The notes below the pieces were generated by a model. That model did not search any database, had not been told where the DNA came from, and worked only from the letters and a program-made list of their open reading frames with translations. This document shows, piece after piece, positions 1 to 64,000 of a stretch of DNA of 64,000 bases. A program made the translations under genes and the position numbers. How positions within the stretch are numbered: position 1 is the stretch's first letter; each line of letters opens with the position of its first letter. The stretch is taken from contig CBDBJL010000004.1 in assembly GCA_965206365.1 (NCBI GenBank), positions 141,144 to 205,143 of the forward strand. The letters run 5' to 3'. The stretch comes from Alphaproteobacteria bacterium (GTDB lineage: Bacteria; Pseudomonadota; Alphaproteobacteria; JABAAW01; JAHZMA01).

Positions 1-19
1 AAATCCAGCTTTTAATAAT

Positions 20-697
20 GTGATCAAGGCTGTGCCATCATGTGGTTATCGAACAGATGGTGCTAGTCCTACGGGCCATGGATTAGTCCTGCTAGACGAT
101 GGATCGATCTGGACAGCAGGTTATAACGGCTATGGACAGCTAGGTCATGGTGATACGACCAACCGCACCAGTTTTACCCAAATCACGAGCTCAGAGAGCT
201 TCACCGATATTTTTGCAGGTGATGGGCGCTACCCATCCTCTGGTGGAATCACCGATCAGGGCGAAGTTTATCTTTGGGGCAATAATGGTTACGGCCAGCT
301 GGGTACTGGAAACACGACCAACCAGCTTTCCCCATTCAAACCAAATGGCAGTTTTCAAGGCAATGTATCCCGCGTCCGAATAGGCGGTGGGGCAAGCTAC
401 GAAGGCGTCATCGTTCAATCTGGTGATGAGCTCTGGGCCGCTGGTTATTCCGGTAATGCCAATATCGGCATTAATTCCACCGCAGGCACAAACAACACAT
501 TTCAGCGGGTTCTTGGGCAATCCGGGATTATCGAAGATTGGGATTGCTTTGGGCAAGGCACATCTGCATGGGGGCTTGGCGTTTTGTATGACGATGGTCG
601 TGTTGATGCCTGTGGGGAGAATAATTCCTACGGTGAGACCGGCACGCAAAGCAGCAACCTGCACGATGTCAAAACTCTCAAAAACGTAATTTTCTAG
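20..697 (+). CDS. RCC1-repeat protein (phage tail fibre-like), probably 5'-truncated by the window edge
   Basis: Repeated GYNGYGQLG(H/T)G motifs typical of RCC1 beta-propeller blades; the reading frame stays open back to base 2, so the gene likely starts upstream of the window. Confidence 0.6.
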   Translation: MIKAVPSCGYRTDGASPTGHGLVLLDDGSIWTAGYNGYGQLGHGDTTNRTSFTQITSSESFTDIFAGDGRYPSSGGITDQGEVYLWGNNGYGQLGTGNTTNQLSPFKPNGSFQGNVSRVRIGGGASYEGVIVQSGDELWAAGYSGNANIGINSTAGTNNTFQRVLGQSGIIEDWDCFGQGTSAWGLGVLYDDGRVDACGENNSYGETGTQSSNLHDVKTLKNVIF

Positions 698-706
698 GAG
701 GCTTTT

Positions 707-1159
707 ATGAAACTCAAATCCTATTTGCATGATCGTGCGCCACACTTTGATGAAAGTGAAATCGCGCCCATTCATCTGGCTGATCTGAACGGACGGCATT
801 ATTACGCTTTTGCCGAAGATATCACCCCGCCATCCGGTGGCAAGACTGTCAGCGATGAGGAACTGGATGATGTTCTTTCAAACAGTCAGCTTATTCGCCA
901 GATCAAAGAAGAAGCTGGACGCCGCATCACCCAGATTGCGCCTGTGTGGAAGCAGCAAAATGCATTGGCTGATTTATATCTGCTCGGCGGACGCTCTGAT
1001 CTCACGGACGATGAACAAGCAACGCTGACAAAAGCGCAAGCGTTATTGACAGAGATCTCACGGCTGCGCTCACGATCTGATGCCATCGAAGCTTCTTTCT
1101 TGGAAGGCATGGCCGTCGATTACATCACAGATAAAGCGTGGGAGGATGAAGATGCCTGA
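707..1159 (+). CDS. hypothetical protein in tail module
   Basis: AGGAGG ribosome-binding site 8 nt upstream of the ATG; coiled C-terminus; sits between the fibre-like gene and tail-tip genes. Confidence 0.45.
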   Translation: MKLKSYLHDRAPHFDESEIAPIHLADLNGRHYYAFAEDITPPSGGKTVSDEELDDVLSNSQLIRQIKEEAGRRITQIAPVWKQQNALADLYLLGGRSDLTDDEQATLTKAQALLTEISRLRSRSDAIEASFLEGMAVDYITDKAWEDEDA

Positions 1160-1695
1160 TCCTACCTTGAATGCGGCGATTGCCGAAGCCTATGCTTCTG
1201 CACCCAGTGACATCGTGATTTTAAACACGCTGGAGCTTCGCCATCCTGATTTCACGGATGATGAAGGCCAGCCCATTGCTGTGCGATTGGTGCGGGATCA
1301 TCAAGACTTATCAGCCAAGCTGGAGGATACCGCGCCCTTAAACCCTGACGAATATGTCACCTTTATTGCCATGGGCTTTGATCTGGAGCTGCCGCCTGTC
1401 GATACATCACCAGTGCCGGAAATCACCGTCACTATTGATAATGTCAGTCGTGAGCTGATCAAGCATCTGGATGCCGCTGTTGAGAGCGCAGAAAAAATTG
1501 AGATCACGTATCGCCCGTATTTAAGCAATGATCTGTCCGGACCACAAAATGGACCCGCCGATCACGCTAATCTTGAGCGAAGTCGAAGCCGATGTCAGCC
1601 GCGTTGTTGGCCGCGCCCGCATGCTGGATATTGGCAATAAGAGCTTTCCGTCAGAAACCTACACCGCCACGCGCTTTCCGGGGCTAACCCGCTAA
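1152..1695 (+). CDS. tail-module protein with apparent +1 frameshift near 1555-1562
   Basis: ORF 1080..1640 (best start ATG 1152 after GGAGG) ends in Arg/Cys/Trp-rich junk; the +1 frame (1528..1695) continues with protein-like sequence (...DVSRVVGRARMLDIGNKSFPSETYTATRFPGLTR). Confidence 0.4.
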
Positions 1696-1714
1696 ATAAA
1701 ACAAAGGAAATACT

Positions 1715-2158
1715 ATGAATGAATTGACCCAGCAGCCAGATGGGCTGCACTGGGCGTGTCGCTATATTGGCTTGCCATGGCAGGCTGGTGCGAAAGGCCC
1801 AGATGTTTTTGATTGCTGGAGCCTCGTGGTTTGGGTGCAAAAGCATCATTTTGGCCGAAACCTGCCCGACATTCCTGTCGCTGAGGGGAATTTAAAGCGG
1901 TTGGCTTTGACCTTTCGAGACCACCCTGAGCGCAAACGCTGGCAGCTCACTGATACGCCAGAACAAGGTGATGCGGTGTTGATGCGCCAATCCCGCCATC
2001 CCATCCATGTGGGCATATGGATCATCATCAACCCCAGCGAACAAGGCGTTCTGCACTGTGTGAAGGGCAATGGTGTGGTGTTTCAAAATATGGTCAGCCT
2101 CAAACTCGCAGGCTGGCAAATTGAAGGGTTCTATCGGTTTCAGGGGGATGCCCGCTAA
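1715..2158 (+). CDS. NlpC/P60-family phage cell-wall peptidase (lambda gpK / GTA g13-like)
   Basis: Catalytic Cys in FDCWSLVVW and His in HVGIWI; approx. 147 aa as in the phage NlpC/P60 family; sits immediately upstream of the I/J gene. Confidence 0.65.
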   Translation: MNELTQQPDGLHWACRYIGLPWQAGAKGPDVFDCWSLVVWVQKHHFGRNLPDIPVAEGNLKRLALTFRDHPERKRWQLTDTPEQGDAVLMRQSRHPIHVGIWIIINPSEQGVLHCVKGNGVVFQNMVSLKLAGWQIEGFYRFQGDAR

Positions 2159-2185
2159 ACCAGTTTAATAAATGACGAGGTTCTC

Positions 2186-4456
2186 ATGTTTGCTTGCGTC
2201 CACATGCTTCACAATCCATTTATGCCAGCACGCGGACGCGATATTTTTGCGGTCGATCATCCCATCACCATTCGTGAATGGCTGGATGAAGCGGGCATCA
2301 CAGAATTTGAACGTCCTACCATTTGCCTATTCAATGGCGAAGCGGTGCTTCGAGATCAATGGAACAAGATCACCATTGGTCTGTCTGACATCGTCACCTT
2401 TATCACGCTCCCCCAAGGTGGCGGCGGTGGGGGTGGCAAGATTTTACGATCCGTCCTGACCATTGCTGTCATGGTTGCGGCCCCTTATGCCGGAGCTGCG
2501 CTTGCGGGGGCGATTGGTGTCACCAGCACTGTTGGAGTGGCCTTGGTTACCGCTGGTGTAGCACTGGCCGGAAGTGCGCTGTTGAATGTCTTGGTACCGC
2601 CACCTGTGCCATCAACGAGTTTGAATAGTGGCTTTGGTAATACACCAGCAGCTAGTCCGACATATTCATTGCAGGCACAGGGAAATCAGGCACGCTTAAG
2701 TCAACCCATCCCAGTGGTTTACGGTCGGCACATTGTCTATCCCGACTTGGCCGCAACGCCATATTCGCTCTATCAGAATAACGAGCAATATTTGCATCAG
2801 CTGCACTGCATTGGTCAGGGCGAATACGATCTGGAGCAGATCCGCATTGAGGATACGCCGATCAGCTCCTTTGAAGAGATTGACTATGAAATCGTGCAAC
2901 CCGGAGATGCCGTCACGCTATTTGATACGGATGTCGTCACTGCACCCGAGGTGGCAGGACAGGAATTACTCAGCACAGGTGATGGCGGTGATTGGGTTGG
3001 GCCTTTTGTGGCCAATCCTGCACAAACCAACTGCCACCAGATCAGTGTCGATATTGTCATGCCGCGCGGGGTCTATTACGCCAATGACAGTGGCAGCCTG
3101 AACAACCGAACGATCACATGGAAATTTGAAGCGCGTCAGATCAATGATGACGGCACAGCCATTGGCGCATGGCAAACATTGGGAAGTGAAACCCTAACGG
3201 CAGCCACCAATACGCCACAACGCATGACGTTTGATTATGCGATGGCGACCGGACGCTATGAAGTGCGGGCTCTGAGAACCGATGCCAAAGACACATCTGC
3301 CAGAGCTGGGCATGAGCTTCGCTGGGGCGGCTTGAAAGCTGTCTTGGATCAAACACCCGATTTCGGGGATGTCACGCTCATCGCCATGAAAATGCGAGCA
3401 ACAGATAATTTGTCTCAACGCTCATCACGGATGGTGAACTGCCTTGTCACGCGCAAATTGCCTATATGGGATGAAGCCACCGGATGGTCAGCCCCACAAG
3501 TCACGCGATCTATCGCATGGGCTCTCGCTGATATTGCTCGCAGTCAATATGGCGGCAAACTGGATGATAGCCGGATTGATCTGATGCAGCTCAAGGCGCT
3601 GGATGCCAATTGGCAATCTCGCGGCGATTATTTCGATGCGGTGTTTGATCAAACAGTCACGGTCTGGGAAGCATTGAGCCGAACGGCACGTTGTGGCCGC
3701 GCCGTGAGCTTCATGCAAAGCGGCACTGTTCGCTTTGTCAGAGATGAGCAACGCTTCATCCCTGTGGCCTTGTTCAGTCCTCGTAATATCGTGAAGAACA
3801 GTCTCAAAATCCAGTATTTGCTGGCCAGTGATGACACAGCGGATAGCGTCACAGTGGAGTATTTCTCAAAAGAGACATGGCAAACGGCAGAAGAAACCGT
3901 CAGCCTGCCTGATAGCACCAGCGATCAACCTGCCCGGGTGCGATTGTTTGGCTGCACTGAAAAAGCCCAAGCCATCCGCGAAGGCAAATATATGGCCGCC
4001 GCCAATCGTTATCGCAGGCGCTTGGTGACCTTTCAAACAGAGCTGGAAGGTTTGATCCCTACTTACGGTGATCTGATCGCCATTGCCCATGATATGCCAA
4101 GCTGGGGCCAAGGTGCCGAGGTTATTGAGGTTGATGACAATGTTCTGAGCTTATCTGAGCCATTGGAATGGTCCGAGGAGCTTGGGGATCACTTTATCAG
4201 CCTGCGTAAAGCTGATGGCAGTGTTTCTGGTCCATGGTTTGTTCTACCCGGTGAGACGCCCAATCAGGTGGTTTTACAAGATGAGCTGGATTTTACGCCC
4301 TACACCGGAGAGCTGCAGGAGCGCACGCACATTGCCTTTGGCGCTGGTGAGAAATGGAGCACGCTGGCCCGCGTAACGGCTGTTAGGCCTCGGGGCGAGC
4401 TGGTTGAAATCAGCGCCGTTGCAGAAAACCCGGTTGTACATACCGCCGACCAATAA
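2186..4456 (+). CDS. fused tail assembly protein I (ubiquitin-like, Gly-rich tail) and host-specificity J-like protein
   Basis: N-terminal beta-grasp-like region ending in LPQGGGGGGGK, then a hydrophobic Ala/Gly segment as in lambda gpI; the rest is a long tail-tip J-like body. Confidence 0.55.
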   Translation: MFACVHMLHNPFMPARGRDIFAVDHPITIREWLDEAGITEFERPTICLFNGEAVLRDQWNKITIGLSDIVTFITLPQGGGGGGGKILRSVLTIAVMVAAPYAGAALAGAIGVTSTVGVALVTAGVALAGSALLNVLVPPPVPSTSLNSGFGNTPAASPTYSLQAQGNQARLSQPIPVVYGRHIVYPDLAATPYSLYQNNEQYLHQLHCIGQGEYDLEQIRIEDTPISSFEEIDYEIVQPGDAVTLFDTDVVTAPEVAGQELLSTGDGGDWVGPFVANPAQTNCHQISVDIVMPRGVYYANDSGSLNNRTITWKFEARQINDDGTAIGAWQTLGSETLTAATNTPQRMTFDYAMATGRYEVRALRTDAKDTSARAGHELRWGGLKAVLDQTPDFGDVTLIAMKMRATDNLSQRSSRMVNCLVTRKLPIWDEATGWSAPQVTRSIAWALADIARSQYGGKLDDSRIDLMQLKALDANWQSRGDYFDAVFDQTVTVWEALSRTARCGRAVSFMQSGTVRFVRDEQRFIPVALFSPRNIVKNSLKIQYLLASDDTADSVTVEYFSKETWQTAEETVSLPDSTSDQPARVRLFGCTEKAQAIREGKYMAAANRYRRRLVTFQTELEGLIPTYGDLIAIAHDMPSWGQGAEVIEVDDNVLSLSEPLEWSEELGDHFISLRKADGSVSGPWFVLPGETPNQVVLQDELDFTPYTGELQERTHIAFGAGEKWSTLARVTAVRPRGELVEISAVAENPVVHTADQ

Positions 4457-4480
4457 CCTTTAAAAACAGGAAGAATAATC

Positions 4481-4774
4481 ATGACCGCTGATAGCCATCA
4501 GCGGCAGGACGATATGGTGTGCCTGCCGCGTACAGAATTTGAGTCTCTGCTGGAGCAAGCTGCCTGCCGAGGGGCCAGAAAAGCCCTGAAGGAAGTTGGC
4601 TTGGCAGATGAAGAAGCCGCTCACGACATCCGTGATTTACGTGATCTGGCAGGCTCAATCAAAACCATGCAACGCACCTTTCTGCAAACCATCGTGCGCT
4701 GGATCACCATTGGTCTTCTGGCGCTCTTGGTCGCAGGTGTGGCTGCAAAAATTGGACCCTTCACCCCCAAATAA
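4481..4774 (+). CDS. small protein with C-terminal transmembrane helix
   Basis: GGA SD-like motif upstream; C-terminal hydrophobic helix (ITIGLLALLVAGVAA). Confidence 0.35.
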   Translation: MTADSHQRQDDMVCLPRTEFESLLEQAACRGARKALKEVGLADEEAAHDIRDLRDLAGSIKTMQRTFLQTIVRWITIGLLALLVAGVAAKIGPFTPK

Positions 4775-4788
4775 ATAGGAGAAAAACT

Positions 4789-5247
4789 ATGCTGACATTA
4801 CTTGGAAGCCTGCTGGGCTTTTTATCATCCGCATTCCCGGATTTTTTGAAACTCTGGCGCGATCATGCCGACCGCAAACATGAGCTGGCCATTCTGGATC
4901 GACAAATGGAGGCGCAACGCCAAGGCCACACACAACGCCTTGAAGAAATACATGTGCAGGCCGATGTGGCTGAAAGCAAGGCGCTCTATGCCCATGCCAG
5001 CCAGCCCAGCGGCGTAAAATGGGTGGAAGCGTTGCGGGCATCGGTACGTCCGATTATCACCTATGCATTCTTCATTCTGTTCGCCACCGTCAAAACCGCA
5101 GCGCTGTTCAAGCTACTGGATCAGGGTGTCGGTATTACCGACGGACTGATTGCCGTGTGGGATGGCGAAACGCAGGCATTATTTGCAGCGGTTATGTCCT
5201 TCTGGTTTGGGCAGCGCGCCTTAGCCAAATTCCGCTCAAACCCTTGA
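4789..5247 (+). CDS. membrane protein, holin-like candidate
   Basis: N-terminal transmembrane helix, coiled segment, then two C-terminal transmembrane helices; lies between the tail-tip genes and the endolysin. Confidence 0.35.
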   Translation: MLTLLGSLLGFLSSAFPDFLKLWRDHADRKHELAILDRQMEAQRQGHTQRLEEIHVQADVAESKALYAHASQPSGVKWVEALRASVRPIITYAFFILFATVKTAALFKLLDQGVGITDGLIAVWDGETQALFAAVMSFWFGQRALAKFRSNP

Positions 5248-5334
5248 AAAACATGATCTTATTCACTTGATAAGCGCTCGGAATGAAGCGTTACTGTAAG
5301 TGTAAAAAGCAATTGAAAACAAGGAGATAACACT

Positions 5335-5631
5335 ATGAGCAAACTATTTTACAAGGCCATGATTGAAGACATCCAAAACGAAAAATGCACCGACGCAGAG
5401 CTGGAAGCGCTGCTAAATGCCTTTGAGTACACAGTCAAGAAAATGGCCACCACGCTGGCCCGTAAAGCTTGGTACACGCTGGAAGATTACGCCACTGCCA
5501 AACAATACGGCATCGACCGCTTTACGCTGATGATTGAGCGCAAAGAAGTCCTTGGGCAAGAGCAATGGCATGGTGTTTTTGAATATGGCAGCAAGAACCT
5601 CAAAGTTATAGGAACACTGGAAAAGGATTAA
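5335..5631 (+). CDS. hypothetical protein
   Basis: AGGAGA RBS at 5321-5326; no recognised domain. Confidence 0.4.
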   Translation: MSKLFYKAMIEDIQNEKCTDAELEALLNAFEYTVKKMATTLARKAWYTLEDYATAKQYGIDRFTLMIERKEVLGQEQWHGVFEYGSKNLKVIGTLEKD

Positions 5632-6581
5632 TCCTGCTCTGTATTCATGTCCCAGTCAGACTGACGTATCTCGCCTGTTTGATAAAACTGACGGATTAAC
5701 TTGATATATTGCAAGAAGTCTTTGTTTTCTTCCGTCAACCTGTTCGCCGTATCCCAATCAATTTCGGTGCGTTCCTTGGCAGGAATCATGATTTGGCTTT
5801 CAGATGGGTTTTCAGCGTCCAGTCGAATAAAGCCAATGCCATGAAGGCTGGCAAGCATCCTAAGCTCTTTCAAGGTATCAGCACCTTCGATTTCGCTGGC
5901 AACTAAATAGCCGAAGTTTGCCCATGAAGAGTTGCTTACGGCTTGGAAAAAGACTTCGCGTACGTTTGAGCGATTGATTAATATCTTAACCTCAAACGAC
6001 CATAGTTTAGTTTTCTTATCAGCATATTGCTGCACGCAGTCTTTTATTTCACGGTGCCAATCGCAACTGAGGTCTTCCATGCCGACAAGATCAGGGTAAA
6101 GCCACTTATTACCACCTGCGCCTCTGGAATTGCGGGATCGCTTTTCATCAATTCTTTTGCTGTAAAGCTCAAGCTCTGACCAGAGAAACTCTGACAGGAT
6201 GGGGTAAAGGTCATGTTCTTTTACTACAGATCCGTTCGCTTTTGTGGCGGGTGAAGGCTCATGACTCTCAGCATGGTCAATCTCAGCACTGTCAGTTGAT
6301 TCAGTGAAATAGTACTTTCGAGGGCGGCCTTCTGTGGTTTTAACTTCGGGATGGCGCTTCTGCAGTCGTGGACGTTGTGAACCAATTTCAGCAACGATTT
6401 GCTGCAGCAATGCTGTTTCATTGTCGAGCGGATTAACGGTAGCTGTTGAGCGCTTTTGTTTTTGGCGGCATTCATCTGGATAGGTTTCAAATATCCAATT
6501 GGCAATTTCCCGAGCGGTAAATTTTTGCTCTGGGTTCTGCTGTAAAAATTCAGCGACAGTGTTCGCCAAGTTTAGCGCCAT
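5628..6581 (-). CDS. winged-HTH plus PD-(D/E)xK-like nuclease-fold protein (restriction-endonuclease-like cargo gene)
   Basis: N-terminal wHTH-like segment (FTAREIANWIFETYPDE); central YPDLVG...SFEVKI resembling a PD-(D/E)xK core; antisense to the flanking phage genes. Confidence 0.45.
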   Translation of the reverse strand: MALNLANTVAEFLQQNPEQKFTAREIANWIFETYPDECRQKQKRSTATVNPLDNETALLQQIVAEIGSQRPRLQKRHPEVKTTEGRPRKYYFTESTDSAEIDHAESHEPSPATKANGSVVKEHDLYPILSEFLWSELELYSKRIDEKRSRNSRGAGGNKWLYPDLVGMEDLSCDWHREIKDCVQQYADKKTKLWSFEVKILINRSNVREVFFQAVSNSSWANFGYLVASEIEGADTLKELRMLASLHGIGFIRLDAENPSESQIMIPAKERTEIDWDTANRLTEENKDFLQYIKLIRQFYQTGEIRQSDWDMNTEQD

Positions 6582-6655
6582 TATTCATTCTCTTTCATTT
6601 TCGTACTCACAGATATTACCAAGATTTACCAATTTCACAAGAAAAGAGGAGAAAA

Positions 6656-7102
6656 ATGAGACACATCACACAAAACGGATTGGACCTGATCAAACGGTTC
6701 GAGGGCTTCTCTCGGACCGTTTATTTTTGTCCGGCTGGTTATCCCACCATTGGCTATGGTCACGTTGTCAAAGATGATGAGGACTTTTCATCGGGTATTG
6801 ATGAAGCACAGGCTGAGGAGCTTTTGCGGCAAGATGCTCAGATTGCAGAGCGTGCCGTCCTGCGCCTGATTAACGTCCCGCTGACAGACGGTCAGTTCGA
6901 TGCACTGGTGTCTTTTACCTATAATCTGGGCGGTGGTGCGCTCCAGCGTTCCACACTGCGCCGTAAAATCAACCGCGAGGAACACGCCGAAGTGCCAGAA
7001 CAATTCATGCGCTGGGTCTGGGCTGGTGGCCGTAAGCTCAAAGGGCTGGTTCGACGACGGGCTGCTGAAAGCGATTTATATCAGTATTCCCAGTTTTCAT
7101 GA
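6656..7102 (+). CDS. GH24 lysozyme (phage endolysin)
   Basis: FEGF...TIGYGH signature of T4/P22-type lysozymes; AGGAG RBS. Confidence 0.8.
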   Translation: MRHITQNGLDLIKRFEGFSRTVYFCPAGYPTIGYGHVVKDDEDFSSGIDEAQAEELLRQDAQIAERAVLRLINVPLTDGQFDALVSFTYNLGGGALQRSTLRRKINREEHAEVPEQFMRWVWAGGRKLKGLVRRRAAESDLYQYSQFS

Positions 7103-7809
7103 GCTAAAGGAGATCTGTTCAAATCATCTCTGAAAGTTCTCCATTGGGGCATAATGCGATCCATATGAGCTATAAAGTTATCATTGTGTGTGCGCTCTAG
7201 AAAATGGACCATTTCATAAACGACAATATACTCAAGGCAGTTAATTGGTTTTTTGATAAGCTCCAAGTTAAGCCATATTCTTTTATGGCTGGGGTTACAG
7301 CTACCCCATTTTGTTTTCATCCTTTTAATGCCGAATGAATCCACCTGTAAACCAGACTTAATTTCCCATTTTCGAACAATGCCGGGGAGTATTCTTTTCA
7401 TTTCCTTACGGTACCAATCCGTAAGCAATTTTTCTCGATCCTCGAGTTCGGTGTCTCTATTGATATTTAACACCAGCGTTTTTTTATTTCGGATTTCAAT
7501 AAAGGGACGTTTTTCAGTCTCAGCAATATCTAATAAGTATCTACGGCCAAGATAGTAATGACTTTCCCCAGTAATGAGCTCTCTGGCACTCTGGCGGGGT
7601 TGATCTTCAAAAGATTTTATTTGGCGCTTAATCCACCCGAATTTCGATATGACGGCTAATCTAACAGCCTCATCGTCAACAATTTCTGGAACAGCAATTC
7701 TGACCCATCCATTAGGTGGGTAAACAGCCAAGTGAAGGTTTTTTATTTTCTTTCGGATAACCTTCACAGGCAGTTCATTTACAGTAATTGTGCTTTCATT
7801 AGTACTCAC
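7081..7809 (-). CDS. M48/DUF45-family zinc metallopeptidase (YgjP-like, type I R-M associated)
   Basis: HExxH motif in YEMVHFLERTHN; 242 aa; immediately downstream of hsdR. Confidence 0.75.
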   Translation of the reverse strand: MSTNESTITVNELPVKVIRKKIKNLHLAVYPPNGWVRIAVPEIVDDEAVRLAVISKFGWIKRQIKSFEDQPRQSARELITGESHYYLGRRYLLDIAETEKRPFIEIRNKKTLVLNINRDTELEDREKLLTDWYRKEMKRILPGIVRKWEIKSGLQVDSFGIKRMKTKWGSCNPSHKRIWLNLELIKKPINCLEYIVVYEMVHFLERTHNDNFIAHMDRIMPQWRTFRDDLNRSPLAHENWEY

Positions 7810-10800
7810 TTTGATTTTTCACCAGTTCAAGTATTTGTTTCGCGTCATAGTCAGTAACGCTCAGAACAGAACGAATAGCCAGTTCTATTTCGCGTTCTTT
7901 GAACCTATTTCCACGAAAGCCGTCCTTCTTGGTAGCTCTAACAATTTTATCCACTTCAATGGCAAGATTCTCATCCTTTCCTAAATTGTCGTAGAGTGCT
8001 CTTTTGGCCGCAGAGTTCAAGGATTTTGGATAAGAGCTGTTTGTTTCTGGTCTTGAAACCTTTCCAGACAAATCAATAATCTTTTTCAGATAATCCTTAT
8101 ATTTAAGTGCCTGATCTTTACGCTCTTGAATGAGTGCATCAAGAAGCTCGGACATCTTTTCGTAGTATTTTGGGTTAACAGGCTGTTCATCAATGATGAC
8201 TTTTCGAATGTTATTTTCGATGGTTTCGGCAATAGCTTCCTCGTTGTTACGAATTCCTTCGGGTAGTTCTTTGATTGCATCTTCTCCGCGCTCAACAATA
8301 AGCTGGATAAGGCTGAGATCATCGAAAGCTGATATCTTTTGGCTTTCTTCTGCTCGGATATATGAATCAATCAAATGACGCATTGAAGGCTCGTAGACCT
8401 TCATGTCGATATAATCACCACTGGCCATTTTGACTTCAGTTCGAACAGATTCATAATGCTGCACTTCCGCCTTAATCTCTTCAATTTCTTCAGGCGAGTA
8501 GCCAGCATCAGCCATTTCATTTGCCAGAGCGGCATATGCGCGAATGAATGAACCACTTTCCTTGTACAATGCTAATCTACGCGGTTCGTTGTCCTTCAAA
8601 GCATCTTTGTCAGATGTATCCAGTGCACAGAAATATTGAATATACGCAGCAGTGTCTTTTGGTGTGCCAACATTTTCACAAAGAGCTTTTACGGTTTCGC
8701 GTGTTTCATCCAAGCGTTCTCTGGCTTTGATAAGACGATCTTCAAGTAGGCCAGCAACGTCCTCTTTGTCGTATTTATCAAATGCACCGCAAGTATAGTC
8801 TTGAATAGAGCTTTCCAAGCTGTTGAACAAATCCTTGTAGTCAATAATGTATCCGTATTCTTTATCCTCACCATCCAAGCGGTTTACGCGACAAATAGCT
8901 TGGAAAAGGCCATGATCTTGCATCTTTTTATCGATATAGAGATAGGTGGCAGATGGCGCATCAAATCCCGTTAGCAATTTATCGACTACAATCAGCAGAC
9001 GCATTTGTCCGGGTTCATCTACGAATTTTTCTTTAACTTTCTTCTCGAACTCATCAGCACGATTTACGGCCTGATCAGCAGGCTCGTCAAAGAAGTTAGC
9101 CAGCATTTTACGGTAGATATCATACTGGTGCAGTCTTTCGGTATACCCTGCGCCACTTTCTTCATTTTTAATATCTTGTGGTGATGGTTTGTAGGAGGTC
9201 ACAATCGCGCATTTGCCAGAAAGGTCTGTCTTATCAAAAAGCTCAAAGAATTTGCATGCTTGATAAATACTGCCAGAAACCAGAATTGCGTTACCACGGC
9301 CATCTGCAAGCCGATCCCGCGTTTCCATATCCAGCAAAATATCCGCAACAATATTTTCCAGACGTGATTGAGAGCTGAGAACCTTTTGCATGGTTCCCCA
9401 TTTCTTTTTCAATTGTGCCCGGGCGAAATCATTGAGACCTTTTGTCTTTGCCTCAAACCACAGATCAATTTTGTCCTGAGAGGTAATGTTCTGGTCAATG
9501 TCACGCGCCTCATAGCGCAAGTCGAGTACAACGCCGTCCTTAACGGCCTCATCAAATTTGTATGTATGAATGTAAGGCCCGAAAACTTCGAGGCTGGTTT
9601 GCTTATCATCCTTGAGCAAAGGTGTACCTGTAAAACCGATAAATAAGGCATTCGGCAAGATCTTCTTCATGGCCGTATGTAGCTTGCCGGACTGCGTACG
9701 GTGACATTCATCTACAAACACATAGATGTCACCCTTTGCCTCAAAGTTGGACATCATATTCTTCTGAATTTCAGCCAAGAACTTGTCGACATCTTCATCA
9801 GACAATTCATCATTATCTGAGCCGCCAAATTTATGGACAAGCGAACACATCAGCCACTGATCGGTTCCATTCAGCGTATGAACAAGATCAGAGCCACTGG
9901 TGGTGCGATAAATATCCTCATCGACACCGCGATAAACTTTCTCTATTTGTTCGTCCAGTTCGGTACGATCGGTGATAATTAGAACGCGAGAGTCCTTCAC
10001 GTTCTCACGTATCCATTTTGTGAGCCACACCATGGTCAGGCTTTTGCCCGAACCTTGCGTATGCCAGATGATCCCGCCCTGGCGACGGCGAATATGATCC
10101 TGCGCTTCCTTGATCCCAAAATATTGGTTCTGGCGGCAAGTCTTTTTTACACCTGCATCAAAAACGATGAAGTCATGTATTAGCTCAAGTAAACGATGTT
10201 TCTCGCACATAATTGAGAGGTGCCGATCCAGTTTATAGTCACCAATGCCACCGTCTTCTTTCCATTCCAGATAATACTTCTCGCTGGTCTCAATGGTGCC
10301 GTACCGCAAGCCTTGCGTATCATTTCCAGCCATCACTAATTGCATGGTGGTGAAGAATGGACGGATGAAGTCTTTTCGCTGATTAAGCAGATTCTGGCGA
10401 ATGCCTTCAGTAAGGCCAATGATGGAGCGTTTTAGCTCAACCACACCAATGGCTATACCGTTAAGATACAGCACTACATCCGGACGTTTGGTGTTGTTAC
10501 CTTTGACGGTGACTTCCTCAGCAATTGCAAAATCATTCTTTTCTGGTTCAGTCCAGTTGATAAGCCAAACAGTTTGATTTTGCTCGCCAGCGCCTTCCTT
10601 AACCTTGATGCCATAACGCAGCAGACGGTAAACGTCTTTGTTGGCGTCATAGAGGCTACGCCCATCGCCCAGTGCTGCAGCCTGATCTAACTCATGTAAA
10701 GCACGTTCAATGAGTTTGTCGCTGTAGCCTTGCTTTTGCAGAAATGCCTTTAACAGGCTTGGCTCTATGTTCTTATTCTCGCGGTCCTTCCGATCCCCAA

Positions 10801-10885
10801 GATAATCATACCCAAGTTGATCTTTGAACAACTTAACGATGCGGTTTTGCGTAACGCGCTCTATGGCTCCAACTTTACTCATCAT
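7799..10885 (-). CDS. hsdR: type I restriction enzyme R subunit
   Basis: SF2 helicase motifs (GSGKSLTMVWL, DECHRTQSG) and HsdR N-terminal region; ORF is open to 11002 but the likely start is MMSKVG at about 10885, overlapping the dinD stop. Confidence 0.9.
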   Translation of the reverse strand: MMSKVGAIERVTQNRIVKLFKDQLGYDYLGDRKDRENKNIEPSLLKAFLQKQGYSDKLIERALHELDQAAALGDGRSLYDANKDVYRLLRYGIKVKEGAGEQNQTVWLINWTEPEKNDFAIAEEVTVKGNNTKRPDVVLYLNGIAIGVVELKRSIIGLTEGIRQNLLNQRKDFIRPFFTTMQLVMAGNDTQGLRYGTIETSEKYYLEWKEDGGIGDYKLDRHLSIMCEKHRLLELIHDFIVFDAGVKKTCRQNQYFGIKEAQDHIRRRQGGIIWHTQGSGKSLTMVWLTKWIRENVKDSRVLIITDRTELDEQIEKVYRGVDEDIYRTTSGSDLVHTLNGTDQWLMCSLVHKFGGSDNDELSDEDVDKFLAEIQKNMMSNFEAKGDIYVFVDECHRTQSGKLHTAMKKILPNALFIGFTGTPLLKDDKQTSLEVFGPYIHTYKFDEAVKDGVVLDLRYEARDIDQNITSQDKIDLWFEAKTKGLNDFARAQLKKKWGTMQKVLSSQSRLENIVADILLDMETRDRLADGRGNAILVSGSIYQACKFFELFDKTDLSGKCAIVTSYKPSPQDIKNEESGAGYTERLHQYDIYRKMLANFFDEPADQAVNRADEFEKKVKEKFVDEPGQMRLLIVVDKLLTGFDAPSATYLYIDKKMQDHGLFQAICRVNRLDGEDKEYGYIIDYKDLFNSLESSIQDYTCGAFDKYDKEDVAGLLEDRLIKARERLDETRETVKALCENVGTPKDTAAYIQYFCALDTSDKDALKDNEPRRLALYKESGSFIRAYAALANEMADAGYSPEEIEEIKAEVQHYESVRTEVKMASGDYIDMKVYEPSMRHLIDSYIRAEESQKISAFDDLSLIQLIVERGEDAIKELPEGIRNNEEAIAETIENNIRKVIIDEQPVNPKYYEKMSELLDALIQERKDQALKYKDYLKKIIDLSGKVSRPETNSSYPKSLNSAAKRALYDNLGKDENLAIEVDKIVRATKKDGFRGNRFKEREIELAIRSVLSVTDYDAKQILELVKNQSEY

Positions 10886-11726
10886 TACTGTCCAAACTGT
10901 CTGGTGATTTAAGTGCTTTCTTCTCCTGCGAGGCAATACGACGCTCAAGCTTCTTGATATCTTCTGCAGGTGGTAAGGATTCTGGCCGGATACCACGTTC
11001 AATCAAAGTCTTACGAACAGCCTGATTATTGGTGACATGCTCACCGGATATCTGTGCTTCGGTACTCATATTATTTTCACGGGCGTTATGGATGGTAATT
11101 TCCGTCGCAAAGTCTTTCGCTTTTAGGATAATGGTTGACGCAAAATCGGCCAGTGGGCGACTATTAGGCACTTTCCACTGCGCCTTCATCTGCTGGGTGC
11201 TTTTGCCACACAACGCTTGGTCCCCCTTGCTGCGAATAATACCGAAATTGCGATCTTGACCTGTTTGCTCGTATATCACCTCTGATAGCTCTTTTTCTGT
11301 TTGGGTCAGCTTTTTGCGCGCAGAAAGACGCTCTTGTTCCAGAATGCGCTGCTCAATCAGCTCAGCCCTGCGGGTTTGCATGGCAAAATAGGTCTGAGCA
11401 AAGGCTATCTGTTCTTTTCTTGGGTCGCCGTTCTGAGCAATGAGATAGCAAGCGTAACGGGTAAGCATAACATCATCTATCTCTCGCTTACCGCCGGAAC
11501 CAAGATCGACCATTTTGCCGACGTCAGCAAAATGGTCAGAGACCTCATGCCCGCTGACCTCACAGGCCACTTTGGCCTTCGAGATCACCTGAGCAAAGTT
11601 TCGCCACTGGTCATATCCCAGAAGATGCTGCAAATCACGGGCAAGCCAGTATTCCACTTCACCCTCAGTTTGCTGGGCATGAAGCTCAAAATTATCTGTT
11701 AGTGTGGTAATGAGCTCTTTTTTCAT
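10875..11726 (-). CDS. dinD: DNA-damage-inducible protein D-like (Bro-N domain)
   Basis: Matches DinD from recalled sequence (EYWLARDL..L.Y..WRNF..V..A...C..SGH..SDHF....KMV.LGSG..RE..DV.L.RYACYL..QNGDP); inserted between hsdS and hsdR. Confidence 0.7.
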   Translation of the reverse strand: MKKELITTLTDNFELHAQQTEGEVEYWLARDLQHLLGYDQWRNFAQVISKAKVACEVSGHEVSDHFADVGKMVDLGSGGKREIDDVMLTRYACYLIAQNGDPRKEQIAFAQTYFAMQTRRAELIEQRILEQERLSARKKLTQTEKELSEVIYEQTGQDRNFGIIRSKGDQALCGKSTQQMKAQWKVPNSRPLADFASTIILKAKDFATEITIHNARENNMSTEAQISGEHVTNNQAVRKTLIERGIRPESLPPAEDIKKLERRIASQEKKALKSPDSLDSNDE

Positions 11727-13034
11727 GCCGCCTCCTGCTTTTTGTCGGTTTTGGTTAATCGTGTTTTGCCTGTCAAAAGCTCCTGCATCATGCCTGTCTT
11801 GAGGCTGAGGGCCTTGGCAAGGCGCTGCTCAAGCGCGTCAATTTCAGCATCCATGTCAGACAAGATATTAGAAATCGCGGTTTGCTCATCTTTATCAGGA
11901 AACTTGAATTCCATTGATTCAACTGATTTTGGTGTCAAATTATTAATGCTGGAACCAGCTAAAAGGACATCAATTTGTTTTCTGCAATAATCTGAATTGA
12001 GAAGATAAAAAATAAATTTTGGAATGGATTTTTTAAGGTCGGTGCGAAAGCACCCCATAAAAGCGCCAAATGTAAATTTATTGCTCTTGTTGTCAGAAAA
12101 AATAGCGGATTTTCCAATTAATTTTTTACTTCCATTTGCCATACATATGACAATGTCATTTTCATTTAAATATTGCTCGGTTGATACACATCCCCTCTTT
12201 ACAAACTGAACATCTGAAAAGTTTACTCTTGCAAATTTAATATTGTTAGACCGCAATAAGTATGGCTGCGTCATTATTGTCAGATGCAAATAGATCTGTC
12301 GCTCCACTGTAACTCACACCGCGCAAACAACTGCCAAATTCACCTAATTGAAACTCTTTCCATTCTTCATCAAACCCCGGAAGGCGTTTTTTGCCTGTAA
12401 GGAGCTCTTGCATGGCGGCGGTTTTCATGTCGTGTTTTTTGACGATCAGCTTCTCAAGGCTTTTAATCAGTCCATCCACATCTGACAGTGCTGCCGCAAT
12501 CTGCTTTTGCTCTTCAGGCTTGGGAAGAGGCAATACTATGGATGAAAGCAGCCGTCCATTTGTTAACGCCCTAGTTGTATAGGTACTTTTGGAAGTTATC
12601 TGTTTTCTTACTTCATCAGAGGAAAAACAGTATTTGCAATAATCCTCTTCAATTGACTTGGATTTGGGGCGACCACGCAATACAAAGCCACTAAATACTG
12701 TTTCATTGCAATCGTCCAACATCACAGATGCAACACCAATATCTTCAACAGTTTCAGATGTCCGTGTAAAAAAAACATCTCCTTTTTTGACCGAAAAGTT
12801 TTGCTTTTCTTGAAACGTTACATCAACTTTTCCCTGAAGATTATTGAGCCTCAAGCCTGAAAAATTAAAAACGTCCATATAGTTAACAATAGGCGTTCCG
12901 TAACCAAAGAATTCTTTGGCTTTATTTAAACCATTCTTAAACTCAAAAAGATCACCAATTAGAGCTTCATCCCAATCCTCTGGGATAACGCCGATGTCTG
13001 TTTGTTTATATCCTGCCTTCATATCTGCCATCAC
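11723..13034 (-). pseudogene. hsdS: type I R-M specificity subunit, disrupted by a frameshift between 12246 and about 12330
   Basis: ORF 12246..13034 holds TRD1, the central conserved repeat and the start of TRD2; ORF 11723..12307 in another frame holds the rest of TRD2 and the C-terminal conserved region (LKTGMMQELLTGKTRL). Confidence 0.7.
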
Positions 13035-15514
13035 CAGCTTAACCCCATCTTTTTCAAATGCTCTTCCACGCGGTCGGAGTAATCTGAAACCTGCTTGGTC
13101 AGTTCCGGCATGGGGTGGGCATAGCGTTCTTCAAGCTCTTTCACGCGGTTCGCCAAAACTTGCGTTACACGTTCCACCTCTGCCGCTACATCTGCACTAA
13201 GGCGGTCAAACCATTTGTCGATGACAACCAATTCCTTAATCTCGTCAACATCAAGTTTGGCGTAATGCGATACGGTTTTCTTATCGAGTTCGAGCTGCTG
13301 CACCTTTATCTTCGAGGCCAGCGCACTTTCTTGATCCAGCAGTTTCTGCGCTTGTTTCAGGACGACCATTTCATCCTCAAGGTCTTCATCGCCTTTAATT
13401 TCTTTCATACGATCCTTGAGGCTGGTTTTCGTAAGCTTGCCTTTATCATTTTTCGCATCTTCCAGCAGACCTTCTTCGCCACTGTGCTCTTCGGTCAGCT
13501 CTTCAATTTCCCCTGCAACGGTCTCACGCTGTGCTTCAAGCCCATCAATGGCCTGCTTCTCATCCGCAAAATAGCGCTGCACAATTAAGGCAGGTGGGAT
13601 CAGCTCAGCTTTGAATTTTTGAGCCTTTTTGCCTGTGCCGACAACGATGTCTGGTGTTTCTTTGACTTTTTTGTCCTTGTCTTTTTCATCAATGATCAAG
13701 CGTATTTGCGCTGCGTCTTTCCAACCTTCACCGGAGATTTGATAAACATCATCCTGCATGACCTCAGACCAGTAATTCATTAAATGCTGGTACACATCGT
13801 ATTTATCGATCAGTGGAATATTTGAGAAAGTGGAAAGCAAGTCCTCTGAAATTTCCCAGATCACATCCTTTGGCTTGCAGTCTTGTTCGAGTGATTTTAG
13901 ATATGGCTCGTACTTATCTTTCCAACCTGTCAGGGTTTCTTCGGCCTTTTTGGCATATGCCTGATATTCAGCTGAATCCAGTATGGTGGATTTGACTTGA
14001 TCGCTTGGCACGCGGGCAATGAGATAATCTGGGCTGCCATTTTGTTTGAAGAGTGCTTCGCGGGTTGCTGTAAATACATTCCAGTAACGCTGGAGTTCAT
14101 CAACATCACGTTTTGGAATGCCACCCTTTAAATGCGCTGTTAGATCATGGATGTCCGCTTCATCACCGCTATCAATATAGCGCGGCAGATTAAGGTTATA
14201 GTCATTTTTCGGATCTGATATTTCGGAGACAGGTACCAAGCGGGAGAAGCCTTCGATTTCTAACCCCTTATTGAAAACATCAACAATTTTGTGAATGTCT
14301 TGGGAGCGAAGGCGGTTCTTATTACCATCTTTGATAAAGCCCTTACTCGCATCAATCATAAAGATGCCTTTGCGGGACGCGGCATGTTCTTTGTCTAGCA
14401 CAATAATACAGGCTGGAATGCCTGTGCCGTAAAACAAGTTTGCGGGCAGGCCTATCACACCTTTGATATAACCACGCTTCACCACTTCTTTACGGATGGT
14501 GGCTTCCGCGTTCCCACGGAACAATACGCCGTGTGGAAGAATGACAGCGCCTTTACCAGTGCTTTTCAACGAACGGACAATGTGCAGCAAAAAGGCATAA
14601 TCGCCATTCTTCGATGGGGGCACGCCATAATCAAAACGGCCATATAAGTCGGTGATGGTCTTTTTCTTCTCGTCCTTGGCAAAACCGTTTTGCCATGATT
14701 TGGTTGAGAATGGAGGGTTGGCGACCACAAAATCAAATGTTTTCAGCTCAGATGCAGATGGTGCAAATGCTGGGGCAGATAGAGTGCTGCTCCCACCCGC
14801 TTCAATTTCAGCGGTCGGGTTGTCATGCAAGATCATGTTCATTTTTGCCAGCGCGGTAGTGGCAACATCTTTTTCCTGACCGTAAATAGACATACCACTT
14901 GGCGATTCATCAGCTGCTTTCAACAACAATGAGCCAGAGCCACATGTGGGGTCGTAAACTGTTTGGTCTTGGCGCGTTTCTTTACCGATGCCGATGACTT
15001 TGGCCATGATACGGGAAACTTCGGCAGGCGTATAAAACTGCCCTTTGCTTTTACCGCTTTCCGTTGCGAAGTGGCGCATCAGATATTCATAGGCATCCCC
15101 GAGGAGGTCGTCGCCTTCTGCGCGATTGCTACGGAAATCCAGATCATTAAAAATCGATACCAGCTTTGACAGCCGGTCCTGCATTTCCTTACCTTTGCCA
15201 AGTTTGTCTTCGTCATTGAAATCGGCAACATCAATCACACCCTTGAGACCATTGGCTTCGGCAAGTTTGCCGATGGCTTTGTTAATTTTATCACCGATCT
15301 CTTTATCGCCTTTGAGGGCAACCAAATCAGCGAAGCCACCGCCTTCTGGAATTTCAATCAATGAGTTTGGCTTGCCTGCGTATTTGTCAGACACATATTT
15401 TACGAAGAGCAATGTCAGTACATAGTCTTTGTACTGTGAGGCATCCATCCCGCCACGCAGTTCGTCGCAACTTTTCCAGAGTGAGCTGTATAACGCTGAT
15501 TTTTTAATTGCCAT
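13031..15514 (-). CDS. hsdM: type I R-M N6-adenine methyltransferase subunit, long form with coiled-coil C-terminal extension
   Basis: HsdM N-terminal region, NPPF catalytic motif (VVANPPFS) and an approx. 300-aa charged coiled-coil C-terminus; probable start is the internal Met (ORF open to 15547); ATGA overlap with hsdS. Confidence 0.9.
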   Translation of the reverse strand: MAIKKSALYSSLWKSCDELRGGMDASQYKDYVLTLLFVKYVSDKYAGKPNSLIEIPEGGGFADLVALKGDKEIGDKINKAIGKLAEANGLKGVIDVADFNDEDKLGKGKEMQDRLSKLVSIFNDLDFRSNRAEGDDLLGDAYEYLMRHFATESGKSKGQFYTPAEVSRIMAKVIGIGKETRQDQTVYDPTCGSGSLLLKAADESPSGMSIYGQEKDVATTALAKMNMILHDNPTAEIEAGGSSTLSAPAFAPSASELKTFDFVVANPPFSTKSWQNGFAKDEKKKTITDLYGRFDYGVPPSKNGDYAFLLHIVRSLKSTGKGAVILPHGVLFRGNAEATIRKEVVKRGYIKGVIGLPANLFYGTGIPACIIVLDKEHAASRKGIFMIDASKGFIKDGNKNRLRSQDIHKIVDVFNKGLEIEGFSRLVPVSEISDPKNDYNLNLPRYIDSGDEADIHDLTAHLKGGIPKRDVDELQRYWNVFTATREALFKQNGSPDYLIARVPSDQVKSTILDSAEYQAYAKKAEETLTGWKDKYEPYLKSLEQDCKPKDVIWEISEDLLSTFSNIPLIDKYDVYQHLMNYWSEVMQDDVYQISGEGWKDAAQIRLIIDEKDKDKKVKETPDIVVGTGKKAQKFKAELIPPALIVQRYFADEKQAIDGLEAQRETVAGEIEELTEEHSGEEGLLEDAKNDKGKLTKTSLKDRMKEIKGDEDLEDEMVVLKQAQKLLDQESALASKIKVQQLELDKKTVSHYAKLDVDEIKELVVIDKWFDRLSADVAAEVERVTQVLANRVKELEERYAHPMPELTKQVSDYSDRVEEHLKKMGLSW

Positions 15515-15704
15515 CGTTTTTGTCCTCGCCTTTTTGTTCTTGCTCACTGATCCAGCGGTCTACCTCGCTTTTGCGAAACCGCCACGCGCTTCCCACTTTG
15601 AAGCCCGGAACCTTGCCCTCAGATGCAAATCGATAGGCCGTCTTCTCAGCAATCTTGAGGTAATCGGCGAGTTCCTTCACGGTCATAATGTCATCATTAG
15701 TCAT
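15504..15704 (-). CDS. AlpA/excisionase-family HTH DNA-binding protein
   Basis: 66 aa with MerR/AlpA-like HTH (TVKELADYLKIAEKTAYRFASEGKVPGFKVGSAWRF); heads the hsdM operon. Confidence 0.65.
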   Translation of the reverse strand: MTNDDIMTVKELADYLKIAEKTAYRFASEGKVPGFKVGSAWRFRKSEVDRWISEQEQKGEDKNDGN

Positions 15705-15802
15705 ATTTTTTTGTCCCTTGAGGTATCATAGGATTGAAAATAGTGGAAATTGAGTGAACAATCAAGTAAGTTATCGAGGAAATCAAATTATAAGACAGGG
15801 TT

Positions 15803-16834
15803 ATGCAGCAATACGGTAACGATAAGATTCTCTACTCACCATCGGACTTGGTCACCTTTTTAGGGTGTCACCATGCGAGCTTCCTTGATGTGAAGGCGCT
15901 GAGTGAGAGCATGGATAAGGCCGAGGCCAGCACCACAGGCCAACTATTGCAGCAAAAAGGCTTGGAGCATGAGGCGGCGTATCTCCAACAACTCAAAGAC
16001 GAAGGTAAGTCCGTCGTTGAAATCCCCAAAGACCGCAATTTGCAAGACCGCGCCCAGCTCACATTAGAGGCCATGCAGTCCGGTGCGGATGTCATTTATC
16101 AGGCCGTATTCTTTGCCCCGCCATGGCGAGGAGATGCCGATTTTCTGATTAAGTGCACTACGCCGTCCGACTTGGGTGATTTCAGCTATGAGGTGCTGGA
16201 TACCAAACTGGCACAAACAGCTGAGCCCAAGCATATCATGCAGCTTTGTGTCTATTCTGAGCTGCTGACTTACCTTCAGGGATTGCGCCCAGCTGATATG
16301 CATTTGTTTCTGGGCGATCATGAAAAACACAGCTTCCGCGTGGCAGACTTTTTCTATTACTACACCCGCGCTAAAGGCCGCTTTGAAACCTATCTGAAAA
16401 GCATGCCAGCAGACTCATATCCTGAGCCTTGCGGTCATTGTAATTTCTGTCCATGGCGCGAGGGCTGCAAAGCGCAGTGGGAACAAGATGATCATTTAAG
16501 CCTTGTGGCCAACATCCAACGCTCACAGATGGATAAGCTGCGGAAAGCTGGCATCTGCACCGTTGCGGAGCTTGCTGCCACAGCGCCTGACACCAAAATT
16601 CCTGATTTGAGCCGTGATGTGTTTTTACGCCTGCGTTCACAAGCCGTCCTGCAACATCACAAAGCCACCACGGGTGAAAATAAATGCGAGATCATTCCGT
16701 TCCCGCCGGGCAAAGGCTTTACCCGTATGCCAGTGCCTGATGATGGTGATCTGTTCTTTGATATGGAGGGCGATCCGCTTTACCCAAATGGTTTGGAATA
16801 TTTGTTTGGGGTCTATTATCGGAACGCGCCGTAA
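15803..16834 (+). pseudogene. N-terminal fragment of a RecB/Cas4-like (TM0106-family) nuclease-helicase gene, interrupted by an IS
   Basis: PD-(D/E)xK RecB-like region with Cys cluster (CGHCNFCPWREGC); reading frame terminated by IS605-family end sequence. Confidence 0.7.
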
Positions 16835-16874
16835 AACCTCGTCCTTCAGGGCGGGGATATAAGGCGCAACCGCG

Positions 16875-17297
16875 CTAGCGCGGTTTTTTGTTGGCTCGCT
16901 GCGTTTCGACATATTTGCGGATAATATCGAGCGGCGCACCACCACATGAAGCGGCAAAATAAGACGGCGACCAAAGGACACCTTTGCGATACCTACCCGT
17001 AATTTCAGGGCGAAAGCTTCGCAAACGGCGACTGGATACACCCTTGAGACTGTTGACCAGCTTAGAGAGGGATATTTTGGGCGGATAATTGATAAGCAGA
17101 TGCACATGGTCGTCTTCCCCGTCACACTCGACGAGTTGCGCCTCAAAGTCGTTGCAGACCTTGGCAAAGATGTGCCGCAAGTCCTGTATAGCCAGTTCTG
17201 ACAGCACATCTCTGCGGTATTTGGTAATAAATACCAAGTGTACGTGTAGCGCAAAAACACAATGTCTGCCTGTGCGATATTCATTTGAGTTGTCCAT
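16875..17297 (-). CDS. tnpA: IS200/IS605 Y1 (HuH) transposase
   Basis: HVHLLI (HuH) and catalytic Tyr region; track ORF extends to 17354 but the family-typical start is MDNSNEYRTGRH. Confidence 0.8.
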   Translation of the reverse strand: MDNSNEYRTGRHCVFALHVHLVFITKYRRDVLSELAIQDLRHIFAKVCNDFEAQLVECDGEDDHVHLLINYPPKISLSKLVNSLKGVSSRRLRSFRPEITGRYRKGVLWSPSYFAASCGGAPLDIIRKYVETQRANKKPR

Positions 17298-17319
17298 AGA
17301 CCAATGGTAGAGTCGAGAT

Positions 17320-18489
17320 ATGCTAAAGGCAACCAAAGTCCGATTGTATCCCACTGTTGACCAGAGGAAGGCGTTTGCCTTTCAATTTGGCGCGATGCGG
17401 TGGGCGTATAATTTTACTTTGGGCTGGCGTAGCTCCGCTTGGAAAGAGCGCGGCGAAAGCATCAGCAAGCGCCAGACCTTGGACAAGCTCGTTGAACTGA
17501 AAGCCACGGAAGAAACAGGCTGGCTAAAGGAAGCCGATAGCCAAGCCTTGCAACAATCGGTGATGCATTTGGATGATGCCTTTAAGCGATTTTTTAGAAA
17601 ACAGGGCCGCTATCCCCGCTTTAAGAGCAAACACGGCAAACAAGCCATGTCCTACCCGCAACGGGTCAAAATTGTAAATGGTGTCAGTCTGTACTTGCCC
17701 AAAGTCGGCACGGTCAAAGCAGTTCTGCACCGTGAGATTGTAGGTAAGATTAAGACCGTCACCATCTCGCGCACTCAAACAGGTAAGTACTATGCGTCAA
17801 TCTTGTGTGATGATGGGCTGGAGGTTCCAGCCCTCTTAAAAACGATTGAAGCGGACGCGGTGACGGGTATTGATTTGGGCATAACGCATTTAGCGATTGC
17901 CAGCACGGGTGAAAAACAAAAGAACCCCCGTATTTTGAAACGTGCGGCGGCCAATTTGCGCCGCAAGCAAAAAACACTGTCACGAAAGAAGAAAGGGTCG
18001 GCAAACCGCAACAAGGCGCGTGTACTTGTTGCCAAGGCTCACGAAAGAACTGCCAACACGCGCAATGACTTTCAACATAAATTGTCAAAACGACTGGTTG
18101 ACGAAAATCAAGCAATCTGCGTGGAGACGTTGAAAGTCAAAAACATGCTCAAGAATAGGAAGCTTGCCAAACATATCGCTGACGCGGCATGGGGCGAATT
18201 GCTCCGAAAGCTGACCTACAAAACAGCTTGGTCAGGTAAGCACCTCGTGCAAATTGACCAGTGGTTTGCATCCAGTAAGACCTGTTCTGATTGCGGCACT
18301 AAGGTTGATGCTATGCCGCTGTCGGTGCGGCAATGGACGTGCCAGACCTGCGACCAAGAGCATGACCGCGATATTAACGCTGCCATCAATATTCGGCAAC
18401 AAGGTATCCTGAAACTAAAGGCGGAAGGGCTATCCGTCTCTGCTTGTGGAGGCTCGCGTAATTCTGGCACACTGCCAGTTGCAGCCTGA
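17320..18489 (+). CDS. tnpB: IS605 OrfB/TnpB RuvC-like RNA-guided endonuclease
   Basis: RuvC-like motifs and C-terminal zinc finger CSDCG...CQTCD; 389 aa. Confidence 0.85.
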   Translation: MLKATKVRLYPTVDQRKAFAFQFGAMRWAYNFTLGWRSSAWKERGESISKRQTLDKLVELKATEETGWLKEADSQALQQSVMHLDDAFKRFFRKQGRYPRFKSKHGKQAMSYPQRVKIVNGVSLYLPKVGTVKAVLHREIVGKIKTVTISRTQTGKYYASILCDDGLEVPALLKTIEADAVTGIDLGITHLAIASTGEKQKNPRILKRAAANLRRKQKTLSRKKKGSANRNKARVLVAKAHERTANTRNDFQHKLSKRLVDENQAICVETLKVKNMLKNRKLAKHIADAAWGELLRKLTYKTAWSGKHLVQIDQWFASSKTCSDCGTKVDAMPLSVRQWTCQTCDQEHDRDINAAINIRQQGILKLKAEGLSVSACGGSRNSGTLPVAA

Positions 18490-20854
18490 GAAACAAGAAG
18501 CCTCGTCCTTTAGGGCGAGGAGTAGTCACTTCAAAGATGGTAAGGAGCTATTCCTTCCGTTCTGGGCGCATGATCATGAAGAAGAGAAAGAAACCTTTAA
18601 GCGCTTCATGGGTTTTTTAACCGATCATCTGGCTGAACACCCGCATGCCCATATCTATCATTACAACCATTATGAAACCACAGCCCTGAAACGCTTGGCC
18701 TGCCGTTATGCTGTGTGTGAGGAGCAGCTGGATAATCTGCTCCGCAATCAAAAATTCATTGATCTGTATCTGGTGGTACGTGAAAGCATCCGCACCTCTG
18801 AGCCCGGCTATTCCATCAAGAACATGGAAACATTCTATATGGATAAGCGAGCCAACGCTGTGGCGACTGCTGCTGATAGCATCATCGTCTATAACGAATG
18901 GCGCGAAACGGGCGCGGATGAATTGCTACAGGAAATTTCTGATTATAACGAGGTGGACTGCGTTTCCACGCATTTGCTGCGCGATTGGCTTCTCACGCTT
19001 AAGCCGGAAGATGCCCCTTGGTTTAAGGGCTTGCCTGAATATGCTGAGGAAGAAGAGCTACAACGCAAGGACTGGGAAATCGAATATGAGGATTACCAAA
19101 CCCGTCTTGGTGTGACCGAGGATAATCCACCGCCGATCAATGAGCGGCTATCCCATCTGCTGGAGTTTCATAACCGTGAAGCCAAACCACAATGGTGGAG
19201 CAGCTTTGAACGGCAGAACAAGTTTGAAGATGAACTAATTGACGATACGGAGTGCCTCGGAGGCTTGCAGCAGGTGGGCAGCCCAGAACCTGAAAAACGC
19301 TCCCTGATTTACAGCTACCGCTTCCCATCGCAGGAATACAAGCTGAAGGTTGGCGCACAGGCCGTTGATATTGCCGTCATGGAAAATGTAGGCACGATTG
19401 TCGAGATTGATGAAGATGCCTGCATCGTCAAAATCAAGCGCGGGGCCAACAAAGAGCCATTGCCGGAAAGCCTCTCCATTGGCCCACCGGGGCCGATTGA
19501 CAGCAAGATCATCCGCTCAGCCATTTACCGCTATGCCGATCATGTGTTGGAAGTGCCGGAAGGTACTCACGCCGCGACCGAATTGCTGGCACGCAATGTT
19601 CCGCGCATACAGGGCAAACAATCAGGTGAAGCGGTCATCACCTCTGATGATCTGCAAAGCGATGCGCTGGAAGCCATTGCTGCGTTAGATAACAGCTATC
19701 TCTTCATCCAAGGCCCGCCGGGCGCGGGTAAAACCTACACCAGCAGTCATATCATTGTGGACTTGATCAAGCGGGGCAAGAAAATCGGTGTAACCTCCAA
19801 CTCGCACAAAGCCATTCATAACTTGCTCGAAAAAGTGGAAAGCGTTGCCGCTGAAAAAGGCGTGAACTTCCATGGCATTAAAAAAGCCAGTGGCGGGAAT
19901 GATGAAACCATCTTCGATGGGCGATTCATCCGCTCAGAAACCAAGACCGACAATATGAGCCTTGGCGCTGATCTGTTTGCGGGTACCGCATGGACATTTG
20001 CCAGCCCACACTTTGATGGTCAGCTTGATTATCTGTTCATTGATGAGGCCGGACAAGTCGCCACGGCCAATGTGGTGGCGATGGCCACGGCAACCAAGAA
20101 CCTTATTCTGGTCGCTGACCAGATGCAATTGGGCCAGCCCATACAAGGCACTCACCCGGGTGAAGCCGGATTATCAGTGCTGGAATTCTTGCTGGGCGAT
20201 CATTCCACCATCCCGGCTGAGCGGGGTATTTTCCTTGGCCAGACACGCCGCATGCGCCCAACTATCTGCCAGTTTATCTCGGATGCCTTTTATGATGGCC
20301 GCCTGACAGCCCATGAGAGCACTGCTGAGCGCAGCTTGAACCTGCAAGGTGTTGATCTGCCCAATGAGGGGATTGTCATGATCCCGGCAGAGCATGAAGG
20401 CTGCTCACAAAAAAGCATCGAGGAAGGCGAAATCATCAAAGCTAAATATGATGCCTTGCTTGGCCAAGAATTTATCGACCGTGATGGAACCACACGCTCG
20501 ATCACCGAAGATGATATTCTGGTGGTCACCCCATACAATGTGCAGGTCAATTACCTACGTTCCATCCTGCCGGACAATGCTAAGGTCGGAACCGTTGATA
20601 AGTTTCAAGGCCAAGAAGCGCCCATTGTGCTGATTTCCATGGTGACATCCAGTGCCGAAGACCTGCCGCGCAATATTGAGTTCCTCTACAGCAAAAACCG
20701 TCTGAATGTTGCCGTTTCACGCGCACAATGTTTGGCCTTAGTGGTCGCCAATCCCAAACTGCTGGAAATCCCATGCGGCACTGTGGAGCAGATGAGATTG
20801 GTCAACACATTCTGCTGGCTGGATGAGTATGCTGAATCTGTTACAAGTAAATAA
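18446..20854 (+). pseudogene. C-terminal fragment of the same nuclease-helicase gene (RNase-H-like exonuclease domain plus SF1 Upf1-like helicase)
   Basis: First approx. 30 codons are IS right-end sequence; the genuine gene resumes near 18530 (DGKELFLPFWAHDHEEE); Walker A GPPGAGKTYT and AAA_11/AAA_12-type helicase motifs. Confidence 0.7.
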
Positions 20855-20859
20855 GAACT

Positions 20860-21350
20860 GAACAACTACCGACTTTCGTCGGTAGGTTCACGTTTTGAAT
20901 GTAATTCAAGATACTGACGAATAACGTCATCCGTCACATTTCCACTCGTCGTTGAAAAATAGCCTCTAGCCCAGAACCGTTGCCCCCAATAGCGTTTGCG
21001 TAATTCGGGGTACTCCCGCTGTATCTTGTATGAGGACCTCCCTTTTACGCGTTGCATCACCTTTGAAATTGGGACGTGCGGCGGGACTGACACAAACATA
21101 TGCACATGGTCGGTAGACAATACGCCTTTTTCAATGTGTACGCCCAATTCATTGCACGTTTGTCGTATCAATGTCCGAATACGCTCACGCATTTCACCAC
21201 GCAGCACCTTGTAACGATATTTTGTTACCCAAACGATATGGTATCTGTGATAATATCTGCTATGACTTCCAGTAGAATAGATCATAAGGTTTCCTTCCAT
21301 TTTAAGACCTTACCGCAACGCTGGGTCTTAAAATGGAAGGAAACCTTATG
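20860..21350 (-). mobile_element. solo IS200-like element
   Basis: tnpA flanked by a 26-bp perfect hairpin (21284-21309 / 21324-21349) on one side and a ctaccgac...gtcggtag hairpin (20868-20887) on the other. Confidence 0.7.
20866..21300 (-). CDS. tnpA: IS200 Y1 transposase
   Basis: HVHMFV HuH motif; typical IS200 TnpA length and sequence (YHIVWVTKYRYKVL). Confidence 0.85.
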   Translation of the reverse strand: MEGNLMIYSTGSHSRYYHRYHIVWVTKYRYKVLRGEMRERIRTLIRQTCNELGVHIEKGVLSTDHVHMFVSVPPHVPISKVMQRVKGRSSYKIQREYPELRKRYWGQRFWARGYFSTTSGNVTDDVIRQYLELHSKREPTDESR

Positions 21351-21400
21351 TAAATAACGCTAAAGCTGACCAGCTAAAAGCTGGTGGTTTTAACCAATTA

Positions 21401-23224
21401 TTGGAAAATAAATTTACGATAGATGAAGCATTCAGGGAGTGCTTTTATGTCGTGCCGGACTATCAACGCGAATATGTCTGGACAGAAAAGCAGATTACGC
21501 AGCTGCTTGAAGATATAAACGAGCAGATGGATAGCAGTTCGTCTGAATATTTTATCGGTACCATTCTCGTGTCCCCGCGAGATGGAGAAAAAGGCCATTA
21601 TGATGTTATAGACGGGCAGCAACGCCTAACTACAACCTTTTTGATTTTATGTGCCTTGAGAGTTCTTTTCAGTGGAATGCCGCAGGGGCAAATGATCAAT
21701 GGATTAACCGCCACCAGCTATACAGATGCACAAGGTGACATTAAAACCAATCTCAAACTTGAACCCAGATACGAAAATGCTGGGGAGGTTATAGAGAAGA
21801 TCGTTCAGGCCAACGGTGATCCGCAAGCCGTTCGTGCCAATATCCAAAGTTCCGGCATTCAGATTTATGGGTCTGTTGAGAATATATTGAACGCCTATGA
21901 TGTTATTTATCGCTTTTTGACCAATAACTATGACGACGAAGCCACGCTGAAAAAATATTGGGGCCATCTGGCCAATAACGTGGTTTTCATTCAAATCTCT
22001 ACGGACGTCAGCAGCGCATTAAAAATATTTGAAACAATTAATGAGCGCGGCGTTGGTCTGAATCCCATGGACCTTCTAAAGAATCTGTTGTTCACTCAGG
22101 TGTCACCAGAACGGTTCTCCCAGCTCAAAGATGAATGGAAAAAGATCACCAGCCCGCTCGAAAAAAACAAAGAAAAGCCACTTCGTTTCTTGCGTTACTT
22201 CCTCATGGCTAATTATGACATCAGGAACGAACGTAACGATGCGATTGTTCGCGAAGATGAGATTTATGATTGGTTCTCTAAGAAGGAAAATGCAGCCCTT
22301 ACAGGCTATCAGGAAAACCCCTTTGAATTTGTTCGGCAGATCACACGTAATGTAAATCGCTACATAGATTTCAGTAATGGGCTTGGCAATGACGGCAAAC
22401 CCAGTTTGGCGATGGACTCTCTTAAAAAACTAACAGGCGGCGCATTCAGTCTGCACTACGTCTTGCTGCTAGCGGCAGCGAATTTGCCAAAGCCACTATT
22501 TGATCAATTTGTGGCACAGCTCGAAAACTTCTTGTTCTTCTACATTTTCACCAAGACCCCAACCAAAGACCTTGAACGCAGCTTCTCGCTTTGGGCTGAT
22601 GAGGTCCGAGATATTGCTCAACTCGAAAATCCTGAAGAGCAGAGACAAAAACTCAATGATTTTGTGTCTGAACGTTTTGCTCAGAACATGGTCAAAAAGA
22701 CGCCAGAGCTTAAAGATGCATTGAAACGTTTGACGTTACACTCCATGCAGCAATACCGCACACGTTATTTGCTGGCACGCTTAACGCAGCATGTGGATAT
22801 GGCATTCAGTGGACAAAAGGTACGAGGAAGTCTTGACCCATATTTTAAATTAGAGATAGAGCACATCCTGCCTAACAACCCTGAAAATGATCTGCGAAAC
22901 ACATGGCAGGAAAAGCATCCAGAGCTGATTTATGATGAACACAAAAACCGCCTTGGCAATCTGACTCTGCTGGAGAAGCCCATCAATATTGTTGCTGGCA
23001 ATGACTTCTATGCAGGTAAAGTTTCTGAATATGCGAAGAGCGGCAATTACCTAACAAGAAGCCTTTCTGCTCTTGCTGAAGTTGGCCAAAACACATCTAT
23101 TTCCCGTATAAACGAAAAACTGTCCGTGTTTAAAAAATGGGATGCGGAGGACGTCGAAAGTCGGCAATTGCTACTGATCGCCTTAGCTCAAGAGATTTGG
23201 AAGACCACAGAAATTACAGCTTAA
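21401..23224 (+). CDS. GmrSD-like type IV restriction enzyme (DUF262 ParB-like N-domain plus DUF1524 His-Me C-domain)
   Basis: DGQQRLTT motif of DUF262; C-terminal EIEHILPNNP...HKNRLGNLTLLEK typical of DUF1524. Confidence 0.8.
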   Translation: MENKFTIDEAFRECFYVVPDYQREYVWTEKQITQLLEDINEQMDSSSSEYFIGTILVSPRDGEKGHYDVIDGQQRLTTTFLILCALRVLFSGMPQGQMINGLTATSYTDAQGDIKTNLKLEPRYENAGEVIEKIVQANGDPQAVRANIQSSGIQIYGSVENILNAYDVIYRFLTNNYDDEATLKKYWGHLANNVVFIQISTDVSSALKIFETINERGVGLNPMDLLKNLLFTQVSPERFSQLKDEWKKITSPLEKNKEKPLRFLRYFLMANYDIRNERNDAIVREDEIYDWFSKKENAALTGYQENPFEFVRQITRNVNRYIDFSNGLGNDGKPSLAMDSLKKLTGGAFSLHYVLLLAAANLPKPLFDQFVAQLENFLFFYIFTKTPTKDLERSFSLWADEVRDIAQLENPEEQRQKLNDFVSERFAQNMVKKTPELKDALKRLTLHSMQQYRTRYLLARLTQHVDMAFSGQKVRGSLDPYFKLEIEHILPNNPENDLRNTWQEKHPELIYDEHKNRLGNLTLLEKPINIVAGNDFYAGKVSEYAKSGNYLTRSLSALAEVGQNTSISRINEKLSVFKKWDAEDVESRQLLLIALAQEIWKTTEITA

Positions 23225-23430
23225 TGCGTTTCCTATGAATCCCAAACAGGGATTCGAACCCACGTTTGGTACGGTACTTTTGCCACGATGATTGAAGTCA
23301 TGCCAAGAGCAGAAATCAAAGCAGCATAAGGTGTTGCAACATAAAACTTGCTTTTCGTTGTTTTCAGGGCAATTATTTGTTGCAACACTATGGTAGGTGT
23401 AGAGGATTCGAACTCAAAGGGGTTCAATAC

Positions 23431-23480
23431 ACCGCCATTAGTTCTAATATATGCTCGCACTGAACCCAATGTGTATTTGA
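23431..23480. repeat. direct repeat copy 1 (approx. 46 bp, tRNA-like fragment context)
   Basis: ccgccattagttctaatatatgctcgcactgaacccaatgtgta is approx. 85% identical to 24187-24233; adjacent to T-arm-like ggattcgaac motifs at 23247-23260 and 23404-23415. Confidence 0.5.
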
Positions 23481-23545
23481 AATTTTTAACGGCTTATTTT
23501 AATTTTTCTTGCACACAATATTAAATTAGAAATAATTGCCCAAAA

Positions 23546-23800
23546 TTGCAAGGTGGCACGCGTGAATTACAAAAGATATTTTTTAAAAATATCCCTATTC
23601 CTAACATCACTGTAGATAATCAAAATATGGTTACCCAACTTGAAGATTTAACCAATCAAGCCTCAATCATCGACCCCGCAGATAAAATCCGCGATGACAC
23701 ACTTGGGCAAATTCAAATCCAAATCGACCAGCTGGTTTATCAGCTTTATGGGCTGAATGATGACGAAATTATCATCATCGAACAAAGCTTAAATATATAA
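23546..23800 (+). pseudogene. remnant resembling the C-terminus of a type IIG/BREX-type N6 methyltransferase or specificity protein
   Basis: C-terminal ...QIDQLVYQLYGLNDDEIIIIEQ matches the conserved LYGLT.EEI.IIE terminus of MmeI/PglX-like enzymes; no upstream catalytic domain present. Confidence 0.3.
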
Positions 23801-24186
23801 CCGTGCTGAATAAATCTATAAGCTTGTTATTAAAACCTTGTATGGCAAAGGAAATATAAAACATTGCTTATATTTCCCTGCATTAAATCTAAGCTATTCG
23901 CTTAAAACAATCCCTATTGGCCTTTTGGGGGATTATTGCCTCTACCACCACCAGAAGGTTTTCCAGTTGTAGAAGGACCATTAGGGGGAGGGGGGGTGCT
24001 CATAGTTTATATCCTTTTAAATGTTAAAATATATCGATAGCAATGCTATCAATGTTAGTATAACGCTAAATTTTATTTTTTTAAAATTATAAAAATCGTG
24101 GGTCCGATTCCCGTGCCAATCAACAAAGCTTGGGGGCTATTTGCTTATAATCGAATATCAACTATCAATGTGATAGTCGCTCTCTC

Positions 24187-24237
24187 CGCCATTAGCTCTT
24201 AATATCTGTTCGCACTGAACCCAGTATGTAGCATGCC
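24187..24237. repeat. direct repeat copy 2
   Basis: See copy 1. Confidence 0.5.
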
Positions 24238-24454
24238 ATACTTAAATTTTACAGATATTTATGAACTGGTCCGACAATTTTCTTGGCGCAATTTGTCTCA
24301 TCTCTCACAAATAATATTCTCGATCCTAGTACCCGACCTTGCAATATCGGAAACCTATCCACTGAAAGAGCAAAATCATACATAGCCTATCAGAAAATCT
24401 TTGCAAAACCGTAATTTTTTGATAAATTACCACTTATGCTTTAAGGCTTTGGAA

Positions 24455-24528
24455 GGTCTCGTAGCTCATCAGGATAGAGCGCCAGATTCCTAATCTGGAG
24501 GTAACAGGTTCGAGTCCTGTCGAGATCG
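24455..24528 (+). tRNA. tRNA-Arg (anticodon CCT)
   Basis: Hand-folded cloverleaf: acceptor ggtctcg/cgagatc, D-arm gctc/gagc, anticodon stem ccaga/tctgg with loop ttCCTaa, T-arm acagg-ttcgagt-cctgt, discriminator G; CCA not encoded. Confidence 0.85.
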
Positions 24529-24584
24529 CCCCTTTTATCTCATTCCCAAGAAAAACCCGCTTTTATGCCTAACGAATATTGCTC

Positions 24585-26990
24585 TTAAATATTTTCGCTA
24601 TAATTGCCACGTACCCTCTGTTTCGTCGGGTCAAAATGTGGAAATGGACAAATCGTTGCCGCAAGTTTTTTTTGCTTGCCATCTAACTGACCAACATCAA
24701 TTTCCGTACCGTGATTGGCATATGTAACATCCACCCGCGCCAAAGCAATGACCTTATCTAAGATTGGAGATCGGGTAGCTGACGTAATCTCTCCAACCTG
24801 AGCTTTCCCAACCCGTAAACAACTGCCTGCATCGGGTACCAAATTACCTGCAATATTCAACCCAACCAATTTTTTCTGCGGAGAAGCTTTACGCTTTGTT
24901 AACGCCTCACGGGAAATAAAATCACTCTTTTTAGATTTAAGTGGCACAGTAAAACCAATACCAGCTTCAAATGGATCCGTCTGATCACTAAATTCAGAGC
25001 CAGCAAAAATTAATCCCGCCTCAATTCGCAACATATCTAACGCTTCCAACCCTGCAGGCAACATCCCCAAAGGCTCGCCTTTAGCCCAAATCGCATCAAA
25101 AATTTGAACCGCATCACGCGGATGACAAAATACCTCATAGCCCAATTCGCCCGAATAACCCGTACGACTAACAATACATGCAACCCCTTGTTCATTACCC
25201 AATCGGGCAATAGAAAACCGAAACCAATCCAATTCACTCACATTCGATTGCGTAGATGCGCTCCAAAATAACTCTTGTAAAATATCCCGAGATCTCGGTC
25301 CTTGTACTGCAATATTACATAATTGTTCAGTAGAACATTTTACCCAAACATTCAAATTATGCTTGCTAGCTTGTTGTTGCAACCATAAACCACTATCATC
25401 TGTACCACCAACCCAACGAAAATTATTATCTCCCAACCGAAACACCGTACCATCATCAATCATACCACCATGTTCGTAACAGATCGCACTATAAACTACC
25501 TCGCCCACTGATATTTTCTGCACATCACGCGTGAGACAAAGTTGCATTAATTGCAATGCATCAGGACCTGTAATTTCATATTTACGCAAAGGTGATAAAT
25601 CCATCACGACAGCCTTTTCACGACAAGCCCAATATTCAGCAATTGCACCATGATTTGACATATTATTGGCAAGCCAATAACCATTATATTCACCAAAATT
25701 TTTCGTAAAGCGTGCAAAGCAACTATGAAAAGCACTTTCCTTAGTTTCAATCATTTCTTTCTCCACTGATTTCCGCCAACCAATAGACCGGCTAATCGGG
25801 TTATCTTTACGATAGGTTCGCACCTGAATATCGGTTGGATCCCAACCATTGGCTGGATCAATATCACACGGACAAGCAGTAGAAACACAAACCACATCAC
25901 TCATCGCTTGCAATAACACATAATCTCCGGCTCGTGACCAAGGATCATCCATACCAATCGCCTGACTACTATCCAATAAAGTATTAAAAAAAAAATTAAT
26001 ACTTACCCAGCCTTTGCGAGGTTTAATATCGTAGCGAGCCAATTTTAAATTTATATTATCGGTACAATTAACATGCCCCGGATAACCCATATCTTCATAA
26101 TAACGAGCAGTACAAGCCAAACCAAACGTATCATGTCGCCCACAAGTATCTTGAATAATCTCAATTAATGGTACCTGATGATACGAATAATATTTCGAAT
26201 AGATCCCAGGAGTTGGATACAAAGCTCCCATCAAGCTTCGCGTTGTGGTGGGATCAATTTCACAAACCTCTCCCCGATCCAAACCCGCTTTCGAAAAAGC
26301 CTGAAAATCAGAACATTCGCGCCCTTGCACATCCAAAATTTGAATATAATCACCTGCTGCAACTTCATAAGTCACGGCATTGCCAGGCTGAATATTAACA
26401 TCTATTATTGGATCATAAAGCGGTTCGGGTGGTAGTAACCGATCAGCCTTTTCGCCGGGAGCACTACGTGTAATATAAAGAATAATTTCACTGGCCACAT
26501 TCTGCTGATCAACCGCCATATCATAGGCTGGCACAACAACAATCAGCCAGCATGTCGCCTGAGCATAATATTCTTCCTGAGCTTCAGCGACACTCTGCAT
26601 ATCGAACGCAATCGAGGCACTTAATCCATTCACATCGATTCCGCATTGTTGCAAAACTGTTTTTAATCGCATCGATGCCATATCATTTTTTTGTGCCAAA
26701 ATTTGTTTCAAGCCAATGGCATCCCGACTGTTCTTAGCCCCGATCAACCCAGAATCAACGGTACCATCTTCACCAAAAGCAAGTAATTCGGCAATCTGCG
26801 CCCCATCAGAATTAATCAAAGTTACCTGATCTCCCGCTTCTAATTTTACAGTACGTGAGCAACCCGGCGCAACAACATAACGTTCTACCCCATGGGGTAA
26901 AATCGGCATAGCAGGTGTGAATATTCCATTTTTCACATTATTGTAATATCGAACATCAAACCCATTCATAGTCTCAATCCTTTCACTCAA
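24585..26990 (-). CDS. tdm: trimethylamine N-oxide demethylase-like (DUF1989 N-domain fused to GcvT aminomethyltransferase domain)
   Basis: 801 aa; C-terminal half has the glycine-cleavage T fold (SRTGYSGELGYEV); this domain pair matches Tdm. Confidence 0.75.
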   Translation of the reverse strand: MSERIETMNGFDVRYYNNVKNGIFTPAMPILPHGVERYVVAPGCSRTVKLEAGDQVTLINSDGAQIAELLAFGEDGTVDSGLIGAKNSRDAIGLKQILAQKNDMASMRLKTVLQQCGIDVNGLSASIAFDMQSVAEAQEEYYAQATCWLIVVVPAYDMAVDQQNVASEIILYITRSAPGEKADRLLPPEPLYDPIIDVNIQPGNAVTYEVAAGDYIQILDVQGRECSDFQAFSKAGLDRGEVCEIDPTTTRSLMGALYPTPGIYSKYYSYHQVPLIEIIQDTCGRHDTFGLACTARYYEDMGYPGHVNCTDNINLKLARYDIKPRKGWVSINFFFNTLLDSSQAIGMDDPWSRAGDYVLLQAMSDVVCVSTACPCDIDPANGWDPTDIQVRTYRKDNPISRSIGWRKSVEKEMIETKESAFHSCFARFTKNFGEYNGYWLANNMSNHGAIAEYWACREKAVVMDLSPLRKYEITGPDALQLMQLCLTRDVQKISVGEVVYSAICYEHGGMIDDGTVFRLGDNNFRWVGGTDDSGLWLQQQASKHNLNVWVKCSTEQLCNIAVQGPRSRDILQELFWSASTQSNVSELDWFRFSIARLGNEQGVACIVSRTGYSGELGYEVFCHPRDAVQIFDAIWAKGEPLGMLPAGLEALDMLRIEAGLIFAGSEFSDQTDPFEAGIGFTVPLKSKKSDFISREALTKRKASPQKKLVGLNIAGNLVPDAGSCLRVGKAQVGEITSATRSPILDKVIALARVDVTYANHGTEIDVGQLDGKQKKLAATICPFPHFDPTKQRVRGNYSENI

Positions 26991-28935
26991 TCCCCAATAA
27001 TCGTTTCCGTTTTTCCGACCAAAGCAAAATTAAATGATCCGCCATCAGCCCCATAAAGGCTACACATAATCCCAATACCATCCCTTTTCCGACATCGGTA
27101 GAGGATAGCGCACGTTGCATTTCTTGTCCTAAATCTTGCGTACCAATAAAAGCAGCAATAATCACCATAAAAAGCGAAAATAAAATACATTGATTCAACC
27201 CGACCATAATCGTGGGAATGGCAATTGGCATTTGTACCAATTTTAATTTCTGCCAACCGCTTGCCCCCGACATATCCGCCACTTCTACCATAGTGGTAGG
27301 AACAGTACGCAACCCTTCAATCGTATAGCGCGTCATTGGTGCCATGCCAAACGCCACCACTGCGCCAATGGCTGCAACATCATTAACACCAAATAGCATA
27401 ATAACAGGAATCAAATAAATAAAACTAGGGAAGGTTTGCGCAGTATCGCAAATCAATAAAACAATTTTTGCCCGTTTTTCTTTCCGCGCCGCCCATATTC
27501 CCAAAGGCAAACCCATAATCATCGCCAAAAACACTGCGATACTCACCATATAAGCCGTAATCATTGCCCGATCCCACCAACCAGAGGCGGCAATCGCTGC
27601 GAAAAATAAAAAACAAATAATGGCTGAACGCCTACCTCCAATTAACCAACCAATCCCGCCCAGAAAAAGCAATACTGTCGTGAAAGGTAACCAAAGATAG
27701 AAATTTCGATAAGGTATCAGGACAAATTTGATTAAAAATCCCCGAAGAGCATAAGTGAACGGACCCAGCTGAGTAACAATATAATCCACCACCAGGTCTA
27801 GATCTTTTGAAATCGTGAAACCACTAGTCCGTTTAATTTCATAAGCATAATCCCAAAATTGTGCCAGTATAAATAATATCGCAACACTCAAAACCCAAAT
27901 TACCCAATAAAAATTTCGTTGATGCCATGGCGTACCACGTGCAAAATGAATCGGTTGTTTGTAAGCCCAAGCCTTTGAGCACCGATCCAATACAATCGCA
28001 AGCAACACAATCGTGATCCCAATTTCAATCGAACGCCCAATTTTTAAACTTTGCAACAATTGTAACAATTTATATCCCAAACCTGGCATTCCAATGAAAC
28101 TTGCCAACACCACCATCGCCAAACATTGCATAATCACCTGATTAACACCAATAATCAGTTCAGTTCTTGCACTTGGGATCCAAACATGGCGTAACAACTG
28201 CCATTTATTGGTTCCACACATCCGACCATTTTCAACCAACTCTGCTGGAACTTTTTTCAAACCCAAAATAACCATTCGGATCATGGGTGGGGTGGCAAAA
28301 ATGATCGTAACAATTGCACCGGCTTTCGGCCCCACTCCAATAAATACTACTACCGGAATCATATAAGCAAAATGGGGTAGTGATTGCGCAATATTCAAAA
28401 TTGGATTGAGAATACGTTCAAATTTGTGATTTCTCCAAGCCAAAATACCAACAATCAACCCTAAAAATACACCAAATGGAACCACAACTACAAGCACCGA
28501 TAAGGTTTCCATTGCCAATTTCCATTGCCCTAAAAGAGCAATCCACACAAAAGTACCACCCGATAAAAGCGACAAACGCCAGCCCCTTAATGCGTGACCA
28601 AGGATAAAAAGCGAAGCAGCAACCACTGTCCAGGGAATCTGATCGAACCTTGGCCAGCGATTTTTACCATAAAGCAAATTCGAAACCACATCGATCAACC
28701 ATTCAATCACTGCAGCAAAGTCACGTGTGATATAGACAAGACCCAAATCATCCTTAATAAAGAAAAATAATCCGTTAATCCAATCGGCAAAAGGTAACAC
28801 CATCCAATCTAAAGGGCGTATTAAAAAGTCGGGGAGTATAATCTTAAATATAGCCAACACAACAGCCAAACCAATAACCCCATAAGCAACATTTTGCTGA
28901 TGAGTATTGGATTTTATATCAAATGGTACCTTCAT
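26983..28935 (-). CDS. tmoW: ABC transporter permease with duplicated permease domains (betaine/TMAO type)
   Basis: Two BPD-type permease modules each with an EAA-like loop; 650 aa; overlaps the tdm start. Confidence 0.75.
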   Translation of the reverse strand: MKVPFDIKSNTHQQNVAYGVIGLAVVLAIFKIILPDFLIRPLDWMVLPFADWINGLFFFIKDDLGLVYITRDFAAVIEWLIDVVSNLLYGKNRWPRFDQIPWTVVAASLFILGHALRGWRLSLLSGGTFVWIALLGQWKLAMETLSVLVVVVPFGVFLGLIVGILAWRNHKFERILNPILNIAQSLPHFAYMIPVVVFIGVGPKAGAIVTIIFATPPMIRMVILGLKKVPAELVENGRMCGTNKWQLLRHVWIPSARTELIIGVNQVIMQCLAMVVLASFIGMPGLGYKLLQLLQSLKIGRSIEIGITIVLLAIVLDRCSKAWAYKQPIHFARGTPWHQRNFYWVIWVLSVAILFILAQFWDYAYEIKRTSGFTISKDLDLVVDYIVTQLGPFTYALRGFLIKFVLIPYRNFYLWLPFTTVLLFLGGIGWLIGGRRSAIICFLFFAAIAASGWWDRAMITAYMVSIAVFLAMIMGLPLGIWAARKEKRAKIVLLICDTAQTFPSFIYLIPVIMLFGVNDVAAIGAVVAFGMAPMTRYTIEGLRTVPTTMVEVADMSGASGWQKLKLVQMPIAIPTIMVGLNQCILFSLFMVIIAAFIGTQDLGQEMQRALSSTDVGKGMVLGLCVAFMGLMADHLILLWSEKRKRLLGIE

Positions 28936-28940
28936 AATCT

Positions 28941-29987
28941 TTAACCTAATAAAATATCTAACATTTTTTCCCGCGAAACCGCACCAATAATTTTCTTCTT
29001 ATGATCACAAACTGGGATAATTTCACGGATATCATTCATAAGATCATGAGAAACATTATGAATAGGATCTGTCGCCTTAAATGGAGCTTCCTTATCCGTA
29101 CATTGTAATTTTTTATCTATAAGAGCACCAACAGTTACGATTCGTGCTTGATAAACTTCCTCAGTAAAACGCTTAACATAATCGTTGATCGGGTTCAGTA
29201 ATAGATTGGCTGGCAGGTCAATTTGTTGAATCGCACCATCTTTCATAATCGCAATCCGATCCGCTAGACGCAGTGCCTCATCAAAATCATGCGTAATAAA
29301 AACAATCGTTTTTTTAAGCATCTGTTGCAACCGGATAAATTCATCTTGCATATCACGCCGAATTAAAGGGTCTAAGGCGGAAAAAGGCTCATCTAAAAAC
29401 CAAATATCAGGTTCGATAGCCAATGAACGAGCAATCCCTACCCGCTGTTGTTGTCCACCCGACAACTCCCGCGGAAAATAATTTTCTCTACCCTCAAGCC
29501 CAACCAACTTAACCATCTCAATGGCACGGGCATAGCAATCATGTTTGTCTTGGCCACGCATCTCAAGTGGAAAGGAAACGTTTTCAAGCACATTACGATG
29601 CGGTAACAAAGCAAAATTCTGAAACACCATCCCCATTTTGCTACGCCGCAACTCAATCAGATCCTGTTCACTCAAAGCTCCTAAATCCTGCCCTTCTACC
29701 ATAATCGTACCTGAAGTAATATCAATCAATCGCGATAAACAACGCACCAAAGTTGATTTCCCTGAGCCCGACAAACCCATAATGACTAGAATTTCACCCT
29801 CAAAAATATCTAATGACACATCATGCACTGCAGCAATATAGCCATCATCTTGAATGCTCTGAAAATCAGTATTCGCATCGCATGACTGCATGTATCGGTC
29901 TGGATTTTCACCATAAAGCTTCCAGATACCCCGGCAGTTAATAACTGCTGTTGAGGATTCAGATGATGTTTTAACCATAGCGAGCAC
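28941..29987 (-). CDS. tmoV: ABC transporter ATP-binding protein with C-terminal CBS domains (ProV/OpuAA-like)
   Basis: Walker A GLSGSGKST, signature LSGGQQQRV, Walker B IWFLDEP; CBS pair at the C-terminus. Confidence 0.85.
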   Translation of the reverse strand: MLAMVKTSSESSTAVINCRGIWKLYGENPDRYMQSCDANTDFQSIQDDGYIAAVHDVSLDIFEGEILVIMGLSGSGKSTLVRCLSRLIDITSGTIMVEGQDLGALSEQDLIELRRSKMGMVFQNFALLPHRNVLENVSFPLEMRGQDKHDCYARAIEMVKLVGLEGRENYFPRELSGGQQQRVGIARSLAIEPDIWFLDEPFSALDPLIRRDMQDEFIRLQQMLKKTIVFITHDFDEALRLADRIAIMKDGAIQQIDLPANLLLNPINDYVKRFTEEVYQARIVTVGALIDKKLQCTDKEAPFKATDPIHNVSHDLMNDIREIIPVCDHKKKIIGAVSREKMLDILLG

Positions 29988-30047
29988 CCCTTCATTCTTA
30001 TTTTTCGATGATTAAGGTAATTTTTACTACCAAAATATTATTTTTAT

Positions 30048-30086
30048 ATTAATGCCACCCCACCTTAAAAATGAGGTGGCATTAAT
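30048..30086 (-). terminator. intercistronic stem-loop between tmoX and tmoV (attenuator or partial terminator)
   Basis: 12-bp stem attaatgccacc/ggtggcattaat with 15-nt loop, followed on the minus strand by an A/T-rich run. Confidence 0.35.
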
Positions 30087-30101
30087 GATTAGGTTAAGTT
30101 T

Positions 30102-31079
<978 letters not shown>

Positions 31080-31245
31080 TTAAGGAAACTATATATTTAA
31101 CACCTTAAGTTCCAATGATCCAGTGAATTCAAATTAAAACCACCATACAACAAAACCGTAATACTTAATATATATTCTCCAAGTTAATAATCAGGGTATA
31201 AAACCTTTGATGGTTTATTACCCCATTTCCACAAAACTTGCAATC

Positions 31246-31261
31246 GCAATATTTTGTAAAA
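31246..31261. promoter_or_regulatory. perfect CRP/FNR-type box TGTGA-N6-TCACA upstream of tmoX
   Basis: tgtgaccattgtcaca lies approx. 190 bp upstream of the tmoX start codon. Confidence 0.4.
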
Positions 31262-31286
31262 ATTCTTTAAAAATTTGTGACCATTG

Positions 31287-31886
31287 TCACACATTTTCCA
31301 GATCCTGCATAATTGGCTGATTCGTTGTTGAAGTAACCCAATCAGGACAAAAACTAATTATGACAACATCTTTGGATAAATTCGGATTAAACATATGATT
31401 ATGCCACCAGCTCGCCTGATAAAAAAAACTATCTGTCTGCAACTGCTTTGCCTGACAGCAAAGCGAATATTCCTGAGTATAGGCACTGAAATGAAGCCGA
31501 CAAGCTTGACTCGCCAAAATTTGCCTAGCCCCTACTGATTCAGGCGCGAAAACTGCCGTCAGCTGATCAGAAAATTCATCTATATGCTGATAATAATATT
31601 CACTAAAAAATTTCAAGGCCTTATCGCGTCGTTGCATCAAATCATGTGTATGCCTAACAATATGCCTGAGCTCAGGTAATTTGGAAAAATCATCTGTTTT
31701 ATTTAAAATCGTTATAATATGACCGAGCGATCTGCCTTGAGAAGCCTTATTAGGGTCTAAAGTCACAATTGGCATCATCCCATCGCTCGGTCGTCCATCT
31801 TTTTCACGCACAGATATTTGGCGCACTCGACATTGCCAACGTAAAAACGACTCTTTAAGCCTTTCACCATACACAACATCTTTCAT
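31287..31886 (-). CDS. hypothetical protein within the methylamine operon
   Basis: 199 aa; co-directional and tightly spaced with the mgs genes; no recognised domain. Confidence 0.4.
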   Translation of the reverse strand: MKDVVYGERLKESFLRWQCRVRQISVREKDGRPSDGMMPIVTLDPNKASQGRSLGHIITILNKTDDFSKLPELRHIVRHTHDLMQRRDKALKFFSEYYYQHIDEFSDQLTAVFAPESVGARQILASQACRLHFSAYTQEYSLCCQAKQLQTDSFFYQASWWHNHMFNPNLSKDVVIISFCPDWVTSTTNQPIMQDLENV

Positions 31887-31920
31887 ACATTAAACTCCGT
31901 AACCATGATATCGTAACTGC

Positions 31921-32334
31921 TCAACGCTTAATATAAGCATGACGCAATTTTACCAAAGGATGTTTCTTCGACATCTGAAATTTCACCAACAATTCCCGCG
32001 CAATCATATCACGATCTTGCTGATTATCCGGCAATGAAATTGTATCGGGCACACGCACCCAACCATTAATATTACGGTCAAAAACTGCGGCATTGCCATC
32101 CTCATACCCCATATGAATATCTTCTAGCCAATTTAGATCTACCCAACCCATCACTTCCAAATATTTTTTTAAGAAAGGGGTAAGACAATCATAATCTGGT
32201 ACCAAATTTACATCATAACGATAGCCAATATGTTGGCCAATTTCTTTTTCACGTTCGCTCTCCAAGCCTTCCTTATCTTCCAGGAATTGATCCACACCTT
32301 TCAACTCAGAGCCACGATATTCTTTTCCAGCCAT
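31921..32334 (-). CDS. hypothetical protein within the methylamine operon
   Basis: 137 aa; 16 bp downstream of mgsC. Confidence 0.4.
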   Translation of the reverse strand: MAGKEYRGSELKGVDQFLEDKEGLESEREKEIGQHIGYRYDVNLVPDYDCLTPFLKKYLEVMGWVDLNWLEDIHMGYEDGNAAVFDRNINGWVRVPDTISLPDNQQDRDMIARELLVKFQMSKKHPLVKLRHAYIKR

Positions 32335-32350
32335 TTGTTAATCTCCTCTT

Positions 32351-33718
32351 CTACAGATGATGATAATCTTCGATCCCGACCGTGTGATTTGTTCCTGCCA
32401 AAGGAACTCCTGCAATTGCCGAAGCTTCCATTGTCAGAGCTGCCAAATCTTCTGGTTCTAAGGAATGTAAATTAGTTTTTCCACAAGCACGGGCAAATAG
32501 TTGCGCCTCAATGGTAAGGGTATGCAAGAAATTATAAACCCGTTCGGCCGCTTCATCAGGATTAAGCCGTTTACGAAGTACTGGATCTTGCGTTGCCACA
32601 CCCACCGGACAACGTCCAGTATGGCAATGGTAACAATAGCCCGGTTCTACACCCATTTCTTCTTGAAAATTCGCTTCATCAATATCCTTATTGCAATTAA
32701 GTGCCATCATCATAGAATGCCCAAGTGCAATCGCATCGGCTCCCAACGCAATGGCCTTCGCCACATCGGCACCATTACGAATTCCACCAGCATAGACCAA
32801 ACTAACTTGGCCTCTTTTTCCAAGATCATCAATGGCTTTACGTGCCTGCCTAATTGCAGCCATCCCCGGAACACCCGTATCCTCTGTTGCCAAATGTGGC
32901 CCAGCACCAGTACTGCCTTCCATGCCATCAATATAGATACTATCTGGATCGCATTTCACTGCCATACGAACATCATCGTAAACGCGCGCCGCACCTAATT
33001 TAAGCTGAATAGGAATTTGCCAATCTGTAACTTCGCGAATTTCTTGAATTTTCAATGCTAGATCATCCGGACCCAACCAATCAGGATGCCGAGCCGGAGA
33101 ACGCTGATCGATACCAGCTGGCAAACTCCGCATCTCAGCTACCTGATCCGTAACCTTTTGCCCCATCAAATGGCCACCCAAACCTACTTTGCAACCTTGA
33201 CCGATGAAAAATTCACACCCATCTGCCAACATTAAATGATGTGGGTTAAAACCATACCGCGATTGAATACATTGGTAAAACCATTTTGAACTATACCGTC
33301 TCTCATCAGGAATCATCCCACCTTCACCCGAACAAGTAGCCGTACCAGCCATCGTGGCTCCACGCGCCAAAGCTGTTTTTGCCTCATAGGAAAGTGCCCC
33401 GAAACTCATTCCAGTTACATAAACTGGAATATCTAACTTCAAAGGGTGCTTGGCCCGAGGACCAATAACCGTTTTCGTTTCGCATTTTTCCCGATACCCC
33501 TCAATTACAAACCGAGTAAGTGTGCCGGGTAAAAAGGTTAAATCATCCCAATGCGGTATTTTCTTAAACAACGAAAAGCCCCGCATCCGATAGCGACCCA
33601 ATTCCGCTTTAATATGAATATCATCAATCACATGAGGTGGAAAAACAAAAGAATTTCCCAATCGATTGACATCTCTATTCAAGGTTTTTTTAACTTTGCT
33701 CATATCGTTTCCATCCAT
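32351..33718 (-). CDS. mgsC: N-methylglutamate synthase subunit C (glutamate-synthase FMN-binding domain)
   Basis: GltS FMN-binding TIM-barrel signature (GGTGA, Cys cluster CYHCHTGRCP). Confidence 0.7.
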   Translation of the reverse strand: MDGNDMSKVKKTLNRDVNRLGNSFVFPPHVIDDIHIKAELGRYRMRGFSLFKKIPHWDDLTFLPGTLTRFVIEGYREKCETKTVIGPRAKHPLKLDIPVYVTGMSFGALSYEAKTALARGATMAGTATCSGEGGMIPDERRYSSKWFYQCIQSRYGFNPHHLMLADGCEFFIGQGCKVGLGGHLMGQKVTDQVAEMRSLPAGIDQRSPARHPDWLGPDDLALKIQEIREVTDWQIPIQLKLGAARVYDDVRMAVKCDPDSIYIDGMEGSTGAGPHLATEDTGVPGMAAIRQARKAIDDLGKRGQVSLVYAGGIRNGADVAKAIALGADAIALGHSMMMALNCNKDIDEANFQEEMGVEPGYCYHCHTGRCPVGVATQDPVLRKRLNPDEAAERVYNFLHTLTIEAQLFARACGKTNLHSLEPEDLAALTMEASAIAGVPLAGTNHTVGIEDYHHL

Positions 33719-33719
33719 T

Positions 33720-34589
33720 CTACAAAATTATTTTCTTTTCACTAGGCTCAAGATTATCGTAATTCCACAATTGCCTACCGGCAACAATTTTTGTGAAATG
33801 CTTAACACCCTTACTCGGCAACAAATCATATTGCGTTAATTTACGCTCCAGCCACGCTTGATCCGAACTAGTCAATTCTTCTGGCACTGCATCAACCCCA
33901 CAAGATTTAATTTCACCGCCAACATAAATTGTTCCATCATACATGGAATCACCAAGATTCTTACCCGCATTCCCACATACAACCATTCTACCACGTTGCA
34001 TCATAAAACCCGAAAGTGCCCCAGTATCACCGCCAACGATAATCGTACCACCCTTCATGTCAATACCGGTACGCGAACCAACCGAACCTCTACACACCAG
34101 ATCACCACCACGAATGGCTGCACCAAAAGTAGAACCAGCATTTTTTTCGACCAAAATCGTACCAGACATCATATTTTCACCGCACGACCAACCAACACGA
34201 CCCTTAATGCGCACATTAGGACCATCAATAAGTCCAACACCAAAATAACCTAGCGAACCTTCAAAAGTAAGGTTAAGTCGACTAAGAATCCCCACACCCA
34301 AAGAATGCTTACCACGTGGATTTTTAATGACAATACTTCCATAACCTTGCGACATTAATTCGCGAATTTTGCCATTAACCTTTATGGTTGATAGATCCGT
34401 TGTATCCAATTCAGTGCGTTTATTGTAATCAACATCTGCCGCCCAAGGATAAAGATAATTCTCTTCCTCATCTGGATTAAATTCAATAAACAGCGAGCGA
34501 CCCGTTAATTGTTCGCTCATCATTCCCAACGCTTGAACCCGTTCTTCCTGGCTCATTGCATCAAGTTTAGCATCATTTACGCTTGCCAT
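33720..34589 (-). CDS. mgsB: N-methylglutamate synthase subunit B (GXGXG-motif domain of glutamate synthase)
   Basis: Repeated GxGxG beta-helix motifs (VCRGSVGSRTGIDMKGGTIIVGGDTGA). Confidence 0.7.
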   Translation of the reverse strand: MASVNDAKLDAMSQEERVQALGMMSEQLTGRSLFIEFNPDEEENYLYPWAADVDYNKRTELDTTDLSTIKVNGKIRELMSQGYGSIVIKNPRGKHSLGVGILSRLNLTFEGSLGYFGVGLIDGPNVRIKGRVGWSCGENMMSGTILVEKNAGSTFGAAIRGGDLVCRGSVGSRTGIDMKGGTIIVGGDTGALSGFMMQRGRMVVCGNAGKNLGDSMYDGTIYVGGEIKSCGVDAVPEELTSSDQAWLERKLTQYDLLPSKGVKHFTKIVAGRQLWNYDNLEPSEKKIIL

Positions 34590-35515
34590 ACACGTATCTC
34601 CTCATCATAAGGGTCACAAGTATCAATTTCTTCTGGTAAAATAGCACGAATTGCAACTTCTTCTGATGCCATCGCAACCAAATCGTCACTCTCATATAAC
34701 ACCAAAGGTTTCGCTGCCATACTATCTTTTGCCATGCCTAGCTGATTATGAGTTGCCACCAAATAAGTAAACACCCCATCAATTTCTTCTATCGAGCGAC
34801 GCAAACTATCTTCCAAAGTTTCACCCTGAGACAAGTTGCGGGCCGTATAAACCGCCAATAATTCAGAATCACAATTCGACATAAAACGATGTCCCTCGCG
34901 CTCTAATTCACGACGCTTCAACCAATAATTGGTGACTTGTCCATTGTGAACAATCGCAATATCATTATAAGGAAATGCCCAATAAGGATGCGCCGAACGA
35001 ATATCTACATCCGACTCTGTCGCCATTCTGGTATGACCAATCGCATGAGTCCCTTGGAAATCTTCCAAGCCATAAAGCCCACTTACCACAGCTGCATCAC
35101 CCAAATCTTTAATTAATTCAAGTGCGTTACCAAAAGAAAGAATTTCCACCCCTTCAATTTCCTCAACATGTTTTGCCATCGCATAATTATCACCCTTAAA
35201 GGTTAATAAATAGCGAAGCGCGCAAGAGGTGACGCGTTGCTTAGACTTTACAACCACCTTATGAGTTTTTAGCCGCTCTTCAATTTCTATAATGCGGGCA
35301 TCAATAATATCTTCGATCCCACGCCCTTTCGCAATATCTTCATTTTCTGCAACCTTAATTCGCATGATATATTGGTCGTTAGAACCATCACTACCATAAA
35401 CCGCAAAACCAGTAGAATCTGGCCCGCGATGCTTAAGAGATTGCAACATCGAAGTCATCTGATTCCCAACACCAGAAGCCTTACCGCGATGAATCAACCC
35501 AGCAATTCCACACAT
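34577..35515 (-). CDS. mgsA: N-methylglutamate synthase subunit A (class II glutamine amidotransferase)
   Basis: N-terminal MCGIAG with catalytic Cys at position 2. Confidence 0.7.
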   Translation of the reverse strand: MCGIAGLIHRGKASGVGNQMTSMLQSLKHRGPDSTGFAVYGSDGSNDQYIMRIKVAENEDIAKGRGIEDIIDARIIEIEERLKTHKVVVKSKQRVTSCALRYLLTFKGDNYAMAKHVEEIEGVEILSFGNALELIKDLGDAAVVSGLYGLEDFQGTHAIGHTRMATESDVDIRSAHPYWAFPYNDIAIVHNGQVTNYWLKRRELEREGHRFMSNCDSELLAVYTARNLSQGETLEDSLRRSIEEIDGVFTYLVATHNQLGMAKDSMAAKPLVLYESDDLVAMASEEVAIRAILPEEIDTCDPYDEEIRVWQA

Positions 35516-35567
35516 CCCCCATTACTCCTTTTCCAATTCATTGTTCAAAATTAATTACTCTAAAATC

Positions 35568-37040
35568 TTACGGAAGGCAATTAAGATAAGTATCCACATC
35601 CCATTCAGTAACGGTATGGTTAAATCTTTCCCACTCGTCTGTTTTATATTCATGGAATAAACGATACATATCTCCAGGCATACCCGATTGCACCACCTTA
35701 TCTTTCGCAAGGGCTTCTAATGCTGCCCCTAAAGTCATAGGTAATTTTTGAACTTCCTTACCGGATTCCATCGCCGCATAAATATTACGCTCTTCTGGTT
35801 TACCGCAATCAATCTTATTATCCAATCCATCATCCACCGCCACAAGTATGGTTGTGCCCATCAAATAAGGATTTACCATTGAATCCACCGAACGAAACTC
35901 AAAACGACCCGGTGCAGAAATACGCAGACCTGTCGTTCTATTTTGAAAACCCCAATCTTTAAAGATTGGTGCCCAAAATCCAGTATCCCACAACCGACGA
36001 TAACTATTGACCGTAGAACAACCAATCGCAGTTAAAGCGTCCAAATGCTTTACAATGCCACCAATAGCGTGCTGACCAATAATTCCCGGCATTTGCGGAT
36101 CATCACCCGATGGCATGAAAGTATTTTCACCACCAGAAGAATAAGTGAAAACAGCTTCGTTAGCTGGAAGACCCCCTGATTTATGACCGAGCATTTTAAT
36201 TTTATCTTCACCACCCTTCCATAAGGAAATATTATGGTGACAACCATTAGCGGAAACACCCATAAAGGGTTTCGTCATAAAGCAAGCAATTAAACCAAAT
36301 TCACGCGCAACCTGTGCACAAATTTGCCGATAAGTCGATAATCTATCCGCATTACGCAAACAATCATCATAAGTCCAATTTAATTCTAATTGACCCGGTG
36401 CATCCTCATGATCTCCTTGAATAATATCCAAGCCCATCGCACGAGAATATTTAATTACCTGCATATAAACTTCACGCAAACTTTCAAATTGATCAATATG
36501 GTAGCAATATGGTCGCGAAAATCCACCATTGGGATTGCCATTTTCATCTTGTTTCAGCCACATCATTTCTGGTTCAGTGCCACAGCGTAGATGCATGCCA
36601 TGCTTATCTTGAAACTGCTGATGCAACCGTCGCAAATTACCACGTCCGTCTGATGTTAAAAAAGCGCCAGGATCCTGGCGCTCTTCGCGATTTCTAAATA
36701 AAGTACACCATACACGTGCAACTCGCTTATCCCATGGTAGTTGGCAAAAACTATCTGCCTCTGGAATTCCAACCAGCTCAGCTGCCTCAGGGCCATAACC
36801 AATATATTCATCATGGCGATTTTGAAACAAATTCACCGTAGCCCCATACACTAGTTGAAAACCTTTTTGTGCAATCGATTCCCAATGATCAGCGGGAATA
36901 CCCTTCCCACAAATCCGACCCGTTATCGAAACAAACTGTAAATATAAATATTCAACACCAAGAGAATCAATCTGTTTTCGCACCTGCTTAATCATATCGG
37001 CACGCCCGGGTGCCTCCACAAAACTTTCAATATCCGTCAT
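35568..37040 (-). CDS. gmaS: gamma-glutamylmethylamide synthetase (glutamine-synthetase type III-like)
   Basis: Glutamine-synthetase catalytic-domain signatures; heads the gmaS-mgsABC arrangement. Confidence 0.65.
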   Translation of the reverse strand: MTDIESFVEAPGRADMIKQVRKQIDSLGVEYLYLQFVSITGRICGKGIPADHWESIAQKGFQLVYGATVNLFQNRHDEYIGYGPEAAELVGIPEADSFCQLPWDKRVARVWCTLFRNREERQDPGAFLTSDGRGNLRRLHQQFQDKHGMHLRCGTEPEMMWLKQDENGNPNGGFSRPYCYHIDQFESLREVYMQVIKYSRAMGLDIIQGDHEDAPGQLELNWTYDDCLRNADRLSTYRQICAQVAREFGLIACFMTKPFMGVSANGCHHNISLWKGGEDKIKMLGHKSGGLPANEAVFTYSSGGENTFMPSGDDPQMPGIIGQHAIGGIVKHLDALTAIGCSTVNSYRRLWDTGFWAPIFKDWGFQNRTTGLRISAPGRFEFRSVDSMVNPYLMGTTILVAVDDGLDNKIDCGKPEERNIYAAMESGKEVQKLPMTLGAALEALAKDKVVQSGMPGDMYRLFHEYKTDEWERFNHTVTEWDVDTYLNCLP

Positions 37041-37896
37041 ATTTACTCCTAATTTCCAAATAAAACAGCGATAAATAAGATACTACTGTAACCAAAATGC
37101 CCACCGCCAATCACAATCAGTACTAAGGCGAATCACACTTTAAAGGACACCCTAATGAAGAAAGTAGGATATGTCAATTAACTTATGAGAAAAATGTTTG
37201 GATCAATAAAATTTATAACCCAAAATTATATCCATCACCCCATGTGAGTCGCATGATAACTACGCTAATCTCCAACTGAAAAACGATACCCAGCTGGGTA
37301 AAATTTATAATCACTACAAAATAAACTCTATCATTTCCCCTACACATAACAGAATCTCCCTGCTAAAACCCCTCAGTTTATTTTCAAATAACCGTTTTTC
37401 AAAAAAATCAAACGCACTAAATTTTTTAATCGCTTCTGTGATTTCAAATAAAATCTCGCAAACATGATATCTTGCGAAAAAAATTTTATACAGCTTCTAT
37501 ATTTCACTTTTTTTAAAAATCTATCCAATTTTTACACTTACTAGTTGTAATTATAGTCCTAATATTGTTAATTTCTTGTCAAATCAAAATCTTACTATTT
37601 ATGCAGTATTTTGGTGTTTCATCTCCCAAAAAACCTATACATACCGCTTAATGTAACTTTCATATCAAATGAAATACCAACATGCTCGTATATTCTGGAT
37701 ATCACCCAATAATAACGAGCCAACTGTTCATTTTGATACCTTCCGTAGCAATGCTTGAAAAAAATCAAACTACTTAAGCAAACCATATTACTTTTGGGAA
37801 AATGATCAACAACAGCTTGTGGTAGCGGAGCGGTTTTGATTTGTGGTATTCTACAAAATGATGTTGCTCTTAGTTTTGAATCTGTTGAGATTACCA

Positions 37897-37963
37897 TCCC
37901 CCCCTTGAATAATAATATGCGGGGGGATTTTAAGGGGGGTGGCCATCGGCTGGGCCACCCTTG
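37897..37963. repeat. G6/C6-armed nested palindromic element (family copy outside the prophage)
   Basis: tcccccccttgaataataatatgcgggggga followed by aaggggggtggccatcggctgggccaccctt. Confidence 0.6.
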
Positions 37964-38064
37964 ATTATAAAAAAATAGCGTTTAACGAGCGGGATTTACC
38001 CCTTGATCATAGAGATATTGAGCGATTTCTTTGCAGAAATCAAAATTCTGCTTTTCGGTATTTT

Positions 38065-39400
38065 CTAGCTATTAAAGTAAAGAGCAAGAAAATCAGAACT
38101 ATTGCGCTCTAACCCATCTTTGGCATGATCATAATCGCGTGTAATTTTTTCGGGTAAATTATAAACATCCGCGCCATATTGCACCATAAGCTTAAAAGAA
38201 TTCAAAATATCACCGCTAGAATCCTCTTTATACTGGTAATGCCAAGCCAACAGTGAGGCAGAAGTATATTAATAAAAATCGTAATAATTGGCAGATAATC
38301 TGGTAGGGTAAAGATTAGGATCTGCACCATATTCCAGCAATATTTTGGTAGTGGCTAAATTTTCTGGAGTTGGCTCTTCGATCATCCGATGCAGTAAACT
38401 ATAGTTATCATAATCATCATTATTAATATCTTGCCCACGGTTAATAAAAATTCTATTACCGGAAAATTATGGGCTTGAAGAGCACGACGAAACGAAGCAG
38501 CTGCAGAATATTTCGTATGTTTTACTAGGAAATCAAAAATTTCCGGATTAGAATTATGGGCGGCAAAATATAACGGGGTATCGGGTGTCATTAAGCTCTA
38601 ACCCTTCTGCAACTGCCTGTTTCACTTGTGCTAAAGTTACGGTTGCCAAAAATTGATAATCACTCTCTTTTGTAAGAATGCCAATATTATACAGATATTT
38701 CGCAATTTTCTTACAAGCATCATAATGATAACCATTTTCGTTATTAGGATACAATTCAGCATTAATAAAATATCTTTTCAATAAAGAAGACCGCATCATT
38801 TTTATAATTTCTTTCACCATAAATTTGGCTTCCACCGCCACCATAACCTCCATAAAGATATTCATTAAATAACATTATCCAACCTGCCCCCATAGGCTAA
38901 TAATAATTCAAATAGGGCTAATAATCTTATTCGTTGCTACAATATGTTCATCTGGAGCATCATAACGGGTAGCAATGATTTGTGAGTAAAGTGGTAGGTG
39001 TTGCAACAATGTCAAAATTCTCGCCATAAGAGAATAAATACGTATAGAAATTAGGATCTGCACCATATTCCAGCAATAATTTAACTTTGTCTAAATCACG
39101 ATTCTCTACGGCTCGATGCAAAGTGGTGTAGTCTTCATCATCAATAATATTAATATCTGCGCCAGCTTCCAGCAATAATTCAATTACCGGGATATTTTTT
39201 CCATTGATGGCGATGGCCAAAAGATCGGGAGTGAGGTATCGTTTTGCATAAACATCATAATAGCTATTTGTACTGGGAGTTTGTTAGAGTAAAAATTTGG
39301 CAATTTCAGGGTTAGGATTTTCAGCAGCATAATGTAGCGGTAAGAAATGCCCCTTCATAAGATCTGTTCTTATATTCATACCCTTAGGCAAGGGCATCCT
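38065..39400 (-). pseudogene. decayed ankyrin-repeat gene(s)
   Basis: At least four short minus-strand ORFs in different frames each encode ankyrin-repeat fragments (e.g. LLLEAGADINIID...TLHRAV). Confidence 0.5.
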
Positions 39401-39825
39401 TGACCTGTTTTAGCGTGGCAGTTTTCAGAAAATGATAATCTGATTGCTGTTGATTGGCATGGGCAACTACCATGATAAGGGCAGAGATACCGAATATAAT
39501 TTTCAACCATCTATATTCCATCTTTGCCCTGTATCTTCATAAAAATTGTAATCCCTATTTAAAATTACCAACAATCTTAATCAAAATTAATGTTTGACCC
39601 TTTATGTTGTGCATTTAAGTCTTTTTTAATTTTTTTAAGTGTTTCTTCGGTATGATTAAGGACATTATTTAAAAGTCTGATGCTACTTTCTTCTTTAAGT
39701 TTTATCGAGATTTCTTTGCCAAAAATTAAAATCCCTTTAATTACCTTTAACTTTGCCATAAAGCATGGTCCTTTCTAAAAAAAATGCTAGCTTTGTATGA
39801 GGGAAAATTCGCATCATCAAGAACT

Positions 39826-40611
39826 TTAGTAGTTAGAGAGAACGCCGATTTTGATCAGATAATTATCAAAGAAATCAAAATTGGCAAAATTGCCTTTCTT
39901 ATTTTTTGCTTTCACATCAGCGCCGTATTCGATTAAAATATCAATCATAGCAATCGTTTCTTCATAAGTGACATTACTAGTGGGCTCATATTGTTCATCT
40001 TCACTACATCCGCCACCTTCACTACACTCAATATAATGTTTTTCCCTATCGTATATTTGGTGTACGTATTTTCCATGAACAGCCTTAAAAAATGGGGTTT
40101 CACCATCATCATCACGGGCATTTACATCCGCCCCGGCATCTAGCAAAAGCTTGGTGATTTCAGCATTTTCAGTGTTATGCAAAGGCGTTTCTCCGTTAAT
40201 ACGATTACGGGCATTCGCATCTGCCCCTGCACTTAGTAACAGCTTAACAATTTCAGCATCGCGAGCCCAATGCAAAGGCGTATATTCCCAATAACTTTTG
40301 ATATTCACATCTGCCCCCTCTTCAATTAAGAAAATCGCAATCTCACTCCTTCCAGCAAGAAGAGCCCCAGGTAATAAAGTTTCACCATTTTCATCTCTGC
40401 TATTAATATCAATGCCCATTGCCAGTAATTCTTGAATATCAGCAAGGGTAGCGGTTTTCACATCAAAATAATATCTTATAGGATCTTCAATATCTACAAT
40501 TTCTTCCGCTTGCGCTATAACAAAAAAAAAGATTCCACCCATAAGAACACCCGTTATGAGTATGTTTATTAGCAAATTTGCGTGTTTGCTTTTTACCTTT
40601 AATTTTGCCAT
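39826..40611 (-). CDS. ankyrin-repeat protein with N-terminal signal/anchor helix
   Basis: Hydrophobic N-terminal helix followed by at least four ankyrin repeats (TPLHWA..., ETPLHNT..., ETPFFKA...). Confidence 0.8.
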   Translation of the reverse strand: MAKLKVKSKHANLLINILITGVLMGGIFFFVIAQAEEIVDIEDPIRYYFDVKTATLADIQELLAMGIDINSRDENGETLLPGALLAGRSEIAIFLIEEGADVNIKSYWEYTPLHWARDAEIVKLLLSAGADANARNRINGETPLHNTENAEITKLLLDAGADVNARDDDGETPFFKAVHGKYVHQIYDREKHYIECSEGGGCSEDEQYEPTSNVTYEETIAMIDILIEYGADVKAKNKKGNFANFDFFDNYLIKIGVLSNY

Positions 40612-40633
40612 AAATTATTCTCGTTTTCTAAAA

Positions 40634-40668
40634 AGATGCTAGCTTTGTTCATACAAAACTAGCATAAG
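40634..40668. promoter_or_regulatory. near-perfect inverted repeat upstream of the ankyrin gene; part of a 5' region duplicated at 39760-39795
   Basis: atgctagctttgt-N-acaaaactagcat; a similar ctaaaaa..atgctagctttgt leader also precedes the MAKLKV start of ORF 39577..39759. Confidence 0.35.
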
Positions 40669-40702
40669 TTTGCTTACATAACAAATAATATTTATGAAAT
40701 AT

Positions 40703-40930
40703 TTACTTACTTAAAATGCTGTTAGTTGTTTCTAAGATTTTTTTATATTCTGCTTTATCTTTTTCTGCTATTTCTGCTTTTTCACTCGCAGTTTTATAAA
40801 ATGTAGAAATTGAACTTATTGCCTCGTTAATTTTTATCATTGCCTTATTCACATCAGCAATGTTTTTTACGCATGGATTATCATTATTCCGATTTTTTGC
40901 TTCTAAAATTGCCGAGCGCATCGCCACCAA
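40703..40930 (-). CDS. hypothetical small coiled-coil protein
   Basis: 75-aa ORF, Lys/Glu-rich. Confidence 0.3.
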   Translation of the reverse strand: MVAMRSAILEAKNRNNDNPCVKNIADVNKAMIKINEAISSISTFYKTASEKAEIAEKDKAEYKKILETTNSILSK

Positions 40931-41028
40931 GGCGGCAATATCGCGTACCTTATCAATATTATAAATATTAGGATATTTAGAATCTTCAGATTTCTTTTTT
41001 ACTGCATTGTTAAATGAAAGATGGTATG

Positions 41029-41340
41029 CTTTAAGGTGGCAGTGATGTGCGACTATCTGCGAAGTGCTACGATATGGTGCGATGAGGTTGATTCCTGAAT
41101 AGATATTAAACTGCTATAATTACCTATAAATGCTTATAAACAAGGCTTCTAAGCTGTAAGGCTTGGTTTAAGATTATTCATAAACTGCCATAAAACGTGC
41201 TTCAAGTGGCTTATTTTTTTGCTTTTGCAACATGGCAGTCTCGAAATTTAGAAAACTAAAAAAAAACTTTTAAACCCTATATTTTAGGGTTTTGATTTCT
41301 AACATGGCAGTCGAAATCATCTTAAGGTGGCAGTTTAATT
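41029..41340. repeat. cluster of short direct repeats with a CGAAA core (candidate Mu-type transposase-binding sites at the prophage terminus)
   Basis: Exact 13-mer ttaaggtggcagt at 41029 and 41321; exact 12-mer aacatggcagtc at 41229 and 41301, both followed by (t)cgaaat; inverted copy aactgccat at 41183. Confidence 0.4.
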
Positions 41341-41350
41341 CTGATTAATC

Positions 41351-42100
41351 CTAAACATTTTCGGGATATTCATCCCAAGTTTTTCCGCGCCATTTACGAC
41401 CTGTTTTTTTCTTATTAACACCGCCCCATTGCTTAAAGAAGAAGGCTGTGCCAGTTTTTCGGCATAATGCTTCAATTTCAGCTATCCATTCATCATCCAT
41501 ATTTCGTGCCGAAGGGCCGCTCTCGCCACCTATAATTGCCCAATCAATCGCCGTTAAATTAGCCTTAGATACCGAAGCTAATAAGGGCTCAAACGATACA
41601 AAGCGGATGGTTGCCGGCATAAGTCGTAATTCATCAAGCCTGTCAATATAAGCGTTGCTCTCAACACTTACGCCGATCCAGATATGCGCAGGCAATTGAT
41701 AATTATATTTCATCAAAAATTCTCTAGCGCGTTCCGGGCGTTTAGTTAAAATTTGAAATTCATGCCAATCGGCTTTCAGCATCGTATTAAATGCTTGTTT
41801 AATAAATTTATCGGGGACGGCTTCATAAAATAAATCCGACATAGAATTAACAAATATTTTCGCGGGTTTACGCCATTTTAGGGGTTGTGATAACAAATTT
41901 TCATCAAAACTGGCTTTTCCGGTCCAATTGGCTTTACCTTCACGTTTAACAGTGCCAATATAAAGTGGGTGTTGCATGGCTTGCAGGCGTTCTGCCATTC
42001 GAATTGCATAGCAATTTTTGCAACCTGGCGAAACCTTAAAGCAACCTTTCACTGGGTTCCATGTGCGGTCAGTCCATTCAATTTTGCTAATTTCACCCAT
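41351..42100 (-). CDS. phage Gp37/Gp68-family protein (DUF5131)
   Basis: N-terminal IEWTDRTWNPVKGC..SPGCKNCYA signature. Confidence 0.65.
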   Translation of the reverse strand: MGEISKIEWTDRTWNPVKGCFKVSPGCKNCYAIRMAERLQAMQHPLYIGTVKREGKANWTGKASFDENLLSQPLKWRKPAKIFVNSMSDLFYEAVPDKFIKQAFNTMLKADWHEFQILTKRPERAREFLMKYNYQLPAHIWIGVSVESNAYIDRLDELRLMPATIRFVSFEPLLASVSKANLTAIDWAIIGGESGPSARNMDDEWIAEIEALCRKTGTAFFFKQWGGVNKKKTGRKWRGKTWDEYPENV

Positions 42101-42103
42101 TTA

Positions 42104-42466
42104 TTACCTCTTATAATTATTTTTTAATTGATTAATTAACACTTTAATCGTTTGTTGATCATTATCAGAAAGTTTTTTTAAATCACGATACATTGCAACT
42201 AATCCAGAATCCTCATCAGAAGCATCAGGATTTTCACCAACCAAATCAGCTATTCCTACTTGAAAAAAGTCTGCCAATCTTTTGAGAAGGTCAAGTGACG
42301 GATTTTTTGCTTTGCCAGTCTCTAAATCCCAAATATGAGTTTTGGATGCACCTACCCTAGTCGCAACATCTTGAAGAGAAATAGATTTTTTAAGTCTTAA
42401 TTGTTTTAATCGCAATGCTAATGACACTTCTTTTAATTCGTAATCGGTATATTGTTCTCTATTCAT
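42104..42466 (-). CDS. XRE-family HTH transcriptional regulator
   Basis: LSLQDVATRVGASKTHIWDLETGK...PSLDLLKRLADFF, a classic HTH_3 pattern. Confidence 0.7.
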   Translation of the reverse strand: MNREQYTDYELKEVSLALRLKQLRLKKSISLQDVATRVGASKTHIWDLETGKAKNPSLDLLKRLADFFQVGIADLVGENPDASDEDSGLVAMYRDLKKLSDNDQQTIKVLINQLKNNYKR

Positions 42467-43076
42467 AATCGCTATCCTTTTCTAGCAATTTTCTACAAGG
42501 GGGAATCCATACAAGACTGGTATTTTTTTGTGGATTTTTCTCCCAAACAAACCACGCATAAGCTGTTGCGCTTTTAATTTTGCTATCAAGTCGCCCTTTT
42601 ACTAAAGGTACGCGTTCGGCAAATGGGGCAAAGATTGTGGGGGGTGTTTGAGAAAATAAACGGTTATATCGCCCTATAGATTCTGTAAAATTACCGCGAC
42701 AAAACATGGCAACGCCATCGGTGGCAAGCCCTAACGATTTTGAAATAAAACCCTCAGCTTTGTTAAAAGGGGGATTTGTAATTACCCATTGGGGCGGATG
42801 GCAATAAAAATCATCGCTTAAAAAATCTTTTACATTAGCTTTTTCATAGCCGTAATCGTGAATGTCGGCGGCATAGACATTTTCAAAATAATCCGCTAAG
42901 GTCTCCGCCATATACCCCCTGCCGCCAAGCACGCTTTTATTTGATAAAGTGCTATTTAATACATATTTAATCAGGGCGCGCGTTGCCCAGGGCGGGGTAG
43001 GAAAATCATCTAAGCCATCGCCAATTTCATGCCGTTGCGCCATTATTGCGTAGGATCCTTTGGGTATCATTTTCAA
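42459..43076 (-). CDS. phage Dam-type DNA N6-adenine methyltransferase (putative)
   Basis: NPPF motif (WVITNPPFNK) and N-terminal FPTPPWATRAL, resembling the phage Dam MTase family; adjacent to the C5 MTase gene. Confidence 0.5.
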   Translation of the reverse strand: MKMIPKGSYAIMAQRHEIGDGLDDFPTPPWATRALIKYVLNSTLSNKSVLGGRGYMAETLADYFENVYAADIHDYGYEKANVKDFLSDDFYCHPPQWVITNPPFNKAEGFISKSLGLATDGVAMFCRGNFTESIGRYNRLFSQTPPTIFAPFAERVPLVKGRLDSKIKSATAYAWFVWEKNPQKNTSLVWIPPCRKLLEKDSDYE

Positions 43077-43080
43077 ATCC

Positions 43081-43935
43081 TTAAATTAAAATTAATTGGT
43101 TGTTATTTTCGGTTTCATACTCAAGATTCTTGCAATGAATTTTCAAGAGTAAGCCACGCATATGCGCTTGCCAATGGCATAACGGAATTTCCGCAACTTC
43201 TAATTCTGTCCACCCTGTTGGCAAACCCATCATCCATTCGGTGAATTGAGGGTTTAAAATCATCTCTAACTTTTTGCCATTTTGGGGAGTCGAGTCTTGG
43301 CGCGAAAGGGGGCATCCATTCCACATGTGTGCGACTTGATCCCGCAAGGAGGCAGGCATTTTTCTTTCTAATCTCTTCTTGAAAGTTTCCTCGCTTAGCA
43401 CCCCCCCATCGCCTCTGTAGCTTTTATGGTGCGCCATAATAAATAATCGCTCTCTTTTGTGAGGCGCACCAAGCTCCTCCGCGCTGAACAAGCCAGCCGC
43501 AACTTTGTAACCCAAACATTGAAGATCTTTTGCGACATCGTAAAATCCATTAGATAAATGTTGGCGGACATTTTCAAAGAAGCAGATTTTTGGCTGAATT
43601 TCCCTGATAATTCTTGCGATTGCGTTCCACAAATAGGCGGGGTCGTTTTTGCCAAGTCGTCTACCTGCTGCGCTGAATGGCTGGCAGGGGTATCCGCCAG
43701 CAATGCAATCCACGATTCCACGCCATGGCTGGCAATCAAAGGTGGCAATATCCGCTCAAATAGGCGCGCAATCCAAGTTTCCTGCTTGCATTTGTTTTGC
43801 CAAAATTTCGCAGGCATATGTTTCCCTCTCCACGTAACATATAACGCGGCTGTTTGGCTTTGCCAATTTAATTCCGAGTTCGAGTCCGCCGATCCCGGAA
43901 CATATTGATAAAATTTTTGGGGAACAAAAATCCAC
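43081..43935 (-). pseudogene. DNA cytosine-5 methyltransferase with an in-frame TGA (complement 43756-43758) and a C7 tract (43391-43397)
   Basis: One frame carries motif I ICSGIGGLELG, motif III/IV DIATFDCQPW...GGYPCQPFSAAG, motif VI FFENV, motif VIII HKRERLF and a motif-IX-like EWMMGLPTGWT; the only interruption is a single TGA between motifs II and III; probable GTG start near 43935. Confidence 0.7.
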
Positions 43936-43938
43936 AAT

Positions 43939-44580
43939 TTAAATATCCTTTCGCAACCACTTTCCAAACCTGACGATTAATTTATCGAGGGTTTCATTAT
44001 CTAAATATCTATGGTTCATGCCGTAACCATTGCGGTCACACCAATTATCGAGTGCAAACCGGCTGGCATTGCTCTTCACTTTATCTTGCCAAAACAATTT
44101 TTCCCATTGCGCCCGCACGATGTAAATTCGTGGATTTTCATCGTCAATGAATTGCACTTTACCCTCGCGCGCCAGCATTGCTTTTAAGGCCTCAATGGCT
44201 TTATACGCCACTTGTGGGGTCATCCAATTTTCATGGTCAACCTTAATTTGCCTCTTTACAAAGGCGCGAATGGCATGATCGCTACGGTTTTCAACCACCC
44301 CTAACCAATATGCAGAAATCCAAAGCGCGCGCAATTTTTTCACAACCTCATTGTTTGGTAGGGTCGAGGTTGTTCCCCCCTTGCCAATAATCTCATCGAT
44401 AACCTTGTAAATTTGCCCTATTTGCATTTTGCCGGCAGAACTTGTATTTGTAATTCGTTTGTACAGTGCGCGCTTGCTGGCATCATCAATGCCATTATTG
44501 TTAATTTCGATGTGCAATTTAGCCAGGGCTTTGCGCTTTTCTGGGGAAGCTGGAGATTTTGCGGGTGTTTTAGCCATCAT
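43939..44580 (-). CDS. gemA: Mu gp16/GemA-like protein (DUF1018)
   Basis: LWISAYWLGVVENRSDHAIRAFVKRQ...IEALKAM aligns with the recalled Mu GemA pattern. Confidence 0.55.
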   Translation of the reverse strand: MMAKTPAKSPASPEKRKALAKLHIEINNNGIDDASKRALYKRITNTSSAGKMQIGQIYKVIDEIIGKGGTTSTLPNNEVVKKLRALWISAYWLGVVENRSDHAIRAFVKRQIKVDHENWMTPQVAYKAIEALKAMLAREGKVQFIDDENPRIYIVRAQWEKLFWQDKVKSNASRFALDNWCDRNGYGMNHRYLDNETLDKLIVRFGKWLRKDI

Positions 44581-45034
44581 TATTTCCTTTCAATATTGCG
44601 CCGATAGCAGAATAGCCGGCTTTATCGAGCCAGCTATCGCTGTGCGCGGGGTTGTTCATTAAACGCGCTGTTTTTAGCGCATCCAAACATAAAGCCACTT
44701 GTTGTGGCTTAATTTTTGCGCGTAAAATCACGCTCCACAGCTTGGCAATTTCGGCAAAATGCTGGTTAGGGTCGCCATAAATCGCCCGCGATTTCAGAGT
44801 TTCTGCTAAATCTTGGCAAAAATCCTTATCTAAGGGTTGCTTGGCGGGGGGCACAGAATGCTCCCTGCCTGTATTTAGTTGCTGGATTCTGGCTTTCGCC
44901 CATTTCGGGCAATCAATATTAACACCCGTATCATCAAGGGCATGTTGCCATTTATCATCTTCTTCCCGCTCATTAATAATTCGCGAGATTGCACGCGCCA
45001 AAAGATATTTTTTCAAATGAAATTCAGCTATCAT
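44570..45034 (-). CDS. hypothetical protein (possible helicase-associated)
   Basis: 154 aa, immediately downstream of dnaB in the same operon. Confidence 0.35.
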   Translation of the reverse strand: MIAEFHLKKYLLARAISRIINEREEDDKWQHALDDTGVNIDCPKWAKARIQQLNTGREHSVPPAKQPLDKDFCQDLAETLKSRAIYGDPNQHFAEIAKLWSVILRAKIKPQQVALCLDALKTARLMNNPAHSDSWLDKAGYSAIGAILKGNNDG

Positions 45035-46479
45035 TTTTTCTCTAAATTTTCAAAAAGGGTGTATTTTGGCTCAAAATATAACGCCACTTCGCCAATTGCG
45101 CCGTGGCGTTGTTTTTGCACCGATAGAACGGCTTTATTTTTTGAATTTATTAATAATTCATTATGTTTTTCCTGCCTAAGCGCAAATTTTGCATCACTTT
45201 CAACATCGCGTTGTTCGGGTGTTTTGCGTTCAAGATAATATTCAGCACGATACAAAAACATCACCACATCGGCATCTTGTTCAATTGCGCCAGAATCTCG
45301 CAAATCAGAAAGTTGGGGGATCGGCGGGTCGCGTTGCTCTACCGCGCGCGATAATTGCGATAATACCAAAACCGGAATATCTAATTCTTTAGCAAGGGCT
45401 TTTAAGCCTTGCGATATCGATGTAATTTCATTTACTCGTCCATCATATTTGCCGCCCGCTTTCATTAATTGCAAATAATCGATAACGATTAAATCTAAAC
45501 TTTGGCGGCGCATTAATCGCCTAGCCCGCTGCCTAATAATCGCCACATTTATGGCGGGTGTTTGGTCAATAAAAATGGGCATTTGGTCGATAATGGCGGC
45601 GGTTCTGGCCAGGGTAGAAAATCCACGCGCAGAGATATTGCCGCGGCGCATATCATCGCTGGCAATTTTACACGCGCCAGATAAAATTCGTGCCGTTAAT
45701 TGTTCGGCACTCATTTCCAGTGAAAACACGGCTACGCGTCCGCCTTCGATTTCTTCATTATCAATATTTTTAAATTTGCTAGCAACATTATAGGCAATAT
45801 TTAACGCTAGTGCGGTTTTGCCCATGCTGGGGCGGGCAGCTAAAATAATCAAATCGCTTTTATGCAGCCCGCCCAAAATTTTATCAATATCATAAAATCC
45901 GGTGCTAATGCCGCTAATACCACCTCCGCGTTTAATTGCTGCGCTAATATTTTGAATTGCTGAATGTAAATGGGTTTTAATATTAATTAATTTCGCGCCA
46001 TCTTCGCCTTTTTCCGCCAATTCGAACAGAGCAGTTTCTTGTTCCTCAAGAATTTCATTGCCGGTTTTAGTAACATCGCCAGATTGTGCAATTTCAACAT
46101 ATTGTTGATTTATTAAAATTAATTCGCGTTTTAAGGCAAGGCTGGCAAGCGTTTTGGCATATTGTCCAACAGAGATCATTGAAAATACATTATTCGCCAA
46201 AGTCTGCAAATAATTATCCCAATCAGCATCAAGATGTGGAATTTCTTTTAGCAAATAAGCCAATGTATCTTCGTTTGCAGTTAGCCCTTCAGTCACTAAT
46301 TTGGATATTTCCGTGAAAATAATACGATGAACGTCATGATAAAAATGGCTTGGCTGACTGATATCAACAATTTTTTCAAAAACCTTATTATTGCGCAAAA
46401 GCGCGCCTAGCAAAGCGGCTTCAATTTCGATGGAATAAGGCATGGCAGCAGGCGCAGGTTTTTTAAGATAATCAGCCAT
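45031..46479 (-). CDS. dnaB: DnaB-family replicative DNA helicase
   Basis: N-terminal DnaB domain and RecA-like core with Walker A ARPSMGKTALAL; 482 aa. Confidence 0.9.
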   Translation of the reverse strand: MADYLKKPAPAAMPYSIEIEAALLGALLRNNKVFEKIVDISQPSHFYHDVHRIIFTEISKLVTEGLTANEDTLAYLLKEIPHLDADWDNYLQTLANNVFSMISVGQYAKTLASLALKRELILINQQYVEIAQSGDVTKTGNEILEEQETALFELAEKGEDGAKLINIKTHLHSAIQNISAAIKRGGGISGISTGFYDIDKILGGLHKSDLIILAARPSMGKTALALNIAYNVASKFKNIDNEEIEGGRVAVFSLEMSAEQLTARILSGACKIASDDMRRGNISARGFSTLARTAAIIDQMPIFIDQTPAINVAIIRQRARRLMRRQSLDLIVIDYLQLMKAGGKYDGRVNEITSISQGLKALAKELDIPVLVLSQLSRAVEQRDPPIPQLSDLRDSGAIEQDADVVMFLYRAEYYLERKTPEQRDVESDAKFALRQEKHNELLINSKNKAVLSVQKQRHGAIGEVALYFEPKYTLFENLEKK

Positions 46480-46993
46480 TAATCAACGCATCTTCTTTTA
46501 CTTCGATGGCGAAAGTCTCACCAACTGATTTAATCGTAACCCCTGTAATTTCGCGGGCGCGTTCAGGGTTCGCCAGCATGGCATCTTTATCTATTTCTTG
46601 CTTGCTACGGATAAAATCTATATAGCCTGCACCCCTTAAAGCGGCGATAACTTTGGCAGCATTAGTTACCCTAACGCTTGGCGGTGCGGTCCGCCAGTAA
46701 ACCATGCCGGCAATCAAATCGGCATGTTTAACTTTGCCGCCACCGGTTAAATCATGGCGGTTGGTTTCGCACCAAGCCTGAATGGCTGACTCTAATTGCG
46801 CCATGCGTTCGCGGGCGTGGGTAGTTTTCTCGGCACTCTCTTCGCGCGCAGCGGCGATTAAATCATTCATGTGAGTTTCTTCACGTGTAACTTCGCGTTG
46901 GCAATTGCCAAGTTCAGTGATCATCGCAATGCACTCATCTTTTGATTGCGGCGCGGGAATCGCCAATGCTTTGGTTTTTTTAGGTTTAGCCAT
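46472..46993 (-). CDS. gam: Mu Gam-like DNA-end-binding protein
   Basis: Strong match to recalled Mu Gam (MAKP.K..., EMND, WCE.NR..LT.GGKVK, PPSV, FIR.KQEI.K.A.L, GVTIKSG.E.F.I). Confidence 0.85.
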   Translation of the reverse strand: MAKPKKTKALAIPAPQSKDECIAMITELGNCQREVTREETHMNDLIAAAREESAEKTTHARERMAQLESAIQAWCETNRHDLTGGGKVKHADLIAGMVYWRTAPPSVRVTNAAKVIAALRGAGYIDFIRSKQEIDKDAMLANPERAREITGVTIKSVGETFAIEVKEDALING

Positions 46994-47028
46994 TATTTTT
47001 CACTTTCTAAATAGTAGGTTATTTGGGG

Positions 47029-47232
47029 TTATTTTGCAGTATCCTGCATTTTGTTTAAAATTTGCATGAAGGTTTCTTCCTGCACCTTGGCAACCAAGGC
47101 TAAATTTCGTAAATCCATGGCAATATCTAAAGTTTCTTGTTTTGAAACAAAGCCATTTTCATGTGCAAGCTGGTCCATCAAATCGGCATATTTTGTTAAG
47201 GTTTTAAATAAAAGTTGCGGATCAGCCATCAC
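47029..47232 (-). CDS. small hypothetical protein
   Basis: 67-aa ORF in the early operon. Confidence 0.3.
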   Translation of the reverse strand: MMADPQLLFKTLTKYADLMDQLAHENGFVSKQETLDIAMDLRNLALVAKVQEETFMQILNKMQDTAK

Positions 47233-47537
47233 GCGTCCTCCCTATTTGGGCAGATTTTGCAAGCATTAAAAAGCTGAACGCGTTGCGGCGAGGCAACGCT
47301 AAAACGTAGCTTTTGATTTTTGTTACAAGCCTCTATGCCGATTTTTCCCAAAACGGGGCAATAATTTTCACCATCCATTAAAATTTCTTGAACGCGATTT
47401 TTAACAGCATTTAGGTCGCCCTTATAATGACCCCCAAGCACCAGTGATATAGTTGCGCTAGAATAGCCAAGTTTTTTTGCCACTTTATTTTGGCTACTCC
47501 CCTTACACGCAGAGCGCAATATTTCAAGCCAATTCAT
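47229..47537 (-). CDS. HTH DNA-binding protein with C-terminal Cys-rich segment
   Basis: HTH (QNKVAKKLGYSSATISLVL) plus CPVLG...CNKNQ...CKICP. Confidence 0.45.
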   Translation of the reverse strand: MNWLEILRSACKGSSQNKVAKKLGYSSATISLVLGGHYKGDLNAVKNRVQEILMDGENYCPVLGKIGIEACNKNQKLRFSVASPQRVQLFNACKICPNREDA

Positions 47538-48099
47538 TAGCTTTGCCTTTCGTTCGCACCGCGATCATGTCGTTATTGTTGGGGTCAAATAACATGCCAT
47601 CGCTTCTAATCTCGGGGGGGTCGCCCCCCGTATTTTTAATTAATTGAATATTTTTATCAGGGCAATTTAAATATTCGCCCGTTTTTAGATCACGCAAATA
47701 ACGCATCATTGTGGTGCGGGGAATCTTCTTTTTTCGCCCAATATTAATAAGGCTAAAAAGCTTATCAACAGTGCAATTATTTAACATGCGCAAGCTCCGC
47801 CAAATTACCGCTTGCGCGCTCTCTTCAATGGGCGTGCCGTTTTGATCAAGATGCGGTGCTTTCGCACTGGGCGCAGTTAATTTCCAAATCACCATCCCTT
47901 TATGGGGGTGGTTCGGTAATTTGCCCAAGCGTTTAACTTTGCGATTTTTAGCAAATATTTGCAAATGTTCGTCAATGCTACGCTTGCGAATGGGGGTGAT
48001 GGCACTGAGATCGGGGATGGTAAATAATAATTTACCACCCTGCGTTACCTCTTGTATTGCTTGCCAGATAGCTTGATAGCCTTTTTCGGTGATAGCCAT
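47524..48099 (-). CDS. hypothetical early-region protein
   Basis: 191 aa; contains an in-frame cgggggggtcgccccccg palindrome (47608-47627). Confidence 0.4.
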   Translation of the reverse strand: MAITEKGYQAIWQAIQEVTQGGKLLFTIPDLSAITPIRKRSIDEHLQIFAKNRKVKRLGKLPNHPHKGMVIWKLTAPSAKAPHLDQNGTPIEESAQAVIWRSLRMLNNCTVDKLFSLINIGRKKKIPRTTMMRYLRDLKTGEYLNCPDKNIQLIKNTGGDPPEIRSDGMLFDPNNNDMIAVRTKGKANELA

Positions 48100-48104
48100 T
48101 TTAA

Positions 48105-48947
48105 TTACCCTTTTAAACGCGCTTTTTCAAGCGCAACAGTGGTGGCAGATGGTTTTTTTACATTGCCATTTATATCAAGTTCTATTTTTTTACGCGCTAA
48201 GGGGGTGGTTACTTGTAAATCGATGGGTGATTTGCCATCAGCTGTTAAAGTAACTTTATTTAAGCCATTATTTTTGGCATGATTCCGCAAAAGTTCAATC
48301 GATGTTACTACGCGGCGTACTTGCCCGGTGGATTTTTCGTGGACGCGTTTCATTAATTCTGGGCAAATTGCAATATCTTTCGAGTATAATTTGGCTAATT
48401 CCTGGCAATCTTTTACAGTTACCCCTTGGGCAGGTTGAAATTTTAAAATCCTATTATGGAAACGCTCGCTTTCTTTTAGATTTTTTGGCAGATTTTCTTC
48501 ACCAATCAAAATAATCGGTGTTTTTGCGCCATCATGGATCTCACGAATGAGATCGCACATCTTTCTATTCACCAAATAATCAGCTTCATCAATTATTAAA
48601 ATTCGCTTTTCATAGCTTAAAGCCTTGATAATTTTTTTCACCAATTCGTGCAAAGTATCATTTTTTGGAAAATCGATATTTATGGCATCTAAAATTTGCT
48701 TGCACAAAACTTTAGGCGTCCAGCTCCAACCCACATGGATGTTGGCGGCACCATATTGATTTGCCCCGCAAGTTGCACTAAAGGTTTTGCCATAACCGCT
48801 AAAGCCGTGGAAAGTGGCAATTCCTGGCAGATGCGATGGGCGCGTTTTCAGCGTTTCAATCAATTGATTAAAGATTGTAATATTCCCCAAGGGTGCCATT
48901 CGCACCTCCTCGGGTGTTGTTAAAAATGTGGGGTTAATTTCAGTCAT
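48105..48947 (-). CDS. MuB-like AAA+ transposition ATPase
   Basis: Walker A GFSGYGKTFS, Walker B LIIDEAD; directly downstream of the MuA-like gene. Confidence 0.7.
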   Translation of the reverse strand: MTEINPTFLTTPEEVRMAPLGNITIFNQLIETLKTRPSHLPGIATFHGFSGYGKTFSATCGANQYGAANIHVGWSWTPKVLCKQILDAINIDFPKNDTLHELVKKIIKALSYEKRILIIDEADYLVNRKMCDLIREIHDGAKTPIILIGEENLPKNLKESERFHNRILKFQPAQGVTVKDCQELAKLYSKDIAICPELMKRVHEKSTGQVRRVVTSIELLRNHAKNNGLNKVTLTADGKSPIDLQVTTPLARKKIELDINGNVKKPSATTVALEKARLKG

Positions 48948-49026
48948 AATACGCCTTCTAATAATTTGGGTACTAGGTGCAAGCTTGGTACCCTGTTTTT
49001 TTTAAGTATATTTCTTGCCAAATATT

Positions 49027-51210
49027 TTATCCATGAGTCTCCAACAAATACTCCTGACCAAAAGTCTCTTCCATCATTTTGAAAGATCTATAGTTTGGCG
49101 ATTGCTGATAAATTTTTAACCATTGCGCATCCTCAATATTGATAAGCTCGCCATTTGCGATGGTTTTTTCCAAAGCTTTAGATCGTTGAAACAAAGTGGC
49201 AGGGGTTGGCGCAATTTGCACCACATTAGCGGTTGAATTTTCAGCTGATTTTTGTTCAGATGCTAGTTCTGGCGCAATTGTCCGGTTGCTGATTTTTTGT
49301 GATTTTCTAGGCAAAACATGCAAATTATTCGGCGGAATTTCGCCTTCAATAAAGCCATGCTTAATCGCATGTTCACGCCGTTGGGCATGTTTAAAATTTT
49401 CTAAAATTTTGTAAAAATCGTCATTATCAATCTGTTTTGCGGCATGGGCGATTTCGCGCTTGATCTCTTTGTTATGCGCGCGCTTGGTGGCTTTGGCAAT
49501 ATGTGCCACCGCCATGCGGTTAATACCTTCAAGCTCGGCATTATAAGCGGTGAATAAATATTCGCCATTTTCAACCCCAGATACGTAGATTTGCCCCATA
49601 TCTTCTAAATCCATCGCCACTTGTACAGTGTGTCCCATATAAAGATCTATCTCATGGGCTATAAAATAATGCCGATCCGCGCGAATACCTTTTTTGCCAA
49701 TAACGCGGGTGCCATCACCACCGGCTAATTTTGCAAACAAATAATGCATAATCGTGGGATCTTCCAAAGTTTTAATCTCACCGGTATAATTGGCTAATCT
49801 TTCAGCGGGCGAGCAACCAATCCCTTTGTGGAATCCCTGATAATAATCCTCTGCCACCCAATTGCTGGCGCGCCGCGCCAATTCATCGCGGGTTAATTTT
49901 ACTTTGCTAAACCGATCAATTTTTTCACCATTCGCCCGGGCGTTGCGATAGGCAAAGCTCTGCCTGTTTTCAATTTCAGTTTTTTCGGTAACATTATGCC
50001 CGGCATAACCGGGGTTCAGGCGCATAAAAGTGTCGTTAATAGTGCCGATAGCGCGTTCGATTCCGCCCTTTTCATGGGGTGAATAGGGGTTGGTTAAATC
50101 AATATTAATCCCGGTTTTAAACATAGCGTGCTTAAACCATTTGCTGGTGAAATCGCTACCATTATCGGTGCGCAAGCGTTCGGGCATGCCCCATTCGTTA
50201 ATTGCCCGCCGAATTAACCGTAAGGATCCGTGGGTGCTGGGTGAATCTGTAATTTCTACCAATAATCGCCGTGCATACATATCGGCGATCACATAAATAT
50301 TATATCTGCCATCATCGCAGATCACATCGGCGGGGCTAGCATCGATTTCCCATAATTCATTCGGGCGGGTAAGGTGGGCATACATTTCGCCCAAAGACAG
50401 CGCATATTTGCTGCGGGCTTTATCGGGGTTGCGTAATTTTAGCGCATCTGCGGGGTTTTTACGTGCCCAAGCATTAAACCAGTTGGCAATTTGGCGCGTT
50501 GAGGGAATTTCTTGAAACCCCTTTGCCAATAATAATTGATGGATTGTTTTGCCTGCCAAGCGAGTGCGCGTAAAATGCGCGATAATCTGGGTTTGTAGGT
50601 CGCGATTTGCATCAATAATGCTAGTGCCTTTGCGGTTGCCAAACTTGCCGGCAAGGCTTTTGAAATCGCCAATATTAACGGCTTTGCGCCACCGTAAAAC
50701 ACTGGCACGCGAAATATTAGTAAAGGCAAAATCGCCTGTAATTTTTCCCGAATTAAAATCATCTACAAAAGCGTCAATTCCTGCCATAACACCAATTTTA
50801 TGCGCTAATAAATAAGCGTTAAAAGCGTTGGCAATATCGGCGCGCGCGATACCGCGATCAATAGATTTAGGCAAGGTAGCAATGGTGGGCGAGGGGTTGC
50901 CCATATTGCTACCTCTATCAGCTGGTGGTAAGGCTTTGCCGGAACCACCCTCCTGATTCTGCACTCTTCCCTTTAGATGATAATTGGCGGGGGGGTTAAG
51001 GGGGGTGTCGCTCGGCGCGACATCGCACCCCCCTTTATAAATTGCAGGGATTTTATATTCGGCACCCCCGCCCTGATCGCGGCGAATTTGGCTTTGCCAG
51101 CCATCACGCTTGGCTTTATCGACAATAGCCCGCCGGGTTTTGGGCAGAGTGGCGATTTGCAATTTTGCAATTTCACCGGCAGATAGCCATATTTTGGCAC
51201 TATCTGGCAT
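49027..51210 (-). CDS. MuA-like DDE transposase
   Basis: N-terminal HTH and rve-type DDE core (WEIDASPADV, YVIADMYARRLL); carries an in-frame palindromic element at 50985-51034. Confidence 0.8.
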   Translation of the reverse strand: MPDSAKIWLSAGEIAKLQIATLPKTRRAIVDKAKRDGWQSQIRRDQGGGAEYKIPAIYKGGCDVAPSDTPLNPPANYHLKGRVQNQEGGSGKALPPADRGSNMGNPSPTIATLPKSIDRGIARADIANAFNAYLLAHKIGVMAGIDAFVDDFNSGKITGDFAFTNISRASVLRWRKAVNIGDFKSLAGKFGNRKGTSIIDANRDLQTQIIAHFTRTRLAGKTIHQLLLAKGFQEIPSTRQIANWFNAWARKNPADALKLRNPDKARSKYALSLGEMYAHLTRPNELWEIDASPADVICDDGRYNIYVIADMYARRLLVEITDSPSTHGSLRLIRRAINEWGMPERLRTDNGSDFTSKWFKHAMFKTGINIDLTNPYSPHEKGGIERAIGTINDTFMRLNPGYAGHNVTEKTEIENRQSFAYRNARANGEKIDRFSKVKLTRDELARRASNWVAEDYYQGFHKGIGCSPAERLANYTGEIKTLEDPTIMHYLFAKLAGGDGTRVIGKKGIRADRHYFIAHEIDLYMGHTVQVAMDLEDMGQIYVSGVENGEYLFTAYNAELEGINRMAVAHIAKATKRAHNKEIKREIAHAAKQIDNDDFYKILENFKHAQRREHAIKHGFIEGEIPPNNLHVLPRKSQKISNRTIAPELASEQKSAENSTANVVQIAPTPATLFQRSKALEKTIANGELINIEDAQWLKIYQQSPNYRSFKMMEETFGQEYLLETHG
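50985..51034. repeat. G6/C6 palindromic element inserted in frame in the transposase gene
   Basis: gggggggttaaggggggtgtcgctcggcgcgacatcgcaccccccttt encodes KGGCDVAPSDTPLNPP within MuA. Confidence 0.6.
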
Positions 51211-51505
51211 TTAACTTTGCCTGTAATTTAGCTTGTTTTTTAGCTTGCATTTCAAAATTATGTAATTGAGCTTTTACATATTGATCTAAAATTTTGCGAA
51301 TATCTCGGGCTTTAACCTCGGCAGAGGGTGAATTTTTAAGGGCATAAATCTCAAATAAAGGTATACGATTGCCAAATTTGTAGACACGCCCAAGCCAATA
51401 ATTGCCCTTATCTTCTATTTTTTGGCAGAAATTCATGAGGTTATGGCTTCCACAAAAATTAAAAGTCCCCAGAAAATACCCCACACTACGATGCTGAATA
51501 AGCAA
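51200..51505 (-). CDS. hypothetical protein
   Basis: 101-aa ORF; 5' end overlaps the next ORF in another frame. Confidence 0.3.
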   Translation of the reverse strand: MLIQHRSVGYFLGTFNFCGSHNLMNFCQKIEDKGNYWLGRVYKFGNRIPLFEIYALKNSPSAEVKARDIRKILDQYVKAQLHNFEMQAKKQAKLQAKLNAR

Positions 51506-51696
51506 TATATGAGAAGAAATGTAGCGATAATATCGCGTAGGCAGATCTCGCCAGCAACAATTTTTAGTCTGAAATATTTCTCTAAAAATTTTAAGGGTAT
51601 TTTTTGTGGTGTAAGGATATGAAACAAAAGCAATATGCCAAGATTAATCACGATAGTTGGTAGCATCACCGATATAAATGTATGGATTAGGTTCAT
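51433..51696 (-). CDS. small membrane protein (kil-like candidate)
   Basis: 87 aa with three predicted transmembrane helices. Confidence 0.4.
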   Translation of the reverse strand: MNLIHTFISVMLPTIVINLGILLLFHILTPQKIPLKFLEKYFRLKIVAGEICLRDIIATFLLIYCLFSIVVWGIFWGLLIFVEAITS

Positions 51697-51697
51697 T

Positions 51698-51916
51698 TCA
51701 ACCCCCTGCCAAGATGGTTAGCCACAGGGCTGAATTAAGTAACAAGGTGGCGGTGATGTAAAAAAATATAATAAGGTCAGCTAAATGATCTCGGCTGGTG
51801 GGCATAAAAAAAGCACAAATAATATTTGTTAAAATGCCAGAATGCAGCAGATAATAAAAAATGCAGGCAAACGCACCATTTAACGCAAGGGTGGCGATGA
51901 TGGTAATCGGCATCAT
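51698..51916 (-). CDS. small membrane protein
   Basis: 72 aa with two transmembrane helices. Confidence 0.4.
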   Translation of the reverse strand: MMPITIIATLALNGAFACIFYYLLHSGILTNIICAFFMPTSRDHLADLIIFFYITATLLLNSALWLTILAGG

Positions 51917-52863
51917 CTTTCACCCAACTCGATGCGCAAGCCAGCCCATTGCATAAATTCATTTCGTGATTTTTGGTTGGCGGGACTCCACGCTTTTCGT
52001 AAAGCTGTTAATTGCACTTCTACCGTTTTCTGCTGATGCCCCAATTGGGCGTTTCGTAGCCGATTTGCTTCAAACCCTTCCGGGTCGGCAACACACATCT
52101 CGGCAATGTAGGGTTGCGAAAATTCTTTCGGGTCATCAACCATCAGCCGCACAATCTCGGCTTGTTTGGTATAATCGCCACAATAATTAGCAATTTTGCG
52201 CAACGCGCCATTGCTAAAGGGTGTTTTGGCTTTTTGCAAAGCTGCTTTAGTTTCCGCACCCAAATTATTATACATCGCGATGTCGCGGTTGATTGTAGAG
52301 GGGGAAAGCCCAGTTAATTGTTGAGTGGTTTTGCTAAATTCGGCAAACATATCTAGCGTTTCGGAGCGTTTACCCCCCGTATGTTGATTACCTCTATCTC
52401 CGCCATGTGGCTTTCCGTTAATTTCAACCCAAATTTCTTTGCGCTCAGTTAAAAACGTTGCCCGATCAAGCGCATTTAATTCATGCCGAATTAAATTGGC
52501 GTCGATCTCGGCAAGTTTGGCTTGTTCAGGGGTAAATTCAACAATCTCGGCTTTAATTTCGGTAAAATCCAATAATTTGCAGGCTGCTAGCCGATGCGCC
52601 CCATCAATTAAAATATATTCAGGATTATGATGCGGGGGGTTAAGGGGGGTTATCGCAAGGTGCTCTATACCCTCTTCGAGGGGCGGGGCTCCGTCTTCAG
52701 CACCGAGAAGCGATACCGCACCCCCCTTATTATAATGCACCAAAACAGGCTGTAACACGCCGTTTAGCTTAATATTTTCAGCCAAAATTTCCACATACGG
52801 TTGGCTAGTTTCGCGCAACCGCGGCGGAATTTCAATATTGACAATTTTTATGGAATCAGACAT
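51913..52863 (-). CDS. ParB-like nuclease-domain protein
   Basis: ParB/Srx motif ILIDGAHRLAAC; carries an in-frame palindromic element at 52648-52750. Confidence 0.65.
   Translation of the reverse strand: MSDSIKIVNIEIPPRLRETSQPYVEILAENIKLNGVLQPVLVHYNKGGAVSLLGAEDGAPPLEEGIEHLAITPLNPPHHNPEYILIDGAHRLAACKLLDFTEIKAEIVEFTPEQAKLAEIDANLIRHELNALDRATFLTERKEIWVEINGKPHGGDRGNQHTGGKRSETLDMFAEFSKTTQQLTGLSPSTINRDIAMYNNLGAETKAALQKAKTPFSNGALRKIANYCGDYTKQAEIVRLMVDDPKEFSQPYIAEMCVADPEGFEANRLRNAQLGHQQKTVEVQLTALRKAWSPANQKSRNEFMQWAGLRIELGER
52648..52750. repeat. G6/C6 palindromic element inserted in frame in the ParB-like gene
   Basis: atgatgcggggggttaaggggggttatcgcaagg...gagaagcgataccgcacccccctt; same family as 62606-62715 and 62945-63165. 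Confidence 0.65.
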
Positions 52864-52871
52864 ATTTATTC

Positions 52872-53297
52872 CTATGGACGATGAATCATTTCAACTTTTA
52901 GAACGCGTGGAGATGTTGCGCGATCTTGAGGATAAAGAGAAAAACAGATAGGGTTTTTAGTCGGCTCTTTTTTAATTTTTAATCTCTCTTGCCGTTCCTC
53001 AAAGCTTACCTCGTAAGGGGCATAAGGTTTATTTCCCATCACATTTCGCCTTTTTTCATTACGAATTTTGATTTTCAAGAAGGGGTAGCTACGGTAAAAG
53101 TAACAGTGAAATTGAAACTTTAAGCCAGATTGTTTTTTTAGTTTTTTCTGGGCTTGCCGCTCAGCCTCCAAATCCTCTAGGCTTGATTTGCAAGGGTTAC
53201 GCAGCATGGTTTCAGATATTTTTTTTCGCTCTTGCCGTTCTTCGAAGCTTACCTCATGTGGGGCGTAGGGTTTATTTTTCATTAGATTTCCTTTCAA
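52872..53297 (-). CDS. hypothetical protein with internal tandem duplication
   Basis: MKNKPYAPHEVSFEERQERKKI and MGNKPYAPYEVSFEERQERLKI repeated about 250 bp apart (DNA repeats at 52975-53040 and 53222-53285). Confidence 0.3.
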   Translation of the reverse strand: MKGNLMKNKPYAPHEVSFEERQERKKISETMLRNPCKSSLEDLEAERQAQKKLKKQSGLKFQFHCYFYRSYPFLKIKIRNEKRRNVMGNKPYAPYEVSFEERQERLKIKKEPTKNPICFSLYPQDRATSPRVLKVEMIHRP

Positions 53298-53487
53298 AAT
53301 ATTCGTTTAAAGCCTCAACCACCAAATCACCAAATGCGTCTTGCAAGGTTTTGCTATTTTCTAAATATTGAATTCGTCCCCAGCCGCGAATATTTAAAGC
53401 CAAATTACCATCAGCATCATAAATATAATTGCCAATTGCGCGATAAAATGGCGGTTTATATAGCGATAATGCGGGGTTTTTCATCAC
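53272..53487 (-). CDS. hypothetical protein
   Basis: 71-aa ORF in the early operon. Confidence 0.3.
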   Translation of the reverse strand: MMKNPALSLYKPPFYRAIGNYIYDADGNLALNIRGWGRIQYLENSKTLQDAFGDLVVEALNEYFERKSNEK

Positions 53488-53864
53488 ACATTCTCTTTTT
53501 TATTACGGGGGAGTGCGCTGGCACCCCCCACAAGTTTTTGGGTGTTACCTGCCAGCGCAGGTTTTCGGGGAAGAAAATTATCAGAATTTTGTATGGTGGC
53601 AGGGCTAGAGGGTACGGAAAAACCAACCCCGCCAGAAACTTTTGGACGCTCAATATCTTTTGGCCATGCTAAATTTTCGGGCCAATTATCCGAAAACCAT
53701 TGAATGATTTTGTTGTAAGAATTTAACGTGATTCCTCGACCTGCTTTTAACCGAATAAAAAAACTTCTATCATTCATGACAATCGCGGCAACACTAGTTT
53801 TACCTATATTGCGGTGCAAACAAAAGAGATTTGCTAAAGTTGTAATATTTTTTGAAGTAATCAT
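53484..53864 (-). CDS. first gene of the leftward early operon (hypothetical)
   Basis: 126 aa; divergent from the repressor gene across a 130-bp control region. Confidence 0.4.
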   Translation of the reverse strand: MITSKNITTLANLFCLHRNIGKTSVAAIVMNDRSFFIRLKAGRGITLNSYNKIIQWFSDNWPENLAWPKDIERPKVSGGVGFSVPSSPATIQNSDNFLPRKPALAGNTQKLVGGASALPRNKKENV

Positions 53865-53952
53865 TCTCTTAATTTATAGGAAAAATCATACGCAGTCAAT
53901 ATGAAATATCCTATATTTTAATTTTTACTTTGTCTTTTTGTAGGATTTACCC

Positions 53953-53985
53953 TATAATGCCAAAAACGCACAATGCGTTTTTGGC
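53953..53985 (+). promoter_or_regulatory. TATAAT -10 element followed directly by a 12-bp-arm perfect palindrome (candidate autoregulatory operator)
   Basis: tataat 53953-53958; gccaaaaacgca-caa-tgcgtttttggc 53959-53985; the ATG of the S24 repressor is at 53995. Confidence 0.5.
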
Positions 53986-53994
53986 AAGAATAAG

Positions 53995-54663
53995 ATGCTA
54001 AAGAATATTTCAGAATTTATTGAAAATAGAATTAAAATTAATGGAACTAATCCGAGAGCACTTTCGCTTGCGGCAGGATTAACGCATTGCGCGGTTCATG
54101 AATTGATAAGTGGCAAAACTAAATCTCCATCATTTAAAAATATGAATTTAATACTAGAAGCTCTTAATTGCCGGTTAGAAATTATCACCCCCGAAAATGA
54201 TAGCATTGCACTTTCTGCGCCGAAAAAACAGATAACACCTTCACGCAATGTTGAATTACGGGGTTTAACCCCCTGCGGCGGTGGCGAATGGTTTGAATTT
54301 GATCATGGTAGAATTCAAGCCAAATGCCCACCAGATTTAGAAGATCCAGATGCTTTTGCCGTTATCACCAAAGGCGAATCATTGCAACCTTTTGGCATTT
54401 GGCCAGGGTTTCTATGTTTTTGTTCGCCAAACACAAAGCCAAATCCTGGCGATATTTGCATGATTGAACGAATCGATGGCTTAACTACGTTAAAAAAATT
54501 TGCTTCCGATGATGGGCTGGTTCAAATTTTTGTGGAATATTCGAATTCAACAGAAAATTACGCAGGTATCACCCAAAAGCTTTTTGAACTAAAAATGGAT
54601 AAAAACATGATTCACCGCCTATCAGTAGTAATGCACATTATTACCCGCCCCGTTTTCAGATAA
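53995..54663 (+). CDS. CI/LexA-like repressor (HTH plus S24 peptidase)
   Basis: N-terminal HTH; S24 catalytic Ser in GESLQP and Lys in TLKKF. Confidence 0.8.
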   Translation: MLKNISEFIENRIKINGTNPRALSLAAGLTHCAVHELISGKTKSPSFKNMNLILEALNCRLEIITPENDSIALSAPKKQITPSRNVELRGLTPCGGGEWFEFDHGRIQAKCPPDLEDPDAFAVITKGESLQPFGIWPGFLCFCSPNTKPNPGDICMIERIDGLTTLKKFASDDGLVQIFVEYSNSTENYAGITQKLFELKMDKNMIHRLSVVMHIITRPVFR

Positions 54664-54756
54664 TGCACTATTTTTTAGGAATCATCTTTCTTGCTTTTAG
54701 GGCTAAAAACCACTATTATTTCAAAAAATTAATTACAATTATAAAGGGAAAAAACT

Positions 54757-54987
54757 ATGCGTATCTTACTAATCATCATATCATTTTTAACGTTAGCAAA
54801 TTTTGCTAATGCGGTAATGTCGTTACCGTTTTCTAATCCATCCAAATTTCTACCAAAAGATGCTTTTGTGTGTTATACACTGGAAAATGCAAAAATTATT
54901 TATGCTGCATCTTCTGGGGGAAAAGAAGATTTAGAAAAATTTGCCGCGCTGTATGTGTCCCCAGAAGATTTTGATTTTTTTGATTAA
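54757..54987 (+). CDS. small secreted protein (moron candidate)
   Basis: Signal peptide MRILLIIISFLTLANFANA. Confidence 0.4.
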   Translation: MRILLIIISFLTLANFANAVMSLPFSNPSKFLPKDAFVCYTLENAKIIYAASSGGKEDLEKFAALYVSPEDFDFFD

Positions 54988-55047
54988 GATGCACCTGCGG
55001 AGATCATTTCCGCAGGAAGGTGAGCATGGAACTTATAGAGATTCAAA

Positions 55048-55575
55048 TTAATCATCTATATCTATATCTTTAAGTTCGCGGGCAAAAATGGCAGCATCTA
55101 TGTCATCAATATAAATTTGGCAAGCGATTGCCATTTTATCAAAAGCTATTTTTTGGGCAACATCACTGGCGATATCAAAACAATTAATAAATATTAAATA
55201 AATATCATCATTTATAAATTGCAAATTTTTCATATTCAAATGCAATTTTTCTAGCATTCCATCCGCCGCCACCAAATCGCTATCCACCATAATTGCCACG
55301 CAATGTGGGTAATAATTATGATACACACAGCTTATCATCATGGCAACATTTGGGTCATCGCCCATATTATACGGTTCGCTAATGGCTACTTCGGATAATA
55401 TAGGAAAAAGCGAGTTATTTTTGCCCTGCACGTTTATCTTTTTTAGCTTTTCTAACCCCAGCAAGCTGTTTTCAATTTTTTGATAAATCAACCTAACAGG
55501 GCCAGATGGTGCGACTTCGCCCCCCTCCCACCGCCGCACGATGCGATCATCTTTTAAACCTAAAAAATCAGCCAT
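55048..55575 (-). CDS. hypothetical protein with N-terminal partial HTH-like segment
   Basis: ADFLGLKDDRIVRRWEGGEVAPSGPVRLIY resembles the recognition-helix half of an XRE HTH; acidic C-terminus. Confidence 0.45.
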   Translation of the reverse strand: MADFLGLKDDRIVRRWEGGEVAPSGPVRLIYQKIENSLLGLEKLKKINVQGKNNSLFPILSEVAISEPYNMGDDPNVAMMISCVYHNYYPHCVAIMVDSDLVAADGMLEKLHLNMKNLQFINDDIYLIFINCFDIASDVAQKIAFDKMAIACQIYIDDIDAAIFARELKDIDIDD

Positions 55576-55654
55576 TTCACGTTGGCTAAACCCTAATGTT
55601 TTGCGTATTTTTTGATAATTTATTTTATTTTTCCTATGGTATCGTTAAAAATAA

Positions 55655-55690
55655 TATCCACTAAAAATAAAGGGGGATGCTACTACCCCC
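55655..55690. terminator. GC hairpin flanked by T/A runs (bidirectional terminator-like)
   Basis: aaagggggatgctactacccccctttttt between the two minus-strand hub genes. Confidence 0.4.
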
Positions 55691-55710
55691 CTTTTTTCGG
55701 ATGATGTAAA

Positions 55711-56640
55711 TTATTCGCGCGCTTCTTCAATAGCTTCTTGCAATTCGGCGTGAATAACGCGCAAAACATGGTTATTTGCCATTAGCGTGTGGATTTCGTC
55801 AAAATCAACGTTTTCGTTGCCAACCTCGCTTTCTTGCACCTCAATCGTAAAAGCATCGGTAATTATTCCGCGTTCAGATAAATCAAAACTTTGATATTTG
55901 CGATGGCTGTTTTCAAGCACAAAATCAATCGGATCAATAATTTGATCTTCTTCTTCTAAATCTTCTTCAATATCTAAATAACCATTTTCTTTATCAATTT
56001 CTACGATAGAATCAAACATCTCACCTACTTTTTGATTAATGAAAAAAACATGATTTTCTTGCAAAAACTTTAATGTTGAACGGGTGATTGATTCGCAATC
56101 AGCTGTAATCAACAGGCGATGCACCCACATGGCATTACCATTGGGAAAGCTGTATATTTTACCATGTTCAAAATTACTTTTGCCAAAGCTATCTTCCGCC
56201 GCTTCGGCTGTGGGGCATTTTTCCCAATCATTGTGCAAAATAACGCTAGATATTTCTATATTTAACTTTTCTGCAATTTCAAGTTTTAAAGCCGAAGCAT
56301 CTTTTTTGGCGAAATCATTGCGCGAACCGTTATAAATTTTACCATCTAAAATGCCTTGTAAAATTTCATTAGCGTCAGCTTTTGATAGTTGCACGCCCAT
56401 TTCAATGGGGAAATCATCATTTTCTTGAAATAGCGAAACCACCTCATCCACAGCGATTGCTTTTTCAGCCAATAATTTGGCTATAAACCAAATTTGTTTA
56501 CCGGTTGCTGGGCAACCCTCGGCAATATCGGAATAATTATTCAAGATATCTTGAATTTGTTTTTGCTCGGTGATGATAATATTTTTTAGAATTTTCATTT
56601 TAAATTTCCTTTTTATGTTAAAAGTGGGCAATTTGCCCAT
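55711..56640 (-). CDS. hypothetical 309-aa protein (hub accessory gene)
   Basis: No recognised domain; acidic; second in-frame Met at 56598; palindrome tgggcaatttgccca (56625-56639) overlaps the 5' end. Confidence 0.45.
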   Translation of the reverse strand: MGKLPTFNIKRKFKMKILKNIIITEQKQIQDILNNYSDIAEGCPATGKQIWFIAKLLAEKAIAVDEVVSLFQENDDFPIEMGVQLSKADANEILQGILDGKIYNGSRNDFAKKDASALKLEIAEKLNIEISSVILHNDWEKCPTAEAAEDSFGKSNFEHGKIYSFPNGNAMWVHRLLITADCESITRSTLKFLQENHVFFINQKVGEMFDSIVEIDKENGYLDIEEDLEEEDQIIDPIDFVLENSHRKYQSFDLSERGIITDAFTIEVQESEVGNENVDFDEIHTLMANNHVLRVIHAELQEAIEEARE

Positions 56641-56673
56641 CAGGTTCAGCTAGATGCCTTGCTGATGATTTTA

Positions 56674-56696
56674 ATATAGGGCATTATGCCCTATAT
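56674..56696. promoter_or_regulatory. 11-bp-arm perfect palindrome containing the ATATAGGG motif (candidate operator)
   Basis: atatagggcat-t-atgccctatat; related TATAGG motifs at 53875-53881, 53908-53916 and 41272-41291. Confidence 0.45.
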
Positions 56697-56755
56697 TGTC
56701 AACAGTAAAATTCAATAAAAATATCTTTTTTCAAAAAAAAGTGCTTTTAGATGAT

Positions 56756-56784
56756 TTGACAAGCCCGCAAGCCATTGCTAGAAT
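56756..56784 (+). promoter_or_regulatory. sigma-70-type promoter TTGACA-17-TAGAAT for the Mor/C-like gene
   Basis: ttgaca 56756-56761, 17-nt spacer, tagaat 56779-56784; predicted start site at or near the ATG (short or no leader). Confidence 0.5.
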
Positions 56785-56790
56785 CAAAAG

Positions 56791-57156
56791 ATGATTCCCC
56801 TATACACAGAAATGGCTAATTTGCTTGGCGAAAATGATGCGCGCCAGATTATTCAACGGTTGGGCGGGAATCGCTTTTATGTGCCGTTTCCAAAAAATCT
56901 AACGCGCAATCATAAATTATCGCAAAAGCTAGGGTTTCACCGTGCCAAGCGATTTTGCAAAGCCTTTGCTGGCGATATTTTAGATATTCCCAAAGCCCCC
57001 GGCATTAGAGCATCGCAATTAGTGGCGGTGTTGGATCGTGCAGGTTACGATTCTGCTGAAATCGCGTGGTTGGCAGGCATGGATCGCAAACATATCTGCC
57101 AAATCTTAGCGATGCCTCAGCGCAAATTTTCAAGTGATTTTTCCCCTAAAATTTGA
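56791..57156 (+). CDS. Mor/C-family late transcription activator
   Basis: IIQRLGGNRFYVPFP matches the Mor-family GG..YIP core. Confidence 0.6.
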   Translation: MIPLYTEMANLLGENDARQIIQRLGGNRFYVPFPKNLTRNHKLSQKLGFHRAKRFCKAFAGDILDIPKAPGIRASQLVAVLDRAGYDSAEIAWLAGMDRKHICQILAMPQRKFSSDFSPKI

Positions 57157-57207
57157 TTCAGATTTTTACCCATAAAATAGCCTAAGACACCCTGTATAAT
57201 TTAAGGC

Positions 57208-57729
57208 ATGATTCCACATGCTGACATCCTTAAAAAGAACCTGCCGGATGGGCAGATTTGGCAGGTCGAAACCGACCCTCTGCTAAGCCATATTATTGCC
57301 AATTTAGGTAGTACATTAGATGCTGCACAAACGCGAATTAATCAGCTAAAATTTGAAATGTCGCCCCTTACAGCGAACGATCTTTTAGCTGATTGGGAAG
57401 CCGATGCTGGCATACCCGATTATTGCTTTCCGCTAGCAAAAACAGATGATGAGCGCGGGTTTGTTTTACGGCGCAAAATTTTAGAACGGCAACCCACCAC
57501 CAAGGCTGGCATTGGGGCTGAACTTGCTAAAATCGATATTGCGCTAAGTGATGCGCGTGGGCAATGCACGGTTACTTTGCCTGCCACAAATAAAATCTAT
57601 GCGCGTTGCGCACGATCGCGTTGCGGCAATGATCGGTTGTTACAATATTCGTCAGGTGAGCATGTAAAATGTTGGTTAAAGCGCATATTACCAGCGCATA
57701 TTTTCATAAAATTTAAGGCAAAAATCTAA
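57208..57729 (+). CDS. hypothetical late protein
   Basis: 173 aa; first gene after the activator. Confidence 0.4.
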   Translation: MIPHADILKKNLPDGQIWQVETDPLLSHIIANLGSTLDAAQTRINQLKFEMSPLTANDLLADWEADAGIPDYCFPLAKTDDERGFVLRRKILERQPTTKAGIGAELAKIDIALSDARGQCTVTLPATNKIYARCARSRCGNDRLLQYSSGEHVKCWLKRILPAHIFIKFKAKI

Positions 57730-58181
57730 TGTATTTATCTGACCATTTTAATGTGTCTGAAGCTGAAAAAAGCCAAACAGCCATTCGCCAGGGCATCGAT
57801 AATTCTGTGCCTAAAGCATTGTATGAAAATTTGAAATTGGTGGCGAATAATATTTTAGAACCCATTCGCGATGAATATGGCGAGCCATTCTCACCACAAA
57901 GCTGGCATCGCTGCCTTGAATTAAATAATTTTATTGGCGGAGCAGAAAATAGTTTCCACCTGTTAGGGCTTGCCGTGGATATTGAGCTGTTAGGCTGGGA
58001 TAATGCTGATTTTGCCAAATGGGCAAGCGAAAATCTGTATTACGATAAAATAATTTTAGAATATTACCAAAAAAACCAACCAAAATCTGGCTGGGTGCAT
58101 ATTCAATTAATGCCCAATCTTGATGATAATCGGATGAAATTTTTAACCTTTAACGGAATAAATTACGAGAGGATAATGTGA
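57729..58181 (+). CDS. peptidase M15-family endolysin
   Basis: SFHLLGLAVDIE metal-binding His/Asp pattern. Confidence 0.65.
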   Translation: MYLSDHFNVSEAEKSQTAIRQGIDNSVPKALYENLKLVANNILEPIRDEYGEPFSPQSWHRCLELNNFIGGAENSFHLLGLAVDIELLGWDNADFAKWASENLYYDKIILEYYQKNQPKSGWVHIQLMPNLDDNRMKFLTFNGINYERIM

Positions 58182-58300
58182 TGATGCATAATTTAATATG
58201 TAAAGGGGGGCATTATAAACAAGGGGGCGCGGAATGCCTAATCGGCATAGCCCCCTTGACCCCCGCTCCTGTCTCTTACAACAAGGCGGCGCACCCCCCT
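58180..58300. repeat. G/C-armed palindromic element (intergenic copy)
   Basis: gtgatgatgcat...aaaggggggcattataaacaagggggcgcggaatgcctaatcggcatagccccctt...ggcggcgcaccccccttat. Confidence 0.5.
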
Positions 58301-58330
58301 TATAAATATAATCATGAAAGGATTATTTAA

Positions 58331-58702
58331 ATGTTTGCAAAAACCATTGCCAAAACTGCAGGTGAAATTGCAGGCAAATATTTTGATAGCAAAAGCAAGG
58401 GGGCTCAGCTTGCTAGCGAGATTGAAAACGCTTTAATTACGGCGCAAAGCCAGGTGATTATTGCCGAGGCTAAGGGGGGTTGGTTGCAACGCAGCTGGCG
58501 ACCATTATTAATGCTAACGGCAATAATCATCATCTTTAATAATTACGTTATCTTGCCTTATGCGCGCGCATTTGGGCTAGATTTACCGTTGCTAGAATTA
58601 CCGGCTGGGCTGTGGGCTTTGCTGACCACAGGGGTTGGTGGTTACGTAGTGGGGCGCAGTGCCGAGAAAATGCTGCCAAATATTCGTGGTGGTAATGAAT
58701 AA
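58331..58702 (+). CDS. membrane protein, holin-like
   Basis: Two hydrophobic helices after an amphipathic N-terminus; follows the endolysin. Confidence 0.4.
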   Translation: MFAKTIAKTAGEIAGKYFDSKSKGAQLASEIENALITAQSQVIIAEAKGGWLQRSWRPLLMLTAIIIIFNNYVILPYARAFGLDLPLLELPAGLWALLTTGVGGYVVGRSAEKMLPNIRGGNE

Positions 58703-59025
58703 TGGATAATTTTTTAGATTTGCTTCGCTATTTGTGGGCACCCTTGATGGCGTTTTTTGGGTGGGCTTTTTGGTCGTTCAAAAAAGCCACAATTTCGCGC
58801 GATGAGGTAAATGAAATGATGCGCGGCATGACAGAGCGCGATCGCCGCATCGCAAAGCTTGAAGCACAAGTTGCCACAAAAGAAGATGTTGCCGAACTTC
58901 GCAACGAAATTCATCAAAATCAATTAAAAATCACCGCATCCGATGTGCGCCAAGATACGCAATTAACAAGTATCGTTCACGCGCTTGCGCGTGTAGAAAA
59001 TTATCTATTGGAAAAAACAAAATGA
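58702..59025 (+). CDS. N-terminal transmembrane plus coiled-coil protein (spanin/DUF2730-like)
   Basis: TM helix LWAPLMAFFGWAFWSF then coiled-coil; ATGA overlap with the upstream gene. Confidence 0.4.
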   Translation: MDNFLDLLRYLWAPLMAFFGWAFWSFKKATISRDEVNEMMRGMTERDRRIAKLEAQVATKEDVAELRNEIHQNQLKITASDVRQDTQLTSIVHALARVENYLLEKTK

Positions 59026-59315
59026 ATTATCATGATTTTATCACCGAAGATTTGCGATTATGTTTTTTAAAAATGTTACAGCTCGCCCCCACCCAAACGC
59101 TAAATAATCAGGTGATGGCAACGGCTTTATTCAGGATGGGCTTTAATTTGCCCACGCCCAAAATCCATTCGGTGGCAAGCTGGCTTGCCGATGCCGATTG
59201 CATTCGCATCGAAACTTTATCGCCCTTATTTATCTATCACCTTACCGCGCAAGGGGGTGATATTGCCGATGGCAAAAGCCATATGCCCGGCATTGCCAAA
59301 ATCGTAAATTTTTAA
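59022..59315 (+). CDS. hypothetical protein (Mu gp26-like position)
   Basis: 97 aa, translationally coupled to neighbours. Confidence 0.35.
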   Translation: MNYHDFITEDLRLCFLKMLQLAPTQTLNNQVMATALFRMGFNLPTPKIHSVASWLADADCIRIETLSPLFIYHLTAQGGDIADGKSHMPGIAKIVNF

Positions 59316-59324
59316 AGTAAAATA

Positions 59325-59849
59325 ATGCCGAAATCTAGCATCGAAAAATTACCTGAAGAGATCCGCCAAGCCGGATTTGCGCTGTTAAGCCAAGGCAAAT
59401 CAATTAATGAGATAACCGCGCATCTTAACAAATTAGGCAGTGAAATCGGCACTGAAATTAGCAGATCTGCGGTTGGGCGGTGGACAAAATCTGCCCGCAA
59501 ATTAACTGAGGATTTGCGCAGATCGCGCGATATGGCGATTGGCATTGCCAATCAATTAGGCGAACAATCGGCAAATGATGCCACAACGCGCTTAATTAGT
59601 GAACAATTGCAAGATATAATGATGTGCATTTTATCTGATGCCGATGGCAATATGCCAACCAAAGATATCGAACGAATTGCCAAAGCCCAGCACAATATTA
59701 ATCTTGCGCTACGCGGTTCGCAGCAATTAATTACCGAAATCGAGGCACGATTAAAGAAAAAACAAGCTGATGCTTTAACCAAAGCCGAGAAATCTGGCGA
59801 TATGCAAGCCGATGCCACTATAATGGCAATGCAGATATTGGGAATTTAA
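59325..59849 (+). CDS. Mu gp27-like small terminase subunit (DUF3486)
   Basis: LPEEIRQAGFALLSQGKSINEI...SRSAVGRW pattern. Confidence 0.55.
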   Translation: MPKSSIEKLPEEIRQAGFALLSQGKSINEITAHLNKLGSEIGTEISRSAVGRWTKSARKLTEDLRRSRDMAIGIANQLGEQSANDATTRLISEQLQDIMMCILSDADGNMPTKDIERIAKAQHNINLALRGSQQLITEIEARLKKKQADALTKAEKSGDMQADATIMAMQILGI

Positions 59850-59850
59850 A

Positions 59851-61206
59851 ATGCCATCACCATTAATAAAATTTTTACCCTATCAACAAAAATGGCTAGA
59901 TGATGATTCTCGCTTCAAGATTGGTATGTTTGCCCGGCAAACCGGCAAAACATTCACAAATTCAGCGGCAATTGTTAAGGATTGTTTGCAACAGGAAACT
60001 GATGGTAAAACCGCGCGATGGGTGATTTTATCACGCGGTGAACGCCAAGCAAAAGAGATGATGGATACCGGAATTAAACCGATGGTGAAGGCGTTTTACG
60101 AACTTAAAAATGCCCAAATGCCTAAAATTTTGGAAAATAATTATAAAACTGAAAATGCCAATTATCGGGCTTTAGAAGTCGAGTTGCCCGGTGGCAGTAA
60201 AATCACCGCCTTGCCAGCAAATCCTGATACCGCCCGCGGTTTTTCGGCAAATGTATTTTTAGATGAATTTGCATTTCATCAAAATTCGCTGGCAATTTGG
60301 CAAGCGTTGTTTCCGGTAATTCCAAAGCCGGGGTTAAAAATTCGTATTGCTTCCACACCAAATGGCAAGGCAAATAAATTTTATGAATTAATGACTTCTA
60401 AAGATGATGAATGGTCGCGGCATATTGTTGATATTTATCAGGCGGTAAATATGGGATTAGATCGTGATTTAACCACGCTTAAAAAAGCTATTGGCGATGA
60501 AGATGCATGGGCGCAAGAATTTGAACTTGAATGGATGGATGAGGCGCATAGCTGGATTTCATTCGATTTAATCATGAGTTGCGAAACCAACACAATGCCT
60601 GCCATTACGCAAAAGCCATCGATATTTATGGGCATAGATGTTGCCATTCGTAAAGATTTATGGGTATTGGTTATTTTAGAAAAGCAAGGCGATGTTTTAT
60701 ATATGCGCGATATTATTGCAAAAAAAGGCATTAAATTTGCCCAGCAAGAACATATTTTAGCAACTGCCGTACAACAATATAAACCCACACACATTGCTAT
60801 TGATCAAACCGGCATGGGCGAACAAATCACCGAGCGCGCCAAGCAAGCTTACGGCGAAACCCGCGTTGAGGGCGTTTTATTTTCGGCACCCAAAAAATTA
60901 GATATGGCAAGCCTGATGAAGCAAAAATTTCAGGATCGGCGCATTCGCATTCCGGCGGGTGATCAAAAATTACGCGCAGATTTACATGCAATTAAAATGC
61001 AGCCTTCAATATCTGGCGCGCCGCGATTAGTGGCAGATGGCAAAACCGATGGGCATGCTGATCGGTTTTGGGCTATAGCCTTGGCAATCTCGGCAGCCGA
61101 AACCGCGCCATTTAACCCATATGGCTATCAAGGGGTGCGTGGAGCGGCATCTGATATTACCGGCAATACAGAATCCGTATGGCAACAAATGCAAGGATTT
61201 TGGTGA
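59851..61206 (+). CDS. Mu-type terminase large subunit
   Basis: N-terminal ATPase ARQTGKTF, 451 aa; position in the Mu-like head-gene order. Confidence 0.75.
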   Translation: MPSPLIKFLPYQQKWLDDDSRFKIGMFARQTGKTFTNSAAIVKDCLQQETDGKTARWVILSRGERQAKEMMDTGIKPMVKAFYELKNAQMPKILENNYKTENANYRALEVELPGGSKITALPANPDTARGFSANVFLDEFAFHQNSLAIWQALFPVIPKPGLKIRIASTPNGKANKFYELMTSKDDEWSRHIVDIYQAVNMGLDRDLTTLKKAIGDEDAWAQEFELEWMDEAHSWISFDLIMSCETNTMPAITQKPSIFMGIDVAIRKDLWVLVILEKQGDVLYMRDIIAKKGIKFAQQEHILATAVQQYKPTHIAIDQTGMGEQITERAKQAYGETRVEGVLFSAPKKLDMASLMKQKFQDRRIRIPAGDQKLRADLHAIKMQPSISGAPRLVADGKTDGHADRFWAIALAISAAETAPFNPYGYQGVRGAASDITGNTESVWQQMQGFW

Positions 61207-61348
61207 TGATGGCATCATTATTAGCATATTTTGCAAAACGCATTTTAAGCGGTTCTGGTAGCGATGGGCTATTTCTAGTTAAAATGCCAGCTTGCTTAAA
61301 AATACCCCGTTTAATTTTTTGCCTTTACCCGTTTAATGAAGGGCATGT

Positions 61349-62959
61349 TTGATGAAGAAACAAATCCAAAAACCCGAAATGCAAGAAATCGCCACCGCTG
61401 GCGGTTTAGACGATATTAGCCGGTATTATAGCGGTGCCCCGCACGATGCTGATTATCGGCAATCTGCGCTTGCCAACCAAGTTGGCAACGATGAGGCTTG
61501 GCACAAGGCTGCAGAATTTGCCCGTGCCGATGGGCAAGTAGCCGCCTGTATGGGGCAACGGCATCTTGCAGTTACCTCGTTCGCTTGGGAGGTGATACCG
61601 GGCGATGATAGTAAAATAGCGCAAGATGTGGCTGATTTTATTACCCAGCAATTTGAACGGATTCGCTTCAATGATATTTCAGAAAAATTATTATGGGCGC
61701 GTTTTTACGGGGCTTCAGTTGCCGAGGCATTATGGGGCATGGAAGGTAATAAAATAATTTTGCAAGATTTGCGGGTACGGAATCTAAAAAGATTTCATTT
61801 TACCCCCGGTGGCGATGCGCTTTTGCGCACCCATACAAACCCTAATGGGCAAATTGTGCCAGAAAATAAATTTATAATTTTGCGATCAGGCTCGCCTCAT
61901 TCTGATAATCCATTTGGCGAGGGGTTAGCAGATCACCTTTATTGGCCCGTGCGGTTGAAAAAGCTAGGGGTGGCAGAATGGACTTTGTTTTTAGAAAAAT
62001 TTGCCAGCCCCACCATCACCGGCAAATATCCGGCGAATGCCAGCCAAGATGAACGCGATATCTTGTTAAATATTGCCAAATCGGTACGCCGCGATACCGC
62101 TGCGGTGATGCCAGATTCTATGATGCTAGAGATTTTAGAAATCAGCAGGCGTGGCGATGGCGGCTATGTAACGTTTGCAGATTATATGGATAAAACTATC
62201 AGCAAAATTATTATTGGGCAAACAATGACCACCGACGATGGCGCATCGTTAAGCCAAGCCCAAGTGCATAAAGTGGTTGCGGATCGGATTATAAAAGCTG
62301 ATGCCGAATTAATTTGCGAAGGCTTAAATGATACCATTGTTAAATGGTTATGCGGGTGGAATTTTGCAAACGCGCCCCAGCCCACTTTGCGCCGCATTAT
62401 GCCCGAGCCATTTGATGAAAAGGCGCGCGCTGAAACTTTGGCAACGCTTTATAATATCGGCTTTAAGCCCGATTTAAACCGCATTCAAGAAGATTTTGGC
62501 GAAGGCTTTGCAGAGAGAGATTTAAGTGCAGGAGATTTTGGTAATAAAAACCCCCCGCCCACGCAATCTACAAAAAATAATTTTGCTGAAGCTAAAGAAA
62601 ATCCTGACCCCCCCTTAAAAGATAATGAGCGGGGGGATCTTAAGGGGGGGCATCGCAAGGGGTTGAGCTCGTCTTCAATCCCGAGAAGCGATGTCGCACC
62701 CCCCTTAATAAATAAGGATAATATCGATAATATTGTGGATTTGCTAGAAGAGGGGGATCGGCTAGCTTTTGCCGAAATGCTGAATCCCATGCGCAAAGCC
62801 TTAGCAAAAGCCAAAAGCTTTGATGATTTAAACCGGCGTTTAACGCGCCTTGAAGGCAAGGGCAAAATCAACAAATTAGGCAAATTGTTGCAAGCCGCCA
62901 CTGGCTTTGCCCATATTAAAGCCAGTGATGACATAAAGGATGATCCCCTTGAAAAGTAA
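61349..62959 (+). CDS. Mu gp29-like portal protein (DUF935), with an in-frame palindromic insertion near the C-terminus
   Basis: DUF935-like N-terminus; element 62606-62715 translates in frame (DPPLKDNERGDLKGGHRKGLSSSSIPRSDVAPPL). Confidence 0.75.
   Translation: MMKKQIQKPEMQEIATAGGLDDISRYYSGAPHDADYRQSALANQVGNDEAWHKAAEFARADGQVAACMGQRHLAVTSFAWEVIPGDDSKIAQDVADFITQQFERIRFNDISEKLLWARFYGASVAEALWGMEGNKIILQDLRVRNLKRFHFTPGGDALLRTHTNPNGQIVPENKFIILRSGSPHSDNPFGEGLADHLYWPVRLKKLGVAEWTLFLEKFASPTITGKYPANASQDERDILLNIAKSVRRDTAAVMPDSMMLEILEISRRGDGGYVTFADYMDKTISKIIIGQTMTTDDGASLSQAQVHKVVADRIIKADAELICEGLNDTIVKWLCGWNFANAPQPTLRRIMPEPFDEKARAETLATLYNIGFKPDLNRIQEDFGEGFAERDLSAGDFGNKNPPPTQSTKNNFAEAKENPDPPLKDNERGDLKGGHRKGLSSSSIPRSDVAPPLINKDNIDNIVDLLEEGDRLAFAEMLNPMRKALAKAKSFDDLNRRLTRLEGKGKINKLGKLLQAATGFAHIKASDDIKDDPLEK
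62606..62715. repeat. G6/C6 palindromic element inserted in frame in the portal gene
   Basis: ccccccccttaaaagataatgagcggggggatcttaagggggggcatcgcaagg...gagaagcgatgtcgcaccccccttaat. Confidence 0.65.
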
Positions 62960-63195
62960 TGATGCGGGGGGATCACAAGGGGGGATATCGCAAAGCATTG
63001 GGCGTACCGCCTCAATGTTGAGAAGCGATACCGCTCCCCCCTTGAAAAGTAATGATGCGGGGGGATCACAAGGGGGGATATCGCAAAGCATTGGGCGTAC
63101 CGCCTCAATGTTGAGAAGCGATACCGCTCCCCCCTTGAAAAGTAATGATGCGGGGGTCAAGGGGGTTATGCCGATTAGGCATTCCGCACCCCCTT
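62945..63195. repeat. tandem array (2 exact 93-bp units plus partial) of the same palindromic element between portal and F genes
   Basis: Unit gaaaagtaatgatgcggggggatcacaaggggggatatcgcaaagcattgggcgtaccgcctcaatgttgagaagcgataccgctccccccttg at 62951, 63044 and partially at 63137. Confidence 0.8.
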
Positions 63196-63202
63196 GTTAG
63201 AT

Positions 63203-64000
63203 ATGATGCGCACTTTCACCGATGCGGCTAACTTTCTAGCCCAAAAGCATAATATACCCTCGGGCGAATGGAGTGAAATTTGGCAACAACAGCACGATAC
63301 CGCCTTCACCGTTGCCGGGGTGATGAATGATGATCTGCTGGGTGATTTAAAAAATGCGGTAATTAAAGCCCAAGCAGCTGGCAAAACCTTAGAAGATTTC
63401 CGCGGCGAATTTGATGATATTATCGCCAAGCGGGGTTGGTTCACCGATAAATTAAAATCAGCGGGCTATAAAAGATGGCGGACTCGGGTTATCTACGATA
63501 CTAATTTGCGCCAAAGCTATAGCGCAGGCAAGCTTGCCCAAGCCAAAAGGCTAGATCGCAAATATGCGCGCTATGTGGCTATTCAAGATGATCGGGGGCG
63601 CAAAACCCACCAAGCTTGGCACGGCACAATTCTACCCATCGATGATCCGTGGTGGGATACCCACACCCCTATGAATGGTTGGGGGTGCCGCTGCTATGTA
63701 TCGTACCTTACCAAAGCGCAAGCGCAATTCTATTTGGGCGATCAGGATCCTGATGCCCAAATTGCCCCGCCGATCCAAATGCACAGCCAAAGCATCCGCC
63801 TGAAATCTGGCGAAGTAAAAATTGTTACAACCCCCAAAGGCATCTCGCCCGGTTTTAATTACAACCCCGGCGCATCCATTTATAATGCCAAAACTGGTGC
63901 GGTAACCAAGCTTGCCCCAAAAGTTGCCCCTGTAAAATCTACAGCCAATGTTGCGCAAAAAATTAAGCCGAAACCTAGTACAGCCTTACCGGCAGATAAG
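63203..64000 (+). CDS. Mu F-like head morphogenesis protein (3'-truncated by the window end)
   Basis: ORF open from ATG 63203 to the window end; sequence typical of the Phage_Mu_F family (NGWGCRCY); not in the ORF track because it has no stop codon in the window. Confidence 0.7.
   Translation, partial: MMRTFTDAANFLAQKHNIPSGEWSEIWQQQHDTAFTVAGVMNDDLLGDLKNAVIKAQAAGKTLEDFRGEFDDIIAKRGWFTDKLKSAGYKRWRTRVIYDTNLRQSYSAGKLAQAKRLDRKYARYVAIQDDRGRKTHQAWHGTILPIDDPWWDTHTPMNGWGCRCYVSYLTKAQAQFYLGDQDPDAQIAPPIQMHSQSIRLKSGEVKIVTTPKGISPGFNYNPGASIYNAKTGAVTKLAPKVAPVKSTANVAQKIKPKPSTALPADK

Follow-up and report, generated by a model that had tools for sequence, protein, structure and literature searches.

The prophage genes at the beginning of the window (the whole stretch of 64,000 nucleotides that was analysed, from an alphaproteobacterial genome) raise a simple question: what is a gene of the opposite strand doing between a holin-like gene and an endolysin gene? 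The initial annotation described its product as a protein with a winged-helix-like N-terminus and a nuclease-like core, and took it for restriction-like or abortive-infection cargo, a moron, of a prophage remnant. The comparisons reported here assign the product to the HrgA/COG2958 (DUF511) family and place it in the company of methylation-based defence systems.

An intact HrgA gene in a phage lysis cassette

The minus-strand gene proved to be intact, with exactly the extent first proposed for it. Database searches returned 4127 homologues of the 317-aa protein (best E 2e-207), which fall into 1598 clusters at 50% identity, and these numbers indicate that the reading frame is far more than a chance ORF; its close relatives keep both the start methionine and the full length. 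Some of the homologues are named 'HrgA protein' or 'COG2958 family protein', plasmid records also carry the HrgA annotation, and BLASTP against the HrgA protein of a Helicobacter plasmid gave 31% identity over 226 aa (E 7e-33). COG2958 corresponds to DUF511, to which the literature assigns a winged helix-turn-helix (wHTH) and a PD-(D/E)XK domain; an N-terminal winged helix followed by such a nuclease was predicted in 2011-2012, and the published PD-(D/E)XK assignment is based on SVM and COMA (E 0.002 to 3dnx). The family and its domain prediction are already known, and what is new here is the genomic setting. Pfam PF04373 matched neither the window protein, nor 96 family representatives, nor a Helicobacter HrgA named by PGAP, its model apparently being absent from the Pfam copy used, and neither HrgA nor the adjacent ORF o98 matched a family in the PADLOC, NCBIfam or PHROG models. 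Exact-sequence look-ups for the HrgA of the window and for P0015 gave no match, and a literature search found no biochemical or genetic test of any member of the family.

The arrangement of the neighbouring genes was as first described (Table 1). All genes from 20 to 5631, together with the lysozyme gene, lie on the plus strand and are interrupted by HrgA on the minus strand, which breaks the tail-to-endolysin array. HrgA is convergent with the 98-aa o98, the two stop codons sharing one TTAA, and divergent from the lysozyme gene, from which it is separated by a spacer of 74 bp. The GC content falls from about 0.52 to about 0.44 near 5250. The position of HrgA within a prophage module, its reversed orientation and the deviating base composition agree with prophage cargo.

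Table 1. Coordinates of HrgA, its domains and the surrounding features in the window
Feature	Position	Strand	Details and basis
Portable block (DUF6127, holin, o98, HrgA, lysozyme)	4451..7080		2.6 kb; blastn
DUF6127 protein	4481..4774	plus	C-terminal transmembrane segment; first gene of the block; Pfam DUF6127 E 1.5e-23, phrog_10540
Holin-like 3-TM protein	4789..5247	plus	phrog_6637 E 8e-40, weak GTA_holin_3TM match
o98, conserved protein	5335..5631	plus	98 aa; terminal lysis-cassette gene; stop overlaps HrgA stop
HrgA/COG2958-family gene	5628..6581	minus	317 aa, ATG start; ORF listing
Predicted C-terminal nuclease-like domain	5631..6221	minus	Residues ~121-317; motif conservation and literature
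N-terminal winged-helix (HARE-HTH-type) domain, as modelled	6282..6581	minus	Residues ~1-100; AF2, Foldseek, Pfam
Endolysin (Phage_lysozyme)	6656..7102	plus	Pfam PF00959 E 1.5e-43, phrog_7 endolysin
Type I R-M cassette (YgjP-like peptidase, HsdR, Bro-N/PDC-S13, split HsdS, HsdM)	7081..15547	minus	Co-directional with HrgA; Pfam, PADLOC
tRNA-Arg(CCT)	24455..24530	plus	ARAGORN; housekeeping genes beyond

A winged helix joined to a predicted nuclease domain

Structure prediction, which had been proposed as a check, gave a confident model of the N-terminal domain but a poor one of the C-terminal domain. In the AF2 run, which used 69 close homologues (74-92% identical), the pLDDT per 10-residue block was 83-94 over residues 1-40 and 73-88 over residues 41-100, and the top Foldseek matches of this domain in the PDB were forkhead, Fur, BlaI and Z-alpha proteins (best E 0.022). 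Against Pfam, the window protein showed weak, sub-threshold N-terminal matches to DUF7669 and Forkhead, while family members from Clostridium and Leptospira matched HARE-HTH (E 3e-11) and two of the 96 representatives did so weakly. The winged-helix-like N-terminus was thereby confirmed, and the models and profile matches indicate a winged helix of the HARE type. HARE-HTH domains share operons with N6-adenine methyltransferases and have been proposed to read modified DNA, a role for which partial tests exist.

Of the nuclease-like core, the motif could be confirmed. YPDLVG occupies residues 162-167 and SFEVK residues 195-199, with P163-D164 encoded at 6090-6095 and E197-V-K199 at 5985-5993. 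Across the 96 representatives, which are 35-57% identical to the query, D164, K199 and Q213 never vary, P163 and E197 are kept in at least 90%, and the PD...ExK motif is the best-conserved part of the family. The motif of the first description therefore held, but the PD-(D/E)xK fold found no such support: the pLDDT of the C-terminal domain was below 50, and PDB searches, run from the sequence alone and from two profiles, returned nothing below E 0.5. In hhalign against 29 HsdR N-terminal nuclease domains, the D, the ExK and the following Q-helix fell in register at a non-significant P of 0.055, whereas a comparison with E. coli Mrr gave no signal (P 0.49). Likewise, the window protein had no match to Mrr_N or Mrr_cat in Pfam; one variant of the family (P0259) carries an added Mrr_N domain and matches the PADLOC model of type IV restriction endonucleases. 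By its conserved motif, the C-terminal domain is a candidate PD-(D/E)XK-type nuclease, in line with the published prediction.

A portable lysis block beside an exchange hotspot

Whether the gene is present in related prophages had also been posed as a check. The block from DUF6127 to lysozyme recurs in other genomes, and the tail modules and type I R-M systems attached to it vary. By blastn it is 89% identical over 4451-7080 to locus L003, with which homology begins at 4451, and 98.98% identical over 5104-7069 to L002, a Kiloniella sp. metagenome-assembled genome. In L003, L033 and L036 the block comes after P2-like gpU/gpX/gpD genes and in the window after a J-like tail gene; the holin-like gene was found in 20 of 80 genome loci. 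HrgA also stays whole where only a remnant of the neighbouring lysozyme gene is left, which speaks for its autonomy. Integration of a prophage into the 3′ end of HrgA was considered and rejected, as in a layout like that of the window the lysozyme gene lies on the other side of HrgA and the DUF6127-to-lysozyme block moves as a whole.

The sequences flanking the type I R-M cassette, at about 7070 and at 15530-15803, are conserved in L002, L003, L004 and L012, and the cargo between them differs, being either an R-M system with an HsdR of 27-29% identity or another system. This pattern indicates that the cassette sits in a swappable hotspot flanked by the portable block. Further defence genes of the window encode the PD-(D/E)XK-like orf343, a Mokosh-like helicase and GmrSD (21401-23224). 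The tRNA-Arg(CCT) gene is probably the outer boundary of the prophage-plus-defence island, which as a whole spans the prophage tail module to this tRNA; a repeat of the tRNA 3′ end that could serve as an att site was sought within 1-25000 and none was found.

These data bear on the moron reading of the initial annotation. The placement agrees with it, since HrgA belongs to a defence island of low GC content that closes a prophage-like module, but the family is not a typical phage gene or moron because tblastn gave 0 matches in 50,697 phage genomes. As for the abortive-infection role that had been offered with it, nothing was found to support that role specifically.

HrgA as a proposed companion of methylation-based defence

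The neighbourhoods of the family point to a different association. Of the 80 loci, 45 have a type I R-M or BREX system no more than 10 kb from HrgA, which frequently closes the operon. HrgA comes immediately after hsdR, YgjP, SMODS or BrxL on the same strand in about 25 of 78 loci, with gaps of 2-54 bp or with ORF-call overlaps from over-extended starts. On plasmids, HrgA stands after hsdR and SprT, or between hsdS and hsdR. GmrSD homologues also share operons with HrgA. A literature search found no paper linking HrgA to type I R-M or BREX.

We infer that HrgA acts as a self-contained defence endonuclease. More precisely, our main reading, to which we give a probability of about 0.5, is that this endonuclease works autonomously, reads DNA modification, goes together with adenine-methylation immunity and consists of a HARE wHTH, a variable linker and a PD-(D/E)XK domain. 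The winged helix would read the state of the DNA, most plausibly a base modification, and would steer a metal-dependent nuclease of the PD-(D/E)XK type onto foreign DNA by way of the linker. HrgA would thus catch DNA that escapes the methylation-based system, as Mrr or GmrSD/BrxU do beside R-M and BREX. As a single polypeptide with reader and nuclease-motif domains that at many loci has no R-M or BREX system within 10 kb, HrgA shares this part of its build with Mrr-like type IV enzymes. In H. pylori, the m6A methyltransferase gene next to hrgA lacks activity in only part of the strains, which makes a simple m6A-dependent specificity doubtful.

A bolder proposal, which we put forward tentatively and regard as rather unlikely, makes HrgA a dedicated accessory effector of the immunity that type I R-M and BREX confer by adenine methylation. 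Its HARE domain would read the methylation state conferred by the neighbouring methyltransferase, or the absence or alteration of that state on invading DNA, and would thereby permit the nuclease to act. The frozen junction between o98 and HrgA would mark a portable defence hotspot with which the lysis cassette ends. Through it, temperate phages with differing tails would carry and swap R-M and BREX systems, and o98, expressed late, would modulate HrgA.

The tight operon linkage could alternatively reflect functional dependence of HrgA on the R-M complex. By analogy with PrrC, HrgA might guard the system as an abortive-infection effector, held inactive by the R-M or BREX complex and freed as a toxic nuclease by a phage anti-restriction protein. 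On Proteus and Shewanella plasmids it does hold the position of prrC in EcoprrI, with an overlap of 1 nt between the stop of hsdS and the start of HrgA and a distance of 16-17 nt to the hsdR gene behind it; its terminal place in many R-M and BREX operons is in line with such a role, and a review of R-M systems describes both the PrrC precedent and toxin-like accessory genes coupled to R-M. However, many relatives are solitary, with 24 of the 31 closest having no R-M or BREX system within 10 kb and 26 of the 80 loci having neither these nor o98 within that distance, and in the window itself HrgA and the R-M operon have the plus-strand lysozyme gene between them. Furthermore, HrgA shows no domain similarity to PrrC/RloC and no ABC-ATPase-like or anticodon-nuclease match in Pfam, NCBIfam or PADLOC, and a winged-helix DNA reader suits a DNA target better than the sensing of a protein complex. 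We therefore consider a guardian of this kind unlikely.

HrgA and o98 in the lysis cassette

In a second alternative, HrgA and o98 would form a two-gene unit of the lysis cassette that serves the prophage and is not an accessory of host R-M. They might be a nuclease and its inhibitor, or an antisense-controlled pair switched by read-through of the late operon; superinfection exclusion, or degradation of host or competitor DNA at lysis, would be examples of their roles. In 41 of the 80 loci, from several bacterial classes and in two gene orders, the stop codons of the two genes either overlap or are no more than 17 nt apart, and each gene contains the terminator-like sites that belong to the other strand. 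The block also travels with DUF6127, holin and lysozyme genes and is joined to two tail types. Yet the absence of HrgA from the phage genomes searched speaks against a phage function, o98 has no recognisable inhibitor fold, and each partner occurs alone: o98 was found without HrgA at one Ralstonia prophage end and on 67 Ralstonia megaplasmids, and plasmid R-M operons have HrgA but no o98. The two genes are thus independent of each other, o98 was rejected as an obligatory antitoxin of HrgA on the same grounds, and a dedicated lysis-cassette pair seems improbable.

Least probable of all is that HrgA is a free-standing homing-like or addictive nuclease gene that moves horizontally and builds up in variable regions with no defence role, or a catalytically inert DNA-binding regulator: its patchy spread over Alpha-, Beta- and Gammaproteobacteria, Spirochaetia, Flavobacteriaceae and Acidobacteriota at 62-95% identity, the IS or Tn elements that often flank it, and the non-essential H. 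pylori hrgA, which swaps with a restriction gene by recombination, would suit a selfish gene, but its recurrent position in R-M and BREX operons argues that selection has favoured a joint function, neither a target-site duplication nor the pattern of a homing site was observed, and the invariant or near-invariant catalytic residues of 96 diverse representatives speak against an inert regulator.

Implications

In its present state, this work recovers a prediction that had already been published and adds a new genomic setting. The HrgA/COG2958 family is large, horizontally mobile and has been known for about 20 years, and the context mapped here, in which it repeatedly ends type I R-M and BREX operons or is embedded in them, gives it a role that can be tested; in one lineage it has been built into a phage lysis cassette that flanks an R-M exchange hotspot. 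If HrgA is indeed a modification-reading nuclease, a class based on HARE-HTH would be added to the type IV and accessory restriction enzymes. This would also provide the first functional readout for a bacterial HARE-HTH, whose eukaryotic ASXL counterparts are disputed 6mA sensors, and would explain why hrgA is able to replace a restriction gene in H. pylori.

Comparison with known systems

Among the closest known systems is HrgA of H. pylori (hpyIIIR-replacing gene A; DUF511/PF04373, COG2958), a protein of about 320 aa of the same family with the same predicted wHTH and PD-(D/E)XK architecture. The window protein and the Helicobacter plasmid HrgA have the motifs WLYPDxVG, SFExK and RExFFQAxSNSSWAN in common, whereas the N-terminal 80 residues were unaligned in BLASTP. 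Both the H. pylori and the window gene adjoin an adenine-methylation system, but the former replaces a type II restriction endonuclease beside M.HpyIII and the latter lies in a phage lysis cassette beside a type I R-M hotspot.

PrrC of the type Ic locus EcoprrI is a non-Hsd effector encoded between hsdS and hsdR, as HrgA is on the Proteus and Shewanella plasmids. It is an ABC-ATPase-like tRNA nuclease, in contrast to the wHTH and predicted PD-(D/E)XK domains of HrgA, which is often solitary and in the window stands outside the operon. BrxU/GmrSD resembles HrgA as an independent nuclease within methylation-based defence operons; its DUF262 and HNH-type folds are unrelated to HrgA, it is NTP-stimulated, and it has been validated experimentally, whereas HrgA is a prediction.

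The winged-helix fusion endonucleases (DpnI-like, wH-HNH and wH-GIY-YIG; Helbrecht et al. 2024) have the design proposed for HrgA, a winged-helix modification sensor joined to a nuclease, and are mostly stand-alone genes in defence neighbourhoods. HrgA lies outside the families of that study; the DpnI-type winged helix reads fully methylated ApT, while that of HrgA is probably of the HARE type, whose specificity is disputed. Finally, EcoKMrr, the type IV enzyme of the E. coli immigration control region, differs from HrgA in its motif, (D)-QxK as against PD-ExK, and the sequence relationship of the two is undetectable. Nevertheless, EcoKMrr has in roughly 300 aa the build predicted for HrgA, a winged-helix reader at the N-terminus and a nuclease of the PD-(D/E)XK type at the C-terminus; it acts autonomously, and its gene lies directly beside hsdR.

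Family membership and domain organization of HrgA

The minus-strand gene has 4127 homologues (best E 2e-207), which fall into 1598 clusters at 50% identity, and for this reason the ORF is evidently not a chance reading frame. Source names among these homologues include "HrgA protein" and "COG2958 family protein" (in Bartonella, Legionella, Nitrosococcus and others), and a PGAP-annotated Helicobacter plasmid HrgA aligned with the window protein at 31% identity over 226 aa (BLASTP, E 7e-33), with the WLYPDxVG, SFExK and RExFFQAxSNSSWAN motifs common to both. Judged by sequence, the gene belongs to HrgA/COG2958, a family that is known but uncharacterised. For DUF511, whose type is H. pylori HrgA, an N-terminal winged helix with the RpoE-delta N-domain as its nearest match was predicted together with a canonical PD-(D/E)XK domain, the function being left unknown (Laganeckas et al. 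2011), and DUF511/PF04373 and COG2958 were later treated as a PD-(D/E)XK group whose function is unknown and whose horizontal transfer is evident (Steczkiewicz et al. 2012). The initial annotation, which had read the gene as a winged-helix domain joined to a PD-(D/E)xK-like core, was correct in substance, and its domain calls hold for the N-terminal fold and for the nuclease motif; the idea is not new, since these two studies already classify the family. PF04373 itself matched neither the window HrgA nor any of 96 family representatives, a result that is uninformative because Helicobacter HrgA also gives no match.

The N-terminal domain has a winged-helix fold. The AF2 model of residues 1-100 is confident (block pLDDT 73-94), and Foldseek relates it to winged helices of the forkhead, Fur, BlaI and Z-alpha types, with E-values that are modest (0.022 at best). 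Distant Clostridium and Leptospira plasmid members (loci L086, 6800-7726, and L088, 6797-7726) pass the Pfam HARE-HTH threshold (E 3e-11), while P0259, a 439-aa variant, has Mrr_N as an extra domain at its N-terminus (E 1e-23) and is hit by the PADLOC model for type IV REases. Past residue 105 the pLDDT drops below 50, and PDB sequence and profile searches with HrgA found no match. Across the 96 representatives, which are 35-57% identical to the window HrgA, D164, K199, Q213, N217 and W220 are invariant, and conservation is 90% or more at P163 and E197; in the window protein the YPDLVG and SFEVK motifs occupy residues 162-167 and 195-199. When the C-domain was aligned with HsdR nuclease domains using hhalign, the D, the ExK and the next Q-helix were in register (P 0.055), and hhalign of HrgA against E. 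coli Mrr gave no signal.

Genomic setting in the window

HrgA lies amid plus-strand tail and lysis genes, convergent with the 98-aa ORF o98 and divergent from the lysozyme, as had been claimed. TTAA is common to the stop codons of HrgA and o98, 74 bp separate HrgA from the lysozyme gene, and the GC content shifts from ~0.52 to ~0.44 at around 5250. The gene content on either side therefore places HrgA where a prophage-like tail/lysis module meets a defence island bounded at its far end by a tRNA gene.

Features of the window around HrgA
Feature	Coordinates	Strand	Remarks
RCC1-repeat protein	20-697	+	within phage tail module
147-aa ORF	1715-2158	+	
DUF1833 protein		+	upstream of HrgA
J-like tail protein		+	upstream of HrgA; Phage-tail_3 + FNIII-A_GpJ
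DUF6127 protein		+	upstream of HrgA
3-TM holin-like protein		+	upstream of HrgA; phrog_6637
o98	5335-5631	+	98 aa
HrgA	5628-6581	-	ATG start, 317 aa
Phage_lysozyme	6656-7102	+	
YgjP-like (SprT-like) metallopeptidase	7081-7809	-	last gene of R-M operon
HsdR		-	downstream of lysozyme, after YgjP-like gene
Bro-N domain gene	10875-11726	-	PADLOC candidate PDC-S13, E 8.5e-118
Split HsdS	11723-12307 and 12246-13034	-	two overlapping ORFs, 194 and 262 aa
HsdM	ends at 15547	-	
orf343	15803-16834	+	343 aa; without Pfam family; weak PADLOC DruK/Cas4-like (PD-(D/E)XK), E 7e-6
IS605 TnpB	17320-18489		
RNase_H_2 + SF1 helicase gene	18446-20854		Mokosh MkoA/MkoC-like similarity
IS200 TnpA	20866-21300	-	
GmrSD type IV enzyme	21401-23224		
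tRNA-Arg(CCT)	24455-24530		housekeeping genes beyond

Within the island, the YgjP-like gene and the convergent lysozyme 3′ end overlap by 22 nt, and the RNase_H_2-SF1 helicase gene is bracketed by the two insertion sequence genes. The split hsdS is either a frameshift or a half-S gene pair, so the R-M specificity may be altered or lost. Flanked by hsdR and hsdS, the Bro-N/PDC-S13 gene is a second accessory gene in this operon. In the region 23240-24530, T-arm-like tRNA fragments (ggattcgaac) uncalled by ARAGORN occur near 23250 and 23405, and a 31-nt repeat is found at 23445 and 24200, upstream of tRNA-Arg(CCT); together these may be vestiges of att sites left by serial integrations.

By blastn, window positions 4451-7080, from DUF6127 through the lysozyme, matched locus L003 at 89%, and positions 5104-7069 matched a Kiloniella sp. 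MAG (L002) at 98.98%. Homology picks up again at about 15530-15803 in these two and in two further retrieved loci, L004 and L012, so that all four have the lysozyme 3′ end (about 7070) and orf343 as common flanks. The cargo between them varies, HsdR being merely 27-29% identical and L004 carrying another system with an 1836-aa protein. Since the flanks are conserved and the cargo differs, the comparison indicates that the type I R-M system of the window (7081-15547) occupies a swappable hotspot. HrgA is part of the conserved flank, a mosaic module that is joined to different tail types.

Association of HrgA with R-M, BREX and phage genes

We retrieved 80 genome loci at 62-100% identity (Alpha-, Beta- and Gammaproteobacteria, Spirochaetia, Myxococcales, Flavobacteriaceae and Acidobacteriota) and compared them by neighbour clustering and tblastn. 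R-M or BREX genes lie within 10 kb of HrgA in 45 of the 80 (type I R-M in 39, type 1 BREX in 6), and HrgA is the next gene, in the same orientation, after hsdR, YgjP, a SLATT+SMODS pair or BrxL at about 25 of 78 loci, with a gap of 2-54 bp or with an ORF-call overlap attributable to over-extended starts. Among plasmid homologues (45% identical), the gene follows hsdR and SprT in Vibrio (L082), the same hsdR-peptidase-HrgA order as in the window; a Shewanella plasmid has the order hsdS, AAA ATPase, TPR protein, HrgA, hsdR; and in Proteus the order is hsdS-HrgA-hsdR, and the HrgA start and the hsdS stop share 1 nt. A distant Clostridium member neighbours WYL, an ATPase, two methyltransferases and an REase.

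The hsdS-HrgA-hsdR position would fit a PrrC-like guardian of the R-M system, a reading that we consider unlikely, however, as many solitary HrgA copies do not fit it: most of the nearest relatives, at 72% identity or above, stand alone, R-M and BREX being absent in 24 of 31. Some of these keep just a lysozyme fragment upstream, so that HrgA outlives the prophage.

The SLATT (2-TM) and SMODS nucleotidyltransferase pair stands between hsdR and HrgA in a set of type I R-M operons (L048, L049, L054, L057-L060, L074 and L075; about 8600-10000). In some of these operons, as in related ones, hsdM is often preceded by WYL (BrxR-like) and GmrSD (BrxU-like) genes. In one of them, L057 from a Limnobacter MAG (10001-10939), HrgA is broken into ORFs of 128 and 179 aa, which probably marks a frameshift or a pseudogene.

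On the phage side, o98 is convergent on HrgA in 41 of the 80 loci, and most ORF calls space the two by -4 to +17 nt. Past o98 lie lysozyme, holin and DUF6127 genes, followed by P2-like gpD/gpX/gpU or a Phage-tail_3 host-specificity gene, and two gene orders recur: holin, o98, HrgA, lysozyme, as in the window, and holin, lysozyme, o98, HrgA. The o98 product is a genuine conserved protein: it has 118 homologues, their alignment has the pattern typical of purifying selection, and its AF2 model reaches pLDDT 90.8 (beta-alpha-beta-(alpha)-beta-beta-beta). A structural search with this confident alpha+beta fold found no informative neighbour by which to classify it. The tightly conserved junction could suggest a phage-side two-gene unit of HrgA with o98, which is about as doubtful as the guardian. 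Despite that junction the two are not obligate partners, because o98, the last gene of the cassette with DUF6127, holin and lysozyme, occurs without HrgA in a Ralstonia prophage record (DUF6127, holin, lysozyme, o98, then host genes) and, among 67 Ralstonia megaplasmids with o98, without HrgA beside it in the one inspected (L089). No HrgA homologue was found in 50,697 phage genomes. The initial annotation is thus supported in part: the view of the gene as cargo in a prophage-linked region stands, while its designation as a typical moron and as abortive-infection cargo is not backed by the evidence. That HrgA is a selfish or inert element seems less probable than either the guardian or the two-gene unit.

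In the literature searched, we found neither a systematic linkage of HrgA to type I R-M and BREX operons nor a description of the portable lysis-cassette/hotspot arrangement, and these are two observations worth testing.

Proposed role and comparison with known systems

The data show the family of HrgA, the fold of its N-domain, the conservation of its motif and its genomic associations. As to catalysis, target and role, we infer as the best-supported reading, with a probability of roughly one half, that HrgA acts autonomously as a defence endonuclease. The HARE-type winged helix would read the state of the DNA, probably base modification, and the predicted PD-(D/E)XK nuclease would then be aimed at foreign DNA, so that HrgA would complement adenine-methylation systems. 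HARE-HTH domains have been proposed as modified-DNA readers with a link to operons for N6-adenine methyltransferases; binding of the ASXL1 domain to 6mA DNA was seen in vitro, but cytosine modifications are favoured by other authors. On the test of homology HrgA is not a member of the Mrr-type or winged-helix-fusion type IV families, yet by analogy it would work most like these enzymes, and its position beside adenine-methylation systems can be likened to that of Mrr, which adjoins EcoKI hsd, and of BrxU/GmrSD, which sits inside BREX.

Follow-up and report, generated by a model that had tools for sequence, protein, structure and literature searches.

The RRDM island of EPEC E2348/69 encodes RptR, HsdM, HsdS, DarT, DarG, HsdR and an M48 protein, in that order, and was found experimentally to protect against phages (PMC12255303). 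Truncated HsdS proteins are active as homodimers in EcoR124I-delta50, in EcoDXXI-deltaC and, naturally, in NgoAV (PMC3874165, PMC9577141). In NgoAV of Neisseria gonorrhoeae, the phase-variable shift between hsdS1 and hsdS2 lies in a poly-G tract (PMC9577141, PMC3874165). DinD has been reported within type I restriction-modification (R-M) loci before (PMC4996451, PMC9881135): in Bibersteinia trehalosi, the active specificity subunit of Btr190I is encoded by an hsdS with dinD fused to it upstream (PMC4996451), and in CP081899.1 a dinD/RhuM gene lies between type I core genes (PMC9881135). The type I R-M cluster of V. cholerae VPI-2 contains embedded TgvAB, of the GmrSD family (PMC11411939).

Here we describe an operon on the minus strand of a 64,000-nucleotide stretch of DNA, analysed as a whole and called the window below. 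Its six genes follow the order given by the initial annotation: an HTH_17 regulator, hsdM, hsdS, dinD, hsdR and a YgjP/M48 peptidase (Table 1). Neighbouring genes overlap at their ends, by 11 nt between the regulator stop and the hsdM start and again between the hsdR end and the ygjP start, while the dinD ATG overlaps the hsdS stop (ATGA) and the 3′ end of dinD overlaps the hsdR start. An 8.4-kb module that includes dinD is common to the window and other genomes, and the closest relatives are Gammaproteobacteria and Cardiobacteriaceae MAGs. One metagenome contig, L081, carries the same six-gene operon with an intact hsdS allele (P0122, 439 aa).

Table 1. Features of the operon, in positions of the window
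Feature	Position	Strand	Description
HTH_17 regulator	15504..15704	-	66 aa; Pfam HTH_17 1.3e-16; NCBIfam MADS1 82 bits, cutoff 80
hsdM, long form	13031..15514	-	827 aa; HsdM_N, N6_Mtase core, helical tail
hsdS N-terminal ORF	12246..13031	-	261 aa; TRD1, central helix, ~35 aa of TRD2
Frameshift in hsdS	12260..12260	-	extra C on coding strand (G on + strand)
hsdS remainder, +1 frame	11723..12259	-	TRD2 and C-terminal conserved helix
dinD	10875..11726	-	283 aa; Bro-N and C-terminal domain; NCBIfam NF008573
hsdR	7799..10885	-	~1028 aa; ATG 10885 or 10882; appears intact
YgjP-like / M48 family metallopeptidase	7081..7809	-	242 aa; Pfam PF01863, 189 bits

The plan of the operon is that of the EPEC RRDM operon: a small regulator, a long HsdM, HsdS, cargo, HsdR and an abutting M48/YgjP protein. 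The E. coli O157 copy, whose M48 and DarG proteins carry the accessions given in PMC12255303, shows identities of 60% in HsdM (end to end), 62.5% in HsdR and 48% in M48; no near-identical DNA was found in E. coli, where the distant matches are to the EPEC/O157 RRDM system. The two operons differ in their cargo (DarTG2 in EPEC, DinD here) and in their regulator, which in RRDM is the four-helix RptR repressor, acting with TAGCTA operators upstream, and here is an HTH_17/MAD1-like protein of a different fold family. The frameshifted hsdS and a YExxH in place of the HExxH of the peptidase are features of the window, not of the EPEC island. A full-length long HsdM is encoded in at least 560 loci of bacteria and archaea, and the order hsdM-hsdS-[0-6 kb]-hsdR-ygjP is conserved among the 80 loci examined. 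The long HsdM and the peptidase, both pointed out in the initial annotation, are indeed present but are family-wide among the relatives and not peculiar to this locus, which belongs to a widespread and previously described kind of type I R-M operon and is an ordinary example of it. Membership in the methylation-associated defence system MADS was considered and rejected: HsdM scores 49 vs 720 for MAD2, HsdS scores 23-27 vs 400 for MAD5 and the other mad genes are absent, although the HTH protein just passes the MAD1 cutoff.

HsdM is of the long form, as the initial annotation had it, but not of the 838 aa it proposed: the 827-aa homologue in L081 and end-to-end alignments place the true start at the ATG at 15514. 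RRDM HsdM has 812 aa, within the family range of ~810-830 aa. The protein matches Pfam N6_Mtase (5.7e-102), HsdM_N and TIGR00497 (283 bits vs a cutoff of 243), is matched end to end by PADLOC MTase_I PDLC03027, and contains the motifs DPTCGSG (residue 188) and NPPF (residue 266) of an N6-adenine methyltransferase core. The proposed coiled-coil tail is backed by a confident AlphaFold model (pLDDT 90), which predicts long helices at tail residues 242-285, 288-331 and 333-354; this conserved helical tail of ~350 aa is 46-73% identical in 43 homologues. HsdR contains an HSDR_N nuclease, a SWI2_SNF2/ResIII SF2 motor (DECH) and a T1R_D3-like domain (TIGR00348, 541 bits). Neither protein violates any family-invariant column (0/217 in HsdM, 0/298 in HsdR).

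The hsdS frameshift falls inside the interval previously claimed for it, 12246 to ~12330. Alignment with P0122/L081 places a single extra C at 12260, which on the coding strand reads GCCATA[C]TTATTGCGG, the bracketed C being the extra base. Intact P0122 reads ...DAAILLRSNNI... at this junction, from which the hsdS of the window differs by that one C, and 11 other full-length HsdS homologues are colinear across it in a protein alignment. The frame is shifted after residue 257, and a premature TAA at 12248-12246 follows three out-of-frame residues, such that both TRDs and both conserved helices are encoded, but across two frames and not in one chain. As a consequence of the insertion, the normal two-TRD subunit and the original bipartite specificity could not be made. 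Over hsdS as a whole, the L081 allele is 95.4% identical in nucleotides (dS 0.165; dS for hsdM and dinD is ~0.8), and identity reaches 99% at 12200-11901, within TRD2. After the shift there is no second lesion relative to L081 and dN/dS is 0.16. With an open frame beyond the shift and a TRD2 that matches the intact copy at 99% identity, the lesion is recent, unless it arose as an error of assembly.

If it were an assembly error, the organism itself would have an intact hsdS, and the extra C would exist only in the deposited contig. The lesion is one base only, the frame beyond it is wholly intact and under purifying selection against the intact allele, and the closest relatives are metagenome-assembled genomes, as the source probably is; the extra C in hsdS and a C>T change in ygjP (see below) could both be such errors. 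However, the extra C lies outside any homopolymer, where indel errors concentrate, and runs of A6-A8 inside hsdS stay in frame. HsdM, DinD, HsdR and YgjP align in frame with their relatives across 8.4 kb, and the window contains uninterrupted long ORFs (650-802 aa) in other places. The public record shows the same two hsdS ORFs, the N-terminal one being called in the source contig (P0001) and the C-terminal frame being represented by a 183-aa ORF from ATG 12274. Furthermore, the change in ygjP is a second, independent lesion in the same operon. We regard an error of the contig as quite unlikely.

The locus had also been called possibly phase-variable, a suggestion that the DNA does not support. 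Frameshift-based switching of hsdS has a precedent in NgoAV, where it proceeds via the poly-G tract (PMC9577141), and NgoAV resembles the present case in that the frameshift splits hsdS into a first ORF with a complete first TRD and then a second ORF. NgoAV, however, is a type IC system with an HsdM of normal length and an active truncated product, whereas here HsdM is long and the shift has no repeat. In agreement with the initial annotation, which saw no homopolymer or short repeat behind the shift, repeat scans found no repeats of any kind at 12250-12270 and no tandem repeats in hsdS. The operon contains no second hsdS, no inverted repeats flanking hsdS and no recombinase, and all complete hsdS genes in relatives (69/69) are single two-TRD ORFs. 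Phase variation, by simple sequence repeat slippage or an inverton, was rejected on these grounds. Bypass of the shift by +1 ribosomal frameshifting fares no better: ATA-CTT-ATT contains no evident slippery sequence or stimulatory element, and as the intact allele yields the same protein and lacks the extra base, the shift is a mutation and not a conserved recoding site. A programmed +1 frameshift was rejected on account of the absence of the base from the intact L081 allele. Together, these observations make either form of reversible or bypassed shift barely credible.

The statement that the system can neither methylate nor restrict without HsdS goes too far, since the whole of TRD1 and the central helix survive in the 261-aa product. 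Truncation occurs ~35 aa into TRD2, past the complete central helix, and the product retains all that active half-size S subunits have; the specificity has therefore possibly changed, leaving a system that is not dead. The N-terminal HsdS would then homodimerise, function with HsdM and HsdR, and recognise a palindromic TRD1 half-site. Indeed, the central and C-terminal helices of HsdS are 43% identical (25/58), a trait thought to permit homodimers in type IC systems (PMC3874165). The closest solved structures of HsdM and HsdR are EcoR124I-like (2.7e-57 for HsdM; 4.5e-35 for HsdR, over residues 101-467 only) and score clearly above EcoKI, and both proteins are unaltered at every family-invariant site, which fits a very recent event and continued function equally. 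In a variant of this explanation, the C-terminal hsdS ORF might be expressed as well and associate with the N-terminal product, as co-expressed EcoDXXI halves restore wild-type enzyme (PMC3874165); this ORF lacks an obvious Shine-Dalgarno sequence and has no evident ribosome-binding site. Documented cases of active half-size S subunits, however, come only from type IC proper (PMC3874165). The family of the present operon is probably a distant relative of type IC with a different HsdM, the type IC enzymes EcoR124I, EcoDXXI, EcoprrI and NgoAV lacking the 350-aa tail carried here. Half-size or split hsdS genes occur in none of the related loci (0/69), and hence the split state is not selected for in this family. 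Moreover, a new specificity acting on DNA that has no matching methylation would be self-toxic unless methylation precedes. On balance, we consider continued activity of the half-size subunit unlikely, though by no means far-fetched.

DinD is identified by the NCBIfam equivalog NF008573 (379.5 bits vs a cutoff of 242; residues 1-278 on model positions 1-287 of 288) and also matches PADLOC PDC-S13 and phrog_8036. Its description as a passenger holds; that it is inserted here and notable does not, given that dinD is part of the shared 8.4-kb module, being conserved in L081 and three further relatives (L001-L003), and that cargo in this slot is common and DinD in type I loci had been published earlier. 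Other genes lie between hsdS and hsdR in 49/58 related loci, among them GmrSD, Schlafen-like, AbiEii-like, DarT/Macro, YhcG and Fic families, with GmrSD-type genes being the commonest (14/100 cargo ORFs). V. cholerae VPI-2 likewise embeds a defence gene in its type I cluster, with cargo different from DinD; Btr190I shares the association of DinD with type I R-M, but in the window dinD lies downstream of hsdS as a gene of its own. The PADLOC HsdS model PDLC03083 has a DinD-like N terminus. PrrC is the model for a passenger that serves as a second line of defence. It is encoded as cargo between hsdS and hsdR of the type IC system EcoprrI (Levitz et al. 1990; Tyndall et al. 1994). The present operon thus resembles EcoprrI-PrrC in that, within a type IC-like operon, a non-R-M gene lies between hsdS and hsdR, although DinD is unrelated to PrrC. 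As its start overlaps the hsdS stop, dinD has no room for a promoter of its own, and no LexA box (CTGT-N8-ACAG) that would place it in an SOS regulon was found anywhere in the window. DinD stands alone on all plasmids examined (3/3), and also in E. coli K-12; its stand-alone occurrence on plasmids means that DinD does not require an R-M partner. We know of no interaction between DinD and an R-M complex.

The regulator slot is occupied by varied small HTH genes in relatives. The equivalent HTH gene of L081, which likewise overlaps hsdM by 11 nt, shares 53% identity over 51 aa, and the HTH_17 protein, which is excisionase/MerR-like, is likely the operon regulator. A consensus promoter scan of the minus strand upstream of the HTH gene returned nothing convincing. 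By eye, a weak TTGATT-17-TATTTT can be discerned upstream of the same gene. An adjacent gene for a TM0106-family nuclease-helicase is split by an IS200/IS605 element. tRNA-Arg was considered as an integration site and set aside, no duplicated tRNA segment being found within the window.

The peptidase is of the YgjP-like/M48 kind, as had been proposed, and ygjP follows hsdR in every related locus that reaches far enough, at a spacing of -7 to +124 nt. Its HExxH zinc motif reads YEMVH here, through H198Y (codon TAT at 7218-7216); compared with L001, L002 and L081, this is one C>T substitution. The His is kept in 53/53 homologues, and H198Y is the sole violation among 48 family-invariant columns. 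A PDB sequence search gave no matches for YgjP or DinD. In the literature on YgjP/DUF45/COG1451 and type I R-M, only the RptR paper ties M48 to hsdR, and it is silent on function. The two lesions could be causally linked if the conserved M48/YgjP peptidase, which on this reading is coupled to hsdR in translation throughout the family, restrains HsdR, for example by degrading HsdR that is engaged on host DNA in a dedicated form of restriction alleviation: loss of the zinc site through H198Y would then lead to self-toxic restriction and select for an hsdS knock-out. We think such a link very unlikely. If it were true, this genome would be a natural genetic experiment pointing to the function of the peptidase; the co-occurrence of a dead peptidase site and a broken hsdS alongside pristine hsdM and hsdR is only a single observation.

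Taken as a whole, the locus is probably, if not with great assurance, a horizontally acquired regulator-long HsdM-HsdS-cargo-HsdR-M48 operon with a recent insertion in hsdS, representing early decay of a defence island. Judging from the protein families, in the intact system the small HTH protein would control one promoter upstream of the operon, the two TRDs would define the bipartite site that HsdM2-HsdS methylates, HsdR2-M2-S would translocate and then cut unmethylated DNA, and DinD would be an autonomous passenger on the same transcript. A plain single-base insertion at 12260, not a switch, would have removed the original specificity. The term decaying, used in the initial annotation, is plausible with the addition of two lesions, the YExxH of the peptidase and the IS-split nuclease-helicase gene: with the hsdS insertion, these three lesions in one genome may represent the first steps of decay, HsdM, HsdR and DinD being still intact.

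The locus would thus add a further example to a common type I R-M architecture, seen just after the loss of its normal specificity subunit through a single-base insertion. Its main use lies in the context it provides: the HsdM tail, the hsdR-coupled M48 gene and the cargo slot are family-wide features, found in bacteria and archaea, of a system that works in EPEC.

The six genes at 7081-15704 are co-directional on the minus strand and overlap at their ends, and their content and order are those of the initial annotation (see table). Adjacent genes share 11 nt (HTH_17 gene/hsdM), 1 nt (hsdM/hsdS), 4 nt (hsdS/dinD), 8-11 nt (dinD/hsdR) and 11 nt (hsdR/ygjP), overlapping junctions which indicate that the six form one translationally coupled operon. 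HsdM is of the long form, as annotated, although the 838-aa reading proposed for it requires a start at an upstream in-frame GTG instead of the ATG.

Features of the operon and its surroundings in the window, with divergence from metagenome contig L081
Feature	Coordinates	Strand	Description	Divergence from L081
HTH_17 protein	15704..15504	-	66 aa; NCBIfam MAD1, 82 bits vs cutoff 80	
hsdM	15514..13031	-	827 aa from ATG	dS 0.81
hsdS	13031..11723	-	in two frames	dS 0.165 (95.4% nt identity)
dinD	11726..10875	-	NCBIfam DinD equivalog, 379 bits vs 242; Bro-N domain; PADLOC candidate PDC-S13	dS 0.74
hsdR	10885..7799	-	about 1028 aa	saturated
YgjP-like peptidase (ygjP)	7809..7081	-	PF01863, 189 bits	saturated
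Split nuclease-helicase, N-terminal part	15803-16834		TIGR03491 positions 4-314	
IS200/IS605 tnpA	17354..16875		between nuclease-helicase halves	
IS200/IS605 tnpB	17320-18489		between nuclease-helicase halves	
Split nuclease-helicase, C-terminal part	18446-20854		TIGR03491 positions 320-462	
Second IS200-type tnpA	21300..20866			
Inverted repeat	21283-21350		perfect, 27 nt	
GmrSD-type restriction enzyme gene	21401-23224		type IV	
tRNA-Arg(CCT)	24455-24530			
Phage tail-end genes	20-7102		RCC1-like, DUF1833, NlpC/P60; tip-attachment protein J-like, 756 aa	
Phage lysozyme ORF	6656-7102			
Ankyrin-repeat ORF fragments	38065-39220	-	short, consecutive, in different frames; AT-rich stretch	
Intact ankyrin-repeat gene	40611..39826			
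Mu-like prophage	41351-64000			
DnaB-like helicase	46479..45031		in Mu-like prophage	
rve/Mu transposase	51210..49027		in Mu-like prophage	
Large terminase	59851-61206		in Mu-like prophage	
Mu-type portal	61349-62959		in Mu-like prophage	

A scan with one genome per species found full-length relatives of the 827-aa HsdM at at least 560 loci in bacteria and archaea; in the 80 loci fetched from these, the order hsdM-hsdS-gap-hsdR-ygjP is conserved, and ygjP starts -7 to +124 nt from hsdR wherever the contig extends. PADLOC includes full-length models for the long HsdM (810 positions) and its HsdR. The family is carried by 265 of 5426 complete E. coli genomes, and the annotated O157 copy (HTH-like pseudogene, HsdM of 812 aa, HsdS, DarT, DarG, HsdR and an 'M48 family metallopeptidase') has the same M48 and DarG protein accessions as the 'RRDM' island of EPEC E2348/69. 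A clone of that island under its native promoter gives E. coli protection against several phages, and rptR, the first gene, represses the island (PMC12255303). Compared end to end with the O157 copy, HsdM of the window is 60% identical, HsdR 62.5% and the peptidase 48%; EcoR124I (type IC) is the nearest solved structure to the methyltransferase core and to HsdR, and EcoKI is far more distant. Given this conservation and the identity to the E. coli proteins, the long HsdM and the peptidase are traits of the family rather than peculiarities of this locus. The C-terminal tail of HsdM (about residues 470-827; window 13031-14110) has no Pfam domain and matches nothing in the PDB by sequence or structure. 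It is a trait of the whole family: its ~350 aa are conserved across phyla (homologues P0124-P0242), 43 homologues being 46-73% identical to it, and it is confidently predicted to form a helical domain with a long helical hairpin at its end.

The gap between hsdS and hsdR, by contrast with this conserved order, is a variable cargo slot: 49 of the 58 related loci with both genes in range hold 0.4-5.8 kb of additional genes there, and about 15 related loci hold some between hsdM and hsdS. The gap ORFs (n = 100) include GmrSD (14), Schlafen/HATPase_c_4 (7), AbiEii-like AAA_21 (6), NucS_C-like (6), YhcG/DUF1016 (4), DarT plus Macro (3) and Fic (3), and dinD is the cargo only in the window and its close relatives L001-L003 and L081, whose DinD proteins are 88-95% identical to that of the window. 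A dinD/RhuM gene located between type I core genes has been described (PMC9881135), the dinD-hsdS fusion of Btr190I still serves as specificity subunit (PMC4996451), and one PADLOC HsdS model has a DinD-like N-terminus. The dinD passenger is thus present as first reported but hardly notable, given how common cargo is and that DinD in type I loci is already published. Since dinD also stands alone on plasmids and is found in phage genomes (phrog_8036), it is an autonomous gene; with no space for its own promoter, and no LexA box in the whole window, the window copy would be co-expressed with the R-M genes, not regulated as an SOS gene. In EcoprrI the hsdS-hsdR slot is occupied by PrrC, which serves as a back-up effector linked to the R-M complex; this may be the best analogy for DinD here.

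The gene just upstream of hsdM also varies over the family: across 57 loci, it encodes Cro/C1-type HTH_26 (6), HTH_73 (3), HTH_17 (3, window included), HTH_3 (3) or HTH_31 (3) proteins, among others. The HTH_17 gene of L081 likewise overlaps hsdM by 11 nt, yet is only about 50% identical to that of the window, and DNA homology between the two loci ends at the hsdM start, excluding this gene. We infer that the HTH_17 protein would be an operon regulator similar to RptR or C proteins, and not an excisionase.

The hsdS frameshift is present and can be narrowed to a single base. The N-terminal ORF terminates at a TAA (12248-12246) and the C-terminal frame opens at about 12316; both ORFs are annotated in the public record, as P0001 (261 aa) and P0121 (183 aa), on the same contig of 220,017 bp. 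A search with the repaired protein matched three relevant records, these two and an intact allele of 439 aa (P0122), which reads ...SDNDDAAILLRSNNIKF... over the junction and comes from L081, a 20.6-kb metagenome contig with the six genes in identical order. DNA alignment with L081 reveals exactly one extra C in the window, at 12260 (GCCATA[C]TTATTGCGG vs GCCATATTATTGCGG), and eleven further full-length HsdS proteins are colinear across this junction. The repeat basis that the initial annotation had proposed to look for was not found: there is no homopolymer or short repeat at the insertion site, no relevant tandem repeat in the operon, no second hsdS copy within the 64-kb window and no inverted repeat flanking hsdS, and hsdS is a single uninterrupted two-TRD ORF in 69 of 69 related loci with a complete hsdS. 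These observations leave a phase-variation device unsupported, and argue for a simple one-base insertion or an error of assembly. A recoding site was likewise rejected, as the intact allele lacks the extra C and the relatives' hsdS is uninterrupted. Were the C an assembly artefact, hsdS would be intact; against this, the insertion lies outside any homopolymer, the A6-A8 runs within hsdS are in frame, the module's other four genes keep their frame in alignments with relatives spanning 8.4 kb, and long ORFs found elsewhere in the window are unbroken.

Even a genuine frameshift would not necessarily kill the system, and the earlier statement that the locus cannot methylate or restrict without HsdS is too strong. 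The 261-aa product retains TRD1 and the whole central helix, and might still act as a palindrome-recognising homodimer. Indeed, homodimers of truncated HsdS direct methylation and restriction of palindromic sites in EcoR124I-delta50, EcoDXXI-deltaC and the naturally frameshifted NgoAV (PMC3874165; PMC9577141), and co-expressed N and C halves of EcoDXXI regenerate the wild type (PMC3874165). Active truncated HsdS was noted in review only for type IC, in which both helices resemble each other (PMC3874165); the window enzyme appears type IC-like, and its central and C-terminal helices are 43% identical. However, none of the 69 related loci has a half-size hsdS, no evident ribosome-binding site precedes the C-terminal ORF, and a newly created specificity would be dangerous to an unmethylated host.

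The window and L081 are homologous at the DNA level only between 15514, where hsdM starts, and 7085, where ygjP ends (83.7% identity), so the five-gene module moves among different genomic contexts. The operon backbone is closest to the Gammaproteobacteria MAG L001 (88-96% nt identity), but the hsdS cassette (window 11901-13100) shares 93-99% identity with L081 and has no relationship to the L001 hsdS; in the flanking hsdM and hsdR, L001 is the closer of the two. This pattern indicates that the specificity gene was swapped recently between lineages by recombination, the usual exchange of specificity cassettes. The frameshift, if real, is very recent, since the downstream frame is unbroken over 178 codons with a dN/dS of 0.16 and the 300 nt at 12200-11901 are 99% identical to the intact allele.

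The flanks have a GC content of 0.50-0.53, which falls to 0.38-0.47 between about 5000 and 16000. The phage tail-end genes reach the peptidase gene, and the lysozyme ORF overlaps the ygjP end by 22 nt, so that the R-M module abuts one end of a prophage-like region. On the other side, the second tnpA adjoins the inverted repeat, the GmrSD-type gene adjoins the split helicase gene, and the tRNA-Arg lies about 1.2 kb past the GmrSD-type gene; no duplicated tRNA-Arg segment was found in the window, and the tRNA gives no limits for a defence island. Further along, next to an intact ankyrin-repeat gene, the ankyrin-repeat fragments look like another pseudogene with multiple lesions, a hint of a host-associated genome accumulating pseudogenes; the remainder of the window, from 41351, is the Mu-like prophage.

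From the sequence, decay is the best reading of the locus, which upholds that half of the "decaying or phase-variable" proposal, and two further lesions lend it support. The peptidase zinc motif HExxH is YEMVH in the window (H198Y; TAT at 7218-7216, minus strand), while His occupies this position in 53 of 53 homologues examined and the codon is CAT in L001, L002 and L081, a single C>T apart. H198Y is the only violation among 48 family-invariant peptidase columns, and none occurs in HsdM (0/217) or HsdR (0/298). Furthermore, the TM0106-family RecB-like nuclease/SF1 helicase gene directly upstream of the operon is interrupted by an IS200/IS605 element. The copy in L003 (Cardiobacteriaceae MAG, OZ255837.1, around 10001-19340) also looks decayed: its HsdM aligns only from residue 108 onwards, and an interruption of about 1.1 kb in its ygjP sets residues 1-196 and 192-242 apart. 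The operon type is already known, widespread and experimentally validated, and the window locus is another member; the only thread that may lead to something new would be the apparently dead peptidase site and broken hsdS beside pristine HsdM and HsdR.

Follow-up and report, generated by a model that had tools for sequence, protein, structure and literature searches.

The window (the whole stretch of DNA that was analysed, 64,000 nt) carries a nuclease-helicase gene, hereafter the host gene, that is split by a complete insertion sequence (IS) of 1710 bp and followed by a second, smaller IS and a GmrSD-type restriction gene. The features of this locus are as follows (coordinates in the window, strand, description):

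15504..15704, −, small HTH_17 (AlpA/excisionase-like) gene, first gene of the R-M operon (PF12728, 1.3e-16)
15803..16819, +, host gene 5' part, codons 1–339: Cas4-like PD-(D/E)xK nuclease with four Cys, linker, and exonuclease β1–β2 including the DxE motif
16816..16819, +, TTAT target (expected TAM), directly 5' of the left end of the 1710-bp IS
16820..18529, +, complete IS200/IS605-family element, 1710 bp, in the order LE, tnpA (−), tnpB (+), RE
16837..16856, +, LE subterminal hairpin CCTCGTCC-TTCA-GGGCGGGG, 17 nt in from the left end
16868..16885, +, terminator-like hairpin and T-run within LE, AACCGCGCTAGCGCGGTT then TTTTTGTTGG
16875..17297, −, tnpA, Y1 HUH transposase, 140 aa from the probable start ATG at 17297 (PF01797, 3.1e-40)
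17320..18489, +, tnpB, RNA-guided endonuclease family, 389 aa, no internal stops
18400..18529, +, predicted omega-RNA scaffold (tnpB 3' end and RE), after published TnpB biology (PMC8612924; 10.1101/2023.03.14.532601)
18501..18520, +, RE subterminal hairpin CCTCGTCC-TTTA-GGGCGAGG, then AGTAGTCAC, the final 9 nt of the IS
18530..20854, +, host gene 3' part, codons 340–1113 and stop: remaining DEDDy-type exonuclease, beta-barrel/linker, SF1B Upf1-like helicase
20857..21406, −, solo-tnpA IS200, 550 bp, boundaries with a 1-nt ambiguity (tnpA at 20866..21285, −; PF01797, 4.4e-42)
21283..21350, −, 27-bp perfect stem burying the ribosome-binding site and start codon of the IS200 tnpA
21407..23224, +, GmrSD-type (DUF262 + DUF1524/HNH) type IV restriction gene (GmrSD_N 9e-42; GmrSD_C 2e-19; PADLOC Orf5/HEC-06)
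23224..23441, −, conserved element, ~215 bp; in ~20 loci it marks the end of the variable slot that follows the helicase gene

The host gene is present as two ORFs on the + strand, 15803..16834 (343 aa) and 18446..20854 (802 aa), the first closing with four IS-encoded residues and the second opening with 28. A preliminary description had taken them for halves of one TM0106-type nuclease, RNase-H-like and Upf1-like helicase gene, and reconstruction bears this out. Deletion of 16820..18529 in silico yields a single 3342-nt ORF of 1113 aa with no internal stop, and one profile, NCBIfam TIGR03491, spans both ORFs, with positions 4–314 on the first (162.9 bits, cutoff 97.45) and 320–462 on residues 34–182 of the second, both halves passing the curated cutoff. 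The single fusion gene therefore stands, but the intact protein is 1113 aa long rather than the ~1150 aa first proposed, and the second ORF, originally placed from about 18530, begins at 18446 with 28 IS-derived codons. Across the junction the restored ORF aligns without gaps to the intact gene in locus L001; including this one, at least 15 loci other than that of the window hold intact homologues (96% aa) that align to it in this way. Rather than matching different complete proteins, the two ORFs correspond to contiguous parts of single chains of ~1110 aa, with more than 100 such homologues (closest 96% identity); among the matches listed, 120/120 homologues were single-chain. Beyond the IS insertion itself, neither half carries lesions.

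The 3' part contains the Pfam domains RNase_H_2, AAA_11 and AAA_12 and the helicase motifs GPPGAGKT (Walker A), DEAGQ and VAVSRA, and its sequence matches in the PDB are IGHMBP2, UPF1 and DNA2. Residues C22, D113, E130, K135, Q147, Y151, C210, C213, C216, C222, D320 and E322 are invariant in 56 homologues, and the invariant catalytic residues are also retained in the window halves. In an AF2 model (pLDDT 87.6), the insertion point lies within strand E331-341, beta2 of the exonuclease domain. The host gene is of the TIGR03491/TM0106 type, and encodes three modules: a nuclease of the Cas4-like Fe-S kind, a 3'-5' exonuclease of the DEDDy type and a helicase of the SF1B class (Upf1/Dna2-like); it shares contiguous profile positions and the same architecture with TIGR03491 ('TM0106 family RecB-like putative nuclease')/COG2251, the latter described as PD-(D/E)xK plus a PF13482 exonuclease, in many cases accompanied by tandem AAA domains (Majorek et al. 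2014, PMC3985635). Among full-length Foldseek matches Dna2 ranked first (E 5.5e-28), followed by Upf1 and IGHMBP2. As in Dna2 (PDB 5EAN/5EAW/5EAX), a single chain has a four-Cys PD-(D/E)xK nuclease at its N terminus and an SF1B Upf1-like helicase after it; in the host protein, unlike in Dna2, a beta-rich linker and a further domain, the DEDDy-type exonuclease, lie between the two. With this extra domain, an identity of only 13–14% and a TM of only 0.35–0.39, we rejected it as a Dna2 orthologue.

The exact ends of the inserted element, 16820 and 18529, were mapped by excision and by blastn of the window against at least 20 homologous loci, in which alignments break exactly at 16819/18530. The element has neither terminal inverted repeats nor a target-site duplication. 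Matching subterminal hairpins at both ends, as proposed earlier, were recovered: the 64 kb contain exactly two instances of CCTCGTCCTTYAGGGCGRGG, both + strand (16837-16856 and 18501-18520), where chance alone would give none. Among relatives of 70–80% identity both hairpins are conserved with compensatory change, the LE hairpin being kept as CCCCGTCC..GGGCGGGG, while at the place of a T-A pair in the window RE hairpin most related REs have C-G or G-G. An equivalent of the terminator-like LE hairpin is also found in these relatives; its orientation would suit stopping transcription that enters from the host gene.

Profile matches to both tnpA and tnpB agree with the initial assignment to IS200/IS605. 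The tnpA ORF as listed covers 16875..17354 (−), the true start probably being the ATG at 17297; the resulting 140-aa product is likewise predicted by gene callers in other IS copies. It scores 145 bits against NF033573 (cutoff 55), and HVHLL and SPSYF motifs are visible in its translation. TnpB reaches 346.6 bits against NF040570 (cutoff 100) and 406.5 bits against NF038281 (cutoff 425), contains HTH_OrfB_IS605, OrfB_IS605 and Cas12f1-like_TNB domains, and is 100% identical at the protein level in Kiloniella and Amylibacter MAGs. The last 130 nt of the element (18400..18529) are near-invariant among elements only 70–80% identical overall and include a stem, in which changes are compensatory and the loop carries an insertion, with limited covariation; an Rfam search for omega RNA in the element gave no match.

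In carrying a Y1 HUH TnpA plus TnpB, in its subterminal hairpins instead of terminal inverted repeats, in the absence of target duplication, in its oriented insertion 3' of a short T-rich motif with LE beside the target, and in a conserved 3' end where the omega RNA would lie, the element resembles the IS605 group, namely IS605/IS606/IS608 of Helicobacter pylori and ISDra2 of Deinococcus. Divergent tnpA and tnpB are found in IS605 and IS606, as here, and the IS606 target is TTTAT. Unlike these members, the 1710-bp IS is distinct in sequence (best plasmid-database DNA matches ~65%, over parts only) and has its own TTAT target and its own ends, CGGAACGCGCC... and ...GAGTAGTCAC.

At least 22 near-identical copies of this IS (99.8–99.9%), with the same termini and unrelated flanks, were present across one metagenome, on MAGs as well as on plasmid-like contigs; at least 17 full-length copies besides that of the window spanned exactly positions 1–1710 at 99.8–99.9% identity, again with unrelated flanks. 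TTAT precedes 19 of the 22 independent copies, the remaining sites being TTAC, TAAT and TCAT, and none of the 22 shows a target duplication. Other insertion sites lie in integrase-like, RepA-like, primase, IS21 transposase and BKACE genes. At locus L137, a 99.88%-identical copy has independently split another allele of the same helicase family after codon 60; this allele shares 95.8% aa identity with the intact homologue P0001 and ~88% nt identity with the window gene, the latter over a 182-nt upstream piece, the only part compared.

The 550-bp IS starts 2 nt past the stop of the helicase gene, with its LE side adjoining the GmrSD ORF. Like IS200 of the Salmonella/E. coli type, it has a Y1 tnpA only, terminal hairpins, and a long perfect stem across the tnpA ribosome-binding site and start codon, resembling IS200 translational control. 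Classical IS200 is ~700 bp long; the present element is shorter, and its target is TTTAT(T). Locus L025 holds two copies 100% identical to it, one of them inserted into a 1710-bp IS copy; this provides the empty site and shows duplication-free insertion 3' of TTTAT(T).

Downstream of it, the GmrSD gene lacks its native SD and codons 1–7 (homologues are 611 aa long and begin MARIENHKF), and the sole start codon in frame upstream of it is TTG (21401), within the IS end. The 39 nt holding the GmrSD ribosome-binding site and codons 1–7 are present in L146 and absent from the window. In the IS-free loci L145 and L146, GmrSD lies 22–23 nt downstream of the helicase gene. Adjacency to GmrSD, as reported in the preliminary description, holds, and the relationship goes further, the two genes forming a conserved pair in two IS-free loci; this pairing is a new observation, as is the loss of the native GmrSD start beside the second IS. 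The gene resembles GmrSD/BrxU-type type IV enzymes (GmrSD_N plus GmrSD_C, full-length PADLOC Orf5/HEC-06), from which it differs in being paired with a nuclease-helicase gene and, in the window, in its lost start.

Upstream of the host gene lies a divergently transcribed type I R-M operon headed by the HTH_17 gene; the R-M system on the left and the GmrSD gene on the right are both confirmed. Homologues of the HTH_17 gene occupy the same position, divergent from the nuclease-helicase gene, in L001 and L083, and window positions 15530-15802 are conserved in many loci. Neighbours of the homologues are frequently type I R-M genes, other methyltransferases, RhuM and AAA_15/21 ATPases. Where the flank is long enough, roughly half of the loci have R-M or other defence-type genes upstream; on the downstream side, GmrSD and a VRR-NUC protein are among the partners at operon spacing. 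No PADLOC family covers the helicase protein over its full length; partial matches are confined to MkoA/MkoC on the C-half (residues ~816-1100 of 1114). With Mokosh MkoA/MkoC and Nhi it shares an SF1 Upf1-like helicase core (PADLOC MkoA 8e-47, MkoC 1e-32, Nhi 6e-4) and a defence-island position. Unlike in those systems, similarity is limited to the helicase C-half and the nuclease is Cas4-like, whereas that of Mokosh is a PLD nuclease; the locus lacks partner genes of Mokosh and of Nhi. A search for literature on the function of the TIGR03491/TM0106 family found no paper. The original wording of a probable anti-phage gene is backed by the defence-type neighbourhood, but by neither a full-length PADLOC match nor functional literature; judged from this genomic setting, a role in defence or against mobile elements is probable.

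These findings are very probably explained by insertion of an active-looking 1710-bp IS 3' of TTAT after codon 339 of a 1113-codon nuclease-exonuclease-helicase gene, knocking the gene out. Published work on TnpB (PMC8612924; 10.1101/2023.03.14.532601) is the basis for the scaffold, guide, transposition and homing/retention steps suggested here. Entry would have been by single-strand 'peel-and-paste' transposition immediately 3' of TTAT. The insertion cuts the DxE motif off from the rest of the exonuclease domain and from the helicase, and the IS brings with it an inward-facing terminator-like hairpin, so that the full-length protein could not be made; translation of read-through tnpB transcripts might still yield a C-terminal fragment. 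The event is recent, given halves without further lesions and IS copies 99.8–99.9% identical, and the IS is apparently active. This copy's omega RNA would have the flank from 18530 onward, TTCAAAGATGGTAAGG..., as its guide beside the TTAT TAM; TnpB would then cleave empty alleles, whether restored or newly arriving, and so stabilise the knock-out. The 550-bp IS200 parts the helicase gene from GmrSD and has displaced the native GmrSD translation start. With a second IS at the damaged GmrSD start, the locus reads as clean but ordinary erosion of accessory genes by mobile elements: the observation is real, well resolved and biologically ordinary.

Two alternatives question the structure itself. 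A natural two-subunit enzyme with the IS merely between its ORFs, for which nothing speaks beyond the existence of two ORFs, is practically negligible in view of a break within one beta-strand of one domain and within one HMM, the IS-encoded residues at both ORF junction ends, and the uniformly single-chain homologues. Joining of two loci by the assembler through a multi-copy IS is also very improbable: many near-identical copies do exist in related assemblies, and the same insertion, sought by its window junctions, was not found in public contigs, but the flanks continue each other exactly and in frame at a TTAT site, both are equally identical to L001, L085 and other loci, and a flawless empty site is not what a random mis-join would produce.

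The remaining alternatives concern what was lost and why. The host gene may instead serve DNA repair or replication, by Dna2/AddAB-like end-processing, or the maintenance of a mobile element, its loss being unrelated to phage immunity, as the Dna2 fold match, the incomplete PADLOC coverage, an intact homologue among copper-resistance and housekeeping genes (L081), and the plasmid-like or IS-rich contigs on which one allele of the gene and many of the IS copies reside would allow. We consider this possible but rather unlikely against the defence-type genes upstream and the GmrSD and VRR-NUC partners at operon spacing, and prefer defence-island cargo over housekeeping repair because the family is spread at 85–96% aa identity over unrelated contexts and is often truncated or decayed, a pattern typical of such cargo. 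That the knock-out was selected, the nuclease-helicase being disadvantageous (e.g. autotoxic, or restricting plasmids/ssDNA elements) and hence repeatedly hit, seems unlikely compared with neutral decay. The independent L137 insertion puts two of ~22 known sites in a 3.3-kb target, and IS damage also reaches the adjacent GmrSD here and the R-M system in L137; yet the other insertion sites lie in diverse genes, accessory islands tolerate insertions, local hopping on IS-rich replicons would enrich too, and two events are too few for statistics.

At the far end of the variable slot, the ~215-bp conserved element (23224..23441) drew no call from ARAGORN or Rfam, and no covariation was found in it; it contains two copies of the palindrome TGTTGCAACA and two motifs resembling a tRNA T-loop.

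The host gene, a TM0106-type nuclease-exonuclease-helicase, is split in the window by a 1710-bp insertion sequence (IS) of the IS200/IS605 family, and four coding units lie co-linearly across the region:

15803..16834, plus strand: ORF A, 343 aa, the 5' piece of the host gene
16875..17354 as listed, minus strand: Y1-transposase gene (tnpA), probably beginning at the ATG at 17297, giving 140 aa
17320..18489, plus strand: tnpB, 389 aa
18446..20854, plus strand: ORF B, 802 aa, the 3' piece of the host gene

ORF A matched positions 4-314 of the NCBIfam model TIGR03491 (162.9 bits), and residues 34-182 of ORF B matched positions 320-462 (126.5 bits; cut-off 97.45 in both cases). These are contiguous stretches of the same profile, and a single domain model is therefore divided between the two ORFs. 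Pfam assigned RNase_H_2 and AAA_11/AAA_12 to ORF B and returned no match to ORF A at E < 0.001. As the preliminary description had proposed, we rebuilt the gene in silico and searched for intact homologues, looked for the empty site in other loci and mapped the exact ends of the element. A search with a provisional reconstruction recovered thousands of single-chain homologues of ~1110 aa, reading ...LEYLFGVYY-FKDGKELF... over the break point; the closest, P0001, has 1114 aa and 96% identity. Removal of 16820..18529 (1710 bp) yielded a 3342-nt ORF (1113 aa) free of internal stops, which aligned at 88.8% nucleotide identity, gap-free at the junction, to the P0001 gene in its locus of origin, L001. 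Comparison of the window with 50 homologue-carrying loci (blastn) placed the breakpoints exactly at 16819/18530, with contiguous sequence across them in at least 15 loci. The empty site reads ...GGGGTCTATTAT/TTCAAAGATGG... (the slash marking the insertion point), and its core, TTAT/TTCAAAG, was present in at least 15 homologous loci.

It follows from the exact ends, 16820 and 18529, that the tail of ORF A consists of four IS-encoded residues (RNAP, then stop) and that the first 28 residues of ORF B are also IS-encoded. The two ORFs are thus halves of one TM0106-type gene, as first described, with one TIGR03491 profile spanning both and excision restoring a single ORF; the expected large fusion was recovered, at 1113 aa rather than the ~1150 aa given originally. 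The finding is real and its first interpretation essentially right. Exact look-ups of two window proteins, the 343-aa N-terminal fragment and a 482-aa housekeeping ORF, returned no record, and a 25-mer taken from the left flank had no exact match in metagenome_contigs. One further locus, L093, was considered as a second break at the same site and rejected: its homologue is truncated at the 5' end by a tyrosine-recombinase gene, and its TTAT/TTCAAAG empty site is intact.

The assignment of the element to IS200/IS605, with tnpA and tnpB, was borne out by family profiles, element ends and an oriented insertion without duplication. The tnpA product matched PF01797 (3.1e-40) and NF033573 (145.4 bits, cut-off 55), with HUH and Tyr motifs visible in the translation. 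The tnpB product scored 346.6 bits against NF040570 over residues 6-360 (cut-off 100) and 406.5 bits against NF038281 (IS200_TnpB), slightly below the cut-off of 425; it carries the Pfam domains OrfB_IS605, Cas12f1-like_TNB and HTH_OrfB, and by its profile matches is a full-length TnpB with RuvC and Zn-finger domains. The matching subterminal hairpins noted earlier at both ends were located as a 20-nt motif, CCTCGTCCTTYAGGGCGRGG, which occurs exactly twice in the 64-kb window (16837-56 and 18501-20; none expected by chance). Both are direct copies on the plus strand and are conserved in relatives, and terminal inverted repeats are absent. At least 17 further full-length copies were 99.8–99.9% identical across exactly positions 1-1710. 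All copies start with CGGAACGCGCCGTAAAA followed by the hairpin and finish with the hairpin followed by AGTAGTCAC; relatives of 70–80% identity share this architecture. The left junction lies 3' of TTAT in 19 of 22 copies, the remaining ones following TTAC, TAAT and TCAT, none of the copies has a target-site duplication, and the copy flanks are mutually unrelated. The third position of the hairpin stem covaries: it is T-A at the right end (RE) in the window, whereas relatives have C-G in their left-end (LE) hairpins and mostly at the RE as well. All defining sequence features of an IS200/IS605 element are present. Within the LE, a hairpin followed by a T-run (16868-16890), with an equivalent hairpin in diverged relatives, is terminator-like, and its orientation is one that would stop transcripts coming from the host gene.

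The final ~130 nt of the element (tnpB 3' end and RE) are near-invariant among elements otherwise 70–80% identical and include a stem that shows compensatory pairing and an insertion in the loop, as expected if an omega-RNA scaffold were encoded there. We infer such a scaffold at the tnpB 3' end and RE, with a guide that would be read from the flank. Rfam contained no omega-RNA family matching the 1710-bp IS, giving only spurious miRNA matches on the IS200 stem. The predicted guide would specify the target TTAT-TTCAAAGATGGTAAGG, which matches the uninterrupted allele. By analogy with the transposition chemistry and TnpB activity described for the family (PMC8612924; 10.1101/2023.03.14.532601), the element would transpose by single-strand peel-and-paste, and its TnpB would be expected to cleave the empty donor site in a TAM-dependent manner.

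Near-identical copies were found at loci L002-L011, L024, L025, L028, L067 and L135-L144. A scan of the genome collection detected a 100% identical TnpB in metagenome-assembled genomes (MAGs) labelled Kiloniella sp. (at least 7 copies), Amylibacter sp., Alphaproteobacteria and 'bacterium', as well as relatives of 70–83% identity in other marine MAGs. An exact-protein look-up added further copies in metagenome ERZ25069296, some of them on contigs with plasmid genes (Rep3, ParA/ParDE, TraI/TraG), one of which is marked circular. The window has two ISs in common with the MAGs labelled Kiloniella and Amylibacter, at 99.9–100% identity. The presence of near-identical copies in several genera and on plasmid-like contigs implies either that the IS has spread horizontally very recently in one community or that there is cross-talk between bins.

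The host-gene family was hit a second time. In L137 (2321-7170; ERZ25069296 ctg22972_24x_l), the 1710-bp IS occurs in a 99.88% identical copy that independently splits another allele after codon 60, at ...GAGACAGCTTAT/. This allele has 95.8% amino-acid identity to P0001, and its 182-nt 5' segment, the only part compared with the window's gene, has ~88% nucleotide identity. The other sites of the 1710-bp IS are in diverse, mostly MGE-related genes, or are intergenic, and among the other copies of the IS family (L002-L080) none adjoins a helicase homologue. Two host-gene insertions among ~22 sites are suggestive of selection or local hopping and are statistically not compelling. In L137, IS66 genes adjoin an hsdS remnant of the neighbouring restriction-modification (R-M) system, at the expected position of hsdM.

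Residue conservation was assessed in an alignment of 56 homologues (59–91% identity). C22, D113, E130, K135, Q147 and Y151 were invariant, together with C210, C213, C216 and C222; these correspond in sequence to the Cas4/RecB-type PD-(D/E)xK motifs (D...(D/E)xK, QxxxY) and a four-cysteine cluster (C...CxxCx5C), and the Cas4-like nuclease is predicted to bind metal and an Fe-S cluster. Also invariant were D320, E322, E388, Y478 and D482, the pattern of a DEDDy-type 3'-5' exonuclease, and, in the helicase, G734-T741 (Walker A), E845 (DEAGQ) and R1070 (motif VI). All of these catalytic residues are intact in the two halves in the window. The AlphaFold2 model of P0001 was confident (pLDDT 87.6, pTM 0.81) and located residue 339 within the second strand (E331-341) of the RNase-H-like exonuclease fold; breaking the protein there, the IS therefore cuts the DxE motif off the rest of the exonuclease domain and the helicase.

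In Foldseek searches, the best and sole full-length PDB match was the Dna2 nuclease-helicase (5EAN, E = 5.5e-28, TM 0.37, 14% identity), followed by the helicase cores of Upf1, IGHMBP2, Sen1 and nsp13; PDB matches by sequence were limited to the helicase part. The features of an SF1B Upf1-like helicase are all present (AAA_11/AAA_12 core, Walker A, Walker B, motif VI). The protein is predicted to act like a Dna2-type nuclease-helicase plus an exonuclease. It is not a Dna2 orthologue, with Foldseek identities of 13–14% and TM scores of 0.35–0.39, an exonuclease domain that Dna2 lacks, and sequence similarity confined to the helicase. COG2251/PF13482 proteins of such architecture have been catalogued as uncharacterised (Majorek et al. 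2014, PMC3985635), and a literature search on TM0106, COG2251 and PF13482 returned a classification paper only, with no functional study.

The genes upstream of the host gene include a type I R-M system:

15504..15704: HTH_17 gene, flanking the host gene
13031..15547: hsdM
11723..13034, minus strand: hsdS as two overlapping ORFs that carry a single Methylase_S domain each (262 and 194 aa)
7799..11002: hsdR

The two hsdS ORFs may represent a frameshift or two half-S subunits; GC content falls to 0.38 over them. The host gene is also flanked by a Bro-N/PDC-S13 gene (10875..11726, minus strand; PDC-S13 is a PADLOC label), which lies between hsdS and hsdR, and by a YgjP-like peptidase gene, with a gene for the type IV restriction enzyme GmrSD downstream. 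The preliminary description of a probable anti-phage gene amid a type I R-M system and GmrSD is therefore accurate as to neighbours; for the host gene, a search of PADLOC-DB v2 gave no full-length match to any system protein with partner genes. The PADLOC matches were partial and fell in the helicase (C-terminal half) only: MkoA over residues 816-1100 (8e-47), MkoC, Nhi (weak) and DpdJ.

Pooling the ORFs within 5 kb upstream of intact homologues in 21 non-redundant loci, we found, by Pfam, HsdM (5), HsdS (6), HsdR (4), other methyltransferases (3), RhuM (3) and AAA_15/21 ATPases (3). Downstream ORFs were heterogeneous, comprising VRR-NUC, DUF488, Fic-like, BrxA/B, recombinases and housekeeping genes. 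The host gene occurs at 85–96% amino-acid identity in unrelated contexts, and its homologues are often truncated or decayed (L093, L107, L110, L111, L115, L121-L131). Such wide transfer with frequent decay is typical of cargo in defence islands. One intact homologue, in L081, has no defence neighbours. On balance, the host gene probably has a defence or anti-MGE role. Among the decayed homologues, those in L107 and L110 carry internal deletions, and L127-L131 retain only the first 33 codons and the upstream HTH_17 region. In L089 (11412-19327) and L110 (11954-15102), a homologous type I R-M operon (82–92% nucleotide identity) is found on the downstream side of the helicase gene and runs convergently towards it, unlike the upstream, divergent operon of the window. 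Island modules are reshuffled between genomes.

A second element, a 550-bp IS200 at 20857..21406 with a solo tnpA on the minus strand, starts 2 nt past the helicase stop codon; it carries a 27-bp perfect stem over the tnpA ribosome-binding site and start codon. The helicase C-terminus is unchanged by this insertion, the tail past WLDEYA varying naturally. Two copies 100% identical to it occur in L025 (Amylibacter MAG), one of them nested inside tnpA of a 1710-bp IS copy (1951-4210, IS position ~407), and the nested copy reveals the empty site of the 550-bp IS, with insertion 3' of TTTAT(T) and no duplication. The adjoining gene encodes GmrSD_N (DUF262, 9.3e-42) and GmrSD_C (DUF1524/HNH, 2e-19) by Pfam and matches PADLOC Orf5 over its full length (6.9e-91). 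Homologues of this GmrSD have 611 aa and start MARIENHKFTIDEAF. The order helicase–GmrSD is kept in two IS-free loci, with a 22–23-nt spacer containing a Shine-Dalgarno (SD) sequence: L145 (2637-7836, helicase P0012 and GmrSD P0136) and L146 (322-3657), the closest relative (89.5–91% nucleotide identity). Relative to L146, the window is missing 39 nt (AGGAG and codons 1-7) on the helicase-facing side of the second IS; the GmrSD ORF persists at 607 aa, and its sole remaining in-frame start is a TTG at 21401, inside the IS end, without an SD. Read from this comparison, GmrSD has lost its native translation signals and is no longer coupled to the helicase gene. An ORF of 607 aa that follows the helicase in L086 was considered as a GmrSD and rejected for want of similarity. 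A VRR-NUC protein gene follows the helicase gene in L001, its start overlapping the helicase stop (TGATG). The GmrSD and VRR-NUC arrangements suggest two-gene operons with exchangeable downstream nucleases.

The event is of an ordinary kind: an element that is new within a known IS family has entered an accessory gene, and the insertion itself is textbook IS200/IS605. Its worth lies in being resolved completely and very cleanly: the ends are exact, the target is TTAT, at least 22 sister copies exist, many relatives show the empty site, a second IS occurs nested, and the guide predicted for it matches the uninterrupted allele. Its near-identical copies in different genera and on plasmid-like contigs point to a very recent spread of the IS through a single community. 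The finding also draws attention to a three-enzyme protein that is uncharacterised and widely transferred (Cas4-like nuclease, DEDDy exonuclease, Dna2/Upf1-like helicase) and which, because it accompanies R-M systems and pairs with GmrSD, is a reasonable candidate for experimental defence testing. Of secondary interest are the damage that affects helicase and GmrSD as a pair, the repeated targeting of the gene family, the three-enzyme protein itself and a conserved boundary element:

23224..23441, minus strand: element of ~215 bp, recurring downstream of the helicase gene in ~20 loci in constant relative orientation

The distance of this element from the helicase gene ranges from 85 bp to 7.5 kb with the intervening cargo, and the element delimits the variable slot on the side away from that gene. 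The opening 48 nt of the element are near-invariant and end in ...GGTTCGAATCCTCTACACCTACCA, resembling a tRNA T-loop and acceptor end (...ACCA); two TGTTGCAACA palindromes and a second T-loop-like motif follow. A tRNA or tmRNA was rejected, as ARAGORN made no call even at lowered thresholds; the element matched no Rfam family, RNAalifold found no covariation in 7 or 16 sequences, and the T-arm motif has no second copy in the window to mark the other end of the island. The element may represent the remnant of an att site, an operator region or an RNA.

A broader reading would make the TM0106-type protein the conserved core of an undescribed modular defence or anti-MGE cassette, with an HTH_17-led R-M operon divergent upstream and a downstream effector slot (GmrSD, VRR-NUC, DUF488, Fic-like) closed by the 215-bp element with its tRNA-like motifs; the same TnpB-bearing IS would repeatedly disable this cassette in an IS-rich marine community, its guide RNA policing the intact allele. 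This reading seems to us quite improbable.

At its left edge (window 1..5300), the island adjoins phage-tail-like genes (DUF1833; Phage-tail_3 / GpJ FNIII), and a tRNA-Arg(CCT) gene at 24455..24530 lies 1 kb past its right edge. Sequence corresponding to window segments 5000-5624 and 6651-7068 also flanks islands in L113, L102 and L121.

Follow-up and report, generated by a model that had tools for sequence, protein, structure and literature searches.

What kind of boundary separates a phage-derived defence island from its host, when the DNA between them is AT-rich and carries tRNA-like fragments, direct repeats and a piece of a methylase gene, is the question raised by positions 23225-24454 of the window (the whole 64,000-nucleotide stretch of alphaproteobacterial DNA analysed here). 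The original prediction regarded this segment as an integration hotspot next to a tRNA-Arg gene. Our analysis indicates that it is probably the junction of a prophage-like defence island with the host, formed at an integration site that is linked to tRNA-Ser and has served repeatedly. Such a footprint of repeated integration is of an ordinary, known kind and is not a new type of element.

Genomic setting of the junction

The window begins within a prophage, with phage tail genes located at 20-5247. Toward the junction they are followed by a type I restriction-modification system, the gene of a RecB-like nuclease/helicase, interrupted by a 1710-bp TnpB insertion, an IS200 transposase gene and, finally, the gene of a GmrSD-type restriction endonuclease (21401-23224, + strand; Pfam GmrSD_N and GmrSD_C); a lysozyme-homologous segment is also among the island contents. 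GmrSD is the final cargo gene of the island and occupies a variable slot, with the helicase gene on one side and a conserved end module on the other. This module stops at 23440, which bears out the statement that the defence island ends in this region and sets its right boundary exactly at that position. No Pfam integrase or recombinase domain was found among the ORFs scanned at 1-23224; IS-type transposases, TnpB and IS200 TnpA, were present.

On the host side, a spacer (24231-24454, GC 0.35), for which blastn against plasmids, phages and the loci fetched for comparison revealed no similarity, leads to tRNA-Arg(CCT). The latter is intact, as had been stated, and lies at 24455-24530 on the + strand; it is the single tRNA called in the window by ARAGORN and Rfam (65 bits). 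To the right of the junction there are genes of a GCV_T/DUF1989 fusion and a betaine ABC transporter, N-methylglutamate-pathway-like genes and, farther on, a Mu-like prophage.

The base composition does change here, as the original prediction noted, but not in a single abrupt step: GC declines gradually from ~0.50 (15.8-21.3 kb) through 0.435 (the GmrSD gene) to 0.37 (the region of interest) and is 0.41 on the host side; GC skew is strongly negative to the right of ~24.5 kb. Several left-side proteins have many near-identical relatives (at least 90% identity; the other assemblies concerned bear the labels Kiloniella sp. and Rhizobiaceae bacterium), whereas each right-side (core) protein stands alone at 90% identity among 15 billion collected proteins; thus, there are close sequenced relatives for the island and none for the host. 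With blastn against plasmids and phages, the region as a whole gave no relatives. Homologues of GmrSD, ~72% identical, occur in 35 viral loci, where the downstream DNA is unrelated. An empty site in related genomes, proposed as a check, was sought by scanning contigs for the GCV_T fusion protein; this provided relatives, of at most 63% identity, sharing no intergenic DNA with the window.

The module at the end of the island

The end of the island is defined by comparison with related loci. Look-up of the intact 1122-aa version of the split helicase yielded L116-L119, whose DNA is ~89% identical to the backbone in the window; the homology returns at window positions 23333-23440 and halts at ...ACACCGCCA in all of them. 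Past this point there are three different continuations, one in the window, one in L117 and one in L116, L118 and L119. Metagenome contigs scanned for the last 22 nt of the 23333-23440 stretch gave 28 loci with the module end and 20 distinct outer flanks, several of which open with terminator-like hairpins, as would be expected downstream of a tRNA gene.

The module as a whole comprises ~215 bp (23226-23440) and ends with ...TCAATACACCGCCA. A profile built from 19 distinct copies detects it in the window with an nhmmer E value of 4.5e-60, and the window copy is 79-91% identical to the long-form copies elsewhere and 75% identical to the short form. The module and the coding backbone are similarly conserved (86% vs 89%). 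Both boundaries of the module are sharp: in the copy alignments the inner one is as sharp as the outer one, and the cargo beyond it differs by locus. The module is always located at the outer edge, its orientation relative to the helicase backbone and cargo being constant wherever the sequence is long enough, and in at least 13 loci the helicase gene, its remnant or its upstream region lies 0-7.7 kb inward. The slot carries GmrSD and IS200 in the window, Czc efflux genes in L147, arsenic/mercury-type genes in L138 and polysaccharide genes in L125 and L139; in L116 it holds no cargo. The window has a single copy of the module, and a second, degenerate copy, sought beside the right-hand direct repeat, was not found. 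In L138 there are two modules 7 kb apart in direct orientation, hence tandem arrays do occur among these islands. L130 and L140, both from GCA_012263305.1, represent two copies in different contexts within one assembly. The searchable end ...GGATTCGAACNCAAAGGGGNTCAATACACCGCCA delimits, on the outer side, the variable cargo slot of islands of the marine alphaproteobacterial type and could serve to harvest cargo, defence genes included, from metagenomes.

The module encloses both copies of the T-arm-like motif GGATTCGAAC (A at the inner end and B at the outer end) and a conserved hairpin at 23331-23388 (inverted repeat I1, fold z-score -2.9), which contains two copies of the palindrome TGTTGCAACA. 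The ends of the module are partial inverted copies of each other around TTCGAA, and in the short-form modules B contributes the head and A the tail. The hairpin is kept in the relatives without compensatory changes: for 17 module copies RNAalifold predicted 17 pairs, none of which had changes on both sides. No Rfam match to the module was found. With thresholds relaxed to 75-85%, ARAGORN reported tRNA-like folds in the inner half of the module in 14 of 19 copies, the anticodons being inconsistent. The hairpin may be a candidate protein-binding site.

In our interpretation the module would be the att arm of the island, because it occupies the outer edge, carries repeated motifs and palindromes, is conserved like the backbone and lacks compensatory changes. 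Such an arm would hold putative sites for the recombinase or accessory proteins, namely the repeated GGATTCGAAC, the TGTTGCAACA palindromes and the terminal inverted repeat. The role of a binding arm is what we infer, because the T-arm-like motifs are imperfect and the module shows no compensatory changes.

Several other identities were considered for the module and rejected, namely a two-piece tmRNA, an integron attC site, a Mu/Tn7 transposon end and an IS200/IS605-derived repeat. ARAGORN and Rfam made no call, the L138 copies are in direct orientation, an inverted second end is absent from the loci examined, and the long direct repeats of L147 are tied to tRNA-Ser. The notion that the - strand of B forms a tRNA minihelix with a CCA end was likewise discarded: the CCA pairs with the 5' UGG of the module, covariation is missing, and the alignment with tRNA-Ser is on the + strand.

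The link to tRNA-Ser

The motif GGATTCGAAC occurs exactly twice in the 64 kb (23250-23259 and 23404-23413), whereas 0.07 copies would be expected. The original prediction took the two sites for T-arm-like fragments of tRNAs. The motifs are real; however, both lie within the conserved module and are therefore parts of one island element rather than independent scraps, nor do they form good T-arms, as the T-stems of the T-arm-like motifs in the window have at most 3 of 5 pairs. Motif A (23246-23264, - strand) can be read as the T-arm within a degenerate stretch similar to a tRNA; its stem, GCAGG/CCTGC, is perfect in the L116-type subfamily. Motif B belongs to the outer module end (23391-23440, + strand), where the last ~50 nt of the module resemble the variable arm, T-arm and CCGCCA 3' end of tRNA-Ser. 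The alignment of this end with tRNA-Ser(GGA) and tRNA-Ser(CGA) has 13 matches in 16 positions, and that score was equalled by 0.3% of shuffles.

Two further features had been overlooked. The first is motif C (24096-24112, + strand), TCGTGGGTCCGATTCCC, followed by GTGCCA; it matches the T-arm of tRNA-Ser(GGA) at 14 of 17 positions (1.3% of shuffles equal that score), has a 16-mer in common with motif A, the two copies being inverted, and may be a further degraded 3' fragment of tRNA-Ser. The other is CTCTCCGCCA at 24182-24191 on the + strand, which is the exact 3'-terminal 10 nt of a tRNA-Ser gene and occurs once in the window. Elsewhere, in L116-L147, each CTCTCCGCCA forms the 3' end of a called tRNA-Ser, with the exception of L127, where it ends a T-arm-bearing tRNA-like sequence rather than a called tRNA. 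Motifs A, B and C were not recognised as tRNA by ARAGORN (in the window, with thresholds down to 85%) or Rfam, and when 24060-24195 was searched for the remains of a complete tRNA-Ser, nothing but motif C and the terminal 10-mer stood out. The displaced 3' fragment of tRNA-Ser and the module-end alignment, in the same orientation as the tRNA, correspond to one of the features of the Islander signature.

As to tRNA-Arg, no second copy of its 3' half was found within the window. The island lies 5' of this gene; the tRNA involved is tRNA-Ser and not tRNA-Arg, the latter being the next host gene and not the integration target.

A further connection between the module and tRNA-Ser is provided by L147. 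In this locus an intact tRNA-Ser(GGA) comes after the host genes pheT and lepA; the sequence past its CCGCCA end is found again over at least 170 nt, with 85-90% identity, directly beyond the module 9.7 kb downstream, so that a regenerated intact tRNA is seen here at the opposite end of the island. Extending at least 170 nt past the tRNA, this repeat exceeds the length of a classical att core, and duplication or homologous recombination, rather than site-specific integration, could have produced it.

In L116-L119 genes of large serine recombinases (441-546 aa) adjoin the module, and this arrangement looks like an attP or a tandem junction. The recombinases located beside the module in the relatives are of the large serine type, an observation to be counted against the reading of the junction preferred here.

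Direct repeats and the stump between them

Past the module the window contains two direct repeats of the att type, DR1 (23432-23475, + strand), which starts at the terminal CCGCCA of the module, and DR2 (24186-24230, + strand), directly preceded and overlapped by CTCTCCGCCA. The original prediction had recorded repeats of approximately 85% identity at this place; with slightly corrected coordinates, they match at 39 of 45 alignment columns (87% identity) with one indel. Their alignment score is 63, whereas shuffled sequences gave a mean of 27.8 and a maximum of 39.5. DR2 is located 755 bp farther into the low-GC side than DR1. A third copy was not found in the window, nor was the repeat pattern found in the metagenome and viral collections. 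Comparison with tRNA genes, which had also been suggested as a check, agreed with the prediction in that the repeats begin with the 3'-terminal CCGCCA of tRNA-Ser. They flank the methylase stump, as the att core does in the Islander signature.

The stump has a GC content of 0.33-0.36 and carries, on the + strand, a pseudogene (23477-23800, delimited by tblastn and HMM) of the C-terminal ~107 codons of an Eco57I/TaqI_C (type IIG-like) N6-adenine methylase. An 84-aa ORF at 23546-23800 (P0001 in the gene calls of the source record) matches in phmmer the extreme C-termini of 530-1291-aa proteins carrying Eco57I, N6_Mtase/MmeI_Mtase and TaqI_C domains, so the type IIG methylase remnant predicted at these positions was correctly recognised. 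The homology runs further upstream, across an in-frame TAA (23522-23524), to ~23477, and the family HMM matches 23465-23794 with 110 bits. The 5' truncation point of the fragment coincides with the end of DR1. Other parts of such a methylase gene were not found anywhere in the window: tblastn with full-length homologues gave 23408/23477-23797 only, besides weak matches to the unrelated HsdM gene. The remnant has neither the N6-adenine methyltransferase catalytic domain nor an intact reading frame. Judged by its sequence, it is a dead C-terminal tail that cannot function, because the tail alone is left, the catalytic and nuclease domains are gone and there is an in-frame stop. P0001 should be treated as a pseudogene tail.

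The small ORF with a G-rich tract

The stump also includes a 29-codon Pro/Gly-rich ORF, MSTPPPPNGPSTTGKPSGGGRGNNPPKGQ. The ORF had been placed at complement 23916-24014; it does exist on the - strand, its coordinates being 23914-24003. Similarly, the poly-G tract that it overlaps, GGGGGAGGGGGGG, is present, though at 23984-23996 and not at 23995-24007, and corresponds to the C7TC5 run of the ORF. We consider it almost certain that this is a chance ORF, which gives no grounds for annotation.

The opposite view, that it is a real gene of a small Pro/Gly-rich peptide, phase-variable through the homopolymeric C tract, appears highly improbable to us, even though the ORF has an ATG start with a GGA-containing Shine-Dalgarno-like sequence ~9 nt upstream, the C7TC5 run comes directly after the start codon, and, besides the G-rich 13-mer here, the 64 kb contain a single further G- or C-rich 13-mer locus of this kind. 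Upstream of the ORF there are a sigma-70-like promoter match (24085-24057) and a hairpin (24053-24033); promoter-like matches, however, are no more frequent in the region than in shuffled sequences (4 found vs 5.2 expected). The exact 29-aa peptide is absent from ~15 billion collected predicted proteins, and no relative was found either by tblastn of the peptide against the phage collection or by blastn of the region against plasmids, phages and the fetched loci. Besides, the ORF is situated in a decayed stump, and frame shifts in the tract, with the sequence read by eye, would lengthen it to ~38 codons at most.

Integration history and alternative explanations

Taken together, these features suggest the following structure of the junction. 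The island would occupy window positions 1-23440 and end in the module, the outer end of which, ...CCGCCA, resembles the 3' half of tRNA-Ser. Past the module there would be DR1 and then a 0.7-kb stump of a second integrated element (23476-24181), consisting of the truncated methylase, non-conserved AT-rich DNA with the 29-codon ORF and a T-arm-like scrap, followed by the displaced tRNA-Ser end with DR2 (24182-24230), the host spacer and tRNA-Arg. Site-specific recombination at the tRNA-Ser 3' end would thus have inserted two elements in tandem, and one of them would later have decayed by deletion; a deletion from just inside the att repeat into the methylase gene would fit the start of the fragment at the DR1 end. 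The intact tRNA-Ser and the integrase would then be located past the left edge of the window. The arguments for a repeatedly used, tRNA-Ser-linked site are as follows: the exact tRNA-Ser 10-mer stands before DR2, as the CCGCCA end of the module does before DR1; the methylase fragment, which has an in-frame stop, starts exactly at the end of DR1; the end of the module can be aligned with the tRNA-Ser 3' half, L147 has the tRNA-Ser repeat, and L138 has the double module; relatives share the backbone and the module end and have differing flanks, and the cargo differs inside the module. Against it stands the fact that neither an intact tRNA-Ser nor an integrase was found within the window. As for a tandem array, two or three tDNA-like fragments are present with a 0.7-kb stump, which has no integrase and is therefore a decayed remnant and not a scorable member of such an array. 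Thus, integration, decay and tRNA-derived repeats near a tRNA, which the original prediction proposed, are retained, while the neighbouring tRNA-Arg gives way to tRNA-Ser.

The repeats could alternatively be viewed as two coding leftovers of a tandem or paralogous pair of type IIG methylases decayed in place, and not as att sites. Positions 23459-23475 of DR1 can indeed also be aligned as methylase coding sequence, which we count against our main reading; with P0002, P0038 and P0058 the pairwise tblastn alignments do not stop at 23477 but continue in frame through DR1, as far back as 23408-23459; and weak colinear tblastn matches of methylase C-termini lie past DR2 (24221-24393, E 0.8-14). However, the match of the methylase family HMM does not start before 23465, near DR2 there is no match with a cut-off as lax as E 100, and the methylase-like 23408-23440 (SNSKGFNTPP) is the conserved island module, present in methylase-free loci as well. 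With the 1-nt indel of DR2, which breaks the reading frame, and the terminal 10-mer of tRNA-Ser preceding this repeat, decay of a methylase pair in place seems to us quite unlikely. It is hardly less unlikely that the module is an autonomous unit and not an att arm; such a unit could be the gene of a tRNA-like small RNA, or else a MITE-like mobile repeat that has subterminal inverted repeats and inserts by itself. Its two sharp ends, partly inverted copies of each other around TTCGAA, the short forms composed of a B head and an A tail, the occurrence in two contexts of one assembly (L130 and L140) and the tRNA-like folds seen by ARAGORN in 14 of 19 copies under relaxed thresholds would agree with such a unit; the constant orientation relative to the helicase backbone and cargo, a conservation not above that of the coding backbone, the absence of compensatory change in all 17 pairs, the inconsistent anticodon calls, the lack of an Rfam family match, the single copy in the window and the geometry of L147, linking the outer end to tRNA-Ser, would not.

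The difference in GC and GC skew between the two sides, together with the left-side proteins having relatives of at least 90% identity (Kiloniella sp., Rhizobiaceae bacterium) and the right-side singletons, might also be taken to indicate an assembly chimera, in which an alphaproteobacterial prophage of ~47-50% GC was joined to an unrelated genome of 41% GC. This is very improbable, because DR1 and DR2 tie the two sides together: a local repeat common to both, located at the module and 755 bp farther on and 87% identical, would not be made by a chimeric join. Moreover, the GmrSD gene (0.435) and the stump (0.33-0.36) grade into the GC content of the host.

Returning to the tRNA-Ser-linked junction, one may ask which enzyme would recognise the module. 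That it functions as a tRNA-Ser-mimicking recombination arm of large serine recombinases is, in our opinion, unlikely. Were it true, these islands would represent a phage/island family in which serine integrases target a tRNA gene at its 3' end, and the module would, in addition, hold in place a cargo-exchange hotspot immediately inward of it. Action of serine recombinases at this site would also extend the range of targets known for these integrases. The recombinases known to target tDNAs are of the tyrosine type, and targeting of tRNA genes by serine recombinases was not known as of 2014 (PMC4383910).

Comparison with known systems

For islands integrated into tDNAs, the signature of a tDNA with a displaced 3' fragment, as well as tandem island arrays, is well established (PMC4383910); a tDNA-derived repeat stands at both junctions of such elements, and the arrays result from repeated use of one site. 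As in Islander-type islands, the direct repeats considered here start with the tRNA 3' end, the displaced tRNA-Ser fragment is oriented as the repeat, foreign cargo lies between the repeats, there is more than one scar per site, and in L147 tRNA-Ser is found at one end and its repeat at the other. Unlike them, the window contains no intact tRNA-Ser or integrase, the repeat of L147 extends at least 170 nt past the tRNA, the copy of the tRNA 3' half that the island itself carries is degenerate, and the recombinases near the module in relatives belong to the serine type.

The methylase remnant resembles the Eco57I-family (type IIG-like) methylase/restriction enzymes, which are gamma-class N6-adenine enzymes with TaqI_C as specificity domain, in that its last ~107 codons are 40-54% identical to their extreme C-terminus, including the IPIP...IDQLVYQLYGL...EI.IIE tail, and differs from them in that the tail alone is left, with an in-frame stop and without the methylase catalytic and nuclease domains.

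Hotspots of defence and other cargo genes are situated near the att end of temperate phages and their satellites, such as P2 and P4. The islands described here are similar in having a variable slot between conserved backbone segments, namely the end module and the 3'-terminal part of the helicase gene, with cargo differing by copy; however, they belong to another phage lineage, their cargo goes beyond defence, and the slot was defined by comparing ~20 loci. In the attP sites of temperate phages, multiple binding sites for the recombinase and accessory factors are located in an arm beside the core. The putative sites of the module differ from these in resembling tRNA T-arms, its inner half being similar to a whole, degenerate tRNA on the opposite strand. 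Like attP, the ~215-bp non-coding module adjoins the crossover point, contains repeated motifs and palindromes, and is conserved despite the differing cargo.

Cargo slot and backbone of the island

The interval that separates the 3' end of the island backbone's helicase gene from the 215-bp end module (the conserved sequence that terminates the island) is a cargo hotspot, ranging in size from 0.5 to 7.7 kb in the window and in related metagenome loci. In the window (20855-23225) this slot holds an IS200 TnpA gene and GmrSD; in locus L147 (6784-14240) it is occupied by genes of Czc/CDF metal efflux and in locus L138 by ACR3, DUF6428 and MerA-like genes, while in locus L116 (13370-13720) there is almost no cargo. 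The helicase gene itself, encoding a RecB-like nuclease/RNase H/SF1 helicase (15803-20854), is interrupted in the window by an insertion sequence of 1710 bp (16820-18529), whereas in the relatives it is undisrupted and encodes a protein of 1122 aa. The sole gene of this element encodes a TnpB (17320-18489), identical to Kiloniella sp. WP_419901410.1 and present on 24 contigs.

Two further features of the island were observed. Compared with L116 (6-1349), the window (4694-7068) contains an extra 1-kb segment between the tail and lysozyme segments, which codes for a COG2958-family protein (5628-6581, minus strand) that clusters with a Kiloniella sp. protein at 90% identity. Within the type I restriction-modification operon, in the interval between hsdR and hsdS, there is an ORF with a Bro-N domain (10875-11726); the equivalent position in relatives is taken by a RhuM-family gene.

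Host side and Mu-like prophage segment

To the right of the island, the region 24531-37000 is a block of minus-strand genes, across which GC skew takes strongly negative values, from -0.2 to -0.35. The block includes a GCV_T/DUF1989 fusion, a betaine ABC transporter and glutamine synthetase-like, GATase, GXGXG and Glu_synthase genes, the last four resembling the N-methylglutamate pathway. Across 185,579 species genomes, identity to the closest GCV_T relatives reaches only about 63%. Further right, at approximately 41000-52900, there is a prophage segment of the transposable, Mu-like kind, which bears no relation to the island on the left and encodes a DUF5131 protein (41351-42100) and a transposase with the rve, Mu-transpos_C and HTH_Tnp_Mu_1 domains (49027-51210).

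Module variants and adjoining recombinases

Within the module (23331-23388), the palindrome TGTTGCAACA occurs as two perfect copies 46 bp apart, which pair as a hairpin with a 12-bp stem (z-score -2.9). This hairpin, kept in every long-form copy of the module, may be a binding site of a regulator or a recombination factor. A short form of about 55 nt, found in L120-L122, L127, L136 and L137 (e.g., L122, 2664-2717), consists of the head of the outer (B) end fused to the tail of the inner (A) end, the join being at the T-loop-like motif. In L122 an intact tRNA-Ser(CGA) follows the short form at a distance of 155 bp downstream. L138 carries two modules in direct orientation on the minus strand (7205-7226 and 14194-14215), 7 kb apart and separated by metal-resistance cargo and a helicase remnant; the pair looks like a decayed tandem array of the same island type.

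In relatives, the segments adjoining the module (L116, 13932-15946; L117, 13135-16061; L118, 13133-15147) contain a gene of a large serine recombinase (441-546 aa), often accompanied by DUF2924, and represent two distinct flank types. The join between the module and these segments is either an attP-like junction or the boundary with a second phage in tandem. If the large serine recombinases do act at the tRNA-Ser-like end of the module, such a target would be unusual for that family.
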